In this document: positions 1 to 64,000 of the stretch, in pieces | How the letters are laid out: the number at the start of each line of letters is the position of its first letter | Numbering within the stretch: the first letter of the stretch is position 1 | Source of the DNA: Anthoceros angustus | Lineage: Eukaryota > Plantae > Anthocerotophyta | Direction of reading: 5' to 3' | Length of the DNA stretch: 64,000 nucleotides | NCBI GenBank assembly: GCA_010909165.1 | Contig: MU008161.1 | Coordinates: forward strand, 1,736,001 to 1,800,000 | Notes under the pieces: generated by a model | What the model saw: the letters and a program-made list of their open reading frames with translations, nothing else | Databases searched by the model: none | Told to the model about the DNA's origin: nothing | Position numbers and translations under genes: made by a program

Positions 1-239
1 CACTACATATTCATTTTCTTAAAAAGACCTATGAGGAGGCGCCCGGCCCACCATCGGCGGTGTGTGTGGAATGGGTTTTGCATCCGAAGGCAAAGAGGCC
101 ACATTTACCCTCTATGTCGTTATAGTCCTAGGATTCGATCCCAAGGAATGGTTTTGTGTCAAGATGTTCTAAACTATGGGTTCTAGTCCTCCTACAATCG
201 GTTCCTACCTAGCCATAATCAACTACCGTGTCGAGCCAC

Positions 240-450
240 ACGGCGTGGTAAGTTCGACCCCACGTGGTGGGTTCGCCACCGCTGTGGTGGATTCCGCCAC
301 GCCGTGGTGGATTCCGCCACCGCTGCAGTGGATTCCGCCGCGTGGTGGATTCGCCACCGCCGGTGGTGGATTCCGCCACCGCCGTGGTGGATTCCGCCAC
401 CGTGGTGGGTTCGCCACCGCCGTGGTGGGTTCGCCACCGCCGTGGTGGGA
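240..450. repeat. Tandem array of a near-palindromic 15-18 bp unit CCACCGTGGTGGATT(CG) (also about 6890-7055, 11805-11995, 3050-3120, 4725-4810, 11190-11240)
   Basis: Directly visible; produces WWIPPP and VANPPRW repeats in the ORF track. Confidence 0.9.
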
Positions 451-779
451 CCCACCCGCCGCGTCGCGATCGACTATTTGGCGCCCGGTTCCGCCACGTT
501 AAGGGCTATGGTCCTATGCACAGTTCACATGTACACCAAGTCACACTCATGTGGATTCACACCCGAGCTCACCGGTGGATGCGCACCATGGCCACGCACG
601 CCGCGCACCTCACTCGTCGGATTTCCTCGACCCCACAATTTATTCCCAACCTTCCTCGGCGTTCGCGTTTTCCGGACTCTCGCTCACCACTTCCTAGACT
701 CTCTTCACACGACTCACTCACCCCTTTCTTCTAGGACCTCATACACCACCGCGCACAAGATGCTCCACAGATCCCCTCT

Positions 780-895
780 CTTGGGCCACACAGACCTCCT
801 TGGGCCACACCCTCCTTGGGCCACACCCTCCTTGGGCCACAGACCTCCTTGGGCCACACAGACCCCTCCTTGGGCCACAGACCCCTCCTTGGGAT
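780..895. repeat. Tandem array of a 19-22 bp unit TTGGGCCACACAGACCCCTCC (also about 7393-7535, 8531-8630, 12345-12460, 13250-13375, 14190-14300)
   Basis: Directly visible, 5-7 units per array. Confidence 0.9.
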
Positions 896-3264
896 TAGAC
901 ACAATCTGGTTAGGCAGTGGTTGGGAAAGGAAAAAAACAGTGGTTGGCTCCACAGCGATTCGCACACCGATCTCACCCGGTCCCCGGAATTTCCCTCTCT
1001 GGCATGCATTGAGCACCCTTCACCACTAGTCACCCAGACGGAGCTTGGTCACTCGGCTCTCGACCATCCAGGATCTCCCGGCCCTCTTGTGAGAGGGACA
1101 CCGAATCAGCCCATCATCGATTGGATGTCTCCAACCAACCACGCGCACAAATTCGACACACGGAGCTCACACGAAATTGTCTCAAGAGAGACACTCAAGG
1201 GTCTCTTATACTGGGCAGCCATAGCTCACTTTCCGGTCTAAAGATGGCTAACCTACCTCCGGTGTTTAAAGATGGCTAACTTACCACAAGCGCCTACCAA
1301 TTCGGTATCTACAAATTCACAAGCTTCCTAGCACCTTATCCTCTAATCCAAGTGAAAGCCTCGACCTATGATGCCGCTCCCTCTAAAATCACAGCTGCGG
1401 GCCGCCTAGCCTCGCGCCCATGGGTGTTCCTCGCTCTCCTACCACGCCTCGATCCGAAGATCCTCCCTTAATATCTCCACCTCACTCCCGCTATCCGAGG
1501 TCCCTTCACTCCTCCTAGGAGGCGCCCGCCCTCACCGCCCGCACGTTTCCTCGCCTCATCGCCGGACAGCCAAACGTGCCTCCATCCATGCTCTAGCCTC
1601 CGCCTTGCTCATTTCCTCGAGCACAACTGTGAAGGGTATGCCCGGCTCGTGGACAATCCAGTGGTTGCTTCGGAACTGAGGTTGCATCCTCCCTCGCTCT
1701 CGACCATCCAGGATCTCCCGGCCCTCTTGTGACGAGGGACACCGAATCAGCCCATCATCGATCGGATGTCTCCAACCAACCACGCGCACAAATTCACACA
1801 CGGAGCTCACACGAAATTGTCTCATTAAGAGAGACACTCAAGGGTCTCTTATACATCCGCAGGCTACCATAGCTCACTTTCCGGTGTCTAAAGATGGCTA
1901 ACCTACCTCCGGTGTTTAAAGATGGCTAACCTACCAAGCGCCTACCAATTCGGTATCTACAAATTCACAAGCTTCCTAGCACCTTATCCTCTAATCCAAG
2001 TGAAAGCCTCGACCTATGATGCCGCTCCCTCTAAAATCACAGCTGCGGGCCGCCTAGCCTCGCGCCCATGGGTGTTCCTCGCTCTCCTACCACGCCTCGA
2101 TCCGAAGATCCTCCCTTAATATCTCCACCTCACTCCCGCTATCCGAGGTCCCTTCACTCCTCCTAGGAGGCGCCCGCCCTCACCGCCCGCACGTTTCCTC
2201 GCCTCATCGCCGGACAGCCAAACGTGCCTCCATCCATGCTCTAGCCTCCGCCTTGCTCATTTCCTCGAGCACAACTGTGAAGGGTATGCCCGGCTCGTGG
2301 ACAATCCAGTGGTTGCTTCGGAACTGAGGTTGCATCCTCCCTCGCTCTCGACCATCCAGGATCTCCCGGCCCTCTTGTGACGAGGGACACCGAATCAGCC
2401 CATCATCGATCGGATGTCTCCAACCAACCACGCGCACAAATTCACACACGGAGCTCACACGAAATTGTCTCATTAAGAGAGACACTCAAGGGTCTCTTAT
2501 ACATCCGCAGCCATAGCTCACTTTCCGGTGTCTAAAGATGGCTAACCTACCTCCGGTGTTTAAAGATGGCTAACCTACCAAGCGCCTACCAATTCGGTAT
2601 CTACAAATTCACAAGCTTCCTAGCACCTTATCCTCTAATCCAAGTGAAAGCCTCGACCTATGATGCCGCTCCCTCTAAAATCAGCCGCCTCCCGGCCCTA
2701 GCCTCGCGCCCATGGGTGTTCCCTCGCCTCCTACCACGCCTCGATCCGAAGATCCTCCCTTAATATCTCCACCTCACTCCCGCTATCCGAGGTCCCTTCA
2801 CTCCTCCTAGGAGGCGCCGTCCCTCATCGCCTGCTGACGCTTTCCTCGCTCCTCATTTGGACAGCCAAACTGCGGCGTCCTCTCCATCCATGCTCTAGCC
2901 TCCGCCTTGCTCATTTCCTCGAGCACAACTGTGAAGGGTATGCCCGGCTCCGTGGACAATCCAGTGGTTGCTTCGGAACTGAGGGGTTGCATCCCCTCCT
3001 CTCCCGACGGTGGCTTCCCCACCTTGGGTCCTTCTTCCGCGACGATGGCGGCTCCACCACCGTGGTGGCTTCCCCACCTTGGGTCCTTCTTCCGCGACGA
3101 TGGCGGCTCCACCACCGTGGTGCTCTACCCTTCTTGGTTGCCTCGCCTCTCTTGACCTGGCCCTAGCCTCACCTCTCTCCGCTTATACCTCTCGCTAGCT
3201 TCCGAACTTCTCCGGAGGTGCAGCGTCTCCACTTGTTCACAGGCCTCCGAATGAAGGATCCCCA

Positions 3265-3274
3265 CCTTATATAG
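3265..3274 (-). promoter_or_regulatory. Candidate LTR TATA box (CTATATAAGG), conserved in all three LTRs
   Basis: ccttatatag on the plus strand, about 240 bp from the LTR 5' end; also near 9708 and 15391. Confidence 0.45.
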
Positions 3275-3514
3275 ACAATTTTATTCCTAAAATCCCAAGG
3301 TCCAAGGACCTTCTAGCGGCCTGATATTCACAGTTCGAGGCCCAAGGACTAATTATTTGTAAAAGTAATATTGTCATGGGCCAAGGACCATTTTAGTATA
3401 AAAGGCCTTGCCTCGGACATTTCCTAAGCACTCCATCACACAAAACATAAGAAAAACAAAAAAACATTCAAACCAATAGTCCGGGGAGGGTTAGTGTACA
3501 TGTGGTCTTCCACA

Positions 3515-3526
3515 TACTCCCTTCTC
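3515..3526 (-). other. Polypurine tract (second copy 9956-9968)
   Basis: Minus strand reads GAGAAGGGAGTA immediately before the LTR start TGTGGAAGACC. Confidence 0.75.
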
Positions 3527-3576
3527 ATTTGTTGGCGTCCTCGCCAACTTATTGATAATACTTTTCAACTCGCCAA

Positions 3577-6500
3577 CCAACTCGGTTGGCAAAGCGACCA
3601 TTCAAATCTGCGGTGGATGGAACCATTGTGGAAAACCTCCGGGACCGAGCGGACCCATCCACCTTTGGTCGTCACCCATAACCGTTTTTACCGTCCGGTC
3701 CCATTCGATATAACTTGGTCTTGTGTCTTCTGAGCGGTCGAGTAATGGACGAGCCTGTTCTTGTACCTTAGAGAGGTTTTGAGGAATTTGGCGTGCCGGA
3801 TACTCACAAATTTCGATCGTCGTTTTGTGAAGCTCTTTCTCCCTTCTCATTCGAGGCCATCTCGCCTCCCTTCCCCTCTTGAATTGGGTCAGCCCTCTCG
3901 CCTCCACTGTGTTGTTCCACTTTCTTGGTTGCCGCCTCGCCTCCCTCCTTGCTTGCTCGCATCTTTTTTGCATACAACGCCTCTTGTTTCGCCCTCGACT
4001 CTTTGTTCCCCATGCAGCTCTTCTTCCTTCCACTTCACCCTTGATTTCTTCTTTTTCCTCCCGTGCGCTCCCCATCGTGAATCTTCCTCCAAGTCACTCG
4101 TTTCTTCCTCCATGGAATCCTCTGGGGAATCTTGAGGAGCTTTCCTCTCTGAGGAACTTTCTCCAGGGGCGATGAGGAATCCCTTTCTTTTCCCGTTTTG
4201 GACTTCTTCTGTCCTTCTTAGCCTTCTTCATCTCCTGCGGGTTAGATTCCTCGTAATTTAGCGCCGCCTTGATAGCCTTGCCCAAATTCTTCTCCGCTTG
4301 CAACCTTACGTGTCTCCCCATCTTAGAACCCGGGCCTTTAGCGAACCACCGTATTACTGCGGCTCGAATGAGGACCACTACGATCACGTGGTGTGAAACC
4401 TCTCAACATACGCTTGCAAGGTTTCCTTCCTCTCTCTTTGTAACCTCTCAAGCTTGGACAACACGTAGCCCTCCATGTCAATCCCCTAAACCTCTCACGG
4501 AAGGCATTCTTCAATTCTTCAAAGGTGGTTGGGGTGTGGTGACTTGAGGTACTCGCGTCTGCCACTTTCTTTGGACCGCCCGAAGAACTCCATAGAGCAA
4601 TTTGAATCTGTGCATCACCCGATTCTGGTTTGCAAATGTCACCGCTCAAAACGCTCAACAAATTCATCGGGATCCTCATACCCCTTTCCTCTCCATACAA
4701 GGTAAGGTTGCTTGGTGGTGACCACCACCGTGGTGGATTCGCCACCGTGGTGGATTCGCCACCGTGGTGGATTCGCCACCGTGGTGGATTCGCCACCGCC
4801 GTGGTGGATTCACGAGCTCACGGTGGATGCACACACCTAGAAGAGAGGTCAGAAGACAAGTTTGGACCAAGGTTCCTCGGCCGTGGTACCTCGTCCAAGA
4901 CCAGAGATTGGGGATCTTGCTCCAACAAGATCGGACCCCCGAATCCCGGTCGATTCCTTACTCCCCTTCCCCTTCCAGCAAGTGCGTCCTCCAATTGGGT
5001 CCTCCTCAACTCCCGATCCGCAACCCTTTTCAACCTTTCCACTTTGCTTGTGGCTGTGAGGCTTCTCTTCCCGACTTGACTCAGATCCTTCAACTCGCCA
5101 ACCAACTCACGGTTGGCAAAGGACCATTCAAATCTGCGGTGGATGGAACCATTGTGGAAAACCTCCGGGACCACGAGCGGACCCATCCACCTTTGGTCGT
5201 CACCCATAACCGTTTTTACCGTCGGTCCCATTCGATATAACTTGGTCTTGTGTCTTCTGAGCGGTCGAGTAATGAATGACGCTTTATTCTTGTACCTTAG
5301 AGAGGTTTTGAGGAATTTGGCGGTGCCGGATACTCACAAATTTCCAGATCGTCGGTTTGTGAAGCTCTTTCTCCCTTCTCATTCGAGGCCATCTCGTCTC
5401 CCTTCCCCTCTTGAATTGGGTCTAGCCCTCTCGCCTCCACTGTTGTTCCACTTTCTTGGTTGCCTCGGCCTCCCTCCTTGCTTGCTCCGCATCTTTTTTG
5501 CATACAACGCCTCTTGTTTCGCCCTCGACTCTTTGTTCCCCATGCAGCTCTTCTTCCTTCCACTTCACCCTTGATTTCTTCTTTTTCCTCCCGTGCGCTC
5601 CCCATCGTGAATCTTCCTCCAAGTCACTCGTTTCTTCCTCCATGGAATCCTCAGGGGAATCTTTTGAGGAGCTTTCCTCTCGAGGAACTTTCTCCCGAGG
5701 GCGATGAGGAATCCCTTTCTTTCCCGTTTTGGACTTCTTCTGTCCTTCTTAGCCTTCTTCATCTCCTGCGAGTTAGATTCCTCGTAATTTAGCCTTGATA
5801 GCCTTGCCCAAATTCTTCTCCGCTTGCCACCTTTGTCTCCCCATCTTAGAACCCAGGCCTTTAGCGAACCACCGTATTGCTGCTCGAATGAGGACCACTA
5901 CTACGATCACGTGGTGTGAAACCTCTCAACATACGCTTGCAAGGTTTCCTTCCTCTCTCTTTGTAACCTCTCAAGCTTGGACAACACGTAGCCCTCCATG
6001 TCAATCCCCTAAACCTCTCACGAAGGCATTCTTCAATTCTTCAAAGGTGGTTGGGGTGTGGTGACTTGAGGTACTGCGTACCACTTTCTTTGGACCGCCC
6101 GAAGAACTCCATAGAATGAATCACGTGCATCACCCGATTCTGGTTTGCAAATGTCACCGCTCAAAACGCTCAACAAATTCATCGGGATCCTCATACCCCT
6201 TTCCTCTCCATACAGGTAAGGTTGCTTGGTGGTGACCACCACCGTGGTGGACATGATCGTGGTTGATTCGAATCGTGGTTGATTCGGCCACCGTGGTGGA
6301 TTCCGCCACCGCGGTGGATGCACACACCTAGAAGAGGTCGGAGAAGTTTGGACCAAGGTTCCTCGGCCGTGGTACCTCGTCCAAGACCGAGATTGGGGAT
6401 CTTGCTCCAACAAGATCGGACCCCGAATCCCGGTCGATTCCTTACTCCCCTTCCCCTTCCAGCAAGTACGTCCTCCAATTGGGTCCTCCTCAACTCCCGA

Positions 6501-6610
6501 TCCGCAACCCTTTTCAACCTTTCCACTTTGCTTGGTGGTGGATTCGCCACCGCCGCTTGAGGCTTCTCTTCCCGACTTGACTCAGAATCCTCCGACTCAA
6601 CTCGTGGCAT
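3577..6610 (-). pseudogene. Two head-to-tail copies (about 1.5 kb each) of the gag-like ORF
   Basis: caactcgccaaccaactc...ggttggcaaag recurs at about 3577 and 5091; ORF-track peptides are duplicated (4269 vs 5795, 3889 vs 5422). Confidence 0.8.
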
Positions 6611-6688
6611 CCATCTACCAAACTAAATACACTCAAAGACTAGACACCTAAGCTATGGTTAGTCTTTCCTATAATCTGACAGTTTCAT

Positions 6689-6707
6689 TCCCGCAGCAGC
6701 GCCAAAA
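6689..6707 (-). other. Primer-binding-site-like motif (second copy about 11608-11625), resembling a tRNA-Asp PBS
   Basis: Minus strand reads CCACA-TTT-TGGCGCTGCTGCGGGAA and TGGCGCTGTCGGGAA, similar to the TGGCGCCGTTGCCGGGGA PBS of Athila-like elements. The tRNA identity is inference. Confidence 0.6.
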
Positions 6708-9700
6708 TGTGGAATGGGTTTTGCATCCGAAGACGCAAAGAGGCCACATTTACCCTCTATGTCGTTATAGTCCTAGGATTCGATCCCAAGGGAATGGTTT
6801 TGTGTCAAGATGTTCTAAACTATGGATTCTAGTCCTCCTACAATCGGTTCCTACCAGCCATAATCAACTACGTGTCCGAGCCCACGGTAAGTTCGACCCA
6901 CCGTGGTAAGTTCGACCACCGCCGTGGTGGATTCACCGCCGTGGTGGATTCCGCCGCGTGGTGGATTCCGCCGTGGTGGATTCGCCACCGTGGTGGATTC
7001 GCCACCGCCGTGGTGGATTCGCCACCGCCGTGGTGGATTCCGCCACCGTGGTGGGACCCACCCGACCGGCGCGCCGCGATCGACTATTTGGCGCCCGGTT
7101 CCCTCGCTCGTTAAGGGCTATGGTCCTATGCACACAGTTCACATGTACACCAAGTCACACTCATGTGGATTCACACCGAGCTCACCGGTGGATGCACCAT
7201 GGCCCGCACGTCGGCACCTCACTCCGTCGCTAATTTCCTCGACCCCACAATTTATTCCCAACCTTCCTCGGCGTTCCGCATTTTCCGGACTCTCGCGCTC
7301 ACCACTTCCTAGACTCTCTTCACACGACTCACTCACCCCTTTCTTCTAGGACCTCATACACCACCGCACAAGATGTTCCCACAGATCCCCTCTCTTGGGC
7401 CACAGACCTCTCCTTGGGCCACAGACCCCTCCTTGGGCCACACAGACCCTCCTTGGGCCACCAGACCCCTCCTTGGGCCACAGACCCCTCCTTGGGCCAC
7501 AGACCCTCCTTGGGCCACCACAGACCCCTCCTTGGGATTAGACACAATCTGGTTAGGCGGGTTGGGAAAGGAAAAAAAGCAGTGGTCGGCTCCAGGCGAT
7601 TCGCACCCGCGATCTCACCCGGTCCCTGCGAATTTCCCTCTCTGGCATGCATTGAGCACCCTTCACCACTAGTCACCCCAGGGAGCTTGGTCACTCGGCT
7701 CTCGACCATCCGAGGATCTCCCGGCCCTCTTGTGACGAGAGGACGGCCTGAATCAGCCCGTCATCGATCGGATGCCTCCAACCAACCACGCGCACAAATT
7801 CGACACACGGGAGCTCACACCTGAAATTGTCTGTTAAGAGAGACACTCAAGGAGTCTCTTATACATCTGGCCGCGGCGCGCCATAGCTCACTTTCCCAGT
7901 GTCTAAAGATGGCTAACCTACCTCCAGTGTCTAAAGATGGCTAACTTACCACAAGCGCGCATACCAATTCGGGTATCTACAGATTCACAAGCTTCCTAGC
8001 ACCTTATCCTCTAATCCAAGTGAAAGCCTCTGACCTATGATGCTCCCTCTAAAATCAGCGCTTGCCTCACGTGGCCGCCTAGCCCCGCGCCCATGGGTGT
8101 TCCCTCGCTCTCCTACCACGCCTCGATCCGAAGATCCTCCCTTAATATCTCCACCTCACTCCCGCTATCCGAGGTCCCTTCACTCCTCCTAGGAGGCGCC
8201 GTCTCGCCCCTGCGCGTTTCCTCGCTCCTCATCGCTGGGCAGCCAAGCGGCGTTCCTCCATCCATGCTCTAGCCTCCGCCTTGCTCATTTCCTCGAGCAC
8301 AACTGTGAAGGTATGCCGGCTCCATGGACAATCCTGGCTTCACGGAATCGAGGGGTTGCATCCCCTCCCCAGGCGCTCGACGGTGGCTTCCCCACCTTGG
8401 GTCCTTCTTCATGACGATGGCGGCTCCACCACCGTGGTGGCTGCTCCACCACCGTGGTGGATTCCGCCACCGTGGTGGCTGCTCTACCCTTCTTGCCTCG
8501 CCTCTCTTGACCGGCCCTAGCCTCACCTCTCCTTGGGCCACACAGACCCCTCCTTGGGCCACACACCCTCCTTGGGCCACACACCCTCCTTGGGCCACAG
8601 ACCTCCTTGGGCCACACAGACCTCCTTGGGATTAGACACAATCTGGTTAGGCAGTGGGTTGGGAAAGGAAAAAAAGCAGTGGTCGGCTCCAGGCGATTCG
8701 CACCCGCGATCTCACCCGGTCCCCTGGGAATTTCCCTCTCTGGCATGCATTGAGCACCCTTCACCACTAGTCACCCCAGGGAGCTTGGTCACTCACTCGA
8801 CCATCCAGGATCTCCCGGCCCTCTTGTGACGAGAGGACGACACCGAATCAGCCCATCATCGATCGGATGTCTCCAACCAACCACGCACAAATTCGACACA
8901 CGGAGCTCACACCGAAATTGTCTAAGAGAGACACTCAAGGGTCTCTTATACATCCGCAGCGCCGCCATAGCTCACTTTCCGGTGTCTAAAGATGGCTAAC
9001 CTACCTCCGGTGTTTAAAGATGGCTAACTTACCACAAGCGCCTACCAATTCGGTATCTACAAATTCACAAGCTTCCTAGCACCTTATCCTCTAATCCAAG
9101 TGAAAGCCTCGACCTATGATGCCGCTCCTCTAAAATCAGCGCTTGCCTCACGTGGCCGCCTAGCCCCTGCGCCCATGGGTGTTCCCTCGCCTCTCCTACC
9201 ACGCCTCGATCCGAAGATCCTCCCTTAATATCTCCACCTCACTCCCGCTATCCGAGGTCCCTTCACTCCTCCTAGGAGGCGCCGTCTCGCCCCTGCGCGT
9301 TTCCTCGCTCCTCATCATTTGGACAGCCAAACCGTTCCTCCATCCATGCTCTAGCCTCCGCCTTGCTCATTTCCTCGAGCACAACTGTGAAGGTATGCCC
9401 GGCTCCGTGGACAATCCTGGCTGCTTCACGGAATCGAGGGGTTGCATCCCCTCCTCGCTCACGGTGGCTTCCCCACCTTGGGTCCTTCTTCCGCGACGAT
9501 GGCGGCTCCACCACCGTGGTGGCTGCTCCACCACCGTGGTGGATTCGCCACCGCGTGGTGTTGCTCTACCCTTCTTGCTCGCCTCTCTTGACCCCGGCCC
9601 TAGCCTCACCTCTCTCCGCTTATACCTCTCCGCTAGCTTCGAACTTCTCCGGAGGTGCTGCCTCCACTTGTTCACAGGCCCCTGTTCTTTGAATGAAGGA

Positions 9701-9955
9701 TCCCCACCTTATATAGACAATTTATTCCTAAAATCCCAAGGTCCAAGGACCTTCTAGCTGGCGATATTCAGTTCGAGGCCCAAGGACTAATTATTTGTAA
9801 AAGTAATATTGCCATGGGCCAAGGACCACTTTTAGTATAAAAGGCCTTGCCTCGGACATTTCCTAAGCACTCCATCACACAAAACATAAGAAAAACAAAA
9901 AAAACATTCAAACCAACAGTCCAGGGGAGGGTTAGTGTACATGTGGTCTTCCACA
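6708..9955 (-). repeat. LTR copy 2 (shared central LTR, about 3.25 kb)
   Basis: Same termini; PBS-like motif on its left and PPT on its right. Confidence 0.9.
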
Positions 9956-10049
9956 TACTCCCCTTCTCATTTGTTGGCGTCCTCGCCAACTTATTGATAA
10001 TACTTTTCAACTCGCCAACCAACTCTGGTTGGCAAAGGCGACCCATTCA

Positions 10050-11530
10050 AGTACTGCAGCTGGATGGAACCATTGTGGAAAACCTCCAGGACCCTGAACG
10101 GACCCATCCACCTGCTTGGTCGTCACCCATAACCGTTTTTTTTAACCGTCCGGTCCCATTCGATATAACTTGGTCTTGTGTCTTCTGAGCGGTCGCGAGT
10201 AATGGACGACGCTTTCTCCTTAGAGAGGTTTTGAGGAATTTGGCGGTGCCGGATACTCACAAATTTCGAATCGTCGATTTGTGAAGCTCTTTCTCCCTTC
10301 TCATTCGAGGCCATCTCGTCTCCCTTCCCCTCTTGAATTGGGTTTGGCCCTCTCGCCTCCACTGTGTTGTTCCACTTTCTTGGTTGCCGCCTCGGCCTCC
10401 CTCCTTGCTTGCTCCGCATCTTTTTGCATACAACGCCTCTTGTTTCGCCCTCGCCACTCTTTGTTCCCCATGCAGCTCTTCTTCCTTCCACTTCACCCTT
10501 GATTTCTTCTTTTTCCTCCCGGCGCTCCCCATCGTGAATCTTCCTCCAAGTCACTCGTTTCTTCCTCCATGGAATCCTCCGGGAATCTTGAGGAGCTTTC
10601 CTCTCGAGGAACTTTCTCCAGGCGATGAGGAATCCCTTTCTTTTCCCGTTTTGGACTTCTTCTGTCCTTCTTAGCCTTCTTCATCTCCTGCGAGTTAGAT
10701 TCCTCGTAATTTAGCGCCTTGATAGCCTTGCCCAAATTCTTCTCCGCTTGCCACCTTACGTGTCTCCCCATCTTAGAACCCGGGCCTTTAGCGAACCACC
10801 GTATTACTGCGGCTCGAATGAGGACCACTACGATCACGTGGTGTGAAACCTCTCAACATACGCTTGCAAGGTTTCCTTCCTCTCTCTTTGTAACCTCTCA
10901 AGCTTGGACAACACGTAGCCCTCCATGTCAATCCCCTAAACCTCTCACAAGGCATTCTTCAATTCTTCAAAGGTGGTTGGGGTGTGGTGACTTGAGGTAC
11001 TCGCGTACCACTTTTGGACCGCCCGAAGAACTCCATAGAATTGAATCTGTGCATCACCCGATTCTGGTTTGCAAATGTCACCGCTCAAACGCTCAACAAA
11101 TTCATGGGATCCTCATACCCTTTCCTCTCCATACAGGTAAGGTTGCTTGGTGGTGACCACCACCGCACGGTGGATGCGCACCATGGCCACGCGTGGTGGA
11201 TTCGCCACCGTGGTGGTGGATTCGCCACCGCCGTGGTGGATTCACACCGAGCTCACGGTGGATGCACACACTAGAAGAGGTCGAAGACAAGTTTGGACCA
11301 AGGTTCCTCGGCCGTGGTACCTCGTCCAAGACCGAGATTGGGGATCTTGCTCCAACAAGATCGGACCCCGAATCCGGTGATTCCTTACTCCTTCCTTCCG
11401 GCAAGTCGTCCTCCAATTGGGTCCTCCTCAACTCCCGATCCGCAACCCTTTTCAACCTTTCCTTGCTTGGCGCCCGGCTTGAGGCTTCTCTTCCGACTTG
11501 ACTCAGATCCTCCGACTCAACTCGTGGCAT
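10050..11530 (-). pseudogene. Gag-like (retrotransposon capsid-type) ORF, frameshifted
   Basis: Stitched translation MPRVESEDLSQ...FEEL(K)NA...RFRGIDMEGYVLSKLERLQRERKETLQAYVERFH...IRWFAKG...GRHVR...NLGKAIKALNYEE fits Retrotrans_gag patterns; followed by a Lys/Glu/Ser-rich tail; no protease, RT or integrase. Confidence 0.7.
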
Positions 11531-11625
11531 CCATCTACCAAACTAAATACACTCAAAGACTAGACACCTAAGCTATGGTTAGTCTTTCCTATAATCTGAC
11601 AGTTTCATTCCCGACAGCGCCAAAA

Positions 11626-14600
11626 TGTGGAATGGGTTTTTGCATCCGAAGACGCAAAGAGGCCACATTTACCCTCTATGTCGTTATAGTCCTAGGATTC
11701 GATCCCAAGGGAATGGTTTTGTGTCAAGATGTTCTAAACTATGGGTTCTAGTCCTCCTACAATCAGTTCCTACCTAGCCATAATCAACTACCGTGTCCGA
11801 ACCCACGACCGTGGTAAGTTCGACCCCACGTGTGGCCACCGCCGTGGATTCGCCACCGCCGTGGTGGATTCCGCCGTGGTGGATTCCGCCGTGGTGGATT
11901 CGCCACCGTGGTGGATTCCGCCACCGTGGTGGATTCCGCCACCGTGGTGGATTCGCCACCGCGGTGGATTCGCCACCGCCGTGGTGGGACCCACCGCCGC
12001 GTCGCGATCGACTATTTGGCGCCGGTTCCCTCGCTCGTTAAGGGCTATGGTCCTATGCACACAGTTCACATGTACACCAAGTCACACTCATGTGGATTCA
12101 CACCGAGCTCACGGTGGATGTACACCATGGCCCGCGTCGCGGCACCTCACTCCGTCGCTGATTTCCTCTGACCCCACAATTTATTCCCAACCTTCCTCAG
12201 CGTTCCGCGTTTTTCCCAGACTCTTGCGCTCAGCACTTCCTAGACTCTCCTTCAGACAACGACTCACTCACCCCCTTTCTTCTAGGACCTCATACACCAC
12301 CGCGCACAAGATGCTCCCACAGATCCCCCTCTCTTAGGCCACACAGACCTCTCTTGGGCCACACAGACCCCTCCTTGGGCCACACAGACCCCTCCTTGGG
12401 CCACACAGACCCCTCCTTGGGCCACACAGACCCCTCCTTGGGCCACACAGACCCCTCCTTAGAATTAGACACAATCTGGTAAGACAGCGGGTTGGGAAAG
12501 GAAAAAAACAGCTGGTCGGCTCCACAGGCGATTCGCACACCCGCGATCTCACCCGGTCCCCTGAATTTCCCTCTCGGCATGCATTGAGCACCCTTCACCA
12601 CTAGTCACCCCAGACGGAGCTTGGTCACTCGGCTCTCGACCATCCAGGATCTCCCGGCCCTCTTGTGACGAGGACAAGACACCGAATCAGCCCATCATCG
12701 ATTGGATGTCTCCAACCAACCACGCGCACAAATTCGACACACGGAGCTCACACAGAAATTGTCTAAGAGAGACACTCAAGGGTCTCTTATACATCCGTCA
12801 GCGCCATAGCTCACTTTCCGGTGTCTAAAGATGGCTAACCTACCTCCGGTGTTTAAAGATGGCTAACTTACCACAAGCGCCTACCAATTCGGTATCTACA
12901 AATTCACAAGCTTCCTAGCACCTTATCCTCTAATCCAAGTGAAAGCCTCGACCTATGATGCCGCTCCCTCTAAAATCAGCGCTTGCCTCATGTGGCCGCC
13001 TAGCCTGCGGCCCATGGGTGTTCCCCGCTCTCCTACCACGCCCGATCCAAAGATCCTCCCTTAATATCTCCACCTCACTCCCGCTATCCGAGGTCCCTTC
13101 ACTCCTCCTAGGAGGCGCCGTCTCGCCCCTGCGCGTTCCTCGCTCCTCATCGCTGGGCCACCACTTCCTAGACTCCTTCACACAACGACTCACTCACCCC
13201 TTTCTTCTAGGACCTCATACACCACCGCACAAGATGTTCCCAGATCCCCTCTCTGGGCCACAGACCTCTCCTTGGGCCACAGACCTCCTTGGGCCACAGA
13301 CCCCTCCTTGGGCCACACAGACCCCTCCTTGGGCCACACGGACCCCTCCTTGGGCCACAGACCCCTCCTTGGGATTAGACACAACTGTTGGGATAAATGG
13401 GTTGGGAAAGGAAAAAAAGGTCGGCTCCAGGCGATTCGCACACCCGCGATCTCACCCGGTCCCTGGAATTTCCCTCTCTGGCATGCATTGAGCACCCTTC
13501 ACCACTAGTCACCCAGACGGAGCTTGGTCACTCAGCTCTCGACCATCCAGGGATCTCCCCGGCCCTCTTGTGACGAGAGGACAACACACCGAATCAGCCC
13601 ATCATCGATCGGATGTCTCCAACCAACCACGCGCACAAATTCGACACACGGGAGCTCACACCGAAATTGTCTAAGAGAGACACTCAAGGGTCTCTTATAC
13701 ATCATCAGCCGCCATAGCTCACTTTCCGGTGTCTAAAGATGGCTAACCTACCTCCGGTGTTTAAAGATGGCTAACTTACCACAAGCGCCTACCAATTCGG
13801 TATCTACAAATTCACAAGCTTCCTAGCACCTTATCCTCTAATCCAAGTGAAAGCCTCGACCTATGATGCCGCTCCCTCTAAAATCAGCGCTTGCCTCATG
13901 TGGCCGCCTAGCCTGCGGCCCATGGGTGTTCCCCGCTCTCCTACCACGCCCGATCCAAAGATCCTCCCTTAATATCTCCACCTCACTCCCGCTATCCGAG
14001 GTCCCTTCACTCCTCCTAGGAGGCGCCGTCTCTCGCCCCTGCGCGTTCCTCGCTGCTTTTTCCAGACTCGCGCTCACCACTTCCTAGACTCCTTCACACA
14101 ACGACTCACTCACCCCTTTCTTCTAGGACCTCATACACCACCGCGCACAAGATGTTCCCAGATCCTCCCTTAATATCTCCACCTCACTCCTCCTTGGGCC
14201 ACACAGACCCCTCCTTGGGCCACAGACCCCTCCTTGGGCCACACAGACCCCTCCTTGGGCCACAGACCCCTCCTTGGGCCACAGACCCCTCCTTGGGATT
14301 AGACACAACTGGTTAGGCAGTGGGTTGGGAAAGGAAAAAAAATTGGTCGGCTCCAGGCGATTCGCACACCCGCGATCTCACCCGGTCCCTGGAATTTCCC
14401 TCTCGGCATGCATTGAGCACCCTTCACCACTAGTCACCCAGACGGAGCTTGGTCACTCGGCTCGACCATCCAGGATCTCCCGGCCCTCTTGTGACGAGAG
14501 GGCACACCGCCCATCATCGATCGGATGTCTCCAACCAACCACGCGCACAAATTCGACACACGGAGCTCACACGAAATTGTCTAAGAGAGACACTCAAGGG

Positions 14601-15638
14601 TCTCTTATACATCCGGGCCACAGCTCACTTTCCGGTGTCTAAAGATGGCTAACCTACCTCCAGTGTTTAAAGATGGCTAACTTACCACAAGCGCGCCTAC
14701 CAATTCGGGTATCTACAAATTCACAAGCTTCCTAGCACCTTATCCTCTAATCCAAGTGAAAGCCTCTGACCTATGATGCCGCTCCCCTCTAAAATCAGCG
14801 CGCTTGCCTCCGCTGTGGCCGCCTAGCCCTGCGGCCCATGGGTGTTCCCCTCGCTCTCCTACCACGCCTCTGATCCGAAAGATCCTCCCTTAATATCTCC
14901 ACCTCACTCCCGCTATCCGAGGTCCCTTCACTCCTCCTAGGAGGCGCCGTCCGTCTACTGCCCCTGCGCACGTTTCCTCGCTCCTCATCGCTGGACAGCC
15001 AAACCGTGCATTCCTTCATCCATGCTCTAGCCTCCGCCTTGCTCATTTCCTCGAGCACAACCTGTGAAGGGTATGCCCGGCCCTGGACAATCCCCGGGTT
15101 GCTCGAACTGAGGGAGTTGCATCCTCCTCCGCTCCCGACGGTGGCTTCCCCACCTTGGGTCCTTCTTCCGCGACGATGGCGGCTCCACCACCGTGGTGGC
15201 TCCACCACCGTGGTGGTCGCTTTCACCGCGGTGGTCGTTGCTCTACCCTTCTTGATTTGCCTCGCCTCTCTTGACCGGCCCTAGCCTCACCTCTCTCCGC
15301 TTATACCTCTCCGCTAGCTTCCGAACTTCTCCGGAGGTGCAGCGCCTCCACTTGTTCACAGGCCCCTGTTCTTTGAATGAAGGATCCCCACCTTATATAG
15401 ACAATTTTATTCCTAAAATCCCAAGGTCCAAGGACCTTCTAGCGGCGATATTCAGTTCGAGGCCCAAGGACTAATTATTTGTAAAAGTAATATTGTCATG
15501 GGCCAAGGACCATTTTAGTATAAAAGGCCTTGCCTCGGACATTTCCTAAGCACTCCATCACACAAAACATAAGAAAAGCAAAAAAAACATTCAAACCAAC
15601 AATCCAGGGGAGGGTTAGTGTACATGTGGTCTTCCACA
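11626..15638 (-). repeat. LTR copy 3 (5' LTR, about 4.0 kb)
   Basis: Same termini; followed directly by the TSD GTGTG. Confidence 0.9.
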
Positions 15639-15643
15639 GTGTG
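15639..15643. other. Target-site duplication GTGTG (partner at 60-64)
   Basis: ggcgGTGTG|tgtggaa on the left and ttccaca|GTGTGctagg on the right. Confidence 0.85.
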
Positions 15644-16270
15644 CTAGGGGAGGGGGCCGGCCGGCCGGCGCCCACGAGCGCCAAAAAACATTTGTGCCAG
15701 CCTCCTCACCTCCGCCCGAAAGCAAGTATCTATTGGCTTGAATGCAAAGACAATTTGCTCCTGTGTCGTGGTCAGATGCATAACAACCCCCCTCTTCTCA
15801 CGATTCTCGCTTTCCTGGGCATGGCTCACTTGGACTCCTCGATGCACCGCCACAATAAGTTCTTGTGCACATAGTCGATAGCCCTCTCTATCCTCTCTCA
15901 TGCCATCCTCTTCTTGTGCACATAGTCGATAGCCCTCTGGATCAGGAGGCCCCACAACTCCAGCAGACACAGTACGCGAGCCATAGTTGTGGAATTCCAC
16001 CTCCGATATCAACATGTTGCTCGCAAAATCAGCCAACGCCAACTGCTCAGCCATCTCCAAGCACCACGACATCGGGGTATTGAACGCAATTGGCCTCCAC
16101 ATTGGAGGCACCACAGCCATCACCAACTCGTGAACTCTATCCCCGCGCACAAGTGGCTCCAGTTCTCCCTCATGCACTTCGCTATCGAATGGCGCATGTG
16201 TGACCGCATAGAGGATCCGCTTAGCCATCGCAGGCAAAGAGAAACACCCACACTTGAAACCGAGTAGCAA
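15644..16270 (-). CDS. Unidentified ORF (208 aa) with an internal EGYRLCAQE duplication
   Basis: Open frame in non-repetitive sequence within the putative host element; no family recognised. Confidence 0.25.
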   Translation of the reverse strand: MLLGFKCGCFSLPAMAKRILYAVTHAPFDSEVHEGELEPLVRGDRVHELVMAVVPPMWRPIAFNTPMSWCLEMAEQLALADFASNMLISEVEFHNYGSRTVSAGVVGPPDPEGYRLCAQEEDGMREDREGYRLCAQELIVAVHRGVQVSHAQESENREKRGVVMHLTTTQEQIVFAFKPIDTCFRAEVRRLAQMFFGARGRRPAGPLP

Positions 16271-16989
16271 TCTACGGCAAAGAAAAACATATGGAAGCGG
16301 AAGCTAAAACAAGAATAAACAAGACTGAACAAATTTTACTATAAAATGGAAGACGGATCCTCATTCCCACCCAGCTGAGAGAGGGAGGCAAGAGGAGAAC
16401 GCTCCAGGGAGAACATGATAATTTTTGAAGGGGGTGAATAATCTCGAAGGGGGTTTTCCGCAAATAATCTCTGAAGGGGGTTTTTGATGGGCCCTAAAAC
16501 AGCATTTTGAAGGCATTAAAAACAGCTCGAAAAAAGGTGTCACCAAGAAAGTTACTACTTTCCATCCAAAGAATGTTTGTGTCAAATGGTGGTCACAAAC
16601 TCGAACCTACGGGAATAATGCAAAGTAGGAACGGTGAGGAAGGCCGTTCCTGCCGGGAAGGGACGGCTGTAAACTCAGTTTTGGGAGGAAAATGTGGTTT
16701 TGTTATGACACCACAAAAGCCATGGACAGGCTATTTCCCTAACACAGTAACATCAGCAACCAGACTTACAACATTAACTCTGGGACCCCGGGAAAAAACG
16801 AGATTTCAGTTTCACTCATCCCCAGAGTTCAATCCTTCGTCATCACTTGGTCCGACTTCTCCTCCATTGTCATCATTATCTTGCGCACTTTGACTCGCAG
16901 TTGTATTAAGCCACGCAACTCGCAGAGCTTATCCCTTATCGCTTTTTGTCCACCGCATACAGATGTTTCCGGGAGGAGTACCCTCTACA

Positions 16990-17830
16990 CTCGACCGACC
17001 AAATGCTGGCTCGATTTCAGACGGCATTTGCTTCTAAGGTTAGCCTTCATTCCAAGGTTGCTTCTAAGGTTAGCCTCGAATTTCGATGGAAGTGCCACGT
17101 CGAAGTGCGTGGAAGGAGGCCACAATGGCACGCGGAGGGAGGCGGCGGCGGCACCTCCGTCGCGCTCCACCCGTCGGGCATAAAGTGGTGGTGCGGGGAG
17201 GAGGGTGCCGGCCGGCGCCTCCCCACGCGCACCACCAGCCGTATGCCCCACGGATGGCGCGTGGAGGGGCGCCGGCCGCCTCTATCCGCGCACCACCCGT
17301 CGGGGTTTCTGGTGTCGCAGCGGAGGGATGGCGCCGGCCGGCCGGCGCCCGCCCTCCTGCACCACCACCGTATACCCGGCGGGTGGGAACAGGCGCCCGG
17401 CGGCCTCCCTCACGCACCACCCATCGTAGACCCACCGACGGGTGGCGCGTGGAGAGTCGCCGGCCGGCGCCCTCGCTAGCGCGCACCACCCGTTGCCCAC
17501 CCTACGGGTGGTTGGCGTAGGGAGGCGGCCGGCCGGCCGCCCACCCATCGGTGGGCCTACAGGCGATCTTGAGGCGGCGGCCGGCCGGCGGCGCCCTCCC
17601 TAGCACACCGCCCATGGGCGCCGGCCGCCTCCCTAGCACACCACCCATGGGCGGGACCGCGCCCCAACACGCCCGGCCGGCCGCCGGCCGGCCGCCGGCC
17701 TCCCCTAACACCACCCATGGGCGCCGGCCGGCCGCCTCCCTAGCACACCGCCCATGTGCCAGACGGCCGGCGCCCCTAGCACACCGCCCATGGGCGCCGG
17801 CCGGCGCCTCCCTAGCACACCTCGCCCTAA
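16990..17830. repeat. GC-rich degenerate repeat field (CCCTAGCACACCGCCCATGGGCGCCGG and GCACCACCCGTCGGG units), subterminal-repeat-like
   Basis: At least five CCCTAGCACACC units at 17595-17820; their reverse complement matches the reconstructed LTR insertion site GGCGGTGTGCTAGGG. Confidence 0.7.
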
Positions 17831-20800
17831 GCGTGTTATCCCATTGAGTGCACAAGTAGGAACAGTGATGAGGTGCTTGAGGAGCACATCGTGGGGGAAT
17901 GATTTAAAAGGGCAATTAGTTGGAGATTGCACTCTTGTATCTCGAGTATACATTGGTGCATTGCTTGAGGCATATGAAGGAAGAGTTCGATTCATGGCCA
18001 CTGAGAATAAAGGCTTCTAAGTGTATACGTTGTTTATGGTAGAAGGATGTATTGAATGAGATTTTTTAGAAGCTTTCCACCATGTAGTCACGGCCCGTAG
18101 TGATTTTTCGGGTCCTCTGGGTAGAAGCTTTAGGTTATTAGTCATAGCATCCTGGCTTTAACCTTTCGCATTACAACTTTGGTTGCACCTATATTGGTCG
18201 AGGTGGCATGCGCAATCCCAATGTGAGAATTGGCGCAAGCAGGCGGCGGCAGCCTGGATTCGGCGAGCGAGGAATGACTGGCGCAAATCCATGGAGAGCT
18301 GGCAGTGGACTGGTGAGAAGTTGACCACACACATCAGTGGGTAGTTTCGAAATGCTGTGGCCTTATGTGGCCAGGTAGGACGCAGTGACGAGTCACACGT
18401 GTGGACAAGGCGAATGTCCACTTTTTGGTGTCGCAGTTTTTTGTGGCGTTGAGACTAGCTTGCAGTTTTGCTTCCGCTATGTGAGGACAACTATAAAAGT
18501 GATTTTGTTTTGAAATTCAATGGCTATGGACTTTGCTTGTAAGTGTGCACATTTTTTTTGTGGACGGTAGTGCTGTGTAACGGCTTCCAAATGATGGGTC
18601 GGGGCTCTGATTTGAAGCATTGATGCGTAATAACTAAGAGGAACTATGAGTCTGTCATAAAATTATGGCATTGCATTTGGAGGACTTGTCGAAGGCGTCG
18701 ATGGTCCATTTTGGAAGGTGAATAGCTCATTATGTAGCCCTCAAGTAGGTTATTGTATACTAAAAATATGAAGATTTACCATGAAGAATCCAAAATGCAA
18801 TAATTAATCTTGAATTTGCGTAACTATTGGTTCACTTAATACCCACCAAGGCCTGGACGATCTGGGTTAACAACAAGGGCTGGGTAACACCCTATCCATA
18901 TTTAGAGTATTATATAAGTTATGTGAGTGTATATTTTTATATGCATCAATAATATTGTGAAAATAAATAAAACTGTGTACAAGGAAGTATGGTATACCCA
19001 CTCGATCCGGAAGGCCCTCGCATATTTTTTAACGATTACGGAAGGAGGGGAGTATTGTCGCTTAAGTGACAAGTGGATATCGCCAAGTTGCAATGCTTGC
19101 CTAATAAAAGCCAAGTCTTCCAATGGATTATAAGTACATTAATGTTTGTCCACAATAGTAGGTTGAAATTAGTTAGGCCTAGTGGTGACAATCTGATCTG
19201 CTTGATCGTGGCTATCCGTCCTGCTACGTGGCTATTTGTCTTGCTTAGTCGTAGCTAACAATCCTACCTAATGGGTAATCAGACTAGCCTAATTGTCACT
19301 TATCTAAGTTGATTGAAAATAAGTGGTCTCCCACTATACAACCTCGCCTACCAAAAGTCGGATATTGGTGAGTATTTCTAAGTATAACAAATATTGATGA
19401 TACTTAGAGACTTTAACCTTTGAAATCCATATCATCATGTTCAAGTGAAGCACAAGTGAAATGTGGAATAATCCGATGTCTAAATCTTGAACAAGATACA
19501 ATAAACTGAAAAAGATGTTGGTCATTTTAACAATATTCCTATCACTTTTGTGGGGCTTGTATGTGAATGCAAGCTAGGAGTAGGCTCATGGGGTAGCCCT
19601 GCCTTACTCCATGAAGTGTGGTTCACAAAGCTGTGTTGTAGAGGACTTTTGACCGCTATCCAGTAAGAAATGGAGAGTGATGGAAGAAACAAGTTTTTTT
19701 TTTCGTGCAAAAACGTGCTGATTATGGTGTGGAATTTTGGAAATTCCACAATATATAAAGCTGATAAAGTCTCTATCCAATCCGGAGACGGGAGAATGGC
19801 CAGGAAGCCATCTTCCCGTCCCTTCTCCATAAGTTCTTGGGCACGTCCTACCAGTTCTAGTTCTAGTGTAAAAAGCATTTAAATAAAGAAATCTTTCTAG
19901 ACAATCTCGACAAGATGTTGCCAAGAGGACGCACATGTGAGACCTTCCACATCTCTCAGAATCTTATTAGAGTCAAGCTCGCAGCATTAGAGAGGTGATG
20001 GAGAAGAGGATAGCTTGCGAACAATTTAAGAATATCGTACATTGTGCGCCCTTGAGTAGACCTCATGAGTGCATCTACAACTGTCGAAATACCATTTGCA
20101 GGCATATAATTAACAAGTTGATGCAGCAAACAGGTGAGACAAGGCATCCTCTACATAGAATTCATCAAATCAATTTCTTCCCACAACAAGGTAGAGATTT
20201 TCTGGGTGGCAATGTGAACCAGGCACTGAATTTGGTGCAAATCTAGAGCTCCAAAGTGCAAGATCCACTGATGTTGTTGTGACTTGGGACAGGGCCAGTG
20301 CCCAAAACGGCGAGGCCAACGGGGGCCAGCCAGGTTTCTCTAGCAATCTTATTCACTTTACTCCCACCGTGGGCATCAAGATGGAGGCCATTCGCTTTCT
20401 GCTGGGTATGGCTAAGCGCATGGCCAAGTTATCCAGAAATCACTGCCGTCACACCCTCCCGGTTCTTCTGTTCCAAACAGACACACAAGGGGCACTTAGG
20501 AACGTGAGTGGGTTGCTAACCCCCACTACCAAGAGACAAGTTCAACGCTTGGTTGCGGAAGATTTAATCCATGAGCCTCTTTGTCGTCTAACATCTCAAC
20601 TTGAGCATAGGATTCGTGTCATGAGCTTCTTCAATGACGACTTTCAAGTCCTCACTAAGGATACCACCTTAGAATAGGTTTTTAGGTACAGTTTTGATCT
20701 AGCCCTTAGGGCACTCTCGGCTTCATAACCTACAATTTGGTTGGGGTAGGTTACTCGTCCGTTGCAACCCATAAGCTACTTGACTTTGCTCTTAACCCCC

Positions 20801-22416
20801 TTTATTTTATTTGGAAGCTTTTGGCACGAAAAAAAACTGATGGTGTAGACCCAAACTTCCAATGAGCATATCCGCCAGCTCCATCACTAGGGAATTCAGC
20901 TGATCCAGGCACTCGCAACCTTCAATGAAGATATCTCTAGGGAAGAAAGGCTTCTCACAAAACGATTCTTTGTTGCAAAGGAAGGTTATGTGCTACAAGA
21001 AGGACATCAAAGGCCAGCGACGAGGATAACGATGCATTGCAATCTTTTTTCGACACTCATGAAGGGACAAGCCATTAAAAATGAACTTTGAGAATTTTTA
21101 ACAAGGGAATTTGGATCACAGTGATCATTGTGAGGTTAATTTGTGTTGGCCATTAGTACCTAATGTCAAATTTTTATTTTAGATAAGAATTGATCAACTT
21201 CAATATTAGGATACGAAATGTAAAATAGGCTTGTGAAGCAAATAGAAATATGTATAAGGAGTCTCTGAAAGTTTTTATAGGTATATTAATGTGAGAGAAA
21301 TTTCATAGCTTTTTCACAGGACAAAGCTCGAACCAAGGGTAGGTATTATAAGGGCGTAAAAGGGTACCTATTATAAGCACCTATGTAGTAGGTACCGGGA
21401 TCGGGGGAACGTCACCGACCGCCAGTCCCGAACTTCATTTTACACAGTCGGGGACCGGGACCACCGGGAGCGAGGCCGGGATGCCGTTAGACCTGAAACC
21501 CTGTCCGGTGGAAAAAGCGAGAGTGGGTGGAAATTGGCGGTCCCCGGGACCGACAGAGTAGCCGGTCAAAATGAAGCCCTGGTGTGTACCCGTCCGAGGT
21601 CCCAGGAGGTGGGCCAACCCCCTGGATGTAGAAAAAAAGAGTTCGTTATGCTGGATAACACCTGCCTGGTGTGGCAAAGCGGAAGGCCCAAAAATGGAAC
21701 ACAAGTTAAGAGTTAGTGACGTTGTGACGGGAAACATCCACGGTCATGGATGCGGTAACTGGTAGTGGGGATTTTGGTAGCGTTTTGAGGTTGGAAGTTT
21801 GCAGAAGTTGGAGGAGCGGGTGTGTCCTGACGGCATGCACCAGATCCGGCTACAAAAAAACGGCATTGCCGCTCTTGTTGCTGGTCTGTCCTTGTGATAA
21901 AAAGGCAGTGTTCCGTGGGAACAGGGAGGCGGGGGTGAGGTTACCAACCGCGCCGCGACAAGCGCTGCTTGTCGACAACGGGTAGCTCGCGCCTGTGCCC
22001 TGTGCCCTGTGGGTGTCGCCCCCCGCGCCCCTTCAGCTACTTTGTCCCGTTCCACGCACGAAACTCCAACCGTTGCCACCATCTCTGCTCCTGCTCCCAC
22101 TGTCGTTTCCACGCTTCCAAGCCTGGACCGTTGCCCCGCCGCCCTCCTTTTGGTCCTGTACGCCCCCCTCCGGCGTCCCGCACACCCTTCCCTTCCCTTC
22201 CCTTCCCCTCCCTTCCTCTCCTTCCTTCATCACTCCGCCTCCATCCCGAGTCCCCTTCTCGTCCTCATTGCAGCCTCTATCCCGAGTCCTCTTCTCGTCC
22301 TCGTCGCAGCAGCTGGCAATCATCCTCCCCGCCCCGAGCCTCCTGCTCGCGCGCATTTTAGCATTTAGGAGTCCAGTCGTGGAGCTGAATTGCGCGGCTG
22401 GGATGCAGCTGCTCCC

Positions 22417-23835
22417 ATGGACCACCCGGCGCATAGGCATGTGCAACAGGCAGACGGGAAGCCGGCTTCCACACCCGTTGCAGACGCGGAGCAGGACAAC
22501 CAGCAGCAGCAGCAGCAGCAGCAGAGGGGAGTGAAGAGAGGCCTTCCCGTTTCCGCACCAGCACCAGCACCAGCTGCCGTTGTTCCCACGGACGAACAGA
22601 GAGCCGCGAAGCGGGTGAGGCGGGACCGGGGCTCCACTGCCAAGGACCGCATTAGCAAAATCCCGCCCTGCGTGGTCGGGAAGCGGAGCTCCATCTACCG
22701 CGGGGTGACTCGACATCGGTGGACCGGGCGCTACGAGGCGCATCTGTGGGATAAGAGCACCTGGAACCAGAGCCAGAACAAGAAGGGGAAGCAAGTGTAC
22801 CTGGGAGCCTACGACGAGGAGGAGGCGGCAGCCCGCGCCTATGACCTCGCGGCGCTCAAGTACTGGGGGCCGGGCACCATCATCAATTTCCCCGTGACGG
22901 ATTACGCGCGGGACGTCGAGGAGATGCAGAGCGTGTCCCGGGAGGAGTACCTGGCGTCGCTGCGGCGGAAGAGCAGCGGCTTCTCCCGCGGCGTCTCCAA
23001 GTACCGGGGCGTGGCCAGGCACCACCACAACGGCCGCTGGGAGGCCAGAATCGGCCGCGTCTTCGGCAACAAGTACCTGTACCTCGGCACCTACAGCACG
23101 CAGGAGGAGGCCGCCGCGGCCTACGACATGGCCGCCATTCAGCACCGGGGGCTCAACGCCGTCACCAATTTCGACCTCAGCCACTACATCAAGTGGCTCC
23201 GGCCAAGGCAGCCTGGATCCTCCGGGGCCGGGGCCGGGGCCGGCTGTGAAGAGGGAGAGGAGCCGGCTCAGAAACAAAGCACTGTTGCTGCTGCTTCTGC
23301 CGCATCTGCTGTTTCTGCTGCTTCCGTTGAGCAGCAAGAGTCCCAGTCCCAGAGCGGGCCGGAGGAGGAGCAGCCGTCAAGGATGTGGCCGGGGCAGGCC
23401 AGCGAGCCCTACCAGTTCCCGAGTCTAGGGATGAGCAATGTTGGCGCGCGGGCGGGAGCGGGGCTGCAGAGGGCCGCGGCAGCGCAGGCTCCCACGGCGC
23501 TAGGTTTGCTCTGGCAGTCCAATATGTTCAAGCAGATGCTGCAGAAGGCGGCTGTGCATGCGCACTCCCCGGCCGACGGGCAGCCGGAGGCCGAGCAGGA
23601 GCAGGAGCAGGAAGAGCTGGAGGTTGAGGGCGAGGCGGACGGGCTGCCTATTCCCATGCTTCCTGGGCTGGAAGAGGAGCCTCCTCCTGGCCTGGGCTAC
23701 GAGGAGGGGCAGGGCGAGGTGGCCTACCAGGATCTCTCATTCTTCCCCGACGGCCACGACTTGGAGCCCGGCCTGCCCGGCTCGTTCTGGAATTCATTGC
23801 CTTTACACCATCCCCGAAGTCCCATTACGGTGTGA
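22417..23835 (+). CDS. Double-AP2 transcription factor, basal ANT/WRI group, most like the SMOS1/At2g41710 (WRI2) clade; intronless
   Basis: [58 protein letters not shown] (AP2-1), linker [18 protein letters not shown], and [40 protein letters not shown] (AP2-2). First in-frame ATG is 22417. Confidence 0.92.
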
Positions 23836-24500
23836 TTCGTTATAGCTCTAGAGCTCTTAACACTTTGTTACGAGGAGTAGCGAATTTAGATAGCTGCAGA
23901 CCATAGGTGATGCTGGGAATTAGGGATCAGCAGGGCTGCCTCCTCCATCAAGGAGCACTTTCCATCACCCACGCCACGCTCACATCTGAGAGAGACGCGG
24001 ACCCCCGTCCGAAATAACTAAGGGCCGCCAAGGCTCCATGAGTCCATGTCTATTGTGGACAAAATACATAAACGGCATGAGTCCATGTCTATTGTGGACA
24101 ACACACAAACGGCATTTTCTCGGGCCCTTCAGTTAACTCACAAGCTAAGAAGCTAAGCTCGAGCAAGCAAGCAAACGGGCATGGTTTGACATGTTCTGGA
24201 GTGAAGTTCTTGCCCTTGGTTAGGGTTGGCGCCGTGTTGCGGGGGCAGAACAGAGGAAATGCTTTGAAATGCACGTCAAAGCATTTCATTTGGCGCTTTG
24301 AAATGCCTCGGTTCATGCTGCCTTGGGGCAGCAGCAGGTGTGAGTGAGTCGTGAGCTCTGGAGGTGGTGCTGGTGGCGTGAGCCCGCTGCTGGTACTCCT
24401 GGGCTTGGCGGGCTGGTGGCGGGAGCTGGGGATTCTGTGCCGTTGGGGTACTGTTCCGTTGCTGGTGGAATCTAGCTCTGCTGAGTGTGGGAGCCGGACA

Positions 24501-26966
24501 ATGGGGGATGCTTTGTGTGCGCAGTGCGAGCAAGCAAGGGGAAGGATCTTGTGCGTGGACGAGGGGCTGGCGTACTGCAGCAGATGCTCGGCTGAGCTGC
24601 ACAGGAAAAGGGCGCGCAGGCAGCACCGGCTTGAGCTTGTCACGCCTCCTCCCGCTTGCGATGAATGCGAGAAGGCTCAGGCGACTGTAGAGTGCGGGGC
24701 GTGCGGTGGGGGAGAGGAGCCGCTGCTATTCTGCGCTGCTTGTAGTCGGAGTCTTCATGCTCGTGTTGCCCGGTTGCACCACGTGGTGAAGCCTTTTCCC
24801 CAGTTGCTGGTGGAGGCGGGCACGGCGGGGTTAGGGGCTGGCGAGAGCAAGGCGGGGAAGAATGTTCAAGATAGGGTGAGGAATTTGAATTGTGCTGTGA
24901 AGAGCGAGCCGATTGAAGGTTCGTTCGGTGGGGAGCGTATGCACCAGAAGGTGGTTTTCGGTAATCACTTTGTGGAGGTGGAGGTGCCTCTGGGGGCAAC
25001 CGCAGTGCGTAAGCGAGTCGTAGAGGAAGAAGGTGCGGTTCTGGTGGAGAGGGAGCTTCCACATTGTCGCCATAGCTCTGTGGGGCCTGAATCTGGGAAG
25101 AACAAGATTTCTGTCCCGAGTTCTCAGGAGGGAGGAATAGAAGTCAGGAGTGGGATATCCGACTGCGGGCATGCTGGTGCAAGACGTAACGGAAGTCACC
25201 ACGTTGGTGCAGATGCAGGAGTATCCAGGAACACGGCCACCAAAAGGGACCATGACGAGCGGACTCCGGGTTTACATCCTAAACGGCAAAAGCTTAGTCA
25301 AACTAAGTTAAAACCATCCGAGGTCTCTGGAAAAGAGAATGAGGACAACAACAAGGCGGGCAGGCCCATCAAGATCGAGGAGGGTGACGGCCTGTCAACC
25401 AGCACATGTAAGAAAGGCAAGCGTGAAGCTGGGGAAGGACTGTGTAGAGATGATAAGCTTAAACAGAGGTGTGCAAAGCCACTGGAGGATAGCACCAAAA
25501 ACAATTCTGAAGACGAGTACTTCAGCATGGATGATGGTGGATCTCAATCTGACTCCGACTCTGCTTCTTCTGGAGAAGAGGAAGCTGGTGTCCGTCGAAT
25601 CAAACGTGGATCAGTATCGCTTGAAGCATTTGTAGTCACTGCAGAGCATGAAGAGTATGCCGATCACACCACCTCAGGTGTGTGTCTCTTCTCATAGTTT
25701 CTCCGTGACATGGAGCTTATCAGCGGTGAGAAGCTGTTTGGAATGTTGACGCTGGAGGTCCGCGTTGTAGGTGAGGAGCAAGTGGAAGACGCTGGCGGGG
25801 GGGTGAAGGACAGGATCAAGAAGATGCTGAAGCTTGGGTTGCACCCCGACACTCCAGAAGCTGAGGCGCAACAAGCCCTGAAGAATGCACAACGACTTTT
25901 GACCAAGCACAACCTTCAGCAGGTTCACCACATAGTTCACACACTGCTTTCATGGAAGCACCAGACCTAAGCATCAGGATCTCTTGTTCCTGATCCCATG
26001 AAATCCGTTTGTGGTTCATCAGGCTGAGGTCATGAAAGGCGAGCTGAAGGATTCTACGGCACTTGTAGGGGGAATGCGTGTGGTCGAACTTCGAGGGAAA
26101 GGAAGAACGAAACAAGGTCGCTTTGAGCGATGGATCAAGACTCTGGCTTGGGTGATCGCAGAATATTTTGATGTTCAGCATTTTACTCGCGGTGCTACGA
26201 GAACTTCAAAGTTTATACAGGTGCTCCACTTCATCTTCTGGACTGGGTTGGGGGCAGCGATGACGTTTATGAATTTCGCACAAACTAAGCAGCGTTGCTT
26301 TTCTACGTGCAGGTGGTATTCTACGGCATCCGACAGAATGCAGATTGCGCAGGTTATGCATTTGCAGCAACTTTCAACCGGATAACACGGATGTCTGCAG
26401 GATACATAGATCCGGAAAGCAAGAACAGTAGTAATGCTGCGTCGCAACGTAGCACAAACACCAGAATAGCCCGGATGAGCTACAGAGATGGTGTAGTTGA
26501 AGGATTGAGGCAATTCGTGAAGCTGTCTCAGGAGCAACAAAAAGCAGGCTATTCGACCAAAGGTGGGAAGGGACAAGAATCAAATGTGGCCGTATCTGAA
26601 GAGTCTGAAGACGAAGACTATTTCAGCGGAGACGAAGGACCGTCCACCGTAGGCGGTGATGGCGATCACCACAACGCCTTCAACCCTGCGGAATGCAGTG
26701 AGGACAAAAAGGACGCTAAGCTTGCCAAAGCTGAAGAGCGAAGGGTGCAGAGAGGGATGGCAATCTGTGCGTTGGTTGTACATTCAAAAAAAGTTGGGGA
26801 GGATTTCCTGAAAGAAAAGGGGATCAAAATAAGGTTCAAATCCCTGAAGAAGAACGACAGTCGTGTCAATGTGGAAGCGTATTGTCAGGGGAAACAAGAC
26901 TCCAAGCAGATTGATATCAATCAAAAGGGAATTACTTTTGCAACCAAGCATAAATCGAGGAAGTAG
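24501..26966 (+). CDS. Four-exon gene: two B-box-type zinc fingers + low-complexity linker + DUF2786-like domain and associated C-terminal region (726 aa)
   Basis: Exons 24501-25677, 25771-25922, 26023-26220 and 26313-26966; GT-AG introns of 93, 100 and 92 bp that restore frame and remove the TAG at 25695. Motifs CAQC..C..E....CSRC....H and CDEC...CGAC...CAAC....H; KDRIKKMLKLGLHPDTPEAEAQQALKNAQRLLTKHNL; VFYGIRQNA; SYRDGVVEGL. Confidence 0.78.
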
Positions 26967-27295
26967 TATTTCCAAGTGGATCATTTCGCTAGCTTTTCTT
27001 TGAGTGGAAAGTTTCAAGTCTGAATAATTTTCAACATCCTGCTGGGATCCTGATGTCCGAAGTTGCAACCTTCCGACTTTGTGTCAAGGTCAAAAGGGTG
27101 CTATTTCGCACATCAGCTGGGAGTTAGTCTGGGCACTTGGATTGTACTTATTGGCGGCAAACGTTGCAGGTTCTTCCTCAGGTACTCTCTTTACTCCATT
27201 TTCTTTTCCTTTCCGCTGTGGCTACTTCTTTCTATCCGAAATTCCGTCTCATTTAATACAACAGTTGGTATACATACATGAAAAGTATTACATAT

Positions 27296-28201
27296 CTAGG
27301 TTGAGGTTGAGCAAACTTTGACCCCCTTAACAGAAGCGGGCCTTGCCTCGCACCTTGCTTTCCAGGCTTGGACATTTTTAAAGCTGTCTAGATCAAGCTT
27401 TTCGGATGCCTGGTAGAATTTTTCCAGACACAGGACCCAAGGCCAGGTCGCTATATCTGCAATGCTGTAACCATCGTCGATGATATACTCTCGACCTTCC
27501 AACCGCTTCTCCAAAACCCCGAGAAGACGCTTGGTTTCTGTTGCATACCGCTCTACTGCGTATGAATCGGTGGTCTTGTCCTTGGCATACTTGAAGAAAT
27601 GCCCAAACTGTTTCACAGCAATCGTTCGTCAGTTAAACGGCAGTTCCAGTCCATGTACAACTATCACGCTTTCTCCAGAACACTCACCTGTCCAAACATG
27701 GGGCCGACACCAGCCATCTGGAAAAAGACCCACTGAATTGTTTCCCATTTAAGTCGAGGATCCTGAGAAATGAGCTTTCCAGTTTTCTCAGCCAAGTACA
27801 ACAAAATAGCTCCTGACTCGAACAAACTGAAGGGCTTCCCGTCTGCAGAATGGCACCGAATTGTGAGCTCAAACTCCTGACACCGTGCGGAAAAACCTCA
27901 GGAAGAAATGACCCCCAAGCAACTACCTGGGCCATTGGGATCGACAATAGCTGGGATCTTGGAGTTGGGGTTAACAGCGATGAACTCAGGTGTGAACTGG
28001 TCCCCCTTCATGATGTTGATTAAGTGTGCGTCGTATTCCAGACCCAACTCCTCCAGAGCAACCCCAATCTTCAAGGCACCACCCACCTGTTAAGCTTAAC
28101 CAAGCCAAAACAAGGTACTTCAGCAACCACAAATCGAGCCCCGACGATACCTTCTGGCCGTTGGGCGTAGCCAAACTGTAGAGCTGGATCTTTGCCGCCA
28201 T
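27296..28201 (-). CDS. Glutathione S-transferase, Ure2p/YfcG (Nu-class)-like; four exons
   Basis: Exons 28201-28151, 28068-27927, 27842-27688 and 27607-27296 (introns 82, 84 and 80 bp). Motifs LYSLATPNGQK, NPNSKIPAIVD, FESGAILLYLAEK, QMAGVGPMFGQ, YSIADIATWPW. Confidence 0.9.
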
Positions 28202-30124
28202 CGTAGGTAGCGCTTTACCAAACACGCTCCTGCCCTTTCCCACCCGGAATCTGCAGCCTCCTCTTTCTCCAAGGCCTGCCAAACCACGTGCTCACACTCT
28301 TAGTCTTAGCCCACGCGTCTCCTCCACAACAGATCAGTCGCAGTGGCTGCCCACTACCAGACCGTCCACAGGTTTGCTTACGTAGGGGAGCTGCAGGTCT
28401 GAAAGACGAGATCTTTGGGGTAAGTAGGCGTAACATCGACGTGACGAGCCACACCAAGGGGGCACTCGGCTAAAGCATGGGTTGCACTCTGAAGCAAATG
28501 CAAAATGGGTATAAGAAAGAGGAGTGGCCCCAGCATGCGCTTGCCTTGGCTGGTGTACCGGTCTAGAAAAACTCAGCCCAGCGTGTCCCAGCTCTTCAGG
28601 AACTCCGACACCTAAAGGACCAAAATTTGCGAAATTGGAGCGAGCGTTGGTTGGGTTCTCACCTTTCAGGCGCCTTCACAAGCTCGCATGAAGCACCCAG
28701 CGTAAATCACAGGTTGGTGACACAGGTCTTATAGCTGCGTCGGGTATCCGACTGAGCATCCACGTGGCTCACAGTGAGAGGAGAATGGGCATGCCCGAAA
28801 CACTTAGATACCATAAAGCAGGAGCACGAGAAGCTTCGAGTCTGAGGGCGGGCTGCCGAAGAAGCTTCCTGCTAATCAGCAAGGCACATGCATTGGCCAC
28901 GTTCATGCGTATCATACAGTATTCAGAGTACCGATTACATAACTGTGCCCATGCGCCACAGTCCACGACTTCGTTTCGGACATGTCTTAACTCTTCAGGA
29001 GAAGTACATTATGGATATATGACTAAATGTAGCCCTCTTCCCCACACCCACTTGAGGACGTGAACTGTGTATCGAGGAGCGCCACTTGCTCGAAATTGTA
29101 TACTTGTCCAAAGCACAACTGATCTATGGAATCGGAGTCCCGATCTCGGGAGCAAATAGATGAAGCTGGGCAACCCAACGTCGAACAACAAAAACGCACA
29201 CATGATTGGATCCCACCACAAGACAAATGTGGTTCACAACTGTTGGCCCTCCAGCCAATCCCACCAGTCCCCGTGCCCAACAAGACCTGGTCTTGATTAC
29301 ACCTTACAAAAGTGTGCAAGAAACAATCACCGTCTTTACTTCCTAGTCGACTCTGGCTTCTTCTCCTCCAAAACGTTGGGAGGGCCGTGCCAAGGGAGCT
29401 GGTGCCAAAGAGCTAGCTAGGCTGACCAGGCGGAGTCTCCATACCACCACATATCGAGCGGGCCCGGGCACAAACACAAAGGGGTGCACACTGGTGACGA
29501 TTACTAGGAATGGTTGGGGACTTCTGCGAATGTGAGCCAAGAAATACTAAATGATACAAGCATAGCTGGCCAGCTTCTTGAGCAATAAATGTACCAGGAT
29601 ATAAGGGGGTCCTCCGTCACAGGAGGAACAAAGTGAATGGCCGTAGCTGGACCATGTCGGAAACTGTGCGGAGTATGAAGTGGACCTTCAGAGTTCACAC
29701 GCAATTATAGCATACTATCCTGGTTTCAATAAAGTTGAACCCGCAACTCAATGCTCGCTAGTGCACAAGCACAAGCACAAATCTGCCATGATGTTCCTTT
29801 CCTTCCATCAGCATACCTAGCTATGCTCTTCTGCTGACAACTTCAAGAATCCGATGGGTTCAATACCAACCTCTGCACCAGCATGTTCCACAAGCGGGCG
29901 CACAGTTACCTTGACAAGTCTCTCTTCCAGTGTCCACCCTCTTGCCATGCGGACAGCAGCGTCACAGGCCATGGTGACCATTTAATCTCCACAAATAGCC
30001 CAGGTGGCGAGTAAAATTCATGAGAGATGAACTCGTATACACCTGTGACATGTCCACGCAATCTTAGGGGCCACACAGATGTCGGCTCCGTCGGCACTCC
30101 AGAGAGAAACCAGAATTGCACTTG

Positions 30125-32371
30125 TTATGCCTTCCTTCTGAGAGTGCCCTTTGGGAAGCAGCTTAATCGGCTGAAAACTAGACCAGATTTCGGCAAATCT
30201 CCCTTGGAGAGATTGCTGTTGTAGACTTCCCTGCACTCATTGACCACTTCCTTTGCATCTTTGCGAGGGATGCCCTCTCTAAGGGCCACTAACTTCTCAA
30301 CCACTTCAGGTGGACAATCAGGATGACCTTGGAGGAGATGTGTGTACGCAAGTGTAAAAGCATCCACACTCTCTGCTGATGCAAGCTCTCTAAGCTCTGC
30401 CAGCGGCTGAATTCTTTTGTCTACTTTGGCGCTGTTGATGTACTCCTTGAAGAATTCTCCGATGACCTCCTCATCAACCCTCAGCCTGTCCAGAGTCTCT
30501 TCCTTGATGTAGTTCCTCTGAGTTAAAAGGTGATCTACATAGACGATGATGGTCTCTTCCATGCAAGCCTCAGCAAACCTTTGGAAGGAACGGTCATCTA
30601 TGTACATTTTCACATCTCCAAAATAATCACCAAAGGTTGCCACAAGATACTCTGTCACCAACCCATCATACCAGTCTTTGAGGTAGAGCTTTGCAACCAG
30701 CTCCTTGACACCGGGGTCTTCAAATATAACACGGCATGTCTGTTGCACTGCCTCCTTAGCAATCTCTAAGAAGCCCTTGCAGGTATCCTCAAAGTTGACC
30801 TGTTCGGCATAATAAGGAGTAAGGGACTCCATCAGGCTGCTGCTGAGATCCATGGCCAAGCTATAGCATCGAATGTTGTTGTTGATCATGGCACACAAAG
30901 GCTCCAGTCCGATCTCTGTCACCGGATCTTCAAGTCTCTGCCTTTCCGCAACCTGAAACGCACTCATCACCTGGATAACTGCAAGAGCCACCCTGTAAAG
31001 CATAACATCGGTGCTGTTCTCCTGCACATACTGCACCTGCTCACTCAGAATCCTGAAGAGATCCACGGCAGCAGGGGTCCACAGCTTGCCATCCTCACTC
31101 TTCTTGGGGGGCTGGGTCTTATCAGCCTCCAAGATGTTGGTATACCACTTCTGCATAGTCCCCTGCATTCGGTAGACGTAGACATCCATGAGCGGATCCA
31201 TGGCCCCGCTCTCAGCACAGACTTGAGTCAGCTGCTCATCAACCCCTAGGTTCCCTAACTGCACCTGATACTGCACCACCCACGCCGTCACCTTCAAGAT
31301 CTCCAAATTAGACAAGTCCTTGGCCCGGTCTCCAAGCTTCCTAAGCATCTGGATGAACCTCTCGGTATACAGCTGCACCATGAGCTGGAAAATTTCGTAT
31401 CGCGGAGGGAAGCAAGGCGCCACATAGTCGTAGATATCAGGCAATTCTGCCGCAATTGCGCTAGCCTCAGCCAGCGCAGCCTTGAGGTCCGTGTCCAGCA
31501 CCAGCGTGGAGAGCAGGTTGTCGAACCTGGATTCCACAGATTTGCGCATTTCCTCATAACACCGGTCCTTAAACCGCCGGCCTGCAGGCTTAGGCTTGCC
31601 ATCGCCATTCCCGTGCTCCTCCGGCGGCTTCCGGCTCCCTCTGACAGTCGAGAGAGACGCAACAGGCCCGGCCCCCTCCGCCTCCGCCGTGTCCTCCGCC
31701 TGCTGCTGGTCCAGAATCTCCTGCATCTCCACCACTCTGAGGGCCCGCACCAGCGTCTGCGGGCTGGACTTGGAGAGCTGGAAGAAGTTGGCCACATGGC
31801 CCCAGAGCGTCTGCTCGAACTTCTCCCGCGTGCCGTTCACGTCCTCGAAATACTGGCTGAGCTTGCTGGCCTCCTCCTGGCGGGACGAGGCGGCGGCGAG
31901 CGCAAACCTCCGCTTCCCCTCCAGCGCGGCCAGGCGCTCAAACGTGCGCACCAATTCGCGGTCATCGGCGAGCGAGGCCCGCGCCTCGCTCGCCTCCACC
32001 GAGATGGACATCATGCCCTCGACATCCTTGAGCGTGGTGTTGAGGTTGTTGCGCGCATTGCTGAGCAGCTTGATCTGGTCGTGGTGCTCAATCAGCGTCT
32101 GGCACTCGCGGCAGAGCTGGTCGATGAGCAGAAACGACTCCCGCAGCTGCGTGATGGTCACCTGCGCGGCTCCCAGCGCCCCGATCCCGGCCCGCGCGTG
32201 CTCCACCTGCGCCATCACGCTGCTGCTCAGCTGCGTGTCGTGCGCCTGCAGCCGCTGCGCGTACTCGGCCCGCATGCTTGTGATGGACGCCAGCGACTCT
32301 GGCAGCGGCAGCAGCTTCGCCACCTCCCGCACTGCCGCCTCCTTCGCCTCGATCCCTGCATCCTCCAACAT
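30125..32371 (-). CDS. SEC6: Exocyst complex component SEC6; intronless, 748 aa
   Basis: [24 protein letters not shown] start; [40 protein letters not shown] and [19 protein letters not shown] match plant SEC6. Confidence 0.95.
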
Positions 32372-33253
32372 CGTGCTCTGCTGCCGCGCTCTGTCCGCCG
32401 CTGCTACTGCTGCTCCCTTGGAACCAGCTCTTCCTCCTCTCAAACATCCCGATTCACGTTTCCTCCGCCGGCCACTCTGGTCACGACACTACTCGACTGT
32501 CCGTCGTCAATATCGACTTCTGTCGCCCGCATGACCTAAATAAAAGCAAGCCCAGTCCATCTTTCCCGTTTTTAGTGTCAGAATCAGATCCTTCCCCTGA
32601 AACGGTCCTGTGTGAGTACTTATCTACCTACACACGCGCATGCGCATTTAACTGTATGCATTATTGGCTGGACGCAGTCTGCTCTCCGCAATGTGAGCCT
32701 CCACTGTTCAATGATGCAAGGCTTCCGTGATCCTTCCATGTCTCCTCCTCTGGGATGCACCATGGACTTCACGAGTTCACAACTTCACACGGCTACTATG
32801 ACTTATTCTCATGGCCAGCATCTGTTTGCACGAAATGAGCTCCCATTCAACATGCCTCATTACGAAAACGGAACATGAGGATGGCCTCATCCATTTCCCT
32901 CCAGGGTTTCTCTCAGAGCCTCTTGAACAAACCACTGTTCTTCTTCATTCAAATGACCAGAAGTTCTGGCATGCCAATCGGGAAATGCCTGCCATCCCGG
33001 AACTGGGCCCACTGTTGCAGTCCCCAGTCCCCTCGAGGCTCTAAACTGTGGGATCATAGTCTGATGAACGTGCAGGATACGCAAACTTGTCCTGCCACTG
33101 TCGTCCCGGGAGACTTCTGAAAGGGTTGGAGCATTTTTCTGGATGTTTTGATAGTCCGGCCTCTTACGAATAGGAGCTCCCGGGGCAGGCCTGTTGTGGG
33201 GGACGGGATTGTGCTCAGAAAATGTGCTGCAGAGCTATATCTTGCTCGAGCAT

Positions 33254-35686
33254 ATGACAGGACGAATGGCTACCCTTTCTCTGTCGAGCACAGGTCCGTG
33301 CGGATGGTTTCACAACAAATCCTTTTGGTGTCGTTTGTCGCCTAACAATGTGGCGTCCAGCTCCAGGAAAGGTGGGAAGGGAGGAAGGCTCTTCTCCGAC
33401 AGGTCCCAAGTACACGCACCCTGGTTGAGTGTCGACGGCAATGAGGGGCATGTGAGAGCTGGGTTTGATTTGGCTTCACTGGGAAGAGAGAGTCTCCTGG
33501 AAGGATGTGAGCATCGTCCGTGCTTCGACCTGGATTTGGCAGTGCTTCTTGCAGGTTTTGCTTTTGAGTCTTACAACACTCCCCCGGAGAAGGCTGGTAT
33601 CAGGGAAGTAGACGCTATTGATTGTGAGGTCACCTACACCGATAATCAATTCCTCAGGGAAGTGTACAAGGGACTGCTGAAAGTAAAGCTCAAAGGAGGT
33701 ACCAACCTACCTGGCCTAGATCTGTGGGGCACAAGCGATCCTTACGTGGTATTCAACATTGGAGGAACTGTTGCACGGAGTAGGACCTGTTGGGCTACTC
33801 TGAAGCCCGTGTGGAACGAGGCATTTAGCCTGAATGTGAAGGATCCAAGCAGTCAACTTCTCAGCATTGCTGCATGGGATGCCAACATCATCACAGCACA
33901 CAGGAGGCTGGGGAACACGAGTGTCAGTTTGGAGCCCTTTGCCGATGGGGAGAAGCATGTGTTGGAAGTTCAGCTTGAAGGTATCGGTGGTGGAGGTGTT
34001 CTAACTCTTGAGATCCAGTACAGAACGTTTGAGCAGCTGGATCTGGAGAACCGTGGATGGGGGATTAACCTGCTGTCAGAGTTTCTGAAAAGTGAAATGC
34101 TGGATTCTGCCATCAGATCAGTGTTTGGGAAACAAGGTATCAAAGCACGGGACTTCGTTAGTTCAGCCTTTGGGTTGGACCCTACAAGCCAGCTCAGTGC
34201 TGGATCAACGACCTCCACAGATAACGAAGGTGGCTCAGAAGACAAAACAGCAACCTCCTCTGGCTCAAAAAATGAAGGGAAGGGGTCAGCCAGTGATGAC
34301 CTTGATTGGAAGTACTTGCAGCCAGTAAGCAGTGCAGTTACTCGGGCGATTGAGTTCTTCCGGTTAGGGCCTGCAGAACTTCCAAGAATTGATCTGTCTA
34401 ACTGGCAACTTGATGACAAGATGATGGCCATTGGTTTAGAGTCTCAGGCCAAGGCCGAAGCTCAATATGTTGAAAGGGGGCTAGCGTTACCTGGTGAGCA
34501 GGAGGGAGGCAAACTGAGTGGTACACCAACTGTCACAACCTCAAATCCAAAAGACTTGCAGCAAGTATCCAGGGATACCCTCCATCAAACGGAAGAAATT
34601 CTTGGCTCATGGATGATGCAAACATTGGCTGCAACCGGAGCCTTGAATGAGAGCACAGCTTCTCACAGCGAAGAGCGAGGTAAAGAGAGCGATGACCCAT
34701 CTGGACGAAACGTAGCAAGGCAGAAAGCTACAAAAGACATCTTCAAGACAGCTGAAAGTGCAATGGAGGCTTGGGCAATGCTGGCTACTGCATCTGGAAG
34801 TCGAAGTTTTGTGAAGTCTGAGTTTGACAAAATTTGCTTTGTGGAAAACAAGAGAACAGACACTCAAGTTGCTGTGTGGAGGGACGACAGACGGAAACGA
34901 GTCGTTGTTGCCTTTCGAGGAACAGAGCAGACAAAGTGGAAAGATGTTCAGACTGATCTTATGCTCGTACCCACCGGGTTGAACCCAGAAAGAGTGGGAG
35001 GAGGATACAGCAAGGACGAAATCATGGTGCACAGCGGTTTTCTGACCGCTTACGATTCTGTGAGACCGCGTCTTCTTGCAATCACACAGGACATAGTGCA
35101 GACGGGCAACAGTCCTGATGACAGCAAACGTCATGTGCCATGGCATGTGTATGTGACTGGGCACAGCCTTGGTGGTGCCCTTGCCACACTGTATGCCCTG
35201 GAGCTTGCCAAGTCCAAGCTCGCAAAGGCCGGCCTGATCAGCGTATCCATGTACAACTATGGCTCTCCCAGAGTGGGAAACAAGGCCTTCGCGGAGAAAT
35301 ACAACGAGCTAGTAAAAGACAGCTGGCGCATCGTGAACCATCGAGACATCATCCCAACCGTGCCAAGACTCATGGGCTATCGCCATGTAGCGGAGCCCAT
35401 CTACCTGGCGAAGGGCATAAATCTGCTGGGCCAGGAGGAGACTCTGGACCTGTTAGAAGATGGCTACCGAGGAGACACTATTGGCGAAGTTTGTCCTGAC
35501 TACATCATGGAGGAGGTAGTGAGAGGCGAGATGCAGCTGCTGGAGAAGCTGATCCACACAGAGGTAGCCATGTTTAAGTCGATCAGGGACGGCAGTGCAA
35601 TTATGCAGCACATGGAGGACTTCTACTACATTGCACTACTGGAGCTTGTGGAGACGAAGATGACTAGTGGCAGGAGAAGCCTGTAA
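33254..35686 (+). CDS. Plastid-type C2-domain class 3 lipase (At4g13550/HIL1-like); intronless
   Basis: FDLDLAVLLAGFAFESYN, C2 domain GLDLWGTSDPYVV...PVWNE, AFRGTEQTKWKD, GHSLGG catalytic motif, RIVNHRDIIPTVPRLMGY. Start could be 33254 or 33266. Confidence 0.9.
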   Translation: MTGRMATLSLSSTGPCGWFHNKSFWCRLSPNNVASSSRKGGKGGRLFSDRSQVHAPWLSVDGNEGHVRAGFDLASLGRESLLEGCEHRPCFDLDLAVLLAGFAFESYNTPPEKAGIREVDAIDCEVTYTDNQFLREVYKGLLKVKLKGGTNLPGLDLWGTSDPYVVFNIGGTVARSRTCWATLKPVWNEAFSLNVKDPSSQLLSIAAWDANIITAHRRLGNTSVSLEPFADGEKHVLEVQLEGIGGGGVLTLEIQYRTFEQLDLENRGWGINLLSEFLKSEMLDSAIRSVFGKQGIKARDFVSSAFGLDPTSQLSAGSTTSTDNEGGSEDKTATSSGSKNEGKGSASDDLDWKYLQPVSSAVTRAIEFFRLGPAELPRIDLSNWQLDDKMMAIGLESQAKAEAQYVERGLALPGEQEGGKLSGTPTVTTSNPKDLQQVSRDTLHQTEEILGSWMMQTLAATGALNESTASHSEERGKESDDPSGRNVARQKATKDIFKTAESAMEAWAMLATASGSRSFVKSEFDKICFVENKRTDTQVAVWRDDRRKRVVVAFRGTEQTKWKDVQTDLMLVPTGLNPERVGGGYSKDEIMVHSGFLTAYDSVRPRLLAITQDIVQTGNSPDDSKRHVPWHVYVTGHSLGGALATLYALELAKSKLAKAGLISVSMYNYGSPRVGNKAFAEKYNELVKDSWRIVNHRDIIPTVPRLMGYRHVAEPIYLAKGINLLGQEETLDLLEDGYRGDTIGEVCPDYIMEEVVRGEMQLLEKLIHTEVAMFKSIRDGSAIMQHMEDFYYIALLELVETKMTSGRRSL

Positions 35687-36375
35687 ATCGCCCCAGTTAG
35701 ATAAATCAAAGCCCTCTGCCCTCTCAGTCAGGTTCCTACACAGGTCCCCGGATCCTGAATTCTCTGCAATGCTGACTACATGAGATGAACATGGGACTGG
35801 CTTGTCTCTAGCACAGGACCAAATCAGCCCCAGTAAAAAAAGCTTCCCAGTCCTCCACCAATCCAGTGTGGCGACTTGGAATCAGTGGCCGAAATTAGGG
35901 CAAGCTTTCAGCCCATCTTCGTGGAAGTGTGCGGACCATTCCGCATGGTCGATCCCACCGAAGAACGGAAATGCTCATGTGCAGTTCTTCGTCGACCAGA
36001 TCTGCACACTCTGCACTCTGCAGACTCTGTACTGCAGCGTAGATGCTGTTCCAGGAACTGGTGCACGAGGTGGCCTGCTGTGGACCGTTGAAGAAAAAAG
36101 CGTGCGACAACGCTTTGGCTGCTTGCGGCAATGTGACGGCATTGGAACTTCATGGGAAGGAGCAGAGAATCGGAGCGAGCGACGGTGGGCCATGGACACC
36201 GGTGCTCGCCTTCGCACCACGTTGAAAATATGGATGCCTGGCCACCGAGAGCGTTTGCCTGAAGGCTGAGGGATGAATTCAACACACCTCGCCTGGCCTT
36301 CGCTGACCGACCCCGACCTGTGCTAGAGGCGGGTGGATTCTCTGCGGCTGCTGCTGCTGGTCTGTATCCACGGCA

Positions 36376-36411
36376 ATGTCGCAGGAGCAGCATGCGATCC
36401 GCATTGGCAAA

Positions 36412-36444
<33 letters not shown>

Positions 36445-37332
36445 GCTTCCTGTGTGTTCCTGAGGAGCGTTAGGGAAGGGGAGCTTGATCCTCTGATGGT
36501 GATGGTGCCCTTCTTCATCAAAGCGGCCATGTTGCTTATGCTGCTGGTGCTTGCTGCAGCCGGCTTGTTTGGGGGAGGAGTTGGGCTGTGCTGGCGCAGT
36601 TTGGGCGTTTTCCCAGGCCCAGGAGGGCCAGCTCCAGGCGCTGCCTCGGGGTCCCTTCCCGAGGATGTGGCCCAGGCTCTGCTGCACTTCGCAACGACGC
36701 CGCAGGTGCCGCAGCAATCGAGGGAGGAGATAGCGGAGGTGATGCGAGCCTTGCTGCGCAGACCGGCCTGCAATTTCCTGGTATTCGGAATGTGGCACGA
36801 CAGCCTTCTCTGGGCCACGCTGAACCACGGGGGGAGGACGGTTTTCCTGGACGAGAGCCAGGAGTGGATAGAGCGGATGCGGGAGCGCCACCCGCAGCTG
36901 GAAACCTACAAGGTGGACTACACCACGACGTTGGGGGATGCCGAGAAGCTCTTGGCCACAGCTCGGGAAAGACGAGGCGGGGAATGCCGGCCCCATCAGC
37001 CCATTCAGGCATCCTCCTGCCCCCTGGCATTGTCCACGCATCTGCCGCAGGAGCTGCTGTCGGTGCAGTGGGATCTCATCCTCATCGACGGCCCTCGGAG
37101 CTACAGGAACGCCAGCTTTCCTGGTCGGATGAGCCCCATCTTCACCTCCTCGGTCATGGCTCGCACCCGCACGGCTGCTGGCCATGTCGACATCTTCCTG
37201 CACGACGTATCCCGCCCTTCCGAGCACCAGTATGGCCAGGAGTTTCTCTGTATGAGCAACATGGTGAAACAGGTGGGCGACTTGTGGCACTTCCAAATCC
37301 ACTCCAGTACGTCACAGGAATTTTGTACCTGA
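36376..37332 (+). CDS. DUF579 family polysaccharide methyltransferase-like protein (GXM/IRX15/AGM family)
   Basis: N-terminal TM segment; PACNFLVFG..HDSLLWATLNHGGRTVFLDE, WDLILIDGP, PGRMSPIFT, DIFLHDV, EFLC. Confidence 0.88.
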
Positions 37333-37770
37333 GCGGTGCTCGGTGTGTTAAACTAGATTGCTTGTTACGGTATCCCAGTTTTGTTCCTTCCAGCTTTGAT
37401 GAGACTATTCAAAGGATTCTGAAATAGTGTCACCATTTTATTTGGCACATTGCCAGCCTCAGCCTTAGCCTAACACATGAGGGCCTTAGCCTTACACATG
37501 AGGGCCTTAGCCTCACACATAGGGGTGGCTCGTGGTCAAGCTCGTATCCTCACATGGCAAGTGGATGTAACAGAATATCCAGGTTCTTCGCATTTCAATC
37601 TTTCAAGCTTCATATTTTGAAGCCCAGAAACTTGTTGGAAGGTTGGTCGAGATTCTCGTGCGGCAGCTTTAGTGAACTCGAACTAGCACACAATGCCACA
37701 GGAGGCTGAAAACAGGAGCAAGGACTATGCTACGCATGAACGGGTTTGGTGGCACTACTGAAGACAGTGA

Positions 37771-38383
37771 TCAGTCTTTGGCAATGAACCAGAGGACTAG
37801 TGCAGAGGTAGGAACTACAACCACTACTGCCAAACGCAGAGCAGCCTCCACTTCTGTGGTTATGGCCCCGATCCTGGACCAGTCTCCACTGTATCTGCAA
37901 ATGCAACAAGTTGCCAACGTGGCATCAGTTGGAGCCAGAGCCGAGGAGAGGACATGAATGTGGGTGAGGACGTGCGTACCCTGCATCCACGAATCCAAGC
38001 GTGAGGAACACCACCACACCCACCCGGAACAGCTTGGAAGTGTAGAAGGGCTTTCCTTGTTCATCAGGCTGGACGGGCGAGGGCTGCTCCTCGTCACCCA
38101 CTGCTGCGGGAACCAAATCCTTCTTCCTCACCACTCTGAGTTTGCATCTGCGTCGGCGGGCAGTAAACAATGTCGCGCCTGGGAGAAGAGATGCTTGGCC
38201 GTTCCACTGCTGAGCAAACCGCCTGTCACTGTAACGACTGGTGGGCTTGAATCCACATTGCTGTGGCTGAGCTTTAGCCCACGTGGTACCGGTGAAGACG
38301 GCAAATGCCTTTCCTTCCACGTCTCGACTGCGCCAGTTGCAGCTGTAGCTGCAGCTGCAGCTGCAGCTGCAGGAAGCTTTCAT
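37771..38383 (-). CDS. Small, probably plastid-targeted two-TM protein with the conserved plant motif GFVDAGYSGDWSRIG; two exons
   Basis: Exon 38383-37980, 85-bp GT-AG intron, exon 37894-37771. Transit-peptide-like N-terminus and hydrophobic C-terminus. Confidence 0.75.
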
Positions 38384-38809
38384 GGCTGTTGCCTGCACTC
38401 CCGATTCTGTTAGCGCTCGCGCTATCACTGGCGCTTGTTCCCGATCAACGATCGACTTGCCTGGAAGAGCCAATCGCTGTCCACGTGGCAGGCCAACTTC
38501 ATCGTGTTCCCAAACCCTTATGCTTGCTGCAAGTGTTGTGCTCCTCAATGCACGCCCTCCCGCATTAGCTAATGATGTTCATTGCTTGGTGTAAGTTTAG
38601 AAACACGGAGACTTTATGTAGTACAATGACATGGGAAATCCCATCTACCCTGAAACCAAGGGAACAACCCTCAAGGAGCATAACGCCTATGGGGACTAGC
38701 CTCGCCATCGCCGAATCTTGAAACTACATTCTACTCCAAGAATGTTGTGGTCTAGATATGAAAAGGCCTACCTACCACTAGTCCTAAAGATGCTGCGTTC
38801 TCTTTGCTT

Positions 38810-39320
38810 GCTGCCATTCTATAATTTGCATTGGACAACGCCTTCTATAGAGCGATTGATACTTGTTGCATGAAGAAGGTAACCACACAAGAAAGGGGTA
38901 AACCAACCCCATTCTTGCGGCTGTAGTAAGCCTTGGCACAGGCCTTGATGAACCTGAAGGAATTCTTGCCCATGGCCTAGTGGTTCTCAATGGCAAGGGG
39001 ATGAATGCGTGTCCTTGCTACATGAGTGAGTACTTGTAAACCTTCGCTCTCACACATCCCTCCGCCCTCCAACCCAAAGGGTTGATGATAGCATGCTCGC
39101 AGACAATGTCCCGAGTAGGATCTGTTACAACCACATCCGCAACACAAACATGGACTCCGTGACCAAAAACAAATGCCCTGAGAGAAACGCCAGCGAGCAG
39201 AGTATATGGGCGCTCGCTATATTATGAGAACTCACTCTCCTTTGCCATCAAGAACATGGCGTTGGGGACGATATCATGCGTACCGATGCACTCCCCGCCA
39301 ACGGAGCAACGAGCCAAGTG
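38810..39320 (-). mobile_element. Degenerate 3' fragment of an RLE-type (CRE/NeSL-like) non-LTR retrotransposon
   Basis: HLARCSVGGECIGTHDIV...ADVVVTDPTRD...K.YKY...FIPLAIE...QVSIAL, with stops and frameshifts; related pieces at about 45770-45830 (-) and 45960-46170 (+). Confidence 0.5.
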
Positions 39321-39873
39321 AGTTCCAGGTCTAATTTCAAGGGTTCACATTAAAGATGATCACATAACAATTTTGACATACTTATACATCGCTAAATGCC
39401 CAACTCACTACATCATCTCAAGTAGTAAAGCAACTTTAGTACCAACACCACATGCACTGCACCATTGCTCATGCACACATATTGGCATCTTGCACAAACT
39501 CGCACCTTCTTTGTCTTGTTTTTTTGATGTCGTTATAAACATCTAAAAAGTCAAACAACAGGAGCACATAAATCTTATTCACCCACATTTCATCCTATTA
39601 ATTATTTTTTTGACCTTTTCTCTTCATCTAATCTCGGTATGACCATGGAAAGTCGGAAGAACTGATAACAATGTTCTTGCACTGTGTATTGTCTGGCGTA
39701 TATTTAAAAAATTATACATATATTCTTTCCTTTAATTCACTAGGAGGAATTTACTCTAGGGAGATATGCCAAATGCTGACCTATTGTTGAAACTATTGCC
39801 ATGCGGAGATCAACTTTCTTTTCCAGGGATTTAAGACGAGAATGATAGTCATTTTAAGGCTCAAAGCACTAGT

Positions 39874-40920
39874 CTAATGAAATATAAGAAAGTTGTAATG
39901 TTTTATCCCGTCATACCATAGATTTATTGTATCATTGTCCTCTACATTTTTCTCATTGTCACACATATCTGCTTTGTGTTTTGAGTTATCTTCCGCATCA
40001 AATAGCACATTAGGTTTGTATTCTGAAGCTTTCCAAATGCCATTAACACAATTCACATATACAGCAATGGGTCGCCTTAAGAAGAATGCAAGCATCTTTA
40101 GTTCTAACTCTCCACCCCATATTGTTGGTTGTCTCATCCTGTTTACATAGTTATCAAAATCCCCTTCTACAATCCACGAATATATCTCTCGATACTTCAA
40201 TAACTCTTCCATAGCACATTCTCGCAATAGATTTGCTAGCTTTAATTCTACATCTTCCTTCTGACCTTTATCGTCAACTTCAAATTCTATGGACTTGTCA
40301 ACCTCTTCAATATCACATTCTTGTAATAGATTTGTTAACTTCAATTTTACATCTTCCTCCTGATTATCACTTTTATTATCCATTTCTAATTCTATGGACT
40401 TGTCAAATTCTACCATATCACATTCGCGTAATAGATTTTCTAGCTGTAATACTACATCTTCCATACCACATTCTTTTGAAGTATTTGCGAACTTTAATTT
40501 TCCATTTTCCTTATGATGATCACTTGTATTGTCTATTTCTAATTTCATGGACTTGTCCTTCTCTAGATTTTCATATATTCTGCTTTTATATAATCTCTTT
40601 TCTTTTTTTGTTAGTCCAGCGACTACAGAGCGAAAGAGACAATTTCCATCTCCTTCAATCGTGATGATTTCATATTCACTTCCCTTGTATACGTGGGCAT
40701 GAATTGGTGGCAGGAAAGCACCTGTGGTGCCTTGACTACACGTGAAACACCCATAGACATATTTGACGTATATCACACATAGTATAGGAATTAAGGCAAG
40801 GAGTAGTAATTCCAAAAAAGATGAATACATGCTTAGAATATCAACAATTAAATTCATCTTCAAAATGAAATAGAGCCCGATATCTTCAGATAAAAGTCCC
40901 CAGGAAACCAGAATATTCAA
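39874..40920 (-). CDS. OTU-domain cysteine protease (deubiquitinase-like, OTU4-like core) with an acidic repeat insert
   Basis: IEGDGNCLFRSV (Cys box), WIVEGDFDNYVNRMRQPTIWGGELEL, YDGIKHY (His box). The true start is uncertain because the ORF track uses a non-ATG start. Confidence 0.75.
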   Translation of the reverse strand: MNILVSWGLLSEDIGLYFILKMNLIVDILSMYSSFLELLLLALIPILCVIYVKYVYGCFTCSQGTTGAFLPPIHAHVYKGSEYEIITIEGDGNCLFRSVVAGLTKKEKRLYKSRIYENLEKDKSMKLEIDNTSDHHKENGKLKFANTSKECGMEDVVLQLENLLRECDMVEFDKSIELEMDNKSDNQEEDVKLKLTNLLQECDIEEVDKSIEFEVDDKGQKEDVELKLANLLRECAMEELLKYREIYSWIVEGDFDNYVNRMRQPTIWGGELELKMLAFFLRRPIAVYVNCVNGIWKASEYKPNVLFDAEDNSKHKADMCDNEKNVEDNDTINLWYDGIKHYNFLIFH

Positions 40921-41766
40921 TACCTGTATGAGATGTGGCTCTTTTATATGTGTACTGTGATCGAATTTATTGCAAGCTGCAGGTCTTGTTTAAGAGAAAC
41001 CTGTGTGTCCTATTGGGGACAAATATAGTAATCCATGAACAAAATATTAGAGTTTGGGTGTGAGAGCTCTATTTACATTTGTCTAGACATATATATATAT
41101 ATATATCCTCTTAGAGGTTTCATTAGAGGGAAATCACTATGTCATATAGACGACAAATATAGGTGAACATGAACAAAATATTTGAGTTGGGGGTGTGAGA
41201 GTTCTTCCTTGTCGAGACCCCGGTTTTTATAATGATAATAGTGTGCCATTTGTTCATATCTTGACACATATATATAGGCTCTGTTTATGTCTATGACCTG
41301 TTTAGGATGCCTCTCTTACTAAACCTATTTATGATACCTCTACTTATGACAATTAAAGGAGGGACACATACTTTAAATAGTAATATCTAATTGAATTTAT
41401 TTTCACAAAGATGAATTTAATTAGATATTATTATTCAAGGTATATCAAGATATTACAAGATTCAAGGTATTACAAGATAGTTCAAACCCCTCAAATAAAG
41501 TCCTAAGAAAACACGAGGATCTAGATGAGTATGCCTCTCCCCTTATCAACAACATAAGGAATCACACACCACACCGCCTCCTACTCTGTTGAGGTATCTC
41601 TAGACGGTTGCCTGTATTCCCATCCGAATATGTCTACATGGAATCACTTAGCATTCACGGGGGTGAATCCAAGACCTTCTCTGACAACAATCTCTCCGGT
41701 TAAGCAAGGGAAACAAGGGCCAGCAGGGGCCCTAGATGCTCGCCAGGCTTTTGACAGCATTTTTCC

Positions 41767-41851
41767 TTGGCTGGTGAACTGAAGGATGCACGGCAGGTTA
41801 TCGACAGCATGAACATAAAATGTGATGACATGGACTGCCCTTGGCCTCTGC
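41767..41851 (+). pseudogene. Short PLS-class PPR-like relic
   Basis: LAGELKDARQVIDSMNIKCD.TWTAL resembles a PPR L2/S2-E boundary; there is no surrounding ORF. Confidence 0.3.
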
Positions 41852-42657
41852 TAAGAGGCTCTCGTTCCATATGGATTACTGGAGTAAGAGGCTCTAACTT
41901 GGGCTAACCGTGTCACTTGTGCTTGCCTTTGGAAATCCTGTGCAATCACGGGTGTCTTACAGACGGGCAAGCAGCAGCCCTTGAATTGTCGACGAATACC
42001 GGGCCACGTTCTGTAGCTGCAGTGTGAAGTGTCAAAGGGAAAAGTTTCGTCCCGACAAGGGATACATTACAAGGAACAAGGAATCGAGATTGTAGATTTG
42101 GTATAGCAACTGCATAACTCCGAGATAGTCAGTGTGGCTCTTACACCGAGTTCTAGACACTGGTTATCCTCCTTCTCTCCCTGTCTATATTCATCTTCAA
42201 CTCTTCCCTTGGCACTTTTACACTTGAACGTTCTCTATATATTCATTGTTAGATCACAGATCTGCAGACATGCTACTAGTCATCATTTCAGGTCTTCTTA
42301 TACATACTACTGTTGGGGCTAAGATCTAACCAGTGGTCATCGCATTCCCGCTGTGAGCTGAGTCTTGCTACTATTGTGTGGCTAAGACACTGCTATTGGC
42401 CGTCGGCACATGAAGTAGGCCTGTTATGCTCCTCGCCACCCCAGACGGCGGGGCGGTGGTACGATGCATAGTCGAAATAAATGCACATGGAAATAAACTC
42501 ATGTACAAGATAATGTCTAAGATTTACCCATAAAATAGCCAGTGTCCCGCTGTCCAGCACATCGAGATGTTTTCAATCAGTTCCTACAGCTAAAAGAATT
42601 GCTCAATGGTTATCGTGACTTCGAAGGGGACTCCTCTGTCATCAGAGTCTTGAGTCG

Positions 42658-44406
42658 TTAAAACTGGAATTGCATCTCTTTACTGTAACCCAGGGCATTC
42701 AGATGGTCTTGCATTGCTTTGTTCATTCCGGGTGGCCCGCATCGCAGTATCTGCAAGTGCATGAGGCCATCAGCACTTCTTACAAAAAAAGCCTTACAAA
42801 CCCAGTTTGCAGCAGAGGAGAACCTTGATGTCTGCTGCAGGTGGTGGGCAGTGTTTCTTGATCATGTCGCTAGAAATGAAGCCAACTCCACCGGTCCACT
42901 TTTCTGGTGCCTGCAGGCGCACTCTTCATTCAGATTGCAGCACACAAGGTTGAATAATGGAAAAACGGGTAGTTGGGAAAGGGGAGCAGACATTGTTCAG
43001 CACATAGTAAATTGTGAACTTGCTCGGATAGTTGTTGGCGAGACTATCAAGCTCCTCCTGGCAACATGTACATGCAAAATTAACAAAGCAGCAAACGAAT
43101 GGGCACAGCTATTCTGCAAAGGATGTGCTGATAGCCTCTGCAATTCCAGTGTACCTAGTGTTCAAGTTGAGAGCCCTTCTGGACGAAGTAAAGCAGAACT
43201 GGAGCCAAAAGACCACTTACCTTGAGCAAAATGTCATCGTATGTGACGTTGGCATAAAGAAGATGCACTTTTGTGTCGTCCTTTGGATTCTCCAAAATGG
43301 CCCTAGCCACCTAAGCGAGCAGCGTGCAGCAGCAGAGGAACATGCAACTTTTATTAGCCGGCCTCCACAATTTGACCGTTTTCCTGCAATACAGCACAAG
43401 AAAGCACCTGAAACATGGGTGTGATGCCAGTCCCTCCAGCGAGCATTCCAAAGGCTCTGTACTGATTTGGCTTGTAGGAGAACCGTCCCTATATTACAAC
43501 CACGCACAGTTTGTATAAGTAGTCACATGCGAAAAGAAGGGCAAAGCAAGTTATCAAGAGGAAGGTCCCTAGAAAGGAGTTGCTTACAGAAGGTCCTCTA
43601 GCATGGATTGCATCCCCCACTTTCAAAGTGCTGAGGTGATAGGACATCTTTCCTTCCGGATATATCTGGATGAATTCGGAGAGGCAAGTCACAGGGCAGT
43701 CAGAGTCAAGGAAGCGAGTAATAGAGGTCTCAGACTGATGCTTGGACGGCAAACTTAAGCGACAAGCATCCTTCCTACCTTCACAACGAGTTCGAAATAT
43801 CCCTTGTCGGAGTCCAAAGTTGTTGGAGTATAGGGCTTGACGACCTCAGCCCCCTCCTTGTCAAACCCGCTGATGACACCATCGGCACATGTCACGAATT
43901 GTGAAAGCATAAACGGAGTGAAACCTAACCAGCATCTCCAATCCCAAATCCACAACGACACCACCATCCCACGATGGCCGCAAAACTCTTCCTCAGAGGG
44001 GTCCAAGACCACTCACGTGATCCGAATATGCTGACCAACGGGCAGGCCCAAGACGGCCTGGCCAGAGGGCAAAGCACAGCGAAACTTCAACACGTTGTGA
44101 CTCAATTGTGTGCGTCGGACAATGGGGAAAGCTCTGTACTCCACTTCGTGCAGCACAGGCTTGGCTGCACCAGCAAGCAAGCAGAATCGTCTTCATCAAC
44201 GACCAAGTCCGCCATTACCATCCCCAAACGAACCAACGAGCTCGAACAGAATACAGGTCCCACAAAGGCATTCAAGGCCGAAGCTCACCCTTCTTCACCA
44301 AAAAGATGTACGCGGCACCGGCAACTACCGCCAGCACGGCCACGGCCACGCCGACCCCCACCTGGGTGGTGGTGTCATAGAGTAGAGGTCGAGAGGCTTC
44401 CACCAT
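42658..44406 (-). CDS. CBR1: NADH-cytochrome b5 reductase; nine exons
   Basis: Spliced translation [22 protein letters not shown] / [11 protein letters not shown] / YPEGKMS / [15 protein letters not shown] / VARAILENP / [17 protein letters not shown]; all introns GT-AG. Confidence 0.93.
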
Positions 44407-45198
44407 CTTCCCTCCTCAGCTCTTGACTTCTCCCAGACGATCTCAGAGCTCTCCCGCAGCCTCAGAGCCGCGCGAAGGGAATAGAATCCCCTTCTCTTCG
44501 TGTGTAACTCTGTAAACCTTAGAAAGGTCTTTTAGTATGCTCAGTCGTGAAAAATGAAAAGGCGTGAGCGCTCAACAACCCTCAGGCGGCTGGGTAGAGC
44601 GGCCGTCGCCTGCTGCGTGCTGATCGCCCCTACCCTCTCTTGCCTTCAGATTATGGACTTGTATGATCATGACCGGTCGCCCGGAATGAGTTAGTCTTGG
44701 GTTCCAGTCCGGTGGAGCTAAGCGCCTATTTCCCTGGCAGGGTTAGATAGGTCCAACATTGATGAGAATCCCATGCCCCGAAAACATAAGGGCGGATTCG
44801 CATGTGTCCGCCTCCGGTTCCGCTCCACAAAGTGTTGTTTGATGTCCCGAGGCATTTGCATGTCACACCGTAAACCGAGTCGGAAAGTTTCGCAGGAGGT
44901 CTTCCGATTCCCTCGCCGGGATTCAAAGCCCGATACTCCGAAACGCCTACGGAGAGCCTTTGGCCATTGCTTGGAGGCGCATTGCACTTTCATTCTATCC
45001 GTCAACAAATTGCACTCCCTCACTTCATGCTGATCTCCAACTTTAAATTGGAGACTGTCATGCATTCTGTACAATCTGACGGTACTGCTAGCACTTCTGC
45101 CGCGGGTACCTGGAATTTCTTAGCGGATGCTTACTGGGGTGCAGTATGGCGAGTACTACATCAACCCGAGAGTGGATGGGCTTTTCCCCCTTCACAAC

Positions 45199-45270
45199 GT
45201 TCGTCCACGGGGAGAGTGAGTCAGGGCTTGAGATCAGGCCGAAAGGCGTAGTCGATTGACAATGGTGAAT
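45199..45270 (+). pseudogene. Plastid 23S rRNA fragment (NUPT)
   Basis: GTTCGTCCACGG..GTGAGTCAGGGC.T.AGATCAGGCCGAAAGGCGTAGTCGAT.GACAA matches my recollection of the plastid 23S sequence, with a few changes. Confidence 0.7.
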
Positions 45271-47206
45271 TCGTCTAATTGAAACATATGAAGGAATGAA
45301 ATGCCGAACTTGTTGCATCACTAGCCATTCATGCCGAAGTTGATAATTGGGGGTCTTTGCAGAGTCCATTCTGTAAAATATCTGGGGTATCTCAAGAAGA
45401 AAATATGACTTTTTTTATCAGCAGGAGAAGATGAAAACTATGACATAGCACCGGGGAATTGTTTTGCCTTAAATTAAATAAATCAAGAGGAACAAGTAAC
45501 TCCACTCCAGCTCGACATCAACAAGAATTATCGCCATTGCTTGGAATCAAATAAACCCTTGAGGTATTTTTCCTTCAATATTTTTCTATTGGAAACATCC
45601 TCGATTTCTCTTGTTGAACATGATGATGCGAATTGTGTTTTAATGAGTTTTAATATGCAGTGTCAAGTTGTTCCGCTTTCCTACATGGAGGTGTGCTTGT
45701 TACCCTTGGCTGTCGCGCATCCCTCTACTCTTTGCTGTCGCGCATCCCTCTGCCGCTCAACCCAGACTGTTGATGATGACATGTTCGCGGACAGTGTCCC
45801 GAATAGGGTCTGTTACAACCACATCTGCTGGTTCTAAGATGAGATTATTGTGGACAGTTGGTTACACTCCCCGGTATAGCTAATTCTTGTTCCTTTTGTG
45901 GCTACAATTATACTTCGTGAATCTTGAGCTGTTTAGCTTTCCAAACCTGTCCCTACAATCGGTTCAATTCCTCTTAGTATCGAGACTCATGGGGCCATAG
46001 GCAAGGATTTTTTGAGGTTTTTCAAGGGCAATCCTAAGGCCTACCATACCCGTAGAAATGAAGTAGGTCTCCCCTATCTTATGTGGTGGCTTTCTTTCGG
46101 CAACATCTTTCCATCGCTCTAACCTGCAGAGGGCGGTGGCAAACGCAATTTTCAGGACGACTTTAAATGCGTGAGACGTAGCATCTTCAGGTCAGGTGGT
46201 AATTAGGCCCTTCCTTATTCCAGACTACGACATCTTGGGGGTGGTTGGTAGTTTCAGGGTCAACAATTGCGAGGGCTAGTCCCCGTTGGCCTGGACCCCT
46301 CTAGTGGGTTTTTCCCACTCCCTCGGTTTTTATGGGACTTCCCATCTCTGCATATCTATAAAGTCTCTGTTTTTTTTCGTTCCATATGATGAATTACTTA
46401 TCTTGATCGGAGAATTGTCAAATAAACCAAACCTCTTCTAAGATCTTTTGGAGAGAAGGTTAAAGTAACCTCATGAATGCAATATTGCACTTTCTTGGAA
46501 TTACATTATTATTAATGAAAGGTAAAATCTTAAAAAAGAGAATCATTCTAACTATGAGATAGATTCCTGTTGGTACCAAAGTAGCTGCCTAGATTAGAGT
46601 TGGAACGAGTGTGTCCTTCCATAACACCAAGCAATCATACGTGGAGTAAAAAATGTATAGATTTCGGTACTAGACCTAGAAATAGGAAGGAAGCACACAA
46701 GATAGCAAAGAAAAGACTAACTTCATTATTAACAATTAAATTCTTAAATCCATTAGACAAAAATTTAAATTATGGAGTAAAAATTGTGTAGATTTTGGTA
46801 CTAGAAATAGATAGCAAGAAAAAGACTAATTTCACTATTAACAAGTTAATTCTTAAATCCATTAGATAATTTATCAATAGATACGTAAATTCCTAACAAG
46901 AATCCAAAATCCTATGCAAACCAAAAACGCCACTAGCTTTTCCAACCAGGAGCCCAAGACTTCGGTTGCGCCAGACAAGAACTGCCGACTTTGTAGGTTT
47001 CGACGATTACAAGCATTGAGGGGAGTGAAGCGCAGGAGTTACTTAAGAGCGGGGAAGAGTCATTGGGTGCGGAAGATCAAGATTTTTGTGAGGAGGGGTG
47101 GCCATAGGAAGATGTAACTGCTTTCTAAATTGGCGAGGGTGGCAAAAGGGCACCAACAGGTATGGAGACGGTTGAGGGTTTCAACCAAGAAGCGGCTGCG
47201 AGCTGG

Positions 47207-48161
47207 TGTCACGAAGACGGTCAGGTAAGTGAGATAGTGAGCTAAGGGTTGGTGCTATATATGCACCATTTACGCTCATTAATTAACAATTGTTTAGTAG
47301 GCGTACTTTGGATATGATTAGCTATTTTTGCATTACTAGATATTAATTAGATCGTAAATGGTGAAGGAAATTAGCTATTTCGATAGAACATGAAAACCCG
47401 GTAGTGGCTCGTGGGCTCACGCACTGACTGCGCTAAGCGCCTAATGATGTTACGAGGTGAAGATGGTGTCGCACCAAGAGCATGGTGATGGCGAACACGA
47501 CAAGGACACGAAGGTTGGAGATGGCGGTAGCGGGCGATTGTTGAAGTCCGTCGGCGAATCTGAGGACAACCGGAATACCATGATTTGTATATGATCTTTG
47601 TGAATACAAGATTTCCTTTGTGTGCACGATGCTCGGCGGTGTCATGGTGTGTGTGTCTTGCGGTGATCGCGGATTACCAACCTGCAACCCGCTTAGGGTA
47701 GCCCTTTTAACTTTCGTGTGTGAAGAAAGCCACAGCACATGTGAGTGCAGTTGGCTCGTCTACTTCAACAACTGCCTTCGAGGAGCATGGAGCTCGTTAG
47801 CGTCTTGGCTGGAGCAGGAGAAGCTTGCACCCTTACGGCTCTGCAGGTGAGCTCCAGCAGTGATTCTTAGTCAACATTGAAATTGGCGGTCTCGAAACCG
47901 GTCGGCAGGTGATGTGGCTGGCGATCGACTTGTGACTTGGGTTACAGTCACAGGTGGATAGAAGAGGGCCGGTTACAGGCTTTGCACTTGGATCAGCGAA
48001 TTTTGCACTTGACTTGGATCGGCGTTGTTTTACATTCGGTGTGCTGGAGAGTGGTTCCTAAGGCTTGGGTGGTGTGCAAACCTTGTCTTGAGGAGGTCCG
48101 GCTGCTAGCATCTCAGCGATGGGTAATGCAACCCGTGAGCAAGAGGCAAGCCCACGTTACA
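47207..48161 (+). repeat. 5' LTR (right end inferred)
   Basis: Starts TGTCACG; the first 555 bp or so match 55766-56319. CGTTACA at 48155-48161 is a near-perfect terminal inverted repeat, so this right end is inference. Confidence 0.6.
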
Positions 48162-48295
48162 GTTGAGGACTAGGGACGTGCCATTGGGCACTTTGGAAGG
48201 GACTGGTTCTAGAAGGAGGGTGGGCGCCGTGAGCAAGATAGTGCCACCGTTGTAATGGGAACACGAGGAGGAGGACGGTCACGCTGCATCTCCAC

Positions 48296-49700
48296 ATGGC
48301 CTGGTCACCCTTTGCACAAGTGGTGCACGATCTAGGGCAGGAGAATGGTTACAGCTTTGTGAACACACCACCTGCAGCCTGTGGCAACCAGGGGATTACT
48401 GGACAGGCTGGTGAGGTGTCAGGAGAGTCAGATACCGACCCTCCTGATAGCATGGAAGGAGCACCTTCAAGCAGGCCAGAGAAGTTCTCCGGAAGGCCAG
48501 GAACTCAATCATTGAGGGACTTCCGTTTCCGCATCAATGAGGTGATCAGCCGCGTAAAATTCAAACACGCATGCTTATAATCACCGATATGTTCGAGCAA
48601 CTCTCGGCATATCTTCCGATGAGGCTTTGGACCTCTATGAGGCTTACCACGGAGCTCGCCTCAACTGTGGCAACACCTAATCCTTTGTTTCAGAGTGCCA
48701 TACAGATGGCTACTGCTGCGAAACTTACAGCAGCAGTAACTGCACATCAGCAGGCCATAGCCGCTGGCACAGTGGCTGCCACGGTGCAGCCTCCTACGAG
48801 TGTAATCCTTACTCCAGTAGAGAGGGCTGCAGCTGCTTTGGGTGTGGATGAGTTTCTTCAAACTCCCAAGTATGCCAATCCAGTTGAGGAATTTATCAAA
48901 GTCTTGGAAAAGGCTTTCCCTTTGAAAACGCCGGAGAAGGTGGCGAACTTGCAAGCTTCGTCACGGAAGGGGAGATCAGATGGCTTTTCGCAGACTGTGA
49001 AGCTACGAAGGCAGCATGTTGAGCGGATCAAGAAGCGGTGAAAAATTCCTCACGACCCTAGAGGGGATCAACTCTTTCACTTCCATGCTATACGCCTTGG
49101 TGGATAAATATGGTGATAGCTATACCTTGGAGCGGTACATGAGGAAGGCAGAGAAGAAGGAGATAGCTTACTCCGTCTTTTCCTCCAAGCACACCAAGTC
49201 TTTCCACCATTATCACAACATGTTTGCGGGAAAAGGAGCAGTAGGATCAGGGAGTAGTTCAGCTCTCAAGGCGGCTCCAGCTAAGCAAGCCAAGGCGGGG
49301 CGACAGAGGTGGCGCAATTACATCCGCTCTGTTTGTGCAACCATTGCGCACCGATATATTTCCCCAAATTGTAAGTGCCCTCGGGCTTCTGCACTCCTTT
49401 GCCGGAAGAATGGGCACGTGAGCACTGTATGTTTCCAGCTCCATCCGAGCGGAGGTATCGAAGCTGATCACGGAGCTACCACAGCTAGTGCGGGAGCGAG
49501 TTCAGCTCCTAGCAAAGCTGGAGTCTCAAAAAGCAAGCAGCAGAGGGAGAAGGCAAAGGCCAAGGGAGCAGTCACAGCTGAGAAGGTCAATTCCTTGGAG
49601 GCAACAGTGGCAGCTCTGAGCTCCCAACTTGCAGCCATGACAAGGATACCCCTAAGCCGGCAGCCATGGTCACGTTGGTGCCCACACAGACCGAAGGAGA
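48296..49700 (+). pseudogene. Gypsy gag with CCHC zinc knuckle, frameshifted
   Basis: RPEKFSGRPGTQSLRDFRFRI capsid-like motif; C..CRKNGHVSTVC at about 49390-49435. Confidence 0.75.
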
Positions 49701-50339
49701 GGATTATGGGGAGCCACATCAGGTGTGCATGGCCAACAAGAACCTGGATGTCAGCATGGCTGATGCAAGCACGCTGCCAGCCACATGGGTCGGACAGATG
49801 TTGCAGCATCCCATGGTGGGGCTGGCGTATTTGTGACAATTGGGCGATTACGGCTAGCGGGCAAGGCGATCATGCCCAAGTCCTTTTCACCCTTGCCACC
49901 AGGATCTGCCATCCCAATCAGGGGACAGGAGCATTCAGCGCTGTTTGAAACCAATGATGGCAGGGCTCAGTCCCAAGGAAGTCATCACCCGGCAGGGAAT
50001 TTCTTGTACATGGTGCCTCAGGCCCTCACAAGTGAACAGCTGGCTAGGAAGCTGGTTGATGTTCCTGTTTTTACGCTGCAAGATTTGGGCATCCACCGGG
50101 GCGCTTACGGCGGATGTTCTGACCAGGAGAAGCGTGAGACTCCGGTGGCTCGGTTGGCATTCATGACCAAGTGGGAAATGTGAACCGATCTGCAGATCCC
50201 ATAGAGGGGATCACAGTAGCTGGAGTTCCACAAGCAACAGGGCACACCAGCAGTGCACCCAGAGTGCAGCCCACCAATAGGCTGGGCATCCGAGTGCGCA
50301 ACGCAGTCATCGACAACAGCACAGGGTGTGTCACTGTCA

Positions 50340-50690
50340 ACGGCCATGCCCCCAAGGTGGTTTTGCTAGACACCGGAGCACGCCCATCATCATAGGCAAG
50401 GTGTTGGCTGCCAGGTTGAAGTTGAAAGGTGATACCTTAAGGATCTCTCCATGGAACATTCGGACGGCCTCCGGAGCCATCGAGCCAGTTTGTGGAGAAA
50501 CCATCAAGCCAGTGAACATCACTCTCAACCCTGGAACGCCAGATGCTATGACGCTGGCGCTGCCCTGTTTGGTCACGACAGCCACTAACTACGATTTGTT
50601 GTTAGGGCAGGAGTTCCTCTATCCACCAGGGGTTTGTGTTGACAACTGGTCAGAGGAGGCCTTTTACAGGCAGGCGCCAAGGTGGACGCA
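50340..50690 (+). pseudogene. Retroviral-type aspartic protease domain
   Basis: KVVLLDTGA (DTG at 50369-50377) ... YDLLLGQEFL. Confidence 0.85.
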
Positions 50691-51009
50691 AGATTGCAGC
50701 TACCGTTGGATTTGCATGGCCGATTGATGCGTCGCTTCCCTTGTGGTGCCAAGTTGTACCGCCACCACTTGCAATTTTGTGGGTGCGTGACACTCGTCGG
50801 TGGACCAAAGATCTTGAGGCGATCATGAGGAGGGCTCGGCGGTTTGTGCTATTACATTGAGCGGTGCTCACACGGCTGATCACCGGCCGTGGCTACTCGC
50901 CACCTTCAAGAAGCCGATAGTAGCCTTGCCCGCCATCTTTGGATCTGAGGCAAGTACATTCGGTAATTCCACAATGAGCTCCCGTGTGATTACATGGGCC
51001 CCGGCACAC

Positions 51010-51880
51010 CCTCGACTCACCGTGGTGGGTGTTTGGAGGCATTTGTACCGGGTTGGAGGCCCTTCTGAGGCCTTTCCATCGGCGGTACATCTGCGATAAT
51101 GATGTCACCGCCGAGGATATTGCACATTTACCGCAAGATGTCCTCTTGACTACCGGTGAGGCGTTTCACAATGCCTTTGAGGCTTTTCCCCAAGACATCG
51201 ATGTGATAATCACGACAGCCACAGGATTTGTGGACCTCATTGTGGCCGGATGGGAGTGCTGTGATTTTCCAGAGCTGGACATGGACTAGGCTTGCAGGAT
51301 GCTCGGTCCGGTTATTCGAGATTTGCACCGTGTTCTTGCACAGGCCCGCTAGACATCCGCAATGCGCGTACCTTGGAGAATACCCAGCACCGGATCTCGA
51401 CCACATGTACAGCAGACATGGCTATTGTCCGACATTATGCAGGCCCCACTACTTATGGATGCGATGCAGGTGGGCGGTTATGCTCACCGCCAGAATAACT
51501 CTGGACCAACTTTGGTTCCGATCCACGGTAGCCGAGTTGGCTCTTAGCACCATCACACGTGATCACGATTTGCGATTGCGAGTGTGTTGGAAGACTACCA
51601 TCAGCCTGCACTGTCACAAGTGAGAGGTCGCCATGGTTTGTCACCAATGTGCCGTGATGCCGTGCCACCTTACCCACGCTTGTTAGTTTCCTGGATCATA
51701 TGCTTACCGGGCTAAGGGAGTGGGTCACTTAACATTAACACTCGGCAATGGGAGGAGCTGTGTAGAGGAGAAGGAGCGCATAATGGGCTTTTCCCTTTGC
51801 ACCGCGGCTCCCAGGTGTCACGTCCCCGGCAGCAGTGAAGATTAGGCGAGCCATGGACCTTCACGCCATCACTTGGTCGG
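51010..51880 (+). pseudogene. Cytosine-5 DNA methyltransferase domain within pol, frameshifted
   Basis: Stitched motifs in order: I VFGGICTGLEALL (51029), IV VDLIVAGWEC.DFSRAG (Cys 51257), GLQDARSG, VI LENT (51373), VIII DAMQVGGYAHR..WTN (51458), IX VEEKERIMGF (51762), X RAMDLHAITW (about 51845). Confidence 0.8.
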
Positions 51881-52069
51881 TCACCTTTGCTTGGCATTTC
51901 ACTCCACGCGTGACTCGCCATCCCGCCTTGACTTGTTTGCACATACGTGCTCACCGATGCCGCTCATATTCCCTTTCCGGTACTCACATTTGTCCTTCCG
52001 ACCGGATCTTTGGGGGTGGAGGCCCTCATGGGGACTCAAGCCAAAGATTTTCACCTCGACCGAATGAGC

Positions 52070-52930
52070 AGGATCCCGCAAAGATCTTTCCATGGAAGAT
52101 GGGTCCTGATCTTACAGCTGTTCAGCAACAGCGGATTCTGGATTTGCTGTTAAGATACCGGGATTGTTTCTCCTTTACCATGAAGGAGTTAAAGAGGTGC
52201 AATGTGATGAGCTTCAGGATCAATCTCACGACCACGGAACCCATCTATAGGCGCAGGTATCGACTCAGCAAGACTGAGTGGGACATGGTAGATGCGCGCT
52301 GCAAGGAGCTGTGGGAGGCAGGCCTTATTCGGCCCTCCAACGGTGACTATCTTTGCGGCTACCGTTATGCCTCCCAAGAAAGATAGCCAATGTGGACGGA
52401 GAAAAGGATGTGCGACTATCGCCCCATCAATGCGATTCTGACCCGGATAGGTATCCCATGCCTACCGAGGAGATCTTTGATGATGTTGGGCCACATTCTT
52501 GACACCCTCGATCTGCGCCGAGGTTTCAATCAGGGTGGCGTAAGAAGATGTTAAGAAAAGCGCATTTCATGGGTCCAATCACTGGAATGGGTTGTGATGC
52601 CATTTGGTTTCAAGAATGCCCTGACATTTCGGAGGGTTATGGATGTGGTGTTAGCGTGCCTCCTACCTCATGTGCTACATTGACGTTCTCGTACCGAGAT
52701 TTTGAGAGTCACCTAGAGCACTTGGAGGACCTGCTGTGCTAAGAAAGGTGAGTTAACTTGTCACCCCGCCAAGTGTGAATTTGGCATGGGGACTGTGCAT
52801 ATTTAGGGCATAGGATCGTGCCTAATGGTGTGACGCCGCATCTTGCCAAGGTTCGAGCAATCCGGTGAAGGAACCCACCAATGTCTCATCGAGGGCATTC
52901 ATTGGGCTATGCAATTACTATCGTATCTAC
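52070..52930 (+). pseudogene. Gypsy reverse transcriptase, frameshifted
   Basis: EPIYRRRYRLS...CKELWEAGLIRPS, DYRPIN, DRYPMP, TLDLRRGFNQ, MPFGFKNA, CYID(D)V, KCEFG, YLGHRI. Confidence 0.9.
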
Positions 52931-52939
52931 ATCCGAACT

Positions 52940-54060
52940 TTAGTCGAATTGCTAAGCCGTTGAATGACCTACTGCAAGGATGTGGTGGACTTGGGGTGAG
53001 CGGCAGGCGAGCTTTTTAATCAAGGAGCGTTTGACATGACTCCTATCATGGCGAACCTAATTTTGAGAAGCCCTTTGTGGTGCACTGTCGGAGCGCCTCG
53101 GCTTGGGAGCCGCATCGGCTCAAGAGGATGAGCATGGAGAGCAAGTCATTGCTTATGCTTCAAGAAGCAACAACCGTCTTTGAAGCAAATTACGCTCTGA
53201 GGCGAGTGCTTGGCCGTGGGTGTGTGCCACTGCCATATTTATATGGTCGAAGTTTAAGCTGATGACAGATCATCACCACTTAAGTGGTGATGACTAACAC
53301 CAAGCTTAGTGGGAAGCTTACTTGGGCAATGATCCTGCAAGATTATGATTTTCATGTTGAGCAGGCCGGGGTCACACACCAAAACGCGGATACCTTGTCC
53401 AAACCCGGACGAGCACGTGATCTCACGGAAGCAAGGCGGGATGCCGCGGAAGATGAGAGTGAGGTTTCCTCATCTTCGCCTTGGTGGCCATGACACATTT
53501 AGTCGAATTGCTAAGCCGAATGACCTACATGAGATGTGGTGGACTTGGGGTGAGCGGCAGGCTTTTGACACTGCTGAAGGAGGCGTTTGACAACGACTCC
53601 TATCATGGCGACCTAATTTTGAGAAGCCCTTTGTGGTGCACATGAGGAGTCGCTCGGCTTGGGAGCCGCCCCGCTCAAGAGGATGAGCATGGACAGGAGC
53701 AAGTCATTGCTTATGCTTCAAGAAGCAACAACCGTCTTTGAAGCAAATTACAGCTACTGGCGAGTGCTGGTGGTAGGGCATGTGCCACTTGAGCCATATT
53801 TATATGGTCGGAAGTTTAAGCGGTGACAGATCATCACCACTTAAGTGATGACTAACACCAAGCTTAGTGGGAAGCTTACCGGCAATGATCCTGCAAGATT
53901 ATGATTTTCATGTTGAGCACGGGCGGGGTCACACACCGCTGGATACCTTGTCCAAACCCGGACAAGAGCACCGGTGATCTCACGGAAGCAAGGCGGGATC
54001 TTTGCCGGAAGATGAGAGTGAGGTTTCCTTTCATTCTTTTGGTGGCCATGACACATTTAG
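52940..54060 (+). pseudogene. RNase H region present as two tandem copies of about 560 bp
   Basis: FEKPFVVH, VIAYASRSN, TDH.PLKW, WAMILQDYDF occur twice; tttagtcgaattgctaagccg recurs at about 52939 and 53498. Confidence 0.85.
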
Positions 54061-54249
54061 GTCGACTTGTGTAGACGCAGCCCAACATGTTAGCAAAGAC
54101 ATCCGGGAGGATGAGCATTCAATGCAGTACCTGCAGACAGGTCAAGTCAGCATTGATTGGCCGCAGGTGGAGCAGGAACGTGTGAGGAAGCGTGCAACTC
54201 TGTACAGCTGGCGTGATGGCTATGTGCTACGGCAGATGGGGCACGGAGT

Positions 54250-55292
54250 GGAACGTCTGGTGCCACCTCCGGCAGACCGAGAAGGCCTCATCAGCAGAGT
54301 ACATGAGGACATGGGCCACTTTGGGGTAAAGAGAACTTACAGTCTCTTGGTTCCCCATTTTTATTGGCATGGAATGCATGCACAGGTGAAAGCACATGTG
54401 GCCTGTTGTGAGCCTTGCGGCAGTCAAGGCTTCGTTCACAATGCAAGATCCTAAGCTACATCCTCGCCCATCATGGGTTTGTTTTTAGGTGGTCATGCGA
54501 TCTTATTGGCGAGCTACCCGAACACCTAGAGGGAATGTCCACATACTTGTGATGATGGAGCATTGCTCTAAGTGGGTAGAGGCAGTGGCCTTGCCAGACA
54601 AAACCTCTAAGAGCACATCGCAAGCATTTCTCCAGAACGTATTGAGCAGGTTCGGGAGCTGCGCTGAGTGCTTGACGGACCAGGGGTCTGAATTCAGGGG
54701 AGAATTTCAAGACCTCTTGGATGCCGCACTCATCGACCACCGCAGGACCAGCAGGGATCACCCACAGGCTGACGGACTGGCCGAGCGCATGGTGCAGACC
54801 ATCAAGAGAGGACTGCGCAAGCTCTGTTTGCAGCACGGCAAAGGGGAATGGGATCTCATGCTGCCCTACATTCTGATGGGCTACAGACTCAGCAAACACG
54901 CAGCCTTGGCCCATTTCTCCCCATATTTTCTCCTTTTTGGCAGAGAGCCAGTGCCACCCAGCGCCATCGCCAAGCAAATGCAGGAGGTAGTGCCACAAGA
55001 TGACCCAGCCACTTGGGCCTCGATGATAGGTGACAGGGCTGTGCTTTTCCGACATGTGATGCCAATGGCAATGGCAAACCTTCACATAGCTCAGCACAGA
55101 GACACGCTCAGGTATGCCCATACAAGGAGTGGCAATTTTAGACCCAAGCTCAAGAAATTCAGAGTGGGCGATTTCGTCTATCTTCGCCAGACGGACACAT
55201 TGGAGACACACCACGGTCAGCAGATTCGTGAAGTGAAGCCCAATGGTGTCTTGGTTTTGTGGCTCATGGCGTGGTCATTTCGACCATACTAA
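54250..55292 (+). pseudogene. Integrase (HHCC zinc finger + DDE core)
   Basis: HEDMGHFGVKRT...FYW...CCEPC; EHCSKWVEAVAL, LTDQGSEF, HPQADGLAERMVQTIK, SPYFLLFGREP, VGDFVYL. Confidence 0.92.
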
Positions 55293-55360
55293 GAACTGCA
55301 CCATGCCATCTTAGAACTTGGATCCGACTATTGTAACAGTTAGGTACCACCTCCGACACC

Positions 55361-55543
55361 TCGGTGTGTAGGAGGACAGATGATGCGGAATTGATGCTAT
55401 TATGTGATGGCTGCAACGGAGGCTTTCACCTTTTTTGTCTCCAGCCACCACTTGCAGAAGTACCGGAGCAGATGTGGTTTTGCTCCAAATGCTCAACAAC
55501 AGGTGCAGCAATGTGCCACTTGTTGGGCCAGATTCAGGTGTGA
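55361..55543 (+). other. PHD finger downstream of integrase
   Basis: In-frame SVCRRTDDAELMLLCDGCNGGFHLFCLQPPLAEVPEQMWFCSKC (C4HC3 spacing; the first Cys is missing), stop at 55541. Not called by the ORF track. Confidence 0.85.
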
Positions 55544-55605
55544 AGACCAGCCGTGTGTCATGCTGGCCATTTGCTTGCTACTGACCTCACCAGCTGGGGG
55601 GGGGT

Positions 55606-55765
55606 GTAGAGGGATTGAATTTTGAATTTACTGTTTTTCATCGCTGGACAGCCACTCTGAGGCAGGGGCTGTCCCCAATTTTGCCAGCCCTTTTACAGCT
55701 GGAGAGGCCCTTGGTAGCACAAGTCCATCAGAGGTGCTCTCGCTTGTGTCGATGCCAAAGGCACA
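55606..55765 (+). repeat. About 160-bp segment duplicated at 56320-56485, flanking the 3' LTR
   Basis: tgtagagggattgaattttg...gatgccaaaggcac occurs on both sides of 55766-56319. Confidence 0.9.
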
Positions 55766-56319
55766 TGCGCGAAGACGTCAGTAAGTGAGATAGTGAGCTA
55801 AGGGTTGGTGCTATATATGCACCATTTACGCTCATTAATTAACAATTGTTTAGTAGTCAAAGTAATGGATAACAGCTTAGCTATTTTTGCATTACTAGAT
55901 ATTAATTAGATCGTAAATGGTGAAGGAAATTAGCTATTTCGTGGCCGGGCCGCAAGCCCGCAAGTGGCTCGTGGGCTCGCACTGTGTACGCTAATCGCCT
56001 AATGATGTTACGAGGTGAAGATGGTGTCGCACCAAGAGCATGGTGATGACGCGAACACGCAGCAAGGACACGAAGGTTGGAGATGGCGTCACGAAGGCGC
56101 TTGTTGAAGTCAGCGAATCTGCGAGGACACCGGAATACCATGATTTGTACCGATCTTTGTGAATACAAGATTTCCTTTGTGTGCACGATGCTCAGTGTCA
56201 TGGTGTGTGTGTCACACCGATCGCGGATTTACCAACTCTGTGCAACCCGCTTAGGGTAGCCCTTTTAACTTTCGTGTGTGAAGAAAGCCACAGCACATGT
56301 GAGTGCAGTTGGCTCGTCT
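55766..56319 (+). repeat. 3' LTR, apparently truncated
   Basis: Homology to the 5' LTR stops at ggctcgtct (56319). Confidence 0.8.
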
Positions 56320-56505
56320 TGTAGAGGGATTGAATTTTGAATTTACTGTTTTTCATCGCTGGACAGCCACTCTGAGGCAGGGGCTGTCCCCAATTTTGCC
56401 AGCCCTTTTACAGCTGGAGAGGCCCTTGGTAGCACAAGTCCATCAGGAGGTGCTCTCGCTTGTGTGCTGATGCCAAAGGCACGACACTGGTCCACATAGG
56501 GCCTA

Positions 56506-56838
56506 CAAAGCCACACTATCGACGATTTGAGACGACTGTATGTGGAAAAAAGCCACACTATTGAGGATTTGAGACGACTGTATGTGGAAAAAAGCCACAC
56601 TATCGAGGATTTGAGACGACTGTATGTGGAAAAAAGCCACACTATCGAGGATTTGAGACGACTGTATGTGGAAAAAAGCCACACTATCGAGGATTTGAGA
56701 CGACTGTATGTGGAAAAAAGCCACACTATCGAGGATTTGAGACGACTGTATGTGGAAAAAAACCACACTATCGAGGATTTGAGACGACTGTATGTGGAAA
56801 AAAGCCACACTATCGAGGATTTGAGACGACTGTATACG
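56506..56838 (+). repeat. 42-bp tandem repeat, about 8 near-identical copies
   Basis: Unit AAGCCACACTATCGAGGATTTGAGACGACTGTATGTGGAAAA; translates to (EKSHTIEDLRRLYV)n. Confidence 0.95.
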
Positions 56839-59504
56839 GAAAAGGAGGAGAAAGTAGAGGAGCTTATCGCGTAGTTTGGAAACTCCTGGGAATCATCCGT
56901 TTCAGCAGCAACTAGGATAGGAGCTGAGGTAGCAGATTTAAAGCGGACCATCTACATGCCTTGACCCGTGAGTTGCATGTGGCACGGGCCTTTCATTGTA
57001 TGTATCACGAGCTTTCTTAGCTTACATGGGACCTCTGGAGTAGCAAAGTTGGCGTCGCCAGGAATATACTCCACAGGAGCTCGGGAGCAGCCAATTGAGT
57101 AGAATCTGGCACAGCTCCAACAACATTGATGTTGCAACAAATGGGCAAAGCCCACAAGTTACCTCTTCTCCATATTCCTCGCCTCCATCCTACTGTTGCT
57201 GTTGTTCCTCCTCTTTACGGGTGACGAGATTGAGTTTCTAGTGGGGGAGCAGGCAAAGATAATCAAAGAGGCTGAAGGCGCTCCCAGCGAGGCAAATGAG
57301 GGCACAGGAGAAGGCCGATGAGATTTCAGCATCCATCATTTTGAGCGCTGGAGGGGGTGTCACAAATTTGAAAAGCTTCAAGATGCGACTACCAAAACTT
57401 TGCTTTAAAATTTTGCTACAACATGCGTGGAAAGGGCTACCAAAGGCCTCAAATCGATGTGCAAAACATGACGGTTGTGGTCATACCCACCCGCATATTT
57501 TAGCTTCAAAAGGGCTCAGTCATACCAACTTGTACATTTCACCTGATCTTCAATAGCGCTTGGCCATACCAGCCTTTACATCTTAGCAATTGCTGACGAA
57601 CAAAGGTCATTCTTTCCTCATCTATGTTGTGCTCACAACATAGATGATTGACAATTGATTGCGTATTCCGACTTTTTTCATGCTAAGCTAACCTCAATTA
57701 AATTAGGCATAAGCAGGCCACCCGCATTGCATGACAAAGCTGCTCTTTGGGATTTCCCATCTCTTTTTCTTACATAAAGTTTCCATTTACCTTCATGTAC
57801 TAAGGAATGGATGAGGTAGCCAAAGAAAATAAAGCTAACTTTAGAACGTAGATTATTGAATATATACATATATATTTATAGTGGATAGCTCGGGTCTACA
57901 TTCCACTTGAATTGCTGAATTGACGATCTCGTTTTTGGTGGGTCTCGACTTCACCATTCAATTGATTCTATTGGTTTGACAAAAGTTGGGAACATGTGCA
58001 GGGTGGTGTCCTACACCTTGTCATGCAATTATATAGATCATTCGTCAAAACGCCTAGTTTCTGTATTTTGCAGAAGAGCACCGTAGTAAAATATTATTAT
58101 GAGTAGTGAAAATATTATTTTGGGTAAGTATCTTCTATCTCGGTAAGAAACATGAGTCAGGTTCTGTGGTCTATATTTGGTGATACCGACAAGTATTTTG
58201 CATCGCGCTTATGGGTTGATATGCTACGCCTATTCTTGCTTCGCACATCTATTAGAGAGCCTCTTCAACACCAACATGCAGTTGTCATGAGTGGTGTTTG
58301 GTGAGTGTGCTTGGAGCGATGCGGCGCGGTGAAGCGCTGCAGTGCCGTGTACGGTGGGGCATGTCCCAGGGTTCAGGGCTTGCTTTGTGGTGGTATATGT
58401 GGCTCTAGAGCAAGGGACATTGGGGTTGATATTGCGGTGAGCATAGGGTGGAGGAGGTTGCGGTGAGGACAAGATTTAGGGATTTTCGTGCGACATGATT
58501 TACGGATTTTGGTGCAGCGGCTGTGGTGGGTGGTGTGGAGGAGGAGGTCGCGATTATTTTTATTTTTATTGATTTTTTGAGGTTATGACTTCTATTATCG
58601 TTAAGCGTAAAACAGTTAAATATGTAGATAAGAGGGTATCAATATTGGAGACTAGATTACATAGTATTGAGGACAAATATGAAGACAACGCGGTATTTGT
58701 ATTGGAGACTAGTGTTTACTTAAAATTGAGGCGGAGAATATTTCCTTAAGGGAAAAATATGAGTCTCTTTTGGCTAAACACCAATCTTTGGCATGGGACT
58801 CGAAGGACGAGGGGGTGAGGAGGGCCAGGAGGACGAGGGTGATGAGTTCAATTCCGTAATGCATGATCTTATAGATAAGAGATTTAATAATCAAGATGTT
58901 ATCATTAAATAATTACAACAGGATCTTGAATCGGCAAGCTTATGGGCTAAAGATTTTGAAGCGTCTTTCCAGGTCAAGTTTGATTCATTGCTTTTGCAAG
59001 TCAATGCCTTCAAATTCCTGTTCCTTGTGTGGGTTGCTTGTCGAAGGCAGATGTAGCACCTAATTTGGAAGGCTACAAGAAGGTTATTCTCGAGCTTATT
59101 CATGCATAGAGGGAAGAAGGCTATAAGAAGGTTATTCTCGAGCTTATTCATGCACAGAGGGAAGAAATGCACAGTTATATGGCCAAAAAGTTGCAAGGTT
59201 TGGATGATCAGGTTGATGGTATTGATTGATTGAAGATTATTTATCTTGTTTAAATTTTACTTTTATATTAATTCTAATTATTTTACTACAATCTATGTAG
59301 TTATCATATTTCAGTCCCATCACGGAAATCCGTCCTTAGTGGACTTAAATAAAATTCTTTTTCTTCTTTTCTTCTTTATGTACGTATCGCCGATTGGATC
59401 TGTCGCACGAGGTGTTTCCTCCAATTAGGGCTTTGTGTTGGTGGTGTTCAAGTTTGCGTTTTGGTGAGGAAGGGTGGCAAGAAGCAGCTGCTCGGGGATA
59501 CAAG

Positions 59505-60858
59505 ATGTTGATTAGGATAAGGAGTCGCGATGGTCTGGAGCGGGTGAATTTGGATTCGACTGCCGCTGTCCACGATCTGCAAAGTGCCATTGCAGAGAAT
59601 TTGAAGGTGCCCGTCTCGAACCAGGTCATCTCAAGAAATCAGGCGCTGTTGCTGTCCAAAGACTTCAATTCAGCTGCTGCGCACAAGGATCTGGGGGATA
59701 AGTCGGCTTCTCTCGCATCCTTGGGAATTGCAAATGGAGCCATGGTGTTTCTGTACTATACCGGGGAGCGGGTGGTCGCGGGGCCGACTGTCAGTCCTGC
59801 TGGGATCTTCGGCAAGAAGATGACTATGGACGATCTGATAGCCAGGCAGACCCGGATTGAGAGGCAAGAGAAGCCGCACTGCTCCTCCCTGTCCTTTGAC
59901 CGGGATGCTGCCAATTCCTTTCAACATTATGTGCATGAAAGCCTCGCTTTTTCGATCAAGCGGGGAGGGTTCATGTACGGGACTGTGAGCGAGGGAGGGG
60001 ATCTGTCCGTGGAGTTTATATACGAGCCACCGCAGCAAGGCAGCGAGGAGAGCTTGCTGTTGCTAAGGGATCCCGAGGAGGAAAGGCATGCGGACACTAT
60101 CGCAGCCGGTCTGGGGATGCAACGTTTAGGGTTTATCTTCACCCAGACCGTGAGCCAGAACAAACGGGATTACACCCTCTCCAACGGAGAAGTGCGGCAG
60201 GCTGTTGAACTCCATGCTGAAAGTAGCCTCCCAGGATGGGCAACGGCAATTGTCAAGCTGGAAGTCAACGAGGATGGTGCAGCTGATGTGCACTTTGAGG
60301 CATTCCAGCTGAGTGACCAGTGTGTGAAGCTGTTTAGGGAGAATTGGTTCGATGATGCAGTTGAAGGGGTGGATGCCAAGAACACAAGGATGAAGAAGGA
60401 TGTCGTCATAGCCGGGAAGGACACTCGTGATGTGGACAACGACTTTTTCCTTGTTCCTGTCAAAATTCTCGATCATCAGGTTGGTTTTCCCACACAGTCC
60501 ACTAATTTCCTGCCTCCTCCTACACCTAGCTGAGGTCTTGTTGCAAACTTGTCCGCTCACAACCTGCTGTGGGATATTGTCTGTCTTGCAGGGAACACTG
60601 TCATGCTCATTTCCAGTCGAGAACAGGTTACCGACTCCCACCTTGCAGTCCTTGAAGGCACATTTGGACCGAAACAAAAGCTTACCGTATGTGAAGAAGA
60701 TCTCGGACTTCCATCTGCTGCTCCTGCTGTCAAACTACCTGGACGTGAACACGGATGTCCCTCAGTTGGCTGAGGCAGTCCGCACTGGGAGCTCTGTCCC
60801 AGATGGCTACCAACTTATCATAGACTCCTTCGCAAGCAACTTCAGCCAATTCGGTTAG
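59505..60858 (+). CDS. NPL4: NPL4-like protein (CDC48/p97 cofactor); two exons
   Basis: MLIRIRSRDGLERV, KKMTMDDLIARQ, FSIKRGGFMYG, VEFIYEPPQQG; exon 59505-60479, GT-AG intron, exon 60592-60858 (SFPVENR, ISDFHLLL). Confidence 0.92.
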
Positions 60859-61243
60859 CCCTACGTAGGTGTACAAAATGTATGTATTAATTGACCCTGT
60901 CGCTGACAACGGTAGCCGAATAGAATATGCCACGGTCGAGAATTCCTGGCGCACCTAAAATCAATATTACACGAAATGTCTGTTCGTCCATTCCTTAGCC
61001 CGCCACCGTCTCCGCTGATGCCGCCGCGATCGGATTGCGATAAGCCTGCTCTCTCGGCGGTGCTAATATGTTGCCCATCTCCCGCGTTGCGTACGCCGGA
61101 ATTTTGTGCATCTCTCCAGGACCAGGAGAGGATCGTGTGGCCTGGACTGTGCACCGGTGTGGAAGCGAGGGCGGGAGCCGGAGTGTGAAGCAGAGGTGGT
61201 GATTCTGCTCAAGGCTGGTAGCCCAGTTGCACGGCTCGCCAAG

Positions 61244-62934
61244 ATGCCAGCTCCGGTCGTGGACGATGCCTACAGGAAGGCCATCGAGGCGGCTCGTCGT
61301 GACCTGCGGGCTTTCATTGCCGAGAAGAATTGTGCTCCCATCATGCTCCGTTTAGCGTGAGTGGCTTGTGCCAGGGATGGCTCATGTTTTGTAGTGTGGC
61401 ATGGGGATTTGCTGTGGGCGCGCATTCCGAATTCTGGCTAGGTTTGATGGAGTTGCACGCTGGCAATTGAAATTGCGTTGCTTGGAAGGTGGCACGATGC
61501 GGGCACTTACGACGTCAAGACCAAGACTGGCGGTCCGAATGGCTCCATCCGTAGTGAGCGGGAGTACACGCACGGAGCCAATAACGGGCTCAAGATCGCT
61601 ATCGATTTTTGCGGTAACGATTTGTTGTGTTGTTTGAGGTTTTGCATCTTTGCGAGGATTGTCTTCATTGTAATGCCCGCCGAAACGGGTGCTCAGCTCG
61701 TGAGTGGATGGTGAGATGTTGCTATTGCAGAGCAAGTGAAGAGGAAGTACCCGAATGTCACTTATGCTGATATCTACCAGGCATGGAATTGCTGCCCGTG
61801 TTGAGTTTTTCTGGCCACTGTGTGCACGAAGAGATTTTGTCTTGAGGATCGTTGGGCGAGAAATTACGGTTGTTTCACCTAGATGATGTTGGCTTTTGCT
61901 GCAGCTGGCTGGGGTGGTGGCTGTGGAGATTACCGGGGGTCCGATAATTGATTTTGCCTATGGCCGGAGGGTAAGTAAGCTATGATGACCAAACCTGTGG
62001 CTTGTGCCAAACGTGCGGCAGCTTGCCCTTCTCACAAATCCTCACGTGTCAGGACTCGCTTGCGGTACCACCCGAGGGCCGGCTTCCCAATGCAACAGAA
62101 GGTAGTTTGCGCTTTTGCAGCTTGCGGTCATGTCATTTCTTTTGTTTGAGCAGACTTGTGAACCCCGTCGAGCTCCTCTCCGTTACAGGTTCCGCACATC
62201 TACGGGATGTTTTCTACAGAATGGGTCTTAGTGACCAGGATATTGTTGCACTTTCGGGAGCTCACACCCTCGTAAGAAGTCTGGTCGTTGTTCCTTGGTA
62301 TTCTTGCCGAGAAAGTGGTTCTGCCTGTGAGTCTAAGGCATCAATCATCTTGTTCCGTGGGTTCAGGGAAGAGCCCACAAAGACAGATCAGGGTTCGAAG
62401 GACCTTGGACTGAGCACCCTCTGAAGTTTGACAACAGTTACTTCCAGTAAGGCAATATTCACTTCCCATGGTGTAGTTGGTGCAGGGCATATGAGTTCTA
62501 AGATGAGAACGTCTTCGGCCTGATCTGGACAGGGAACTGCTTGATGGGGAGACAGGGGAGTTGCTACAGCTACCCACCGACAAAAGCCTAGTTGAGGATT
62601 CCGCTTTCAGAGTATTTGTAGAGCTTTATGCCAAGGTAGGTACCTCGCCCACCAACTTTTTTATGAGTTGATAGGTCTCGTCGCCATTCCTACTGATCCT
62701 TGCCTGGTATAGGACGAGGAGGCCTTCTTCAGAGACTATGCCGTGTCCCACAAGAAACTCTCTGAGCTCGGCTGCAAGGATACATCACCAGCCTTTGCTG
62801 GACAGGCTCGCTCAGGCGACACTGTGAGCCCATCTGTCGTTTTGGGGCAGGCCGGGTTCGGAGTCCTGACTGCGGTTGCGGTTGTGGTGCTGAGCTACTT
62901 GTACGAGGCCGGTAGAATAGTCGGCAAGAAGTAG
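61244..62934 (+). CDS. APX3: Ascorbate peroxidase, peroxisomal/membrane-anchored APX3 type; nine exons
   Basis: [66 protein letters not shown] and a C-terminal TM tail. Exons start at 61244, 61489, 61731, 61905, 62053, 62189, 62367, 62533 and 62713. Confidence 0.93.
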
Positions 62935-63193
62935 ATCACCACCTGCAGCAGAAGCCATTGTTGTCCTCAAAACTATTGATGGATGTCCCTGACGATTGTT
63001 AGTAAAGTTCGTGAAGTGCCTGTGCCTTTCCTGATTTGGTGAGTTTGTGACTCGGAAAGTAGTCGATCCATCAACGCAAAGTATACATACCGATACAGGT
63101 GGCTGGACACGCATTTGCATCCTTCCATGCCCCCGGCTAAGATTGAACAGCGAGCCATACGCGAAACAGGTGGAGGTCTCATTTAGGGCTAGC

Positions 63194-63201
63194 TAGGGTT
63201 T
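63194..63201 (-). promoter_or_regulatory. Telo-box (AAACCCTA) upstream of NAC-alpha
   Basis: TAGGGTTT about 110 bp before the ATG; typical of plant translation-machinery genes. Confidence 0.5.
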
Positions 63202-63234
63202 AGAGCTGATTCAGGGTTTTATCCACTCGCCTAG

Positions 63235-63930
<696 letters not shown>

Positions 63931-64000
63931 AGCAGGGTTGGATTACTCATCTTCTTTCCTGTCGTAGCGTAGGACATACTGGAGGAGGCGACCGTGGGAA

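Follow-up and report, generated by a model that had tools for sequence, protein, structure and literature searches.

A four-exon gene of Anthoceros angustus predicted to join tandem B-boxes to a DUF2786-DUF7168 module

Gene structure

The window (the whole stretch of 64,000 nucleotides that was analysed, from contig MU008161.1 of Anthoceros angustus) carries on its forward strand, at 24501-26966, a gene of four exons and three canonical GT..AG introns, whose spliced frame comes to 726 codons (392+1+50+66+217; Table 1). The introns are 93, 100 and 92 nt long, and all three have CAG/GT ... CAG/G borders. The start codon in exon 1 agrees with the N-termini of homologues in alignment. In a second genome (L001) the gene is divided into the same four exons, and its introns occupy matching positions; the positions of introns 2 and 3 are also common to a Cryptomeria paralogue (L002), and intron 1 is absent from Cryptomeria. 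The flanking genes encode AP2, GST, Sec6 and C2-lipase proteins, and therefore the B-box-DUF2786 gene is considered a nuclear host gene. A transposon-borne gene was rejected as an explanation, the gene being single-copy within the window and its neighbours ordinary host genes.

Table 1. Coordinates of the gene and of the features of its predicted product (positions in the window).
Feature	Coordinates	Strand	Details
Exon 1	24501..25677	+	392 codons + 1 base, ending in phase 1; open frame; donor CAG/GTGTGT at 25677/25678; covers the start codon, both B-boxes, the long linker, the acidic Ser-rich patch and the opening beta-strand of the C-terminal module
B-box 1	24513..24629	+	aa 5-43; PF22586 E 1.3e-7; putative ligand pattern C6-x2-C9-x8-C18-x2-E21-x4-C26-x2-C29-x4-H34-x7-H42
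B-box 2	24657..24782	+	aa 53-94; C53, C56, C65, C68, C78, C81, H86, H94; second PF22586 stretch
Linker	24801..25520	+	aa 101-340; about 240 residues, charged, poorly conserved
Acidic Ser-rich patch with conserved motif	25521..25676	+	motif RRIKRGSVSLEAFVV at 25593-25637, forming the N-terminal strand of the module
Intron 1	25678..25770	+	93 nt, phase 1, GT..AG; contains in-frame TAG at 25695
Exon 2	25771..25922	+	DUF2786 helical hairpin at 25803-25922
Intron 2	25923..26022	+	100 nt, phase 0, GT..AG
Exon 3	26023..26220	+	first part of DUF7168, profile positions 5-48
Intron 3	26221..26312	+	92 nt, phase 0, GT..AG; interrupts DUF7168
Exon 4	26313..26966	+	rest of DUF7168 (to 26540), acidic spacer, C-terminal motif (26757-26933), basic tail KHKSRK, TAG stop

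It is very unlikely that the locus holds two genes, one for a B-box protein ending at the TAG at 25695 and the other for a stand-alone DUF2786/DUF7168 protein starting from the ATG at 25710. That TAG lies only six codons past the proposed donor, the in-frame ATG opens the frame of exon 2, in the Cryptomeria paralogue, annotated as a module-only protein of 367 aa, an in-frame TAA separates the module ORF from an intact B-box ORF, and phage versions of the module stand alone. However, the RGSVSLEAFVV strand at the end of exon 1 belongs to the module in relatives of the plant and Tudor types as well as in the structural model, the position and phase of intron 1 are preserved in L001, and both halves occur in single ORFs of liverworts, ferns and gymnosperms. 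These ORFs, of 550-631 aa in the other land-plant lineages, include a transcriptome ORF (P0016) and two Logan contigs of about 2 kb (P0007 and P0008). Because the strand encoded by exon 1 directly precedes DUF2786 in relatives, the B-box half and the module half are taken to be one protein, and the four-exon gene model is confirmed as a reading of the sequence, with the junction 25677/25771 predicted from comparative evidence.

B-boxes, linker and strand

Domains were sought with Pfam profiles exon by exon, and the other searches were made with single exons or with contiguous homologues. Exon 1 matches the ANCHR-like B-box (PF22586) in two stretches at 32 bits against a cut-off of 27, a better fit than the generic zf-B_box (PF00643), which stays below its cut-off (19.4 versus 24.1 bits). 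Both fingers are assigned to the B-box class by this score and by eight putative ligands each with B-box spacing; all 16 predicted zinc-ligand positions are invariant in 11 plant sequences, position 21 being Glu.

The linker contains two basic clusters, KKGKR and KRQKLSQTKLK, both of which resemble nuclear localization signals in composition, and gave no tblastn match (aa 101-340). Exon 1 of the window gene is similar to its counterparts in L001 and L002 at its two ends only, with identities to L001 of 58% over the B-box part and 66% over the tail. In that tail, the motif RRIKRGSVSLEAFVV immediately precedes DUF2786 in plant and Tudor-type homologues, and model m756f316ec45e shows RGSVSLEAFVV as a beta-strand (E17-22, with block pLDDT values of 87 and 75).

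The C-terminal module

Exon 2 encodes a DUF2786 domain (PF10979, profile positions 2-40 of 40, E 3.8e-11, 43.2 bits versus a cut-off of 23.9), modelled as two helices, and is 86% identical to L001 and 83% identical to Cryptomeria. Directly after it, the DUF7168 profile (PF23771, cut-off 25.5 bits) is matched by exon 3 at positions 5-48 with 27.4 bits and by exon 4 at positions 50-117 with 41.7 bits, which assigns the product to that family as well; positions 48 and 50 of the profile meet at intron 3, and so the domain continues exactly across this intron. Exon 3 is 77% identical to L001 and, like the first part of exon 4, basic (pI 10.4 and 9.9, respectively). The module thus begins with a beta-strand; the DUF2786 hairpin comes next, followed by the alpha/beta domain of DUF7168, by long helices, and lastly by a C-terminal motif and its basic tail. 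The motif (ALVVHSKKVG..KGIKI..EAY..GK.DSK.IDINQK) is kept across eukaryotic relatives and in P0146, a protein of a compact-array contig, and the basic tail is kept in homologues.

The product also belongs with the phage family phrog_421. Exon 2 matches the profile of this family with an E-value of 1.8e-7 and exon 4 with one of 1.1e-6; the contiguous homologue P0002 covers positions 9-172 of its 241 at E 1.7e-20. No match was found with NCBIfam profiles or, for five module proteins, with the PADLOC models of anti-phage defence, and no catalytic signature was recognised in the protein.

Much of what the sequence-only reading had described is borne out by these searches: a cleanly spliceable four-exon gene (by its frame, by its splice sites, all of them canonical, and by the continuation of the DUF7168 match over intron 3), two B-box-like fingers (by the two PF22586 stretches and their invariant predicted ligands), DUF2786 downstream of them, and a C-terminal half shared with bacteria and phages (by phrog_421) and with fungi (by a relative in Mycena). 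The blocks W..LA..IA.YF, FYGI..NA..A..AF and SY.DGV..GL, which it had listed without a family, turn out to be motifs of DUF7168.

Distribution among land plants and descent

The same architecture of tandem B-box, linker and module is present in liverworts, ferns and gymnosperms as well as in L001. Its carriers among seed plants are Cryptomeria, Ginkgo and Taxus, contrary to the earlier statement that DUF2786 is not a standard seed-plant domain; no angiosperm, moss or lycophyte member was among the proteins returned by homologue searches. The fusion had also been called an unrecognised architecture. No paper describing it or its module was found in a literature search, which agrees with that view, but the fusion characterises a conserved land-plant family that is already held in NCBI and UniRef, where some members are automatically named "B box-type domain-containing protein". 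The sequence-only reading had itself named a widespread and already annotated fusion as the finding that would speak against it, and this is in part what was found, the family being one of land plants and its names in the databases automatic.

Domain order and the placement of exon 4 put the window gene in this family. In an unrooted tree drawn from the best 150 of 2106 hits, with almost no bacterial or phage rows and with the window gene represented by its exon 4 piece only, that fragment falls in a land-plant clade of 20 rows (SH-aLRT 97), within which the window gene and L001 (99), liverworts (98), ferns (99) and gymnosperms (100) form subclades. Because the clade splits by plant lineage, the history of the land-plant copies is apparently better matched by vertical inheritance and loss than by recent transfer. 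The suggestion that the module was horizontally acquired or patchily retained therefore holds for its patchiness, given the lineages from which no protein was returned, and not for recent acquisition, which the phylogeny and the intron positions common to L001 and Cryptomeria contradict.

Next to no credence can be given to recent horizontal transfer of the module from a bacterium or phage into the plant lineage, followed by fusion to a B-box gene. Although the module matches phrog_421 as well as Pfam families known from bacterial and phage proteins, and the whole of it is carried by P0146, which lies near the plant set in the tree, the gene has three spliceosomal introns, two of them common to a conifer, the same fusion is found in four land-plant lineages that the tree follows, and more than 200 strong relatives are long proteins of eukaryotic type. 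Far more plausible, if still short of probable, are one or more ancient transfers from phages or bacteria to eukaryotes, or from eukaryotes to viruses, with subsequent patchy spread and fusion to different heads. The module occurs in phages, fungi, a diatom, a cryptophyte and plants, yet none was returned from angiosperms; and, rather than falling outside all eukaryotes, P0024 and P0146 are placed next to the set formed by plant, Tudor and cryptophyte proteins. Against this stands the nature of the tree, unrooted and limited to the best 150 hits with few bacterial or phage rows, in which the place of P0146 is unsure because of its long branch (1.42). Ancient transfer concerns the origin of the module only, and is compatible with vertical inheritance within land plants.

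Relatives beyond plants

At E<=1e-3 the module has 2106 representative relatives, 213 of them at E<=1e-30. Named members outside plants come from Thalassiosira (a diatom), Baffinella (a cryptophyte) and Mycena (a fungus), alongside many unnamed marine proteins. A Tudor domain forms the N-terminal head in four relatives; a PB1, a kinase, a Coilin_N and a B-box domain do so in a single relative each.

In tailed phages the module stands alone and usually lies near replication genes, in the few neighbourhoods that were chosen by similarity to one query: gp005 of Bacillus phage AR9 lies between a DprA-like gene and DnaB, gp124 of SP-10 precedes a helicase gene, and the PMBT69 homologue lies downstream of Pol III alpha, at a distance of about 3 kb; the neighbourhood in Dp-1 consists mostly of hypothetical genes. 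In AXL1, gp74 is part of the replication module (PMC9206674). The plant-type module gave one marginal tblastn match to phages, no related loci were found in the bacterial genomes searched with P0146, and a PHROG scan of the contig of P0146 did not show it to be a phage.

Structural comparisons

The AlphaFold model of the module is confident. Neither of two models matched the PDB in Foldseek at E<=0.001, PDB profile searches returned no sequence relative of the module, and shape and feature searches of the ESM Atlas returned the same family only. With VIA-align, type I KH domains make up about half of the top 50 rows for both models, over residues ~97-180, the best having Z 7.1-7.2 and rmsd 3.3-3.4 over 79-80 residues, where Z 7 is background for unmatched models. 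On this resemblance, and on the basic character of exon 3 and of the first part of exon 4, the DUF7168 core might be a KH-like domain binding single-stranded nucleic acid, and the protein an RNA or ssDNA binder. This seems unlikely: the Z score is within the stated background and Foldseek is without a match, the models place a single helix between beta1 and beta2, and conservation of the Gly-rich basic loop does not extend to ferns, fungi or P0146, for which reason no GXXG hallmark can be recognised. With no conserved GXXG and no KH match in Pfam, the domain was not assigned to type I KH, a beta-alpha-alpha-beta-beta-alpha fold marked by a conserved GXXG loop.

The DUF2786 hairpin invites comparison with the Hsp70-recruiting J domain, since the plant sequence LGLHPDTPEAEAQQALK recalls the HPD loop of DnaJ. 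The HPD tripeptide is in the interhelix loop of plant, Tudor-type and P0087 sequences, and its His reaches a conservation of at least 90% among 117 sequences, but Pro and Asp vary outside that group (SHEQTG in Mycena, FHDQSN in P0042), there is no DnaJ match in Pfam and no J domain among the structural matches, and the hairpin has two helices, not four. A J-domain-like function is accordingly very improbable, and assignment to the J domains was rejected with HPD confined to a plant-like subset.

Proposed role

The reading preferred here, to which we give a probability of about 0.6, is that of an intact gene of a vertically inherited land-plant family, encoding a probable nuclear adaptor with the module as its working core and an exchangeable head. 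The C-terminal module would do the work of the protein, possibly by engaging nucleic acid or a partner linked to DNA replication or repair, and the N-terminal head would be an exchangeable part for targeting or oligomerisation, with the B-boxes perhaps binding partner proteins or self-associating. The NLS-like basic clusters and the conserved basic tail suggest that the protein probably acts in the nucleus as an adaptor.

A bolder and distinctly tentative extension is that the strand, DUF2786, DUF7168 and C-terminal motif together constitute an unstudied nuclear module, eukaryote-wide and shared with phage replication regions, that may act on DNA, RNA or a replication or repair partner. Its heads would have been swapped by lineage (land plants having a B-box, probable algae a Tudor domain, and a diatom-containing clade a PB1- or coilin-N-like head), and the B-box version might be an ancient land-plant regulator lost in flowering plants.

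The module spans phages, fungi, diatoms and non-flowering plants with no solved structure and no paper found, and is in this sense a blind spot; it was not found in flowering plants, the setting of most plant genetics. Marchantia paleacea and Ceratopteris offer tractable systems for the function of the family, and the exchangeable heads suggest a targeting logic that can be tested directly.

Comparison with known systems

Phage and bacterial DUF2786/DUF7168 proteins (phrog_421, with AR9 gp005 and Streptococcus phage Dp-1 gp34) have the helical hairpin and alpha/beta domain in common with the window protein, and P0146, from its unclassified contig, has the C-terminal motif as well; the phage proteins differ in standing alone at about 190-250 aa, without B-box, linker or N-terminal strand, and in an identity of about 25%. 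Other eukaryotic fusions, namely the PTM/DIR17 Tudor type (P0018-P0020), the PB1/coilin-N-like type of the diatom-containing clade, and the fungal type of Mycena, have the whole C-terminal module with the preceding strand, the C-terminal motif and a long acidic or charged linker before it, but their head is Tudor, PB1-like or kinase, or is absent, and none has a B-box.

Plant BBX (CONSTANS-like) proteins have in common with the window protein an N-terminal tandem B-box of the spacing C-x2-C-x8-C-x2-[DE]-x4-C-x2-C-x4-H-x7/8-H. Unlike them, with their C-terminal CCT domain or VP motif, the window protein has an unrelated C-terminal half (DUF2786/DUF7168); membership of the BBX group was rejected, there being no CCT match in any exon and a PF00643 score below the cut-off.

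Members of the land-plant family are R1flu_018486 of Riccia fluitans, Mapa_013292 of Marchantia paleacea, GOP47_0004038 of Adiantum capillus-veneris, LOC131080023 of Cryptomeria japonica and Gb_06311 of Ginkgo. These agree with the window protein in architecture, from the tandem B-box through the linker and the acidic patch bearing the EAFVV strand to DUF2786, DUF7168 and the C-terminal motif. The zinc-ligand positions are invariant, and the pieces of the module are 45-67% identical between the window protein and its nearest full-length relative (P0013). The window protein differs in its length (726 aa versus 550-631) and its diverged linker, and its gene in an extra intron before DUF2786, common to L001 only, with which it forms a branch of its own. 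Judged by its sequence, the window gene adds a further member to a land-plant family already held in databases.

Gene model and genomic surroundings

Inspection of positions 24201-27300 of the window and translation of the proposed exons bore out the four-exon gene of the sequence-only reading: the exons sum in phase to 726 codons ending in TAG (24501-26966), and the three introns (93, 100 and 92 nt) are all of the form CAG/GT ... CAG/G. Queries throughout were single exons or contiguous homologues from the searches rather than the joined 726-codon product. With Pfam profiles, exon 1 has an ANCHR-like B-box in two stretches (32 bits, cut-off 27) and exon 2 has DUF2786 (43.2 bits, E 3.8e-11), as had been predicted, while exons 3 and 4 cover positions 5-48 and 50-117 of the DUF7168 profile, respectively. 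Because this profile continues exactly across intron 3, there is strong evidence that the intron is spliced as proposed. Both halves of the protein fall in existing Pfam families.

Exons of the B-box/DUF2786 gene and its neighbours in the window
Feature	Positions	Strand	Remarks
Double-AP2 transcription factor	22390-23835	+	neighbour, directly upstream
Exon 1	24501-25677	+	open frame, 392 codons + one base
Exon 2	25771-25922	+	translated frame
Exon 3	26023-26220	+	translated frame
Exon 4	26313-26966	+	ends in TAG
GST	27296-27616	-	neighbour
Sec6	30125-32443	-	neighbour, 772 aa
C2-lipase (C2 + class 3 lipase)	33194-35686	+	neighbour, 830 aa

The neighbours are ordinary nuclear genes, with OTU and NPL4 genes farther along; within the window the gene is present in one copy and no connection with a mobile element was found. 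The AP2 ORF has a G+C content of 64%, and the opposite strand also contains long open ORFs (22033-23337), probably an effect of base composition. The Sec6 and C2/class 3 lipase genes are each one long unbroken ORF, unusual at such size in plants.

Comparative evidence for one gene rather than two

Three comparative points argue that the B-box half and the module half belong to one gene, and make it very improbable that there are two, split at the TAG at 25695. First, the end of exon 1 encodes RRIKRGSVSLEAFVV, preceded by an acidic Ser-rich patch; this motif aligns directly N-terminal to DUF2786 in plant and Tudor-type relatives and is modelled as a beta-strand (residues 17-22; pLDDT blocks 87 and 75) in the deeper AlphaFold model, suggesting that it belongs to the module, so that ending the gene at the TAG would cut off the module's first element. 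Second, a genomic contig of another organism (L001, Logan SRR33208241), much higher in G+C than the window, shares all four exons with the window gene and likewise encodes a double B-box; its introns occupy the three corresponding positions, with intron 1 in the same phase; introns 2 and 3 are also common to the window gene and Cryptomeria. Third, both halves lie within single ORFs of 550-631 aa in other plants, among them a transcriptome ORF (P0016), and Logan contigs of ~2 kb contain entire both-half ORFs of 550-559 aa.

At one Cryptomeria japonica locus (L002:9611-10564, LOC131026771), an intact 127-aa double-B-box ORF is followed by an in-frame TAA (9992-9994), and the module ORF reopens at ATG 10001 in the unchanged frame; the equivalent stretch of a paralogue (P0005) is read through as a single exon. 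At this conifer locus the fusion seems to have been split naturally.

A conserved land-plant family

A word search with exon 4 retrieved the product of L001 along with one protein from JGI and one from Cryptomeria. Wider searches, in a collection without the window's own protein, used the Cryptomeria protein and then the module of a Riccia protein, the latter admitting proteins of 342-1088 aa. Relatives are present in gymnosperms (Cryptomeria, with three proteins, Ginkgo and Taxus), liverworts (Marchantia paleacea, Riccia fluitans, R. sorocarpa and Calypogeia fissa) and ferns (Adiantum capillus-veneris, A. nelumboides and Ceratopteris); matches to these two queries included no angiosperm, moss or lycophyte protein, which does not itself prove absence. 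The full-length relatives possess the tandem B-box (by Pfam or direct alignment) with 16 of 16 ligand positions invariant, and the DUF2786 hairpin is close to identical throughout land plants. The gene adds one more member to a conserved family of land plants already in public databases under automatic names, the Riccia and Adiantum proteins being "B box-type domain-containing protein" in UniRef. The sequence-only reading did not recognise the architecture as described; the literature searches found no paper on it, but the databases already contain it. One R. sorocarpa gene model (P0168, R1sor_019377, 828 aa) includes a YGGT domain (PF02325), probably a merged gene model and not a true fusion.

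The module outside land plants

Among 1.84 billion representatives searched by profile, 2106 matched the module at E<=1e-3, of which 213 did so at E<=1e-30. The best 150 of the 2106 are mostly long proteins with the entire module C-terminal, including the motif ALV.HS..V....L...IK...EAY..G..DSK.ID..Q. Named members come from Thalassiosira exigua (diatom), Baffinella frigidus (cryptophyte) and Mycena (fungus); an Ascomycota cluster and phage clusters were also found (Atlas). The N-terminal heads vary: Pfam scans of 64 N-terminal parts found a PTM/DIR17 Tudor domain in four, and PB1, Coilin_N, protein kinase and B-box in one each.

The Tudor-headed proteins P0018, P0019, P0020 and P0169 (Logan/ENA/JGI) have the PTM/DIR17-like domain where plants have B-boxes. 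Many module proteins (P0042, P0052 and ~25 others from ENA, JGI and Logan) begin with MIRVKIR..LRFDESI..KLG, a shared start not assigned to any domain; they form a large marine eukaryote group in the tree, together with P0035 and P0078 of T. exigua. A stand-alone protein of 250 aa (P0146, L003:8001-8753; GCA_003358065.1, PJEL010000435.1) has every part of the module, the C-terminal motif included. It lies in a compact array of genes on one strand, where the second gene downstream is DnaJ-like, and a PHROG scan of the contig found no structural matches.

Phylogeny and origin

The tree has 167 module rows (LG+G4, quick search, unrooted), and the best 150 of the 2106 matches include almost no bacterial or phage rows. 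Land plants form a clade of 20 rows (SH-aLRT 97). Within it, gymnosperms (100), ferns (99) and liverworts (98) each form a subclade, and the window gene and L001 form a branch of their own (99) apart from these three. The Tudor type, a cryptophyte group and P0146 grouped with P0024 (a long branch of unsure placement) adjoin the land-plant clade; the fungal and diatom-containing groups are separate and large. The topology is consistent with vertical inheritance among land plants followed by losses, including an apparent loss from flowering plants. Of the earlier suggestion that the module was horizontally acquired or patchily retained, patchy retention agrees with the missing angiosperm, moss and lycophyte matches, but the subclades follow plant lineages, which speaks against recent transfer into plants. 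At a deeper level the module may have passed from phages to eukaryotes or in the opposite direction, in a single transfer or in more than one.

Structure and possible function

Structure prediction, proposed together with Foldseek from the sequence alone, gave a confident model but no PDB relative. A first AlphaFold model (contiguous homologue P0002, 18 sequences) had a pLDDT of 69; a second (P0013:250-612, the nearest full-length relative, 117 sequences) reached 80.9 (pTM 0.73). From N- to C-terminus this second model begins with a strand, continues through the two helices of the hairpin and a short helix into a beta-alpha-beta-beta-alpha domain, and closes with two long helices and one final helix. 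Foldseek found no PDB match at E<=0.001 for either model. KH domains matched over the alpha/beta part (VIA-align: Z 7.1-7.2, rmsd 3.3-3.4, 79-80 residues), a Z typical of models without a true match, and the Gly-rich basic loop resembling GXXG is not conserved in alignments. No match to the module came from profile searches of the PDB or from NCBIfam or PADLOC, and the matching phage family, phrog_421, has no assigned function. The loop of the hairpin contains an HPD tripeptide reminiscent of a J domain, but this reading was rejected, as only the His is conserved family-wide and there is no DnaJ signal.

Hints of function come from context. Several phage DUF2786 proteins are encoded beside or close to replication genes: in Bacillus phage AR9, an early operon has gp005 (L006:2531-3223) flanked by a DprA-like gene and, after it, the DnaB helicase, with an SbcD-like nuclease earlier; SP-10 gp124 (L007) precedes a DNA helicase; the PMBT69 homologue (L008) follows Pol III alpha at a distance of ~3 kb; and AXL1 gp74 was assigned to a replication, repair and packaging module (PMC9206674). 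Dp-1 gp34 has hypothetical genes around it, an RNA 2'-phosphotransferase adjoining and a Holliday junction resolvase ~3.4 kb away. Among the eukaryotic fusions, the linker is long, charged and furnished with a basic cluster resembling an NLS, and plant and Tudor-type sequences have a basic C-terminal tail; the B-box, Tudor and PB1/coilin-N-like heads are domains for interaction, oligomerisation or the reading of marks, of kinds typical of nuclear proteins. From these neighbourhoods, head types and compositions we tentatively propose a nuclear adaptor, a doubtful reading in which the constant C-terminal module would contact nucleic acid or a partner linked to replication or repair, while the N-terminal head would target or oligomerise the protein. 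The gene model and family placement are much more secure than this mechanism, and our overall confidence of about 0.6 reflects this unevenness.

Literature searches found DUF2786 in table entries only, and turned up no paper on DUF7168 or with the orthologue identifiers. Because the family is in databases, its halves fall in Pfam families and no paper was found, the gene is of a known, uncharacterised kind, whose significance lies in a wide-ranging orphan module with exchangeable heads, a phage link and an apparent loss from flowering plants.

Follow-up and report, generated by a model that had tools for sequence, protein, structure and literature searches.

A broken Gypsy-like retrotransposon copy with a DNMT3-type cytosine methyltransferase domain inside pol, and its relatives

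Does a retrotransposon in this stretch of DNA carry its own DNA methyltransferase? Elements of this kind invert the usual picture of a host that silences its transposons, and few cases have been published. For the window, by which we mean the whole stretch of 64 kb analyzed here, the first-pass annotation had proposed a Gypsy-type retrotransposon encoding a cytosine-5 (C5) methyltransferase between its protease and its reverse transcriptase (RT). Gypsy elements with a DNMT3-type enzyme have already been published for streptophytes (Klebsormidium, 2018), and publications of 2025 and 2026 refer to 'streptophytes (Gypsy-DNMT3)' as an established case. Our literature search found no report of a Gypsy-DNMT3 element in a land plant. 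Its Sec6 gene places the host of the window among the streptophytes. If this host is a hornwort, the published range of these elements would widen from algae to land plants.

Three-frame translation placed the methyltransferase motifs on the plus strand of positions 50950-51960, in the expected order and spread across all three frames. All motifs quoted in the first-pass annotation were present at the place given there. The frame of 50990-51286 reads VFGGICTG and, further on, AGWEC; the frame of 51265-51495 continues with FSRAG, GLQDARSG and LENT, and the downstream part contains GGYAHRQ, LWTN one frame over, LPTLVSF, EEKERIMGF and RRAMDL. Motifs I, IV, VI, VIII, IX and X of C5 methyltransferases thus follow one another in canonical order within about 300 residues and are collinear across the frames. 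The separate reading-frame pieces of this stretch had no match in Pfam or PDB sequences, because they are too short and too decayed. The direct comparison of the window pieces with PF00145, which had been suggested as a check, gave no match since the test was underpowered and not because homology is absent, and the Pfam family was reached by way of relatives of the element instead.

A local protein-versus-DNA alignment that tolerates frame changes was performed with the DNMT domain of the relative L003 as query (337 residues, with X at its stop). Against window positions 50900-52000 the alignment score was 383, compared to 39.9 ± 5.5 (maximum 66) for 100 shuffled queries and at most 59 for 58 other stretches of the window. 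The score is about 60 SD above the shuffles, and the excess holds at frameshift penalties of both 20 and 30. The alignment takes in positions 50992-51899 and 327 of the 337 query residues, with 47% identity over 307 aligned residues. In addition, a profile HMM of the family was run on all 2663 stop-to-stop pieces of the whole window in six frames. The four best pieces all fell within 50990-51842 on the plus strand and were collinear in the profile (profile positions 8-103, E 2e-9; 104-118; 162-186, E 0.035; 255-297). As only the first of these pieces had served in finding the family, the later ones are independent evidence.

This first piece (50990-51286, 99 aa) was compared with 1.84 billion representative proteins using phmmer, which resulted in five matches with E < 0.001. 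Three of them (P0001-P0003; TIG, TPR and repeat proteins) were discarded as low-complexity or repeat artefacts. The match P0004 (230 aa) contains PF00145 at 1.9e-9 and carries G-W-P-C-Q-G-F-S in motif IV; its best PDB relatives are DNMT3A chains (1e-6), with an alignment that reaches from motif I to motif V. The match P0005 (727 aa) consists of RT, RNase H and then a DNMT domain with G-W-E-C. Taken together, these sequence comparisons confirm that positions 50992-51899 hold a complete (motifs I to X) but shattered domain of the DNMT3 type of C5 cytosine methyltransferases.

The domain is part of a Gypsy-like element of about 9.3 kb, which spans positions 47218-56482 on the plus strand and has the order gag, protease, DNMT, RT, RNase H, integrase and PHD finger. 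The assignment to the Gypsy type in the first-pass annotation is borne out by the Ty3/Gypsy set of protease, RT, RNase H and DDE integrase in that order. A gag-like region (48452-49948, with ORFs at 48571-49041 and 49016-49948) matches residues 1-410 of L003 ORF1 collinearly in three frames over 48452-49639 (tblastn); the Pfam search of the window ORFs assigned no Pfam gag family to it. The aspartic protease (50252-50670) is split by one frame change, is 47-49% identical to the proteases of L003 and P0123 and gave a weak Pfam match to PF13975 (gag-asp_proteas). Its DTG lies at 50369-50377, as annotated before, and RT similarity begins at about 52087. RT and RNase H (52087-53442) contain stops and frame changes; they are 34% identical to residues 155-639 of L003 ORF2 (E 1e-54) and match the Closterium protein P0018 with E 1.7e-37, both values being taken from tblastn and not from a frameshift alignment of the whole element. 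The RNase H part of pol (52939-53510) is followed by a diverged tandem duplicate of about 570 bp at 53498-54069 (blastn, 86% identity over 603 columns).

The integrase (54092-55259) comprises an H2C2 zinc finger and a DDE core (PF17921, 2.5e-15; PF00665, 3.7e-11). Its core is a single frame (54522-55259), and the protein is 63% identical to that of L003 across 292 residues. At the integrase C-terminus, the Pfam search of the window ORFs detected no chromodomain and only a PHD finger (55364-55507; PF00628, 2e-13), which is 65% identical to the PHD finger of L003. From gag through the PHD finger, and therefore on both sides of the DNMT domain, the window is collinear with L003. An Rfam scan of the whole 64-kb window gave no match, and the window ORFs looked up by exact sequence, from the element as well as from host genes, were absent from the protein collection.

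The ends of the element are formed by two kinds of direct repeats. Repeat A (545 bp) is found as A1 at the 5' end of the element (47218-47761) and as A2 at 55775-56319; both copies share 88% identity (K2P 0.12; 11 indel events over 532 aligned bases), and their divergence is patchy. Repeat B (160 bp) is present on both sides of A2, as B1 at 55605-55764 and as B2 at the 3' end of the element (56320-56482), with 97.5% identity. No B-like sequence adjoins A1, which results in the layout A1...B1-A2-B2, unlike plain LTRs. We take this layout to be the split-direct-repeat design of DIRS/PAT-like elements. Split direct repeats recur in the relatives L005 and L006, both from Closterium, and also in L008, in which the copies of A and of B are 99-100% identical.

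Relatives were gathered by word-seeded protein searches starting from P0004 and P0005. The family is large: public data contain over 120 different polyproteins, of which many are open and longer than 1900 aa. Most members are metagenome contigs; the named hosts are several strains of Closterium (Zygnematophyceae) as well as Haematococcus lacustris and Hariotina reticulata (Chlorophyceae), so that the family is recorded from both streptophytes and chlorophytes. The closest near-intact relative of the window copy, L003, is a metagenome contig of 8.4 kb (ENA ERZ22866046) with one frame of 2382 codons that is interrupted by a single stop and encodes gag, protease, DNMT, RT, RNase H, integrase and PHD finger. 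Two further relatives are uninterrupted over large parts of the polyprotein: P0121 (1494 aa) joins DNMT, RT, RNase H and integrase in one ORF, and P0131 joins gag, protease, DNMT and the start of RT. Many Closterium proteins combine zf-CCHC, protease, PF00145, RVT, RNaseH and rve, and in relatives, too, the integrase is followed by a PHD finger.

The presence of the domain in other copies had been named as a further check, and the DNMT domain indeed occupies the same position in pol in L003, L008 (ERZ22147080), L004 (JGI 3300081900), L002 and the Closterium copies. The claim that the methyltransferase belongs to the polyprotein also held: the domain is located between protease and RT, and it shares one frame with RT in P0121, P0131 and L003. 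Relatives close to the window copy look young, judging from their sequences. Besides the nearly identical repeats of L008, the 90% cluster of P0123 has eight members from several samples, and L003 and L008 carry one private stop each, at different places.

A maximum-likelihood tree was calculated from 100 DNMT domains, for which the window sequence was translated across its breaks, each of them marked by X. The tree splits into two clades (SH-aLRT 98). In one of them, which includes the window, L003, P0121 and Closterium, the DNMT domain precedes RT; in the other, with most of the metagenome proteins and Haematococcus, it is inserted between RNase H and integrase. The position of the domain in pol switches only once on this tree. 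The window sequence is sister to L003 (support 92) on a long branch. Copy-versus-copy comparison of Closterium DNMT domains gave a dN/dS of 0.09-0.11 at a dS of 1.5-1.8, a ratio that is rough since dS is near saturation. These values indicate that the DNMT domain is, as far as such a rough estimate can tell, under purifying selection in the Closterium relatives.

To which type of methyltransferase does the family enzyme belong? We aligned 14 full DNMT domains of the family (alignment A1), 11 of which individually matched PF00145. The resulting profile matched DNMT3A with 3.6e-17, DNMT3B and 3C with about 1e-15, plant DRM with 1e-7 and M.HhaI with 2e-6. In this alignment, motif IV has an invariant W and C, motif VI an invariant E and motif VIII an invariant R, W and N, while E-R ... 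G of motif IX and G ... D of motif X are likewise without variation; the residues of motifs IV, VI and VIII (W, C, E, R, W, N) are invariant in alignment A3 as well. Residues 725-1062 of P0131, the nearest intact relative and a Glu-Cys type protein, were modeled with AlphaFold using alignment A3. The model of this DNMT domain reached a mean pLDDT of 90.6 and a pTM of 0.89, and its 50 best PDB matches were all DNMT3A, 3B or 3C (E about 1e-18, target TM about 0.8). Accordingly placed by profile and model, the family enzyme is predicted to adopt a DNMT3 fold with a catalytic Cys (in the Glu-Cys context in the branch of the window), the motif VI Glu and a motif VIII of the form AHRxRxxWxN.

In motif IV, the window reads G-W-E-C: the Cys is kept and is preceded by Glu, so that the Pro-Cys dipeptide is lacking. 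The first-pass annotation had recorded this as 'WEC instead of PC'. Of 125 family domains, 65 have Pro-Cys (P0121 among them), 39 have Glu-Cys and 2 have Ser-Cys, and the dipeptide changed at least six times on the DNMT tree. Because Glu-Cys is common to 39 of the 125 members, the window motif represents a recurring state of the family and neither a peculiarity of this locus nor a product of decay. We know of no tested precedent for a Glu replacing the Pro of motif IV.

How does the copy in the window relate to such enzymes? As assembled, it can produce neither a polyprotein nor a working enzyme. In the DNMT part (50992-51899), about 16-18 frame changes are accompanied by 1-2 stops, and breaks were also found in the protease, in RT/RNase H, in the integrase N-terminus and in the linker to the PHD finger. 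The proposal that the element encodes its own methyltransferase thus fails for this copy. Very probably, positions 47218-56482 represent one old, inactivated Ty3/Gypsy copy of the 'Gypsy-DNMT3' kind, with split direct repeats and the DNMT domain inside pol.

It could be argued that the organism itself carries an intact or almost intact copy and that the frame changes are long-read assembly errors in a repeated, methylated region. The distribution of the breaks fits such errors, as they are clustered, with 16-18 frame changes in the 900 bp of the DNMT part and an integrase core that is free of them over 740 bp; likewise, the differences between repeats A1 and A2 are clustered between identical runs of 65-79 bp. 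This patchiness means that some of the breaks could be assembly errors, or that the element is composed of parts that differ in age. On the other hand, the host ORFs for Sec6 (771 aa) and a C2-lipase (830 aa) are unbroken in the same window, the frame changes do not accumulate at homopolymers (4 of 42, compared to a background of 10%), and in-frame stops and the diverged internal duplication are present in addition. We therefore regard an intact copy hidden by assembly errors as quite improbable. An even smaller chance, close to nil, is left for the idea that the motifs resemble a methyltransferase by accident, or that they belong to a piece of a host DNMT3 pseudogene inside or beside a Gypsy element. 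The failure of single pieces to match Pfam or PDB would agree with it; against it stand the distance of the alignment score from the shuffles, the constant position of the domain in the pol of L003, L008, L004, L002 and the Closterium copies, and the collinearity of the window with L003 on both flanks of the domain. As sources of the domain, accidental motifs, a pseudogene of a host DNMT3 and a foreign insertion nested in the element were ruled out by the six-frame HMM search, the collinearity with L003 and the shuffle test.

The reading as an old, inactivated Gypsy-DNMT3 copy leads to the comparison with KnitGypsy-Dnmt3 of Klebsormidium nitens, an element with Gypsy domains and 'the structure of repeats ... 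of a DIRS retrotransposon' (de Mendoza 2018, PMC5890265). Both elements are of the LTR/Gypsy type with a non-rearranged DNMT3-like domain within the Pol polyprotein, both have repeats arranged as in DIRS/PAT elements instead of plain LTRs, and both hosts are streptophytes. In K. nitens, the DNMT domain evolves under purifying selection (Ka/Ks < 0.2), and the Closterium ratios given above suggest the same for those relatives of the window copy. In contrast to KnitGypsy-Dnmt3, the window copy resides in a different host and is dead, motif IV of its branch has Glu-Cys for Pro-Cys, and the integrase is followed by a PHD finger, a feature that is unmentioned in the main text of de Mendoza et al. 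As no Klebsormidium protein was found in our protein searches, the kinship of the two rests on shared design and not on direct alignment.

Might the same design then have a separate origin, with a DNMT3 domain acquired independently of KnitGypsy-Dnmt3? The recurrent capture of DNMTs by retroelements is known, the domain occupies two different pol positions within the family, and no Klebsormidium protein is among the relatives found in our protein searches; as shared words and length windows restricted what these searches could reach, the missing match is weak evidence. The unusual combination of Gypsy domains, a DNMT3-type enzyme in pol and DIRS-like split repeats is shared with KnitGypsy-Dnmt3, and we consider an independent acquisition unlikely.

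Other known systems are more distant. The animal enzymes DNMT3A, 3B and 3C share the fold and the order of the motifs with the family domain, as seen in the profile and model comparisons described above, and in particular motif I (F-x-G-I-x-T-G) and motif VIII (A-H-R-x-R-x-x-W-x-N). In contrast to them, the element domain is only about 20% identical, is embedded in a retrotransposon polyprotein without PWWP or ADD, and has a longer region between motifs VIII and IX in addition to the Glu at the motif IV Pro in the branch of the window. SymbioDIRS-Dnmt3 and SymbioLINE-Dnmt of Symbiodinium are likewise retroelements with a C5 methyltransferase in the coding region, but they belong to the tyrosine-recombinase DIRS and LINE classes, reside in hosts of another kingdom and are considered to have captured their enzymes independently. 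Chromoviruses resemble the window element in the fusion of a chromatin-reader module to the C-terminus of a Gypsy integrase; the window element differs in having a PHD finger (PF00628) instead of a chromodomain and, in addition, a DNA methyltransferase.

The statement in the first-pass annotation that de novo CG methylation had been shown for such enzymes is correct for the dinoflagellate DIRS-type enzymes and does not extend to the Gypsy type. Only the SymbioDIRS enzymes gave de novo CG methylation in yeast, whereas the Gypsy-type DNMT3 domain of K. nitens gave no methylation; human DNMT3B gave none in the same host either, and the authors regarded the result as inconclusive (PMC5890265). The activity of a Gypsy-borne DNMT3 is thus putative, and the near-intact L003, L008 and P0121 offer concrete domains for it.

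The window locus itself is a relic without function, yet it leads to a large family. What appears to go beyond the published picture, on the basis of the sequences collected here, is the breadth of this family, the single change of the DNMT position in pol and the conserved Glu-Cys variant. As a tentative proposal, to which we give slightly less than even chances, these elements would form an old and widespread family of the green lineage, combining Gypsy, DNMT3 and PHD modules and reaching from chlorophytes (Haematococcus, Hariotina) via Closterium to a probable hornwort, with two architectures connected by one switch and with repeated changes from Pro to Glu under purifying selection. If this were true, it would point to a working, possibly non-canonical, element-borne methyltransferase and to near-intact young copies (L003, L008).

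In working relatives, the methyltransferase is translated as a part of the polyprotein, and active elements may use it to methylate their own cDNA or the new insertion. The family combines the methyltransferase with an integrase-borne PHD reader, which could steer integration toward silent chromatin with unmethylated H3K4. The nearest solved relatives of this PHD finger are KDM5/Lid PHD1, CHD4, BAZ2A/B, WSTF and UHRF1, and most of the PHD fingers of these proteins read unmodified H3 tails.

Among the relative contigs L001, L003, L004 and L008 and the related database proteins P0005-P0128, the DNMT3-like domain occupies two positions in pol. It precedes the RT in the window element, in L002, L003, L004 and L008 and in the Closterium copies. 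In L001, as in Haematococcus, Hariotina and most of the metagenome proteins, it is found between RNase H and the integrase. In the DNMT tree, each layout forms its own clade, with one switch of position between the two.

The catalytic motif IV was compared across the family in the DNMT-domain alignments A1 (14 members) and A3 and in a census of 125 domains. The dipeptide was Pro-Cys in 65 of 125 domains, Glu-Cys in 39 and Ser-Cys in two, and changed at least six times along the DNMT tree. The Glu preceding the catalytic Cys is retained under purifying selection.

Both architectures also carry a PHD finger. In the window it is encoded at 55364-55507, C-terminal to the integrase, where a chromodomain would sit, and it is likewise present in L001 and L003. 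Its closest solved structures are the PHD fingers of KDM5/Lid, CHD4, BAZ2A/B, WSTF and UHRF1.

Three of the relatives encode polyproteins that are open except for one in-frame stop each (L003: 4124-4126; L001: 2333-2335; L008: 6913-6915). The sites differ among the three contigs, and all are located within the DNMT domain or shortly past its end. These stops could be private nonsense mutations of young copies, or else read-through sites. Decayed DNMT-Gypsy copies were also observed in Closterium sp. NIES-54 (GCA_949281255.1; L005 and L006). Here, predicted introns in the annotated gene models bridge the stops and frame changes, which makes part of the deposited protein sequences artificial.

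The damage to the window element itself is strongly patchy: within 50200-55300, many frame changes fall in the DNMT part, in contrast to none in the integrase core. A similar clustering of mismatches and indels, with identical runs of 65-79 bp in between, was found between the terminal repeats A1 (47218-47761) and A2 (55775-56319). This pattern could arise if the element is a mosaic of differently aged parts, through gene conversion, or from local errors in the assembly. Furthermore, the RNase H region of pol contains an internal tandem duplication of about 570 bp (52939-54069), whose copies are 86% identical, a divergence close to that of the terminal A repeats.

A 42-bp unit is repeated in tandem at 56465-56926 (about 8-11 copies, 97-99% alike), beginning within repeat B2, which forms the element's 3' end; this array causes long artificial ORFs on both strands. 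Long unbroken ORFs are present in five host genes of the window, encoding an AP2-domain protein (22390-23835, +), the exocyst subunit Sec6 (771 aa; 30125-32443, -), a C2-domain class 3 lipase (830 aa; 33194-35686, +), an OTU protease (39874-40920, -) and an NPL4-like protein (59394-60533, +). The Atlas clusters closest to Sec6 are from Streptophyta.
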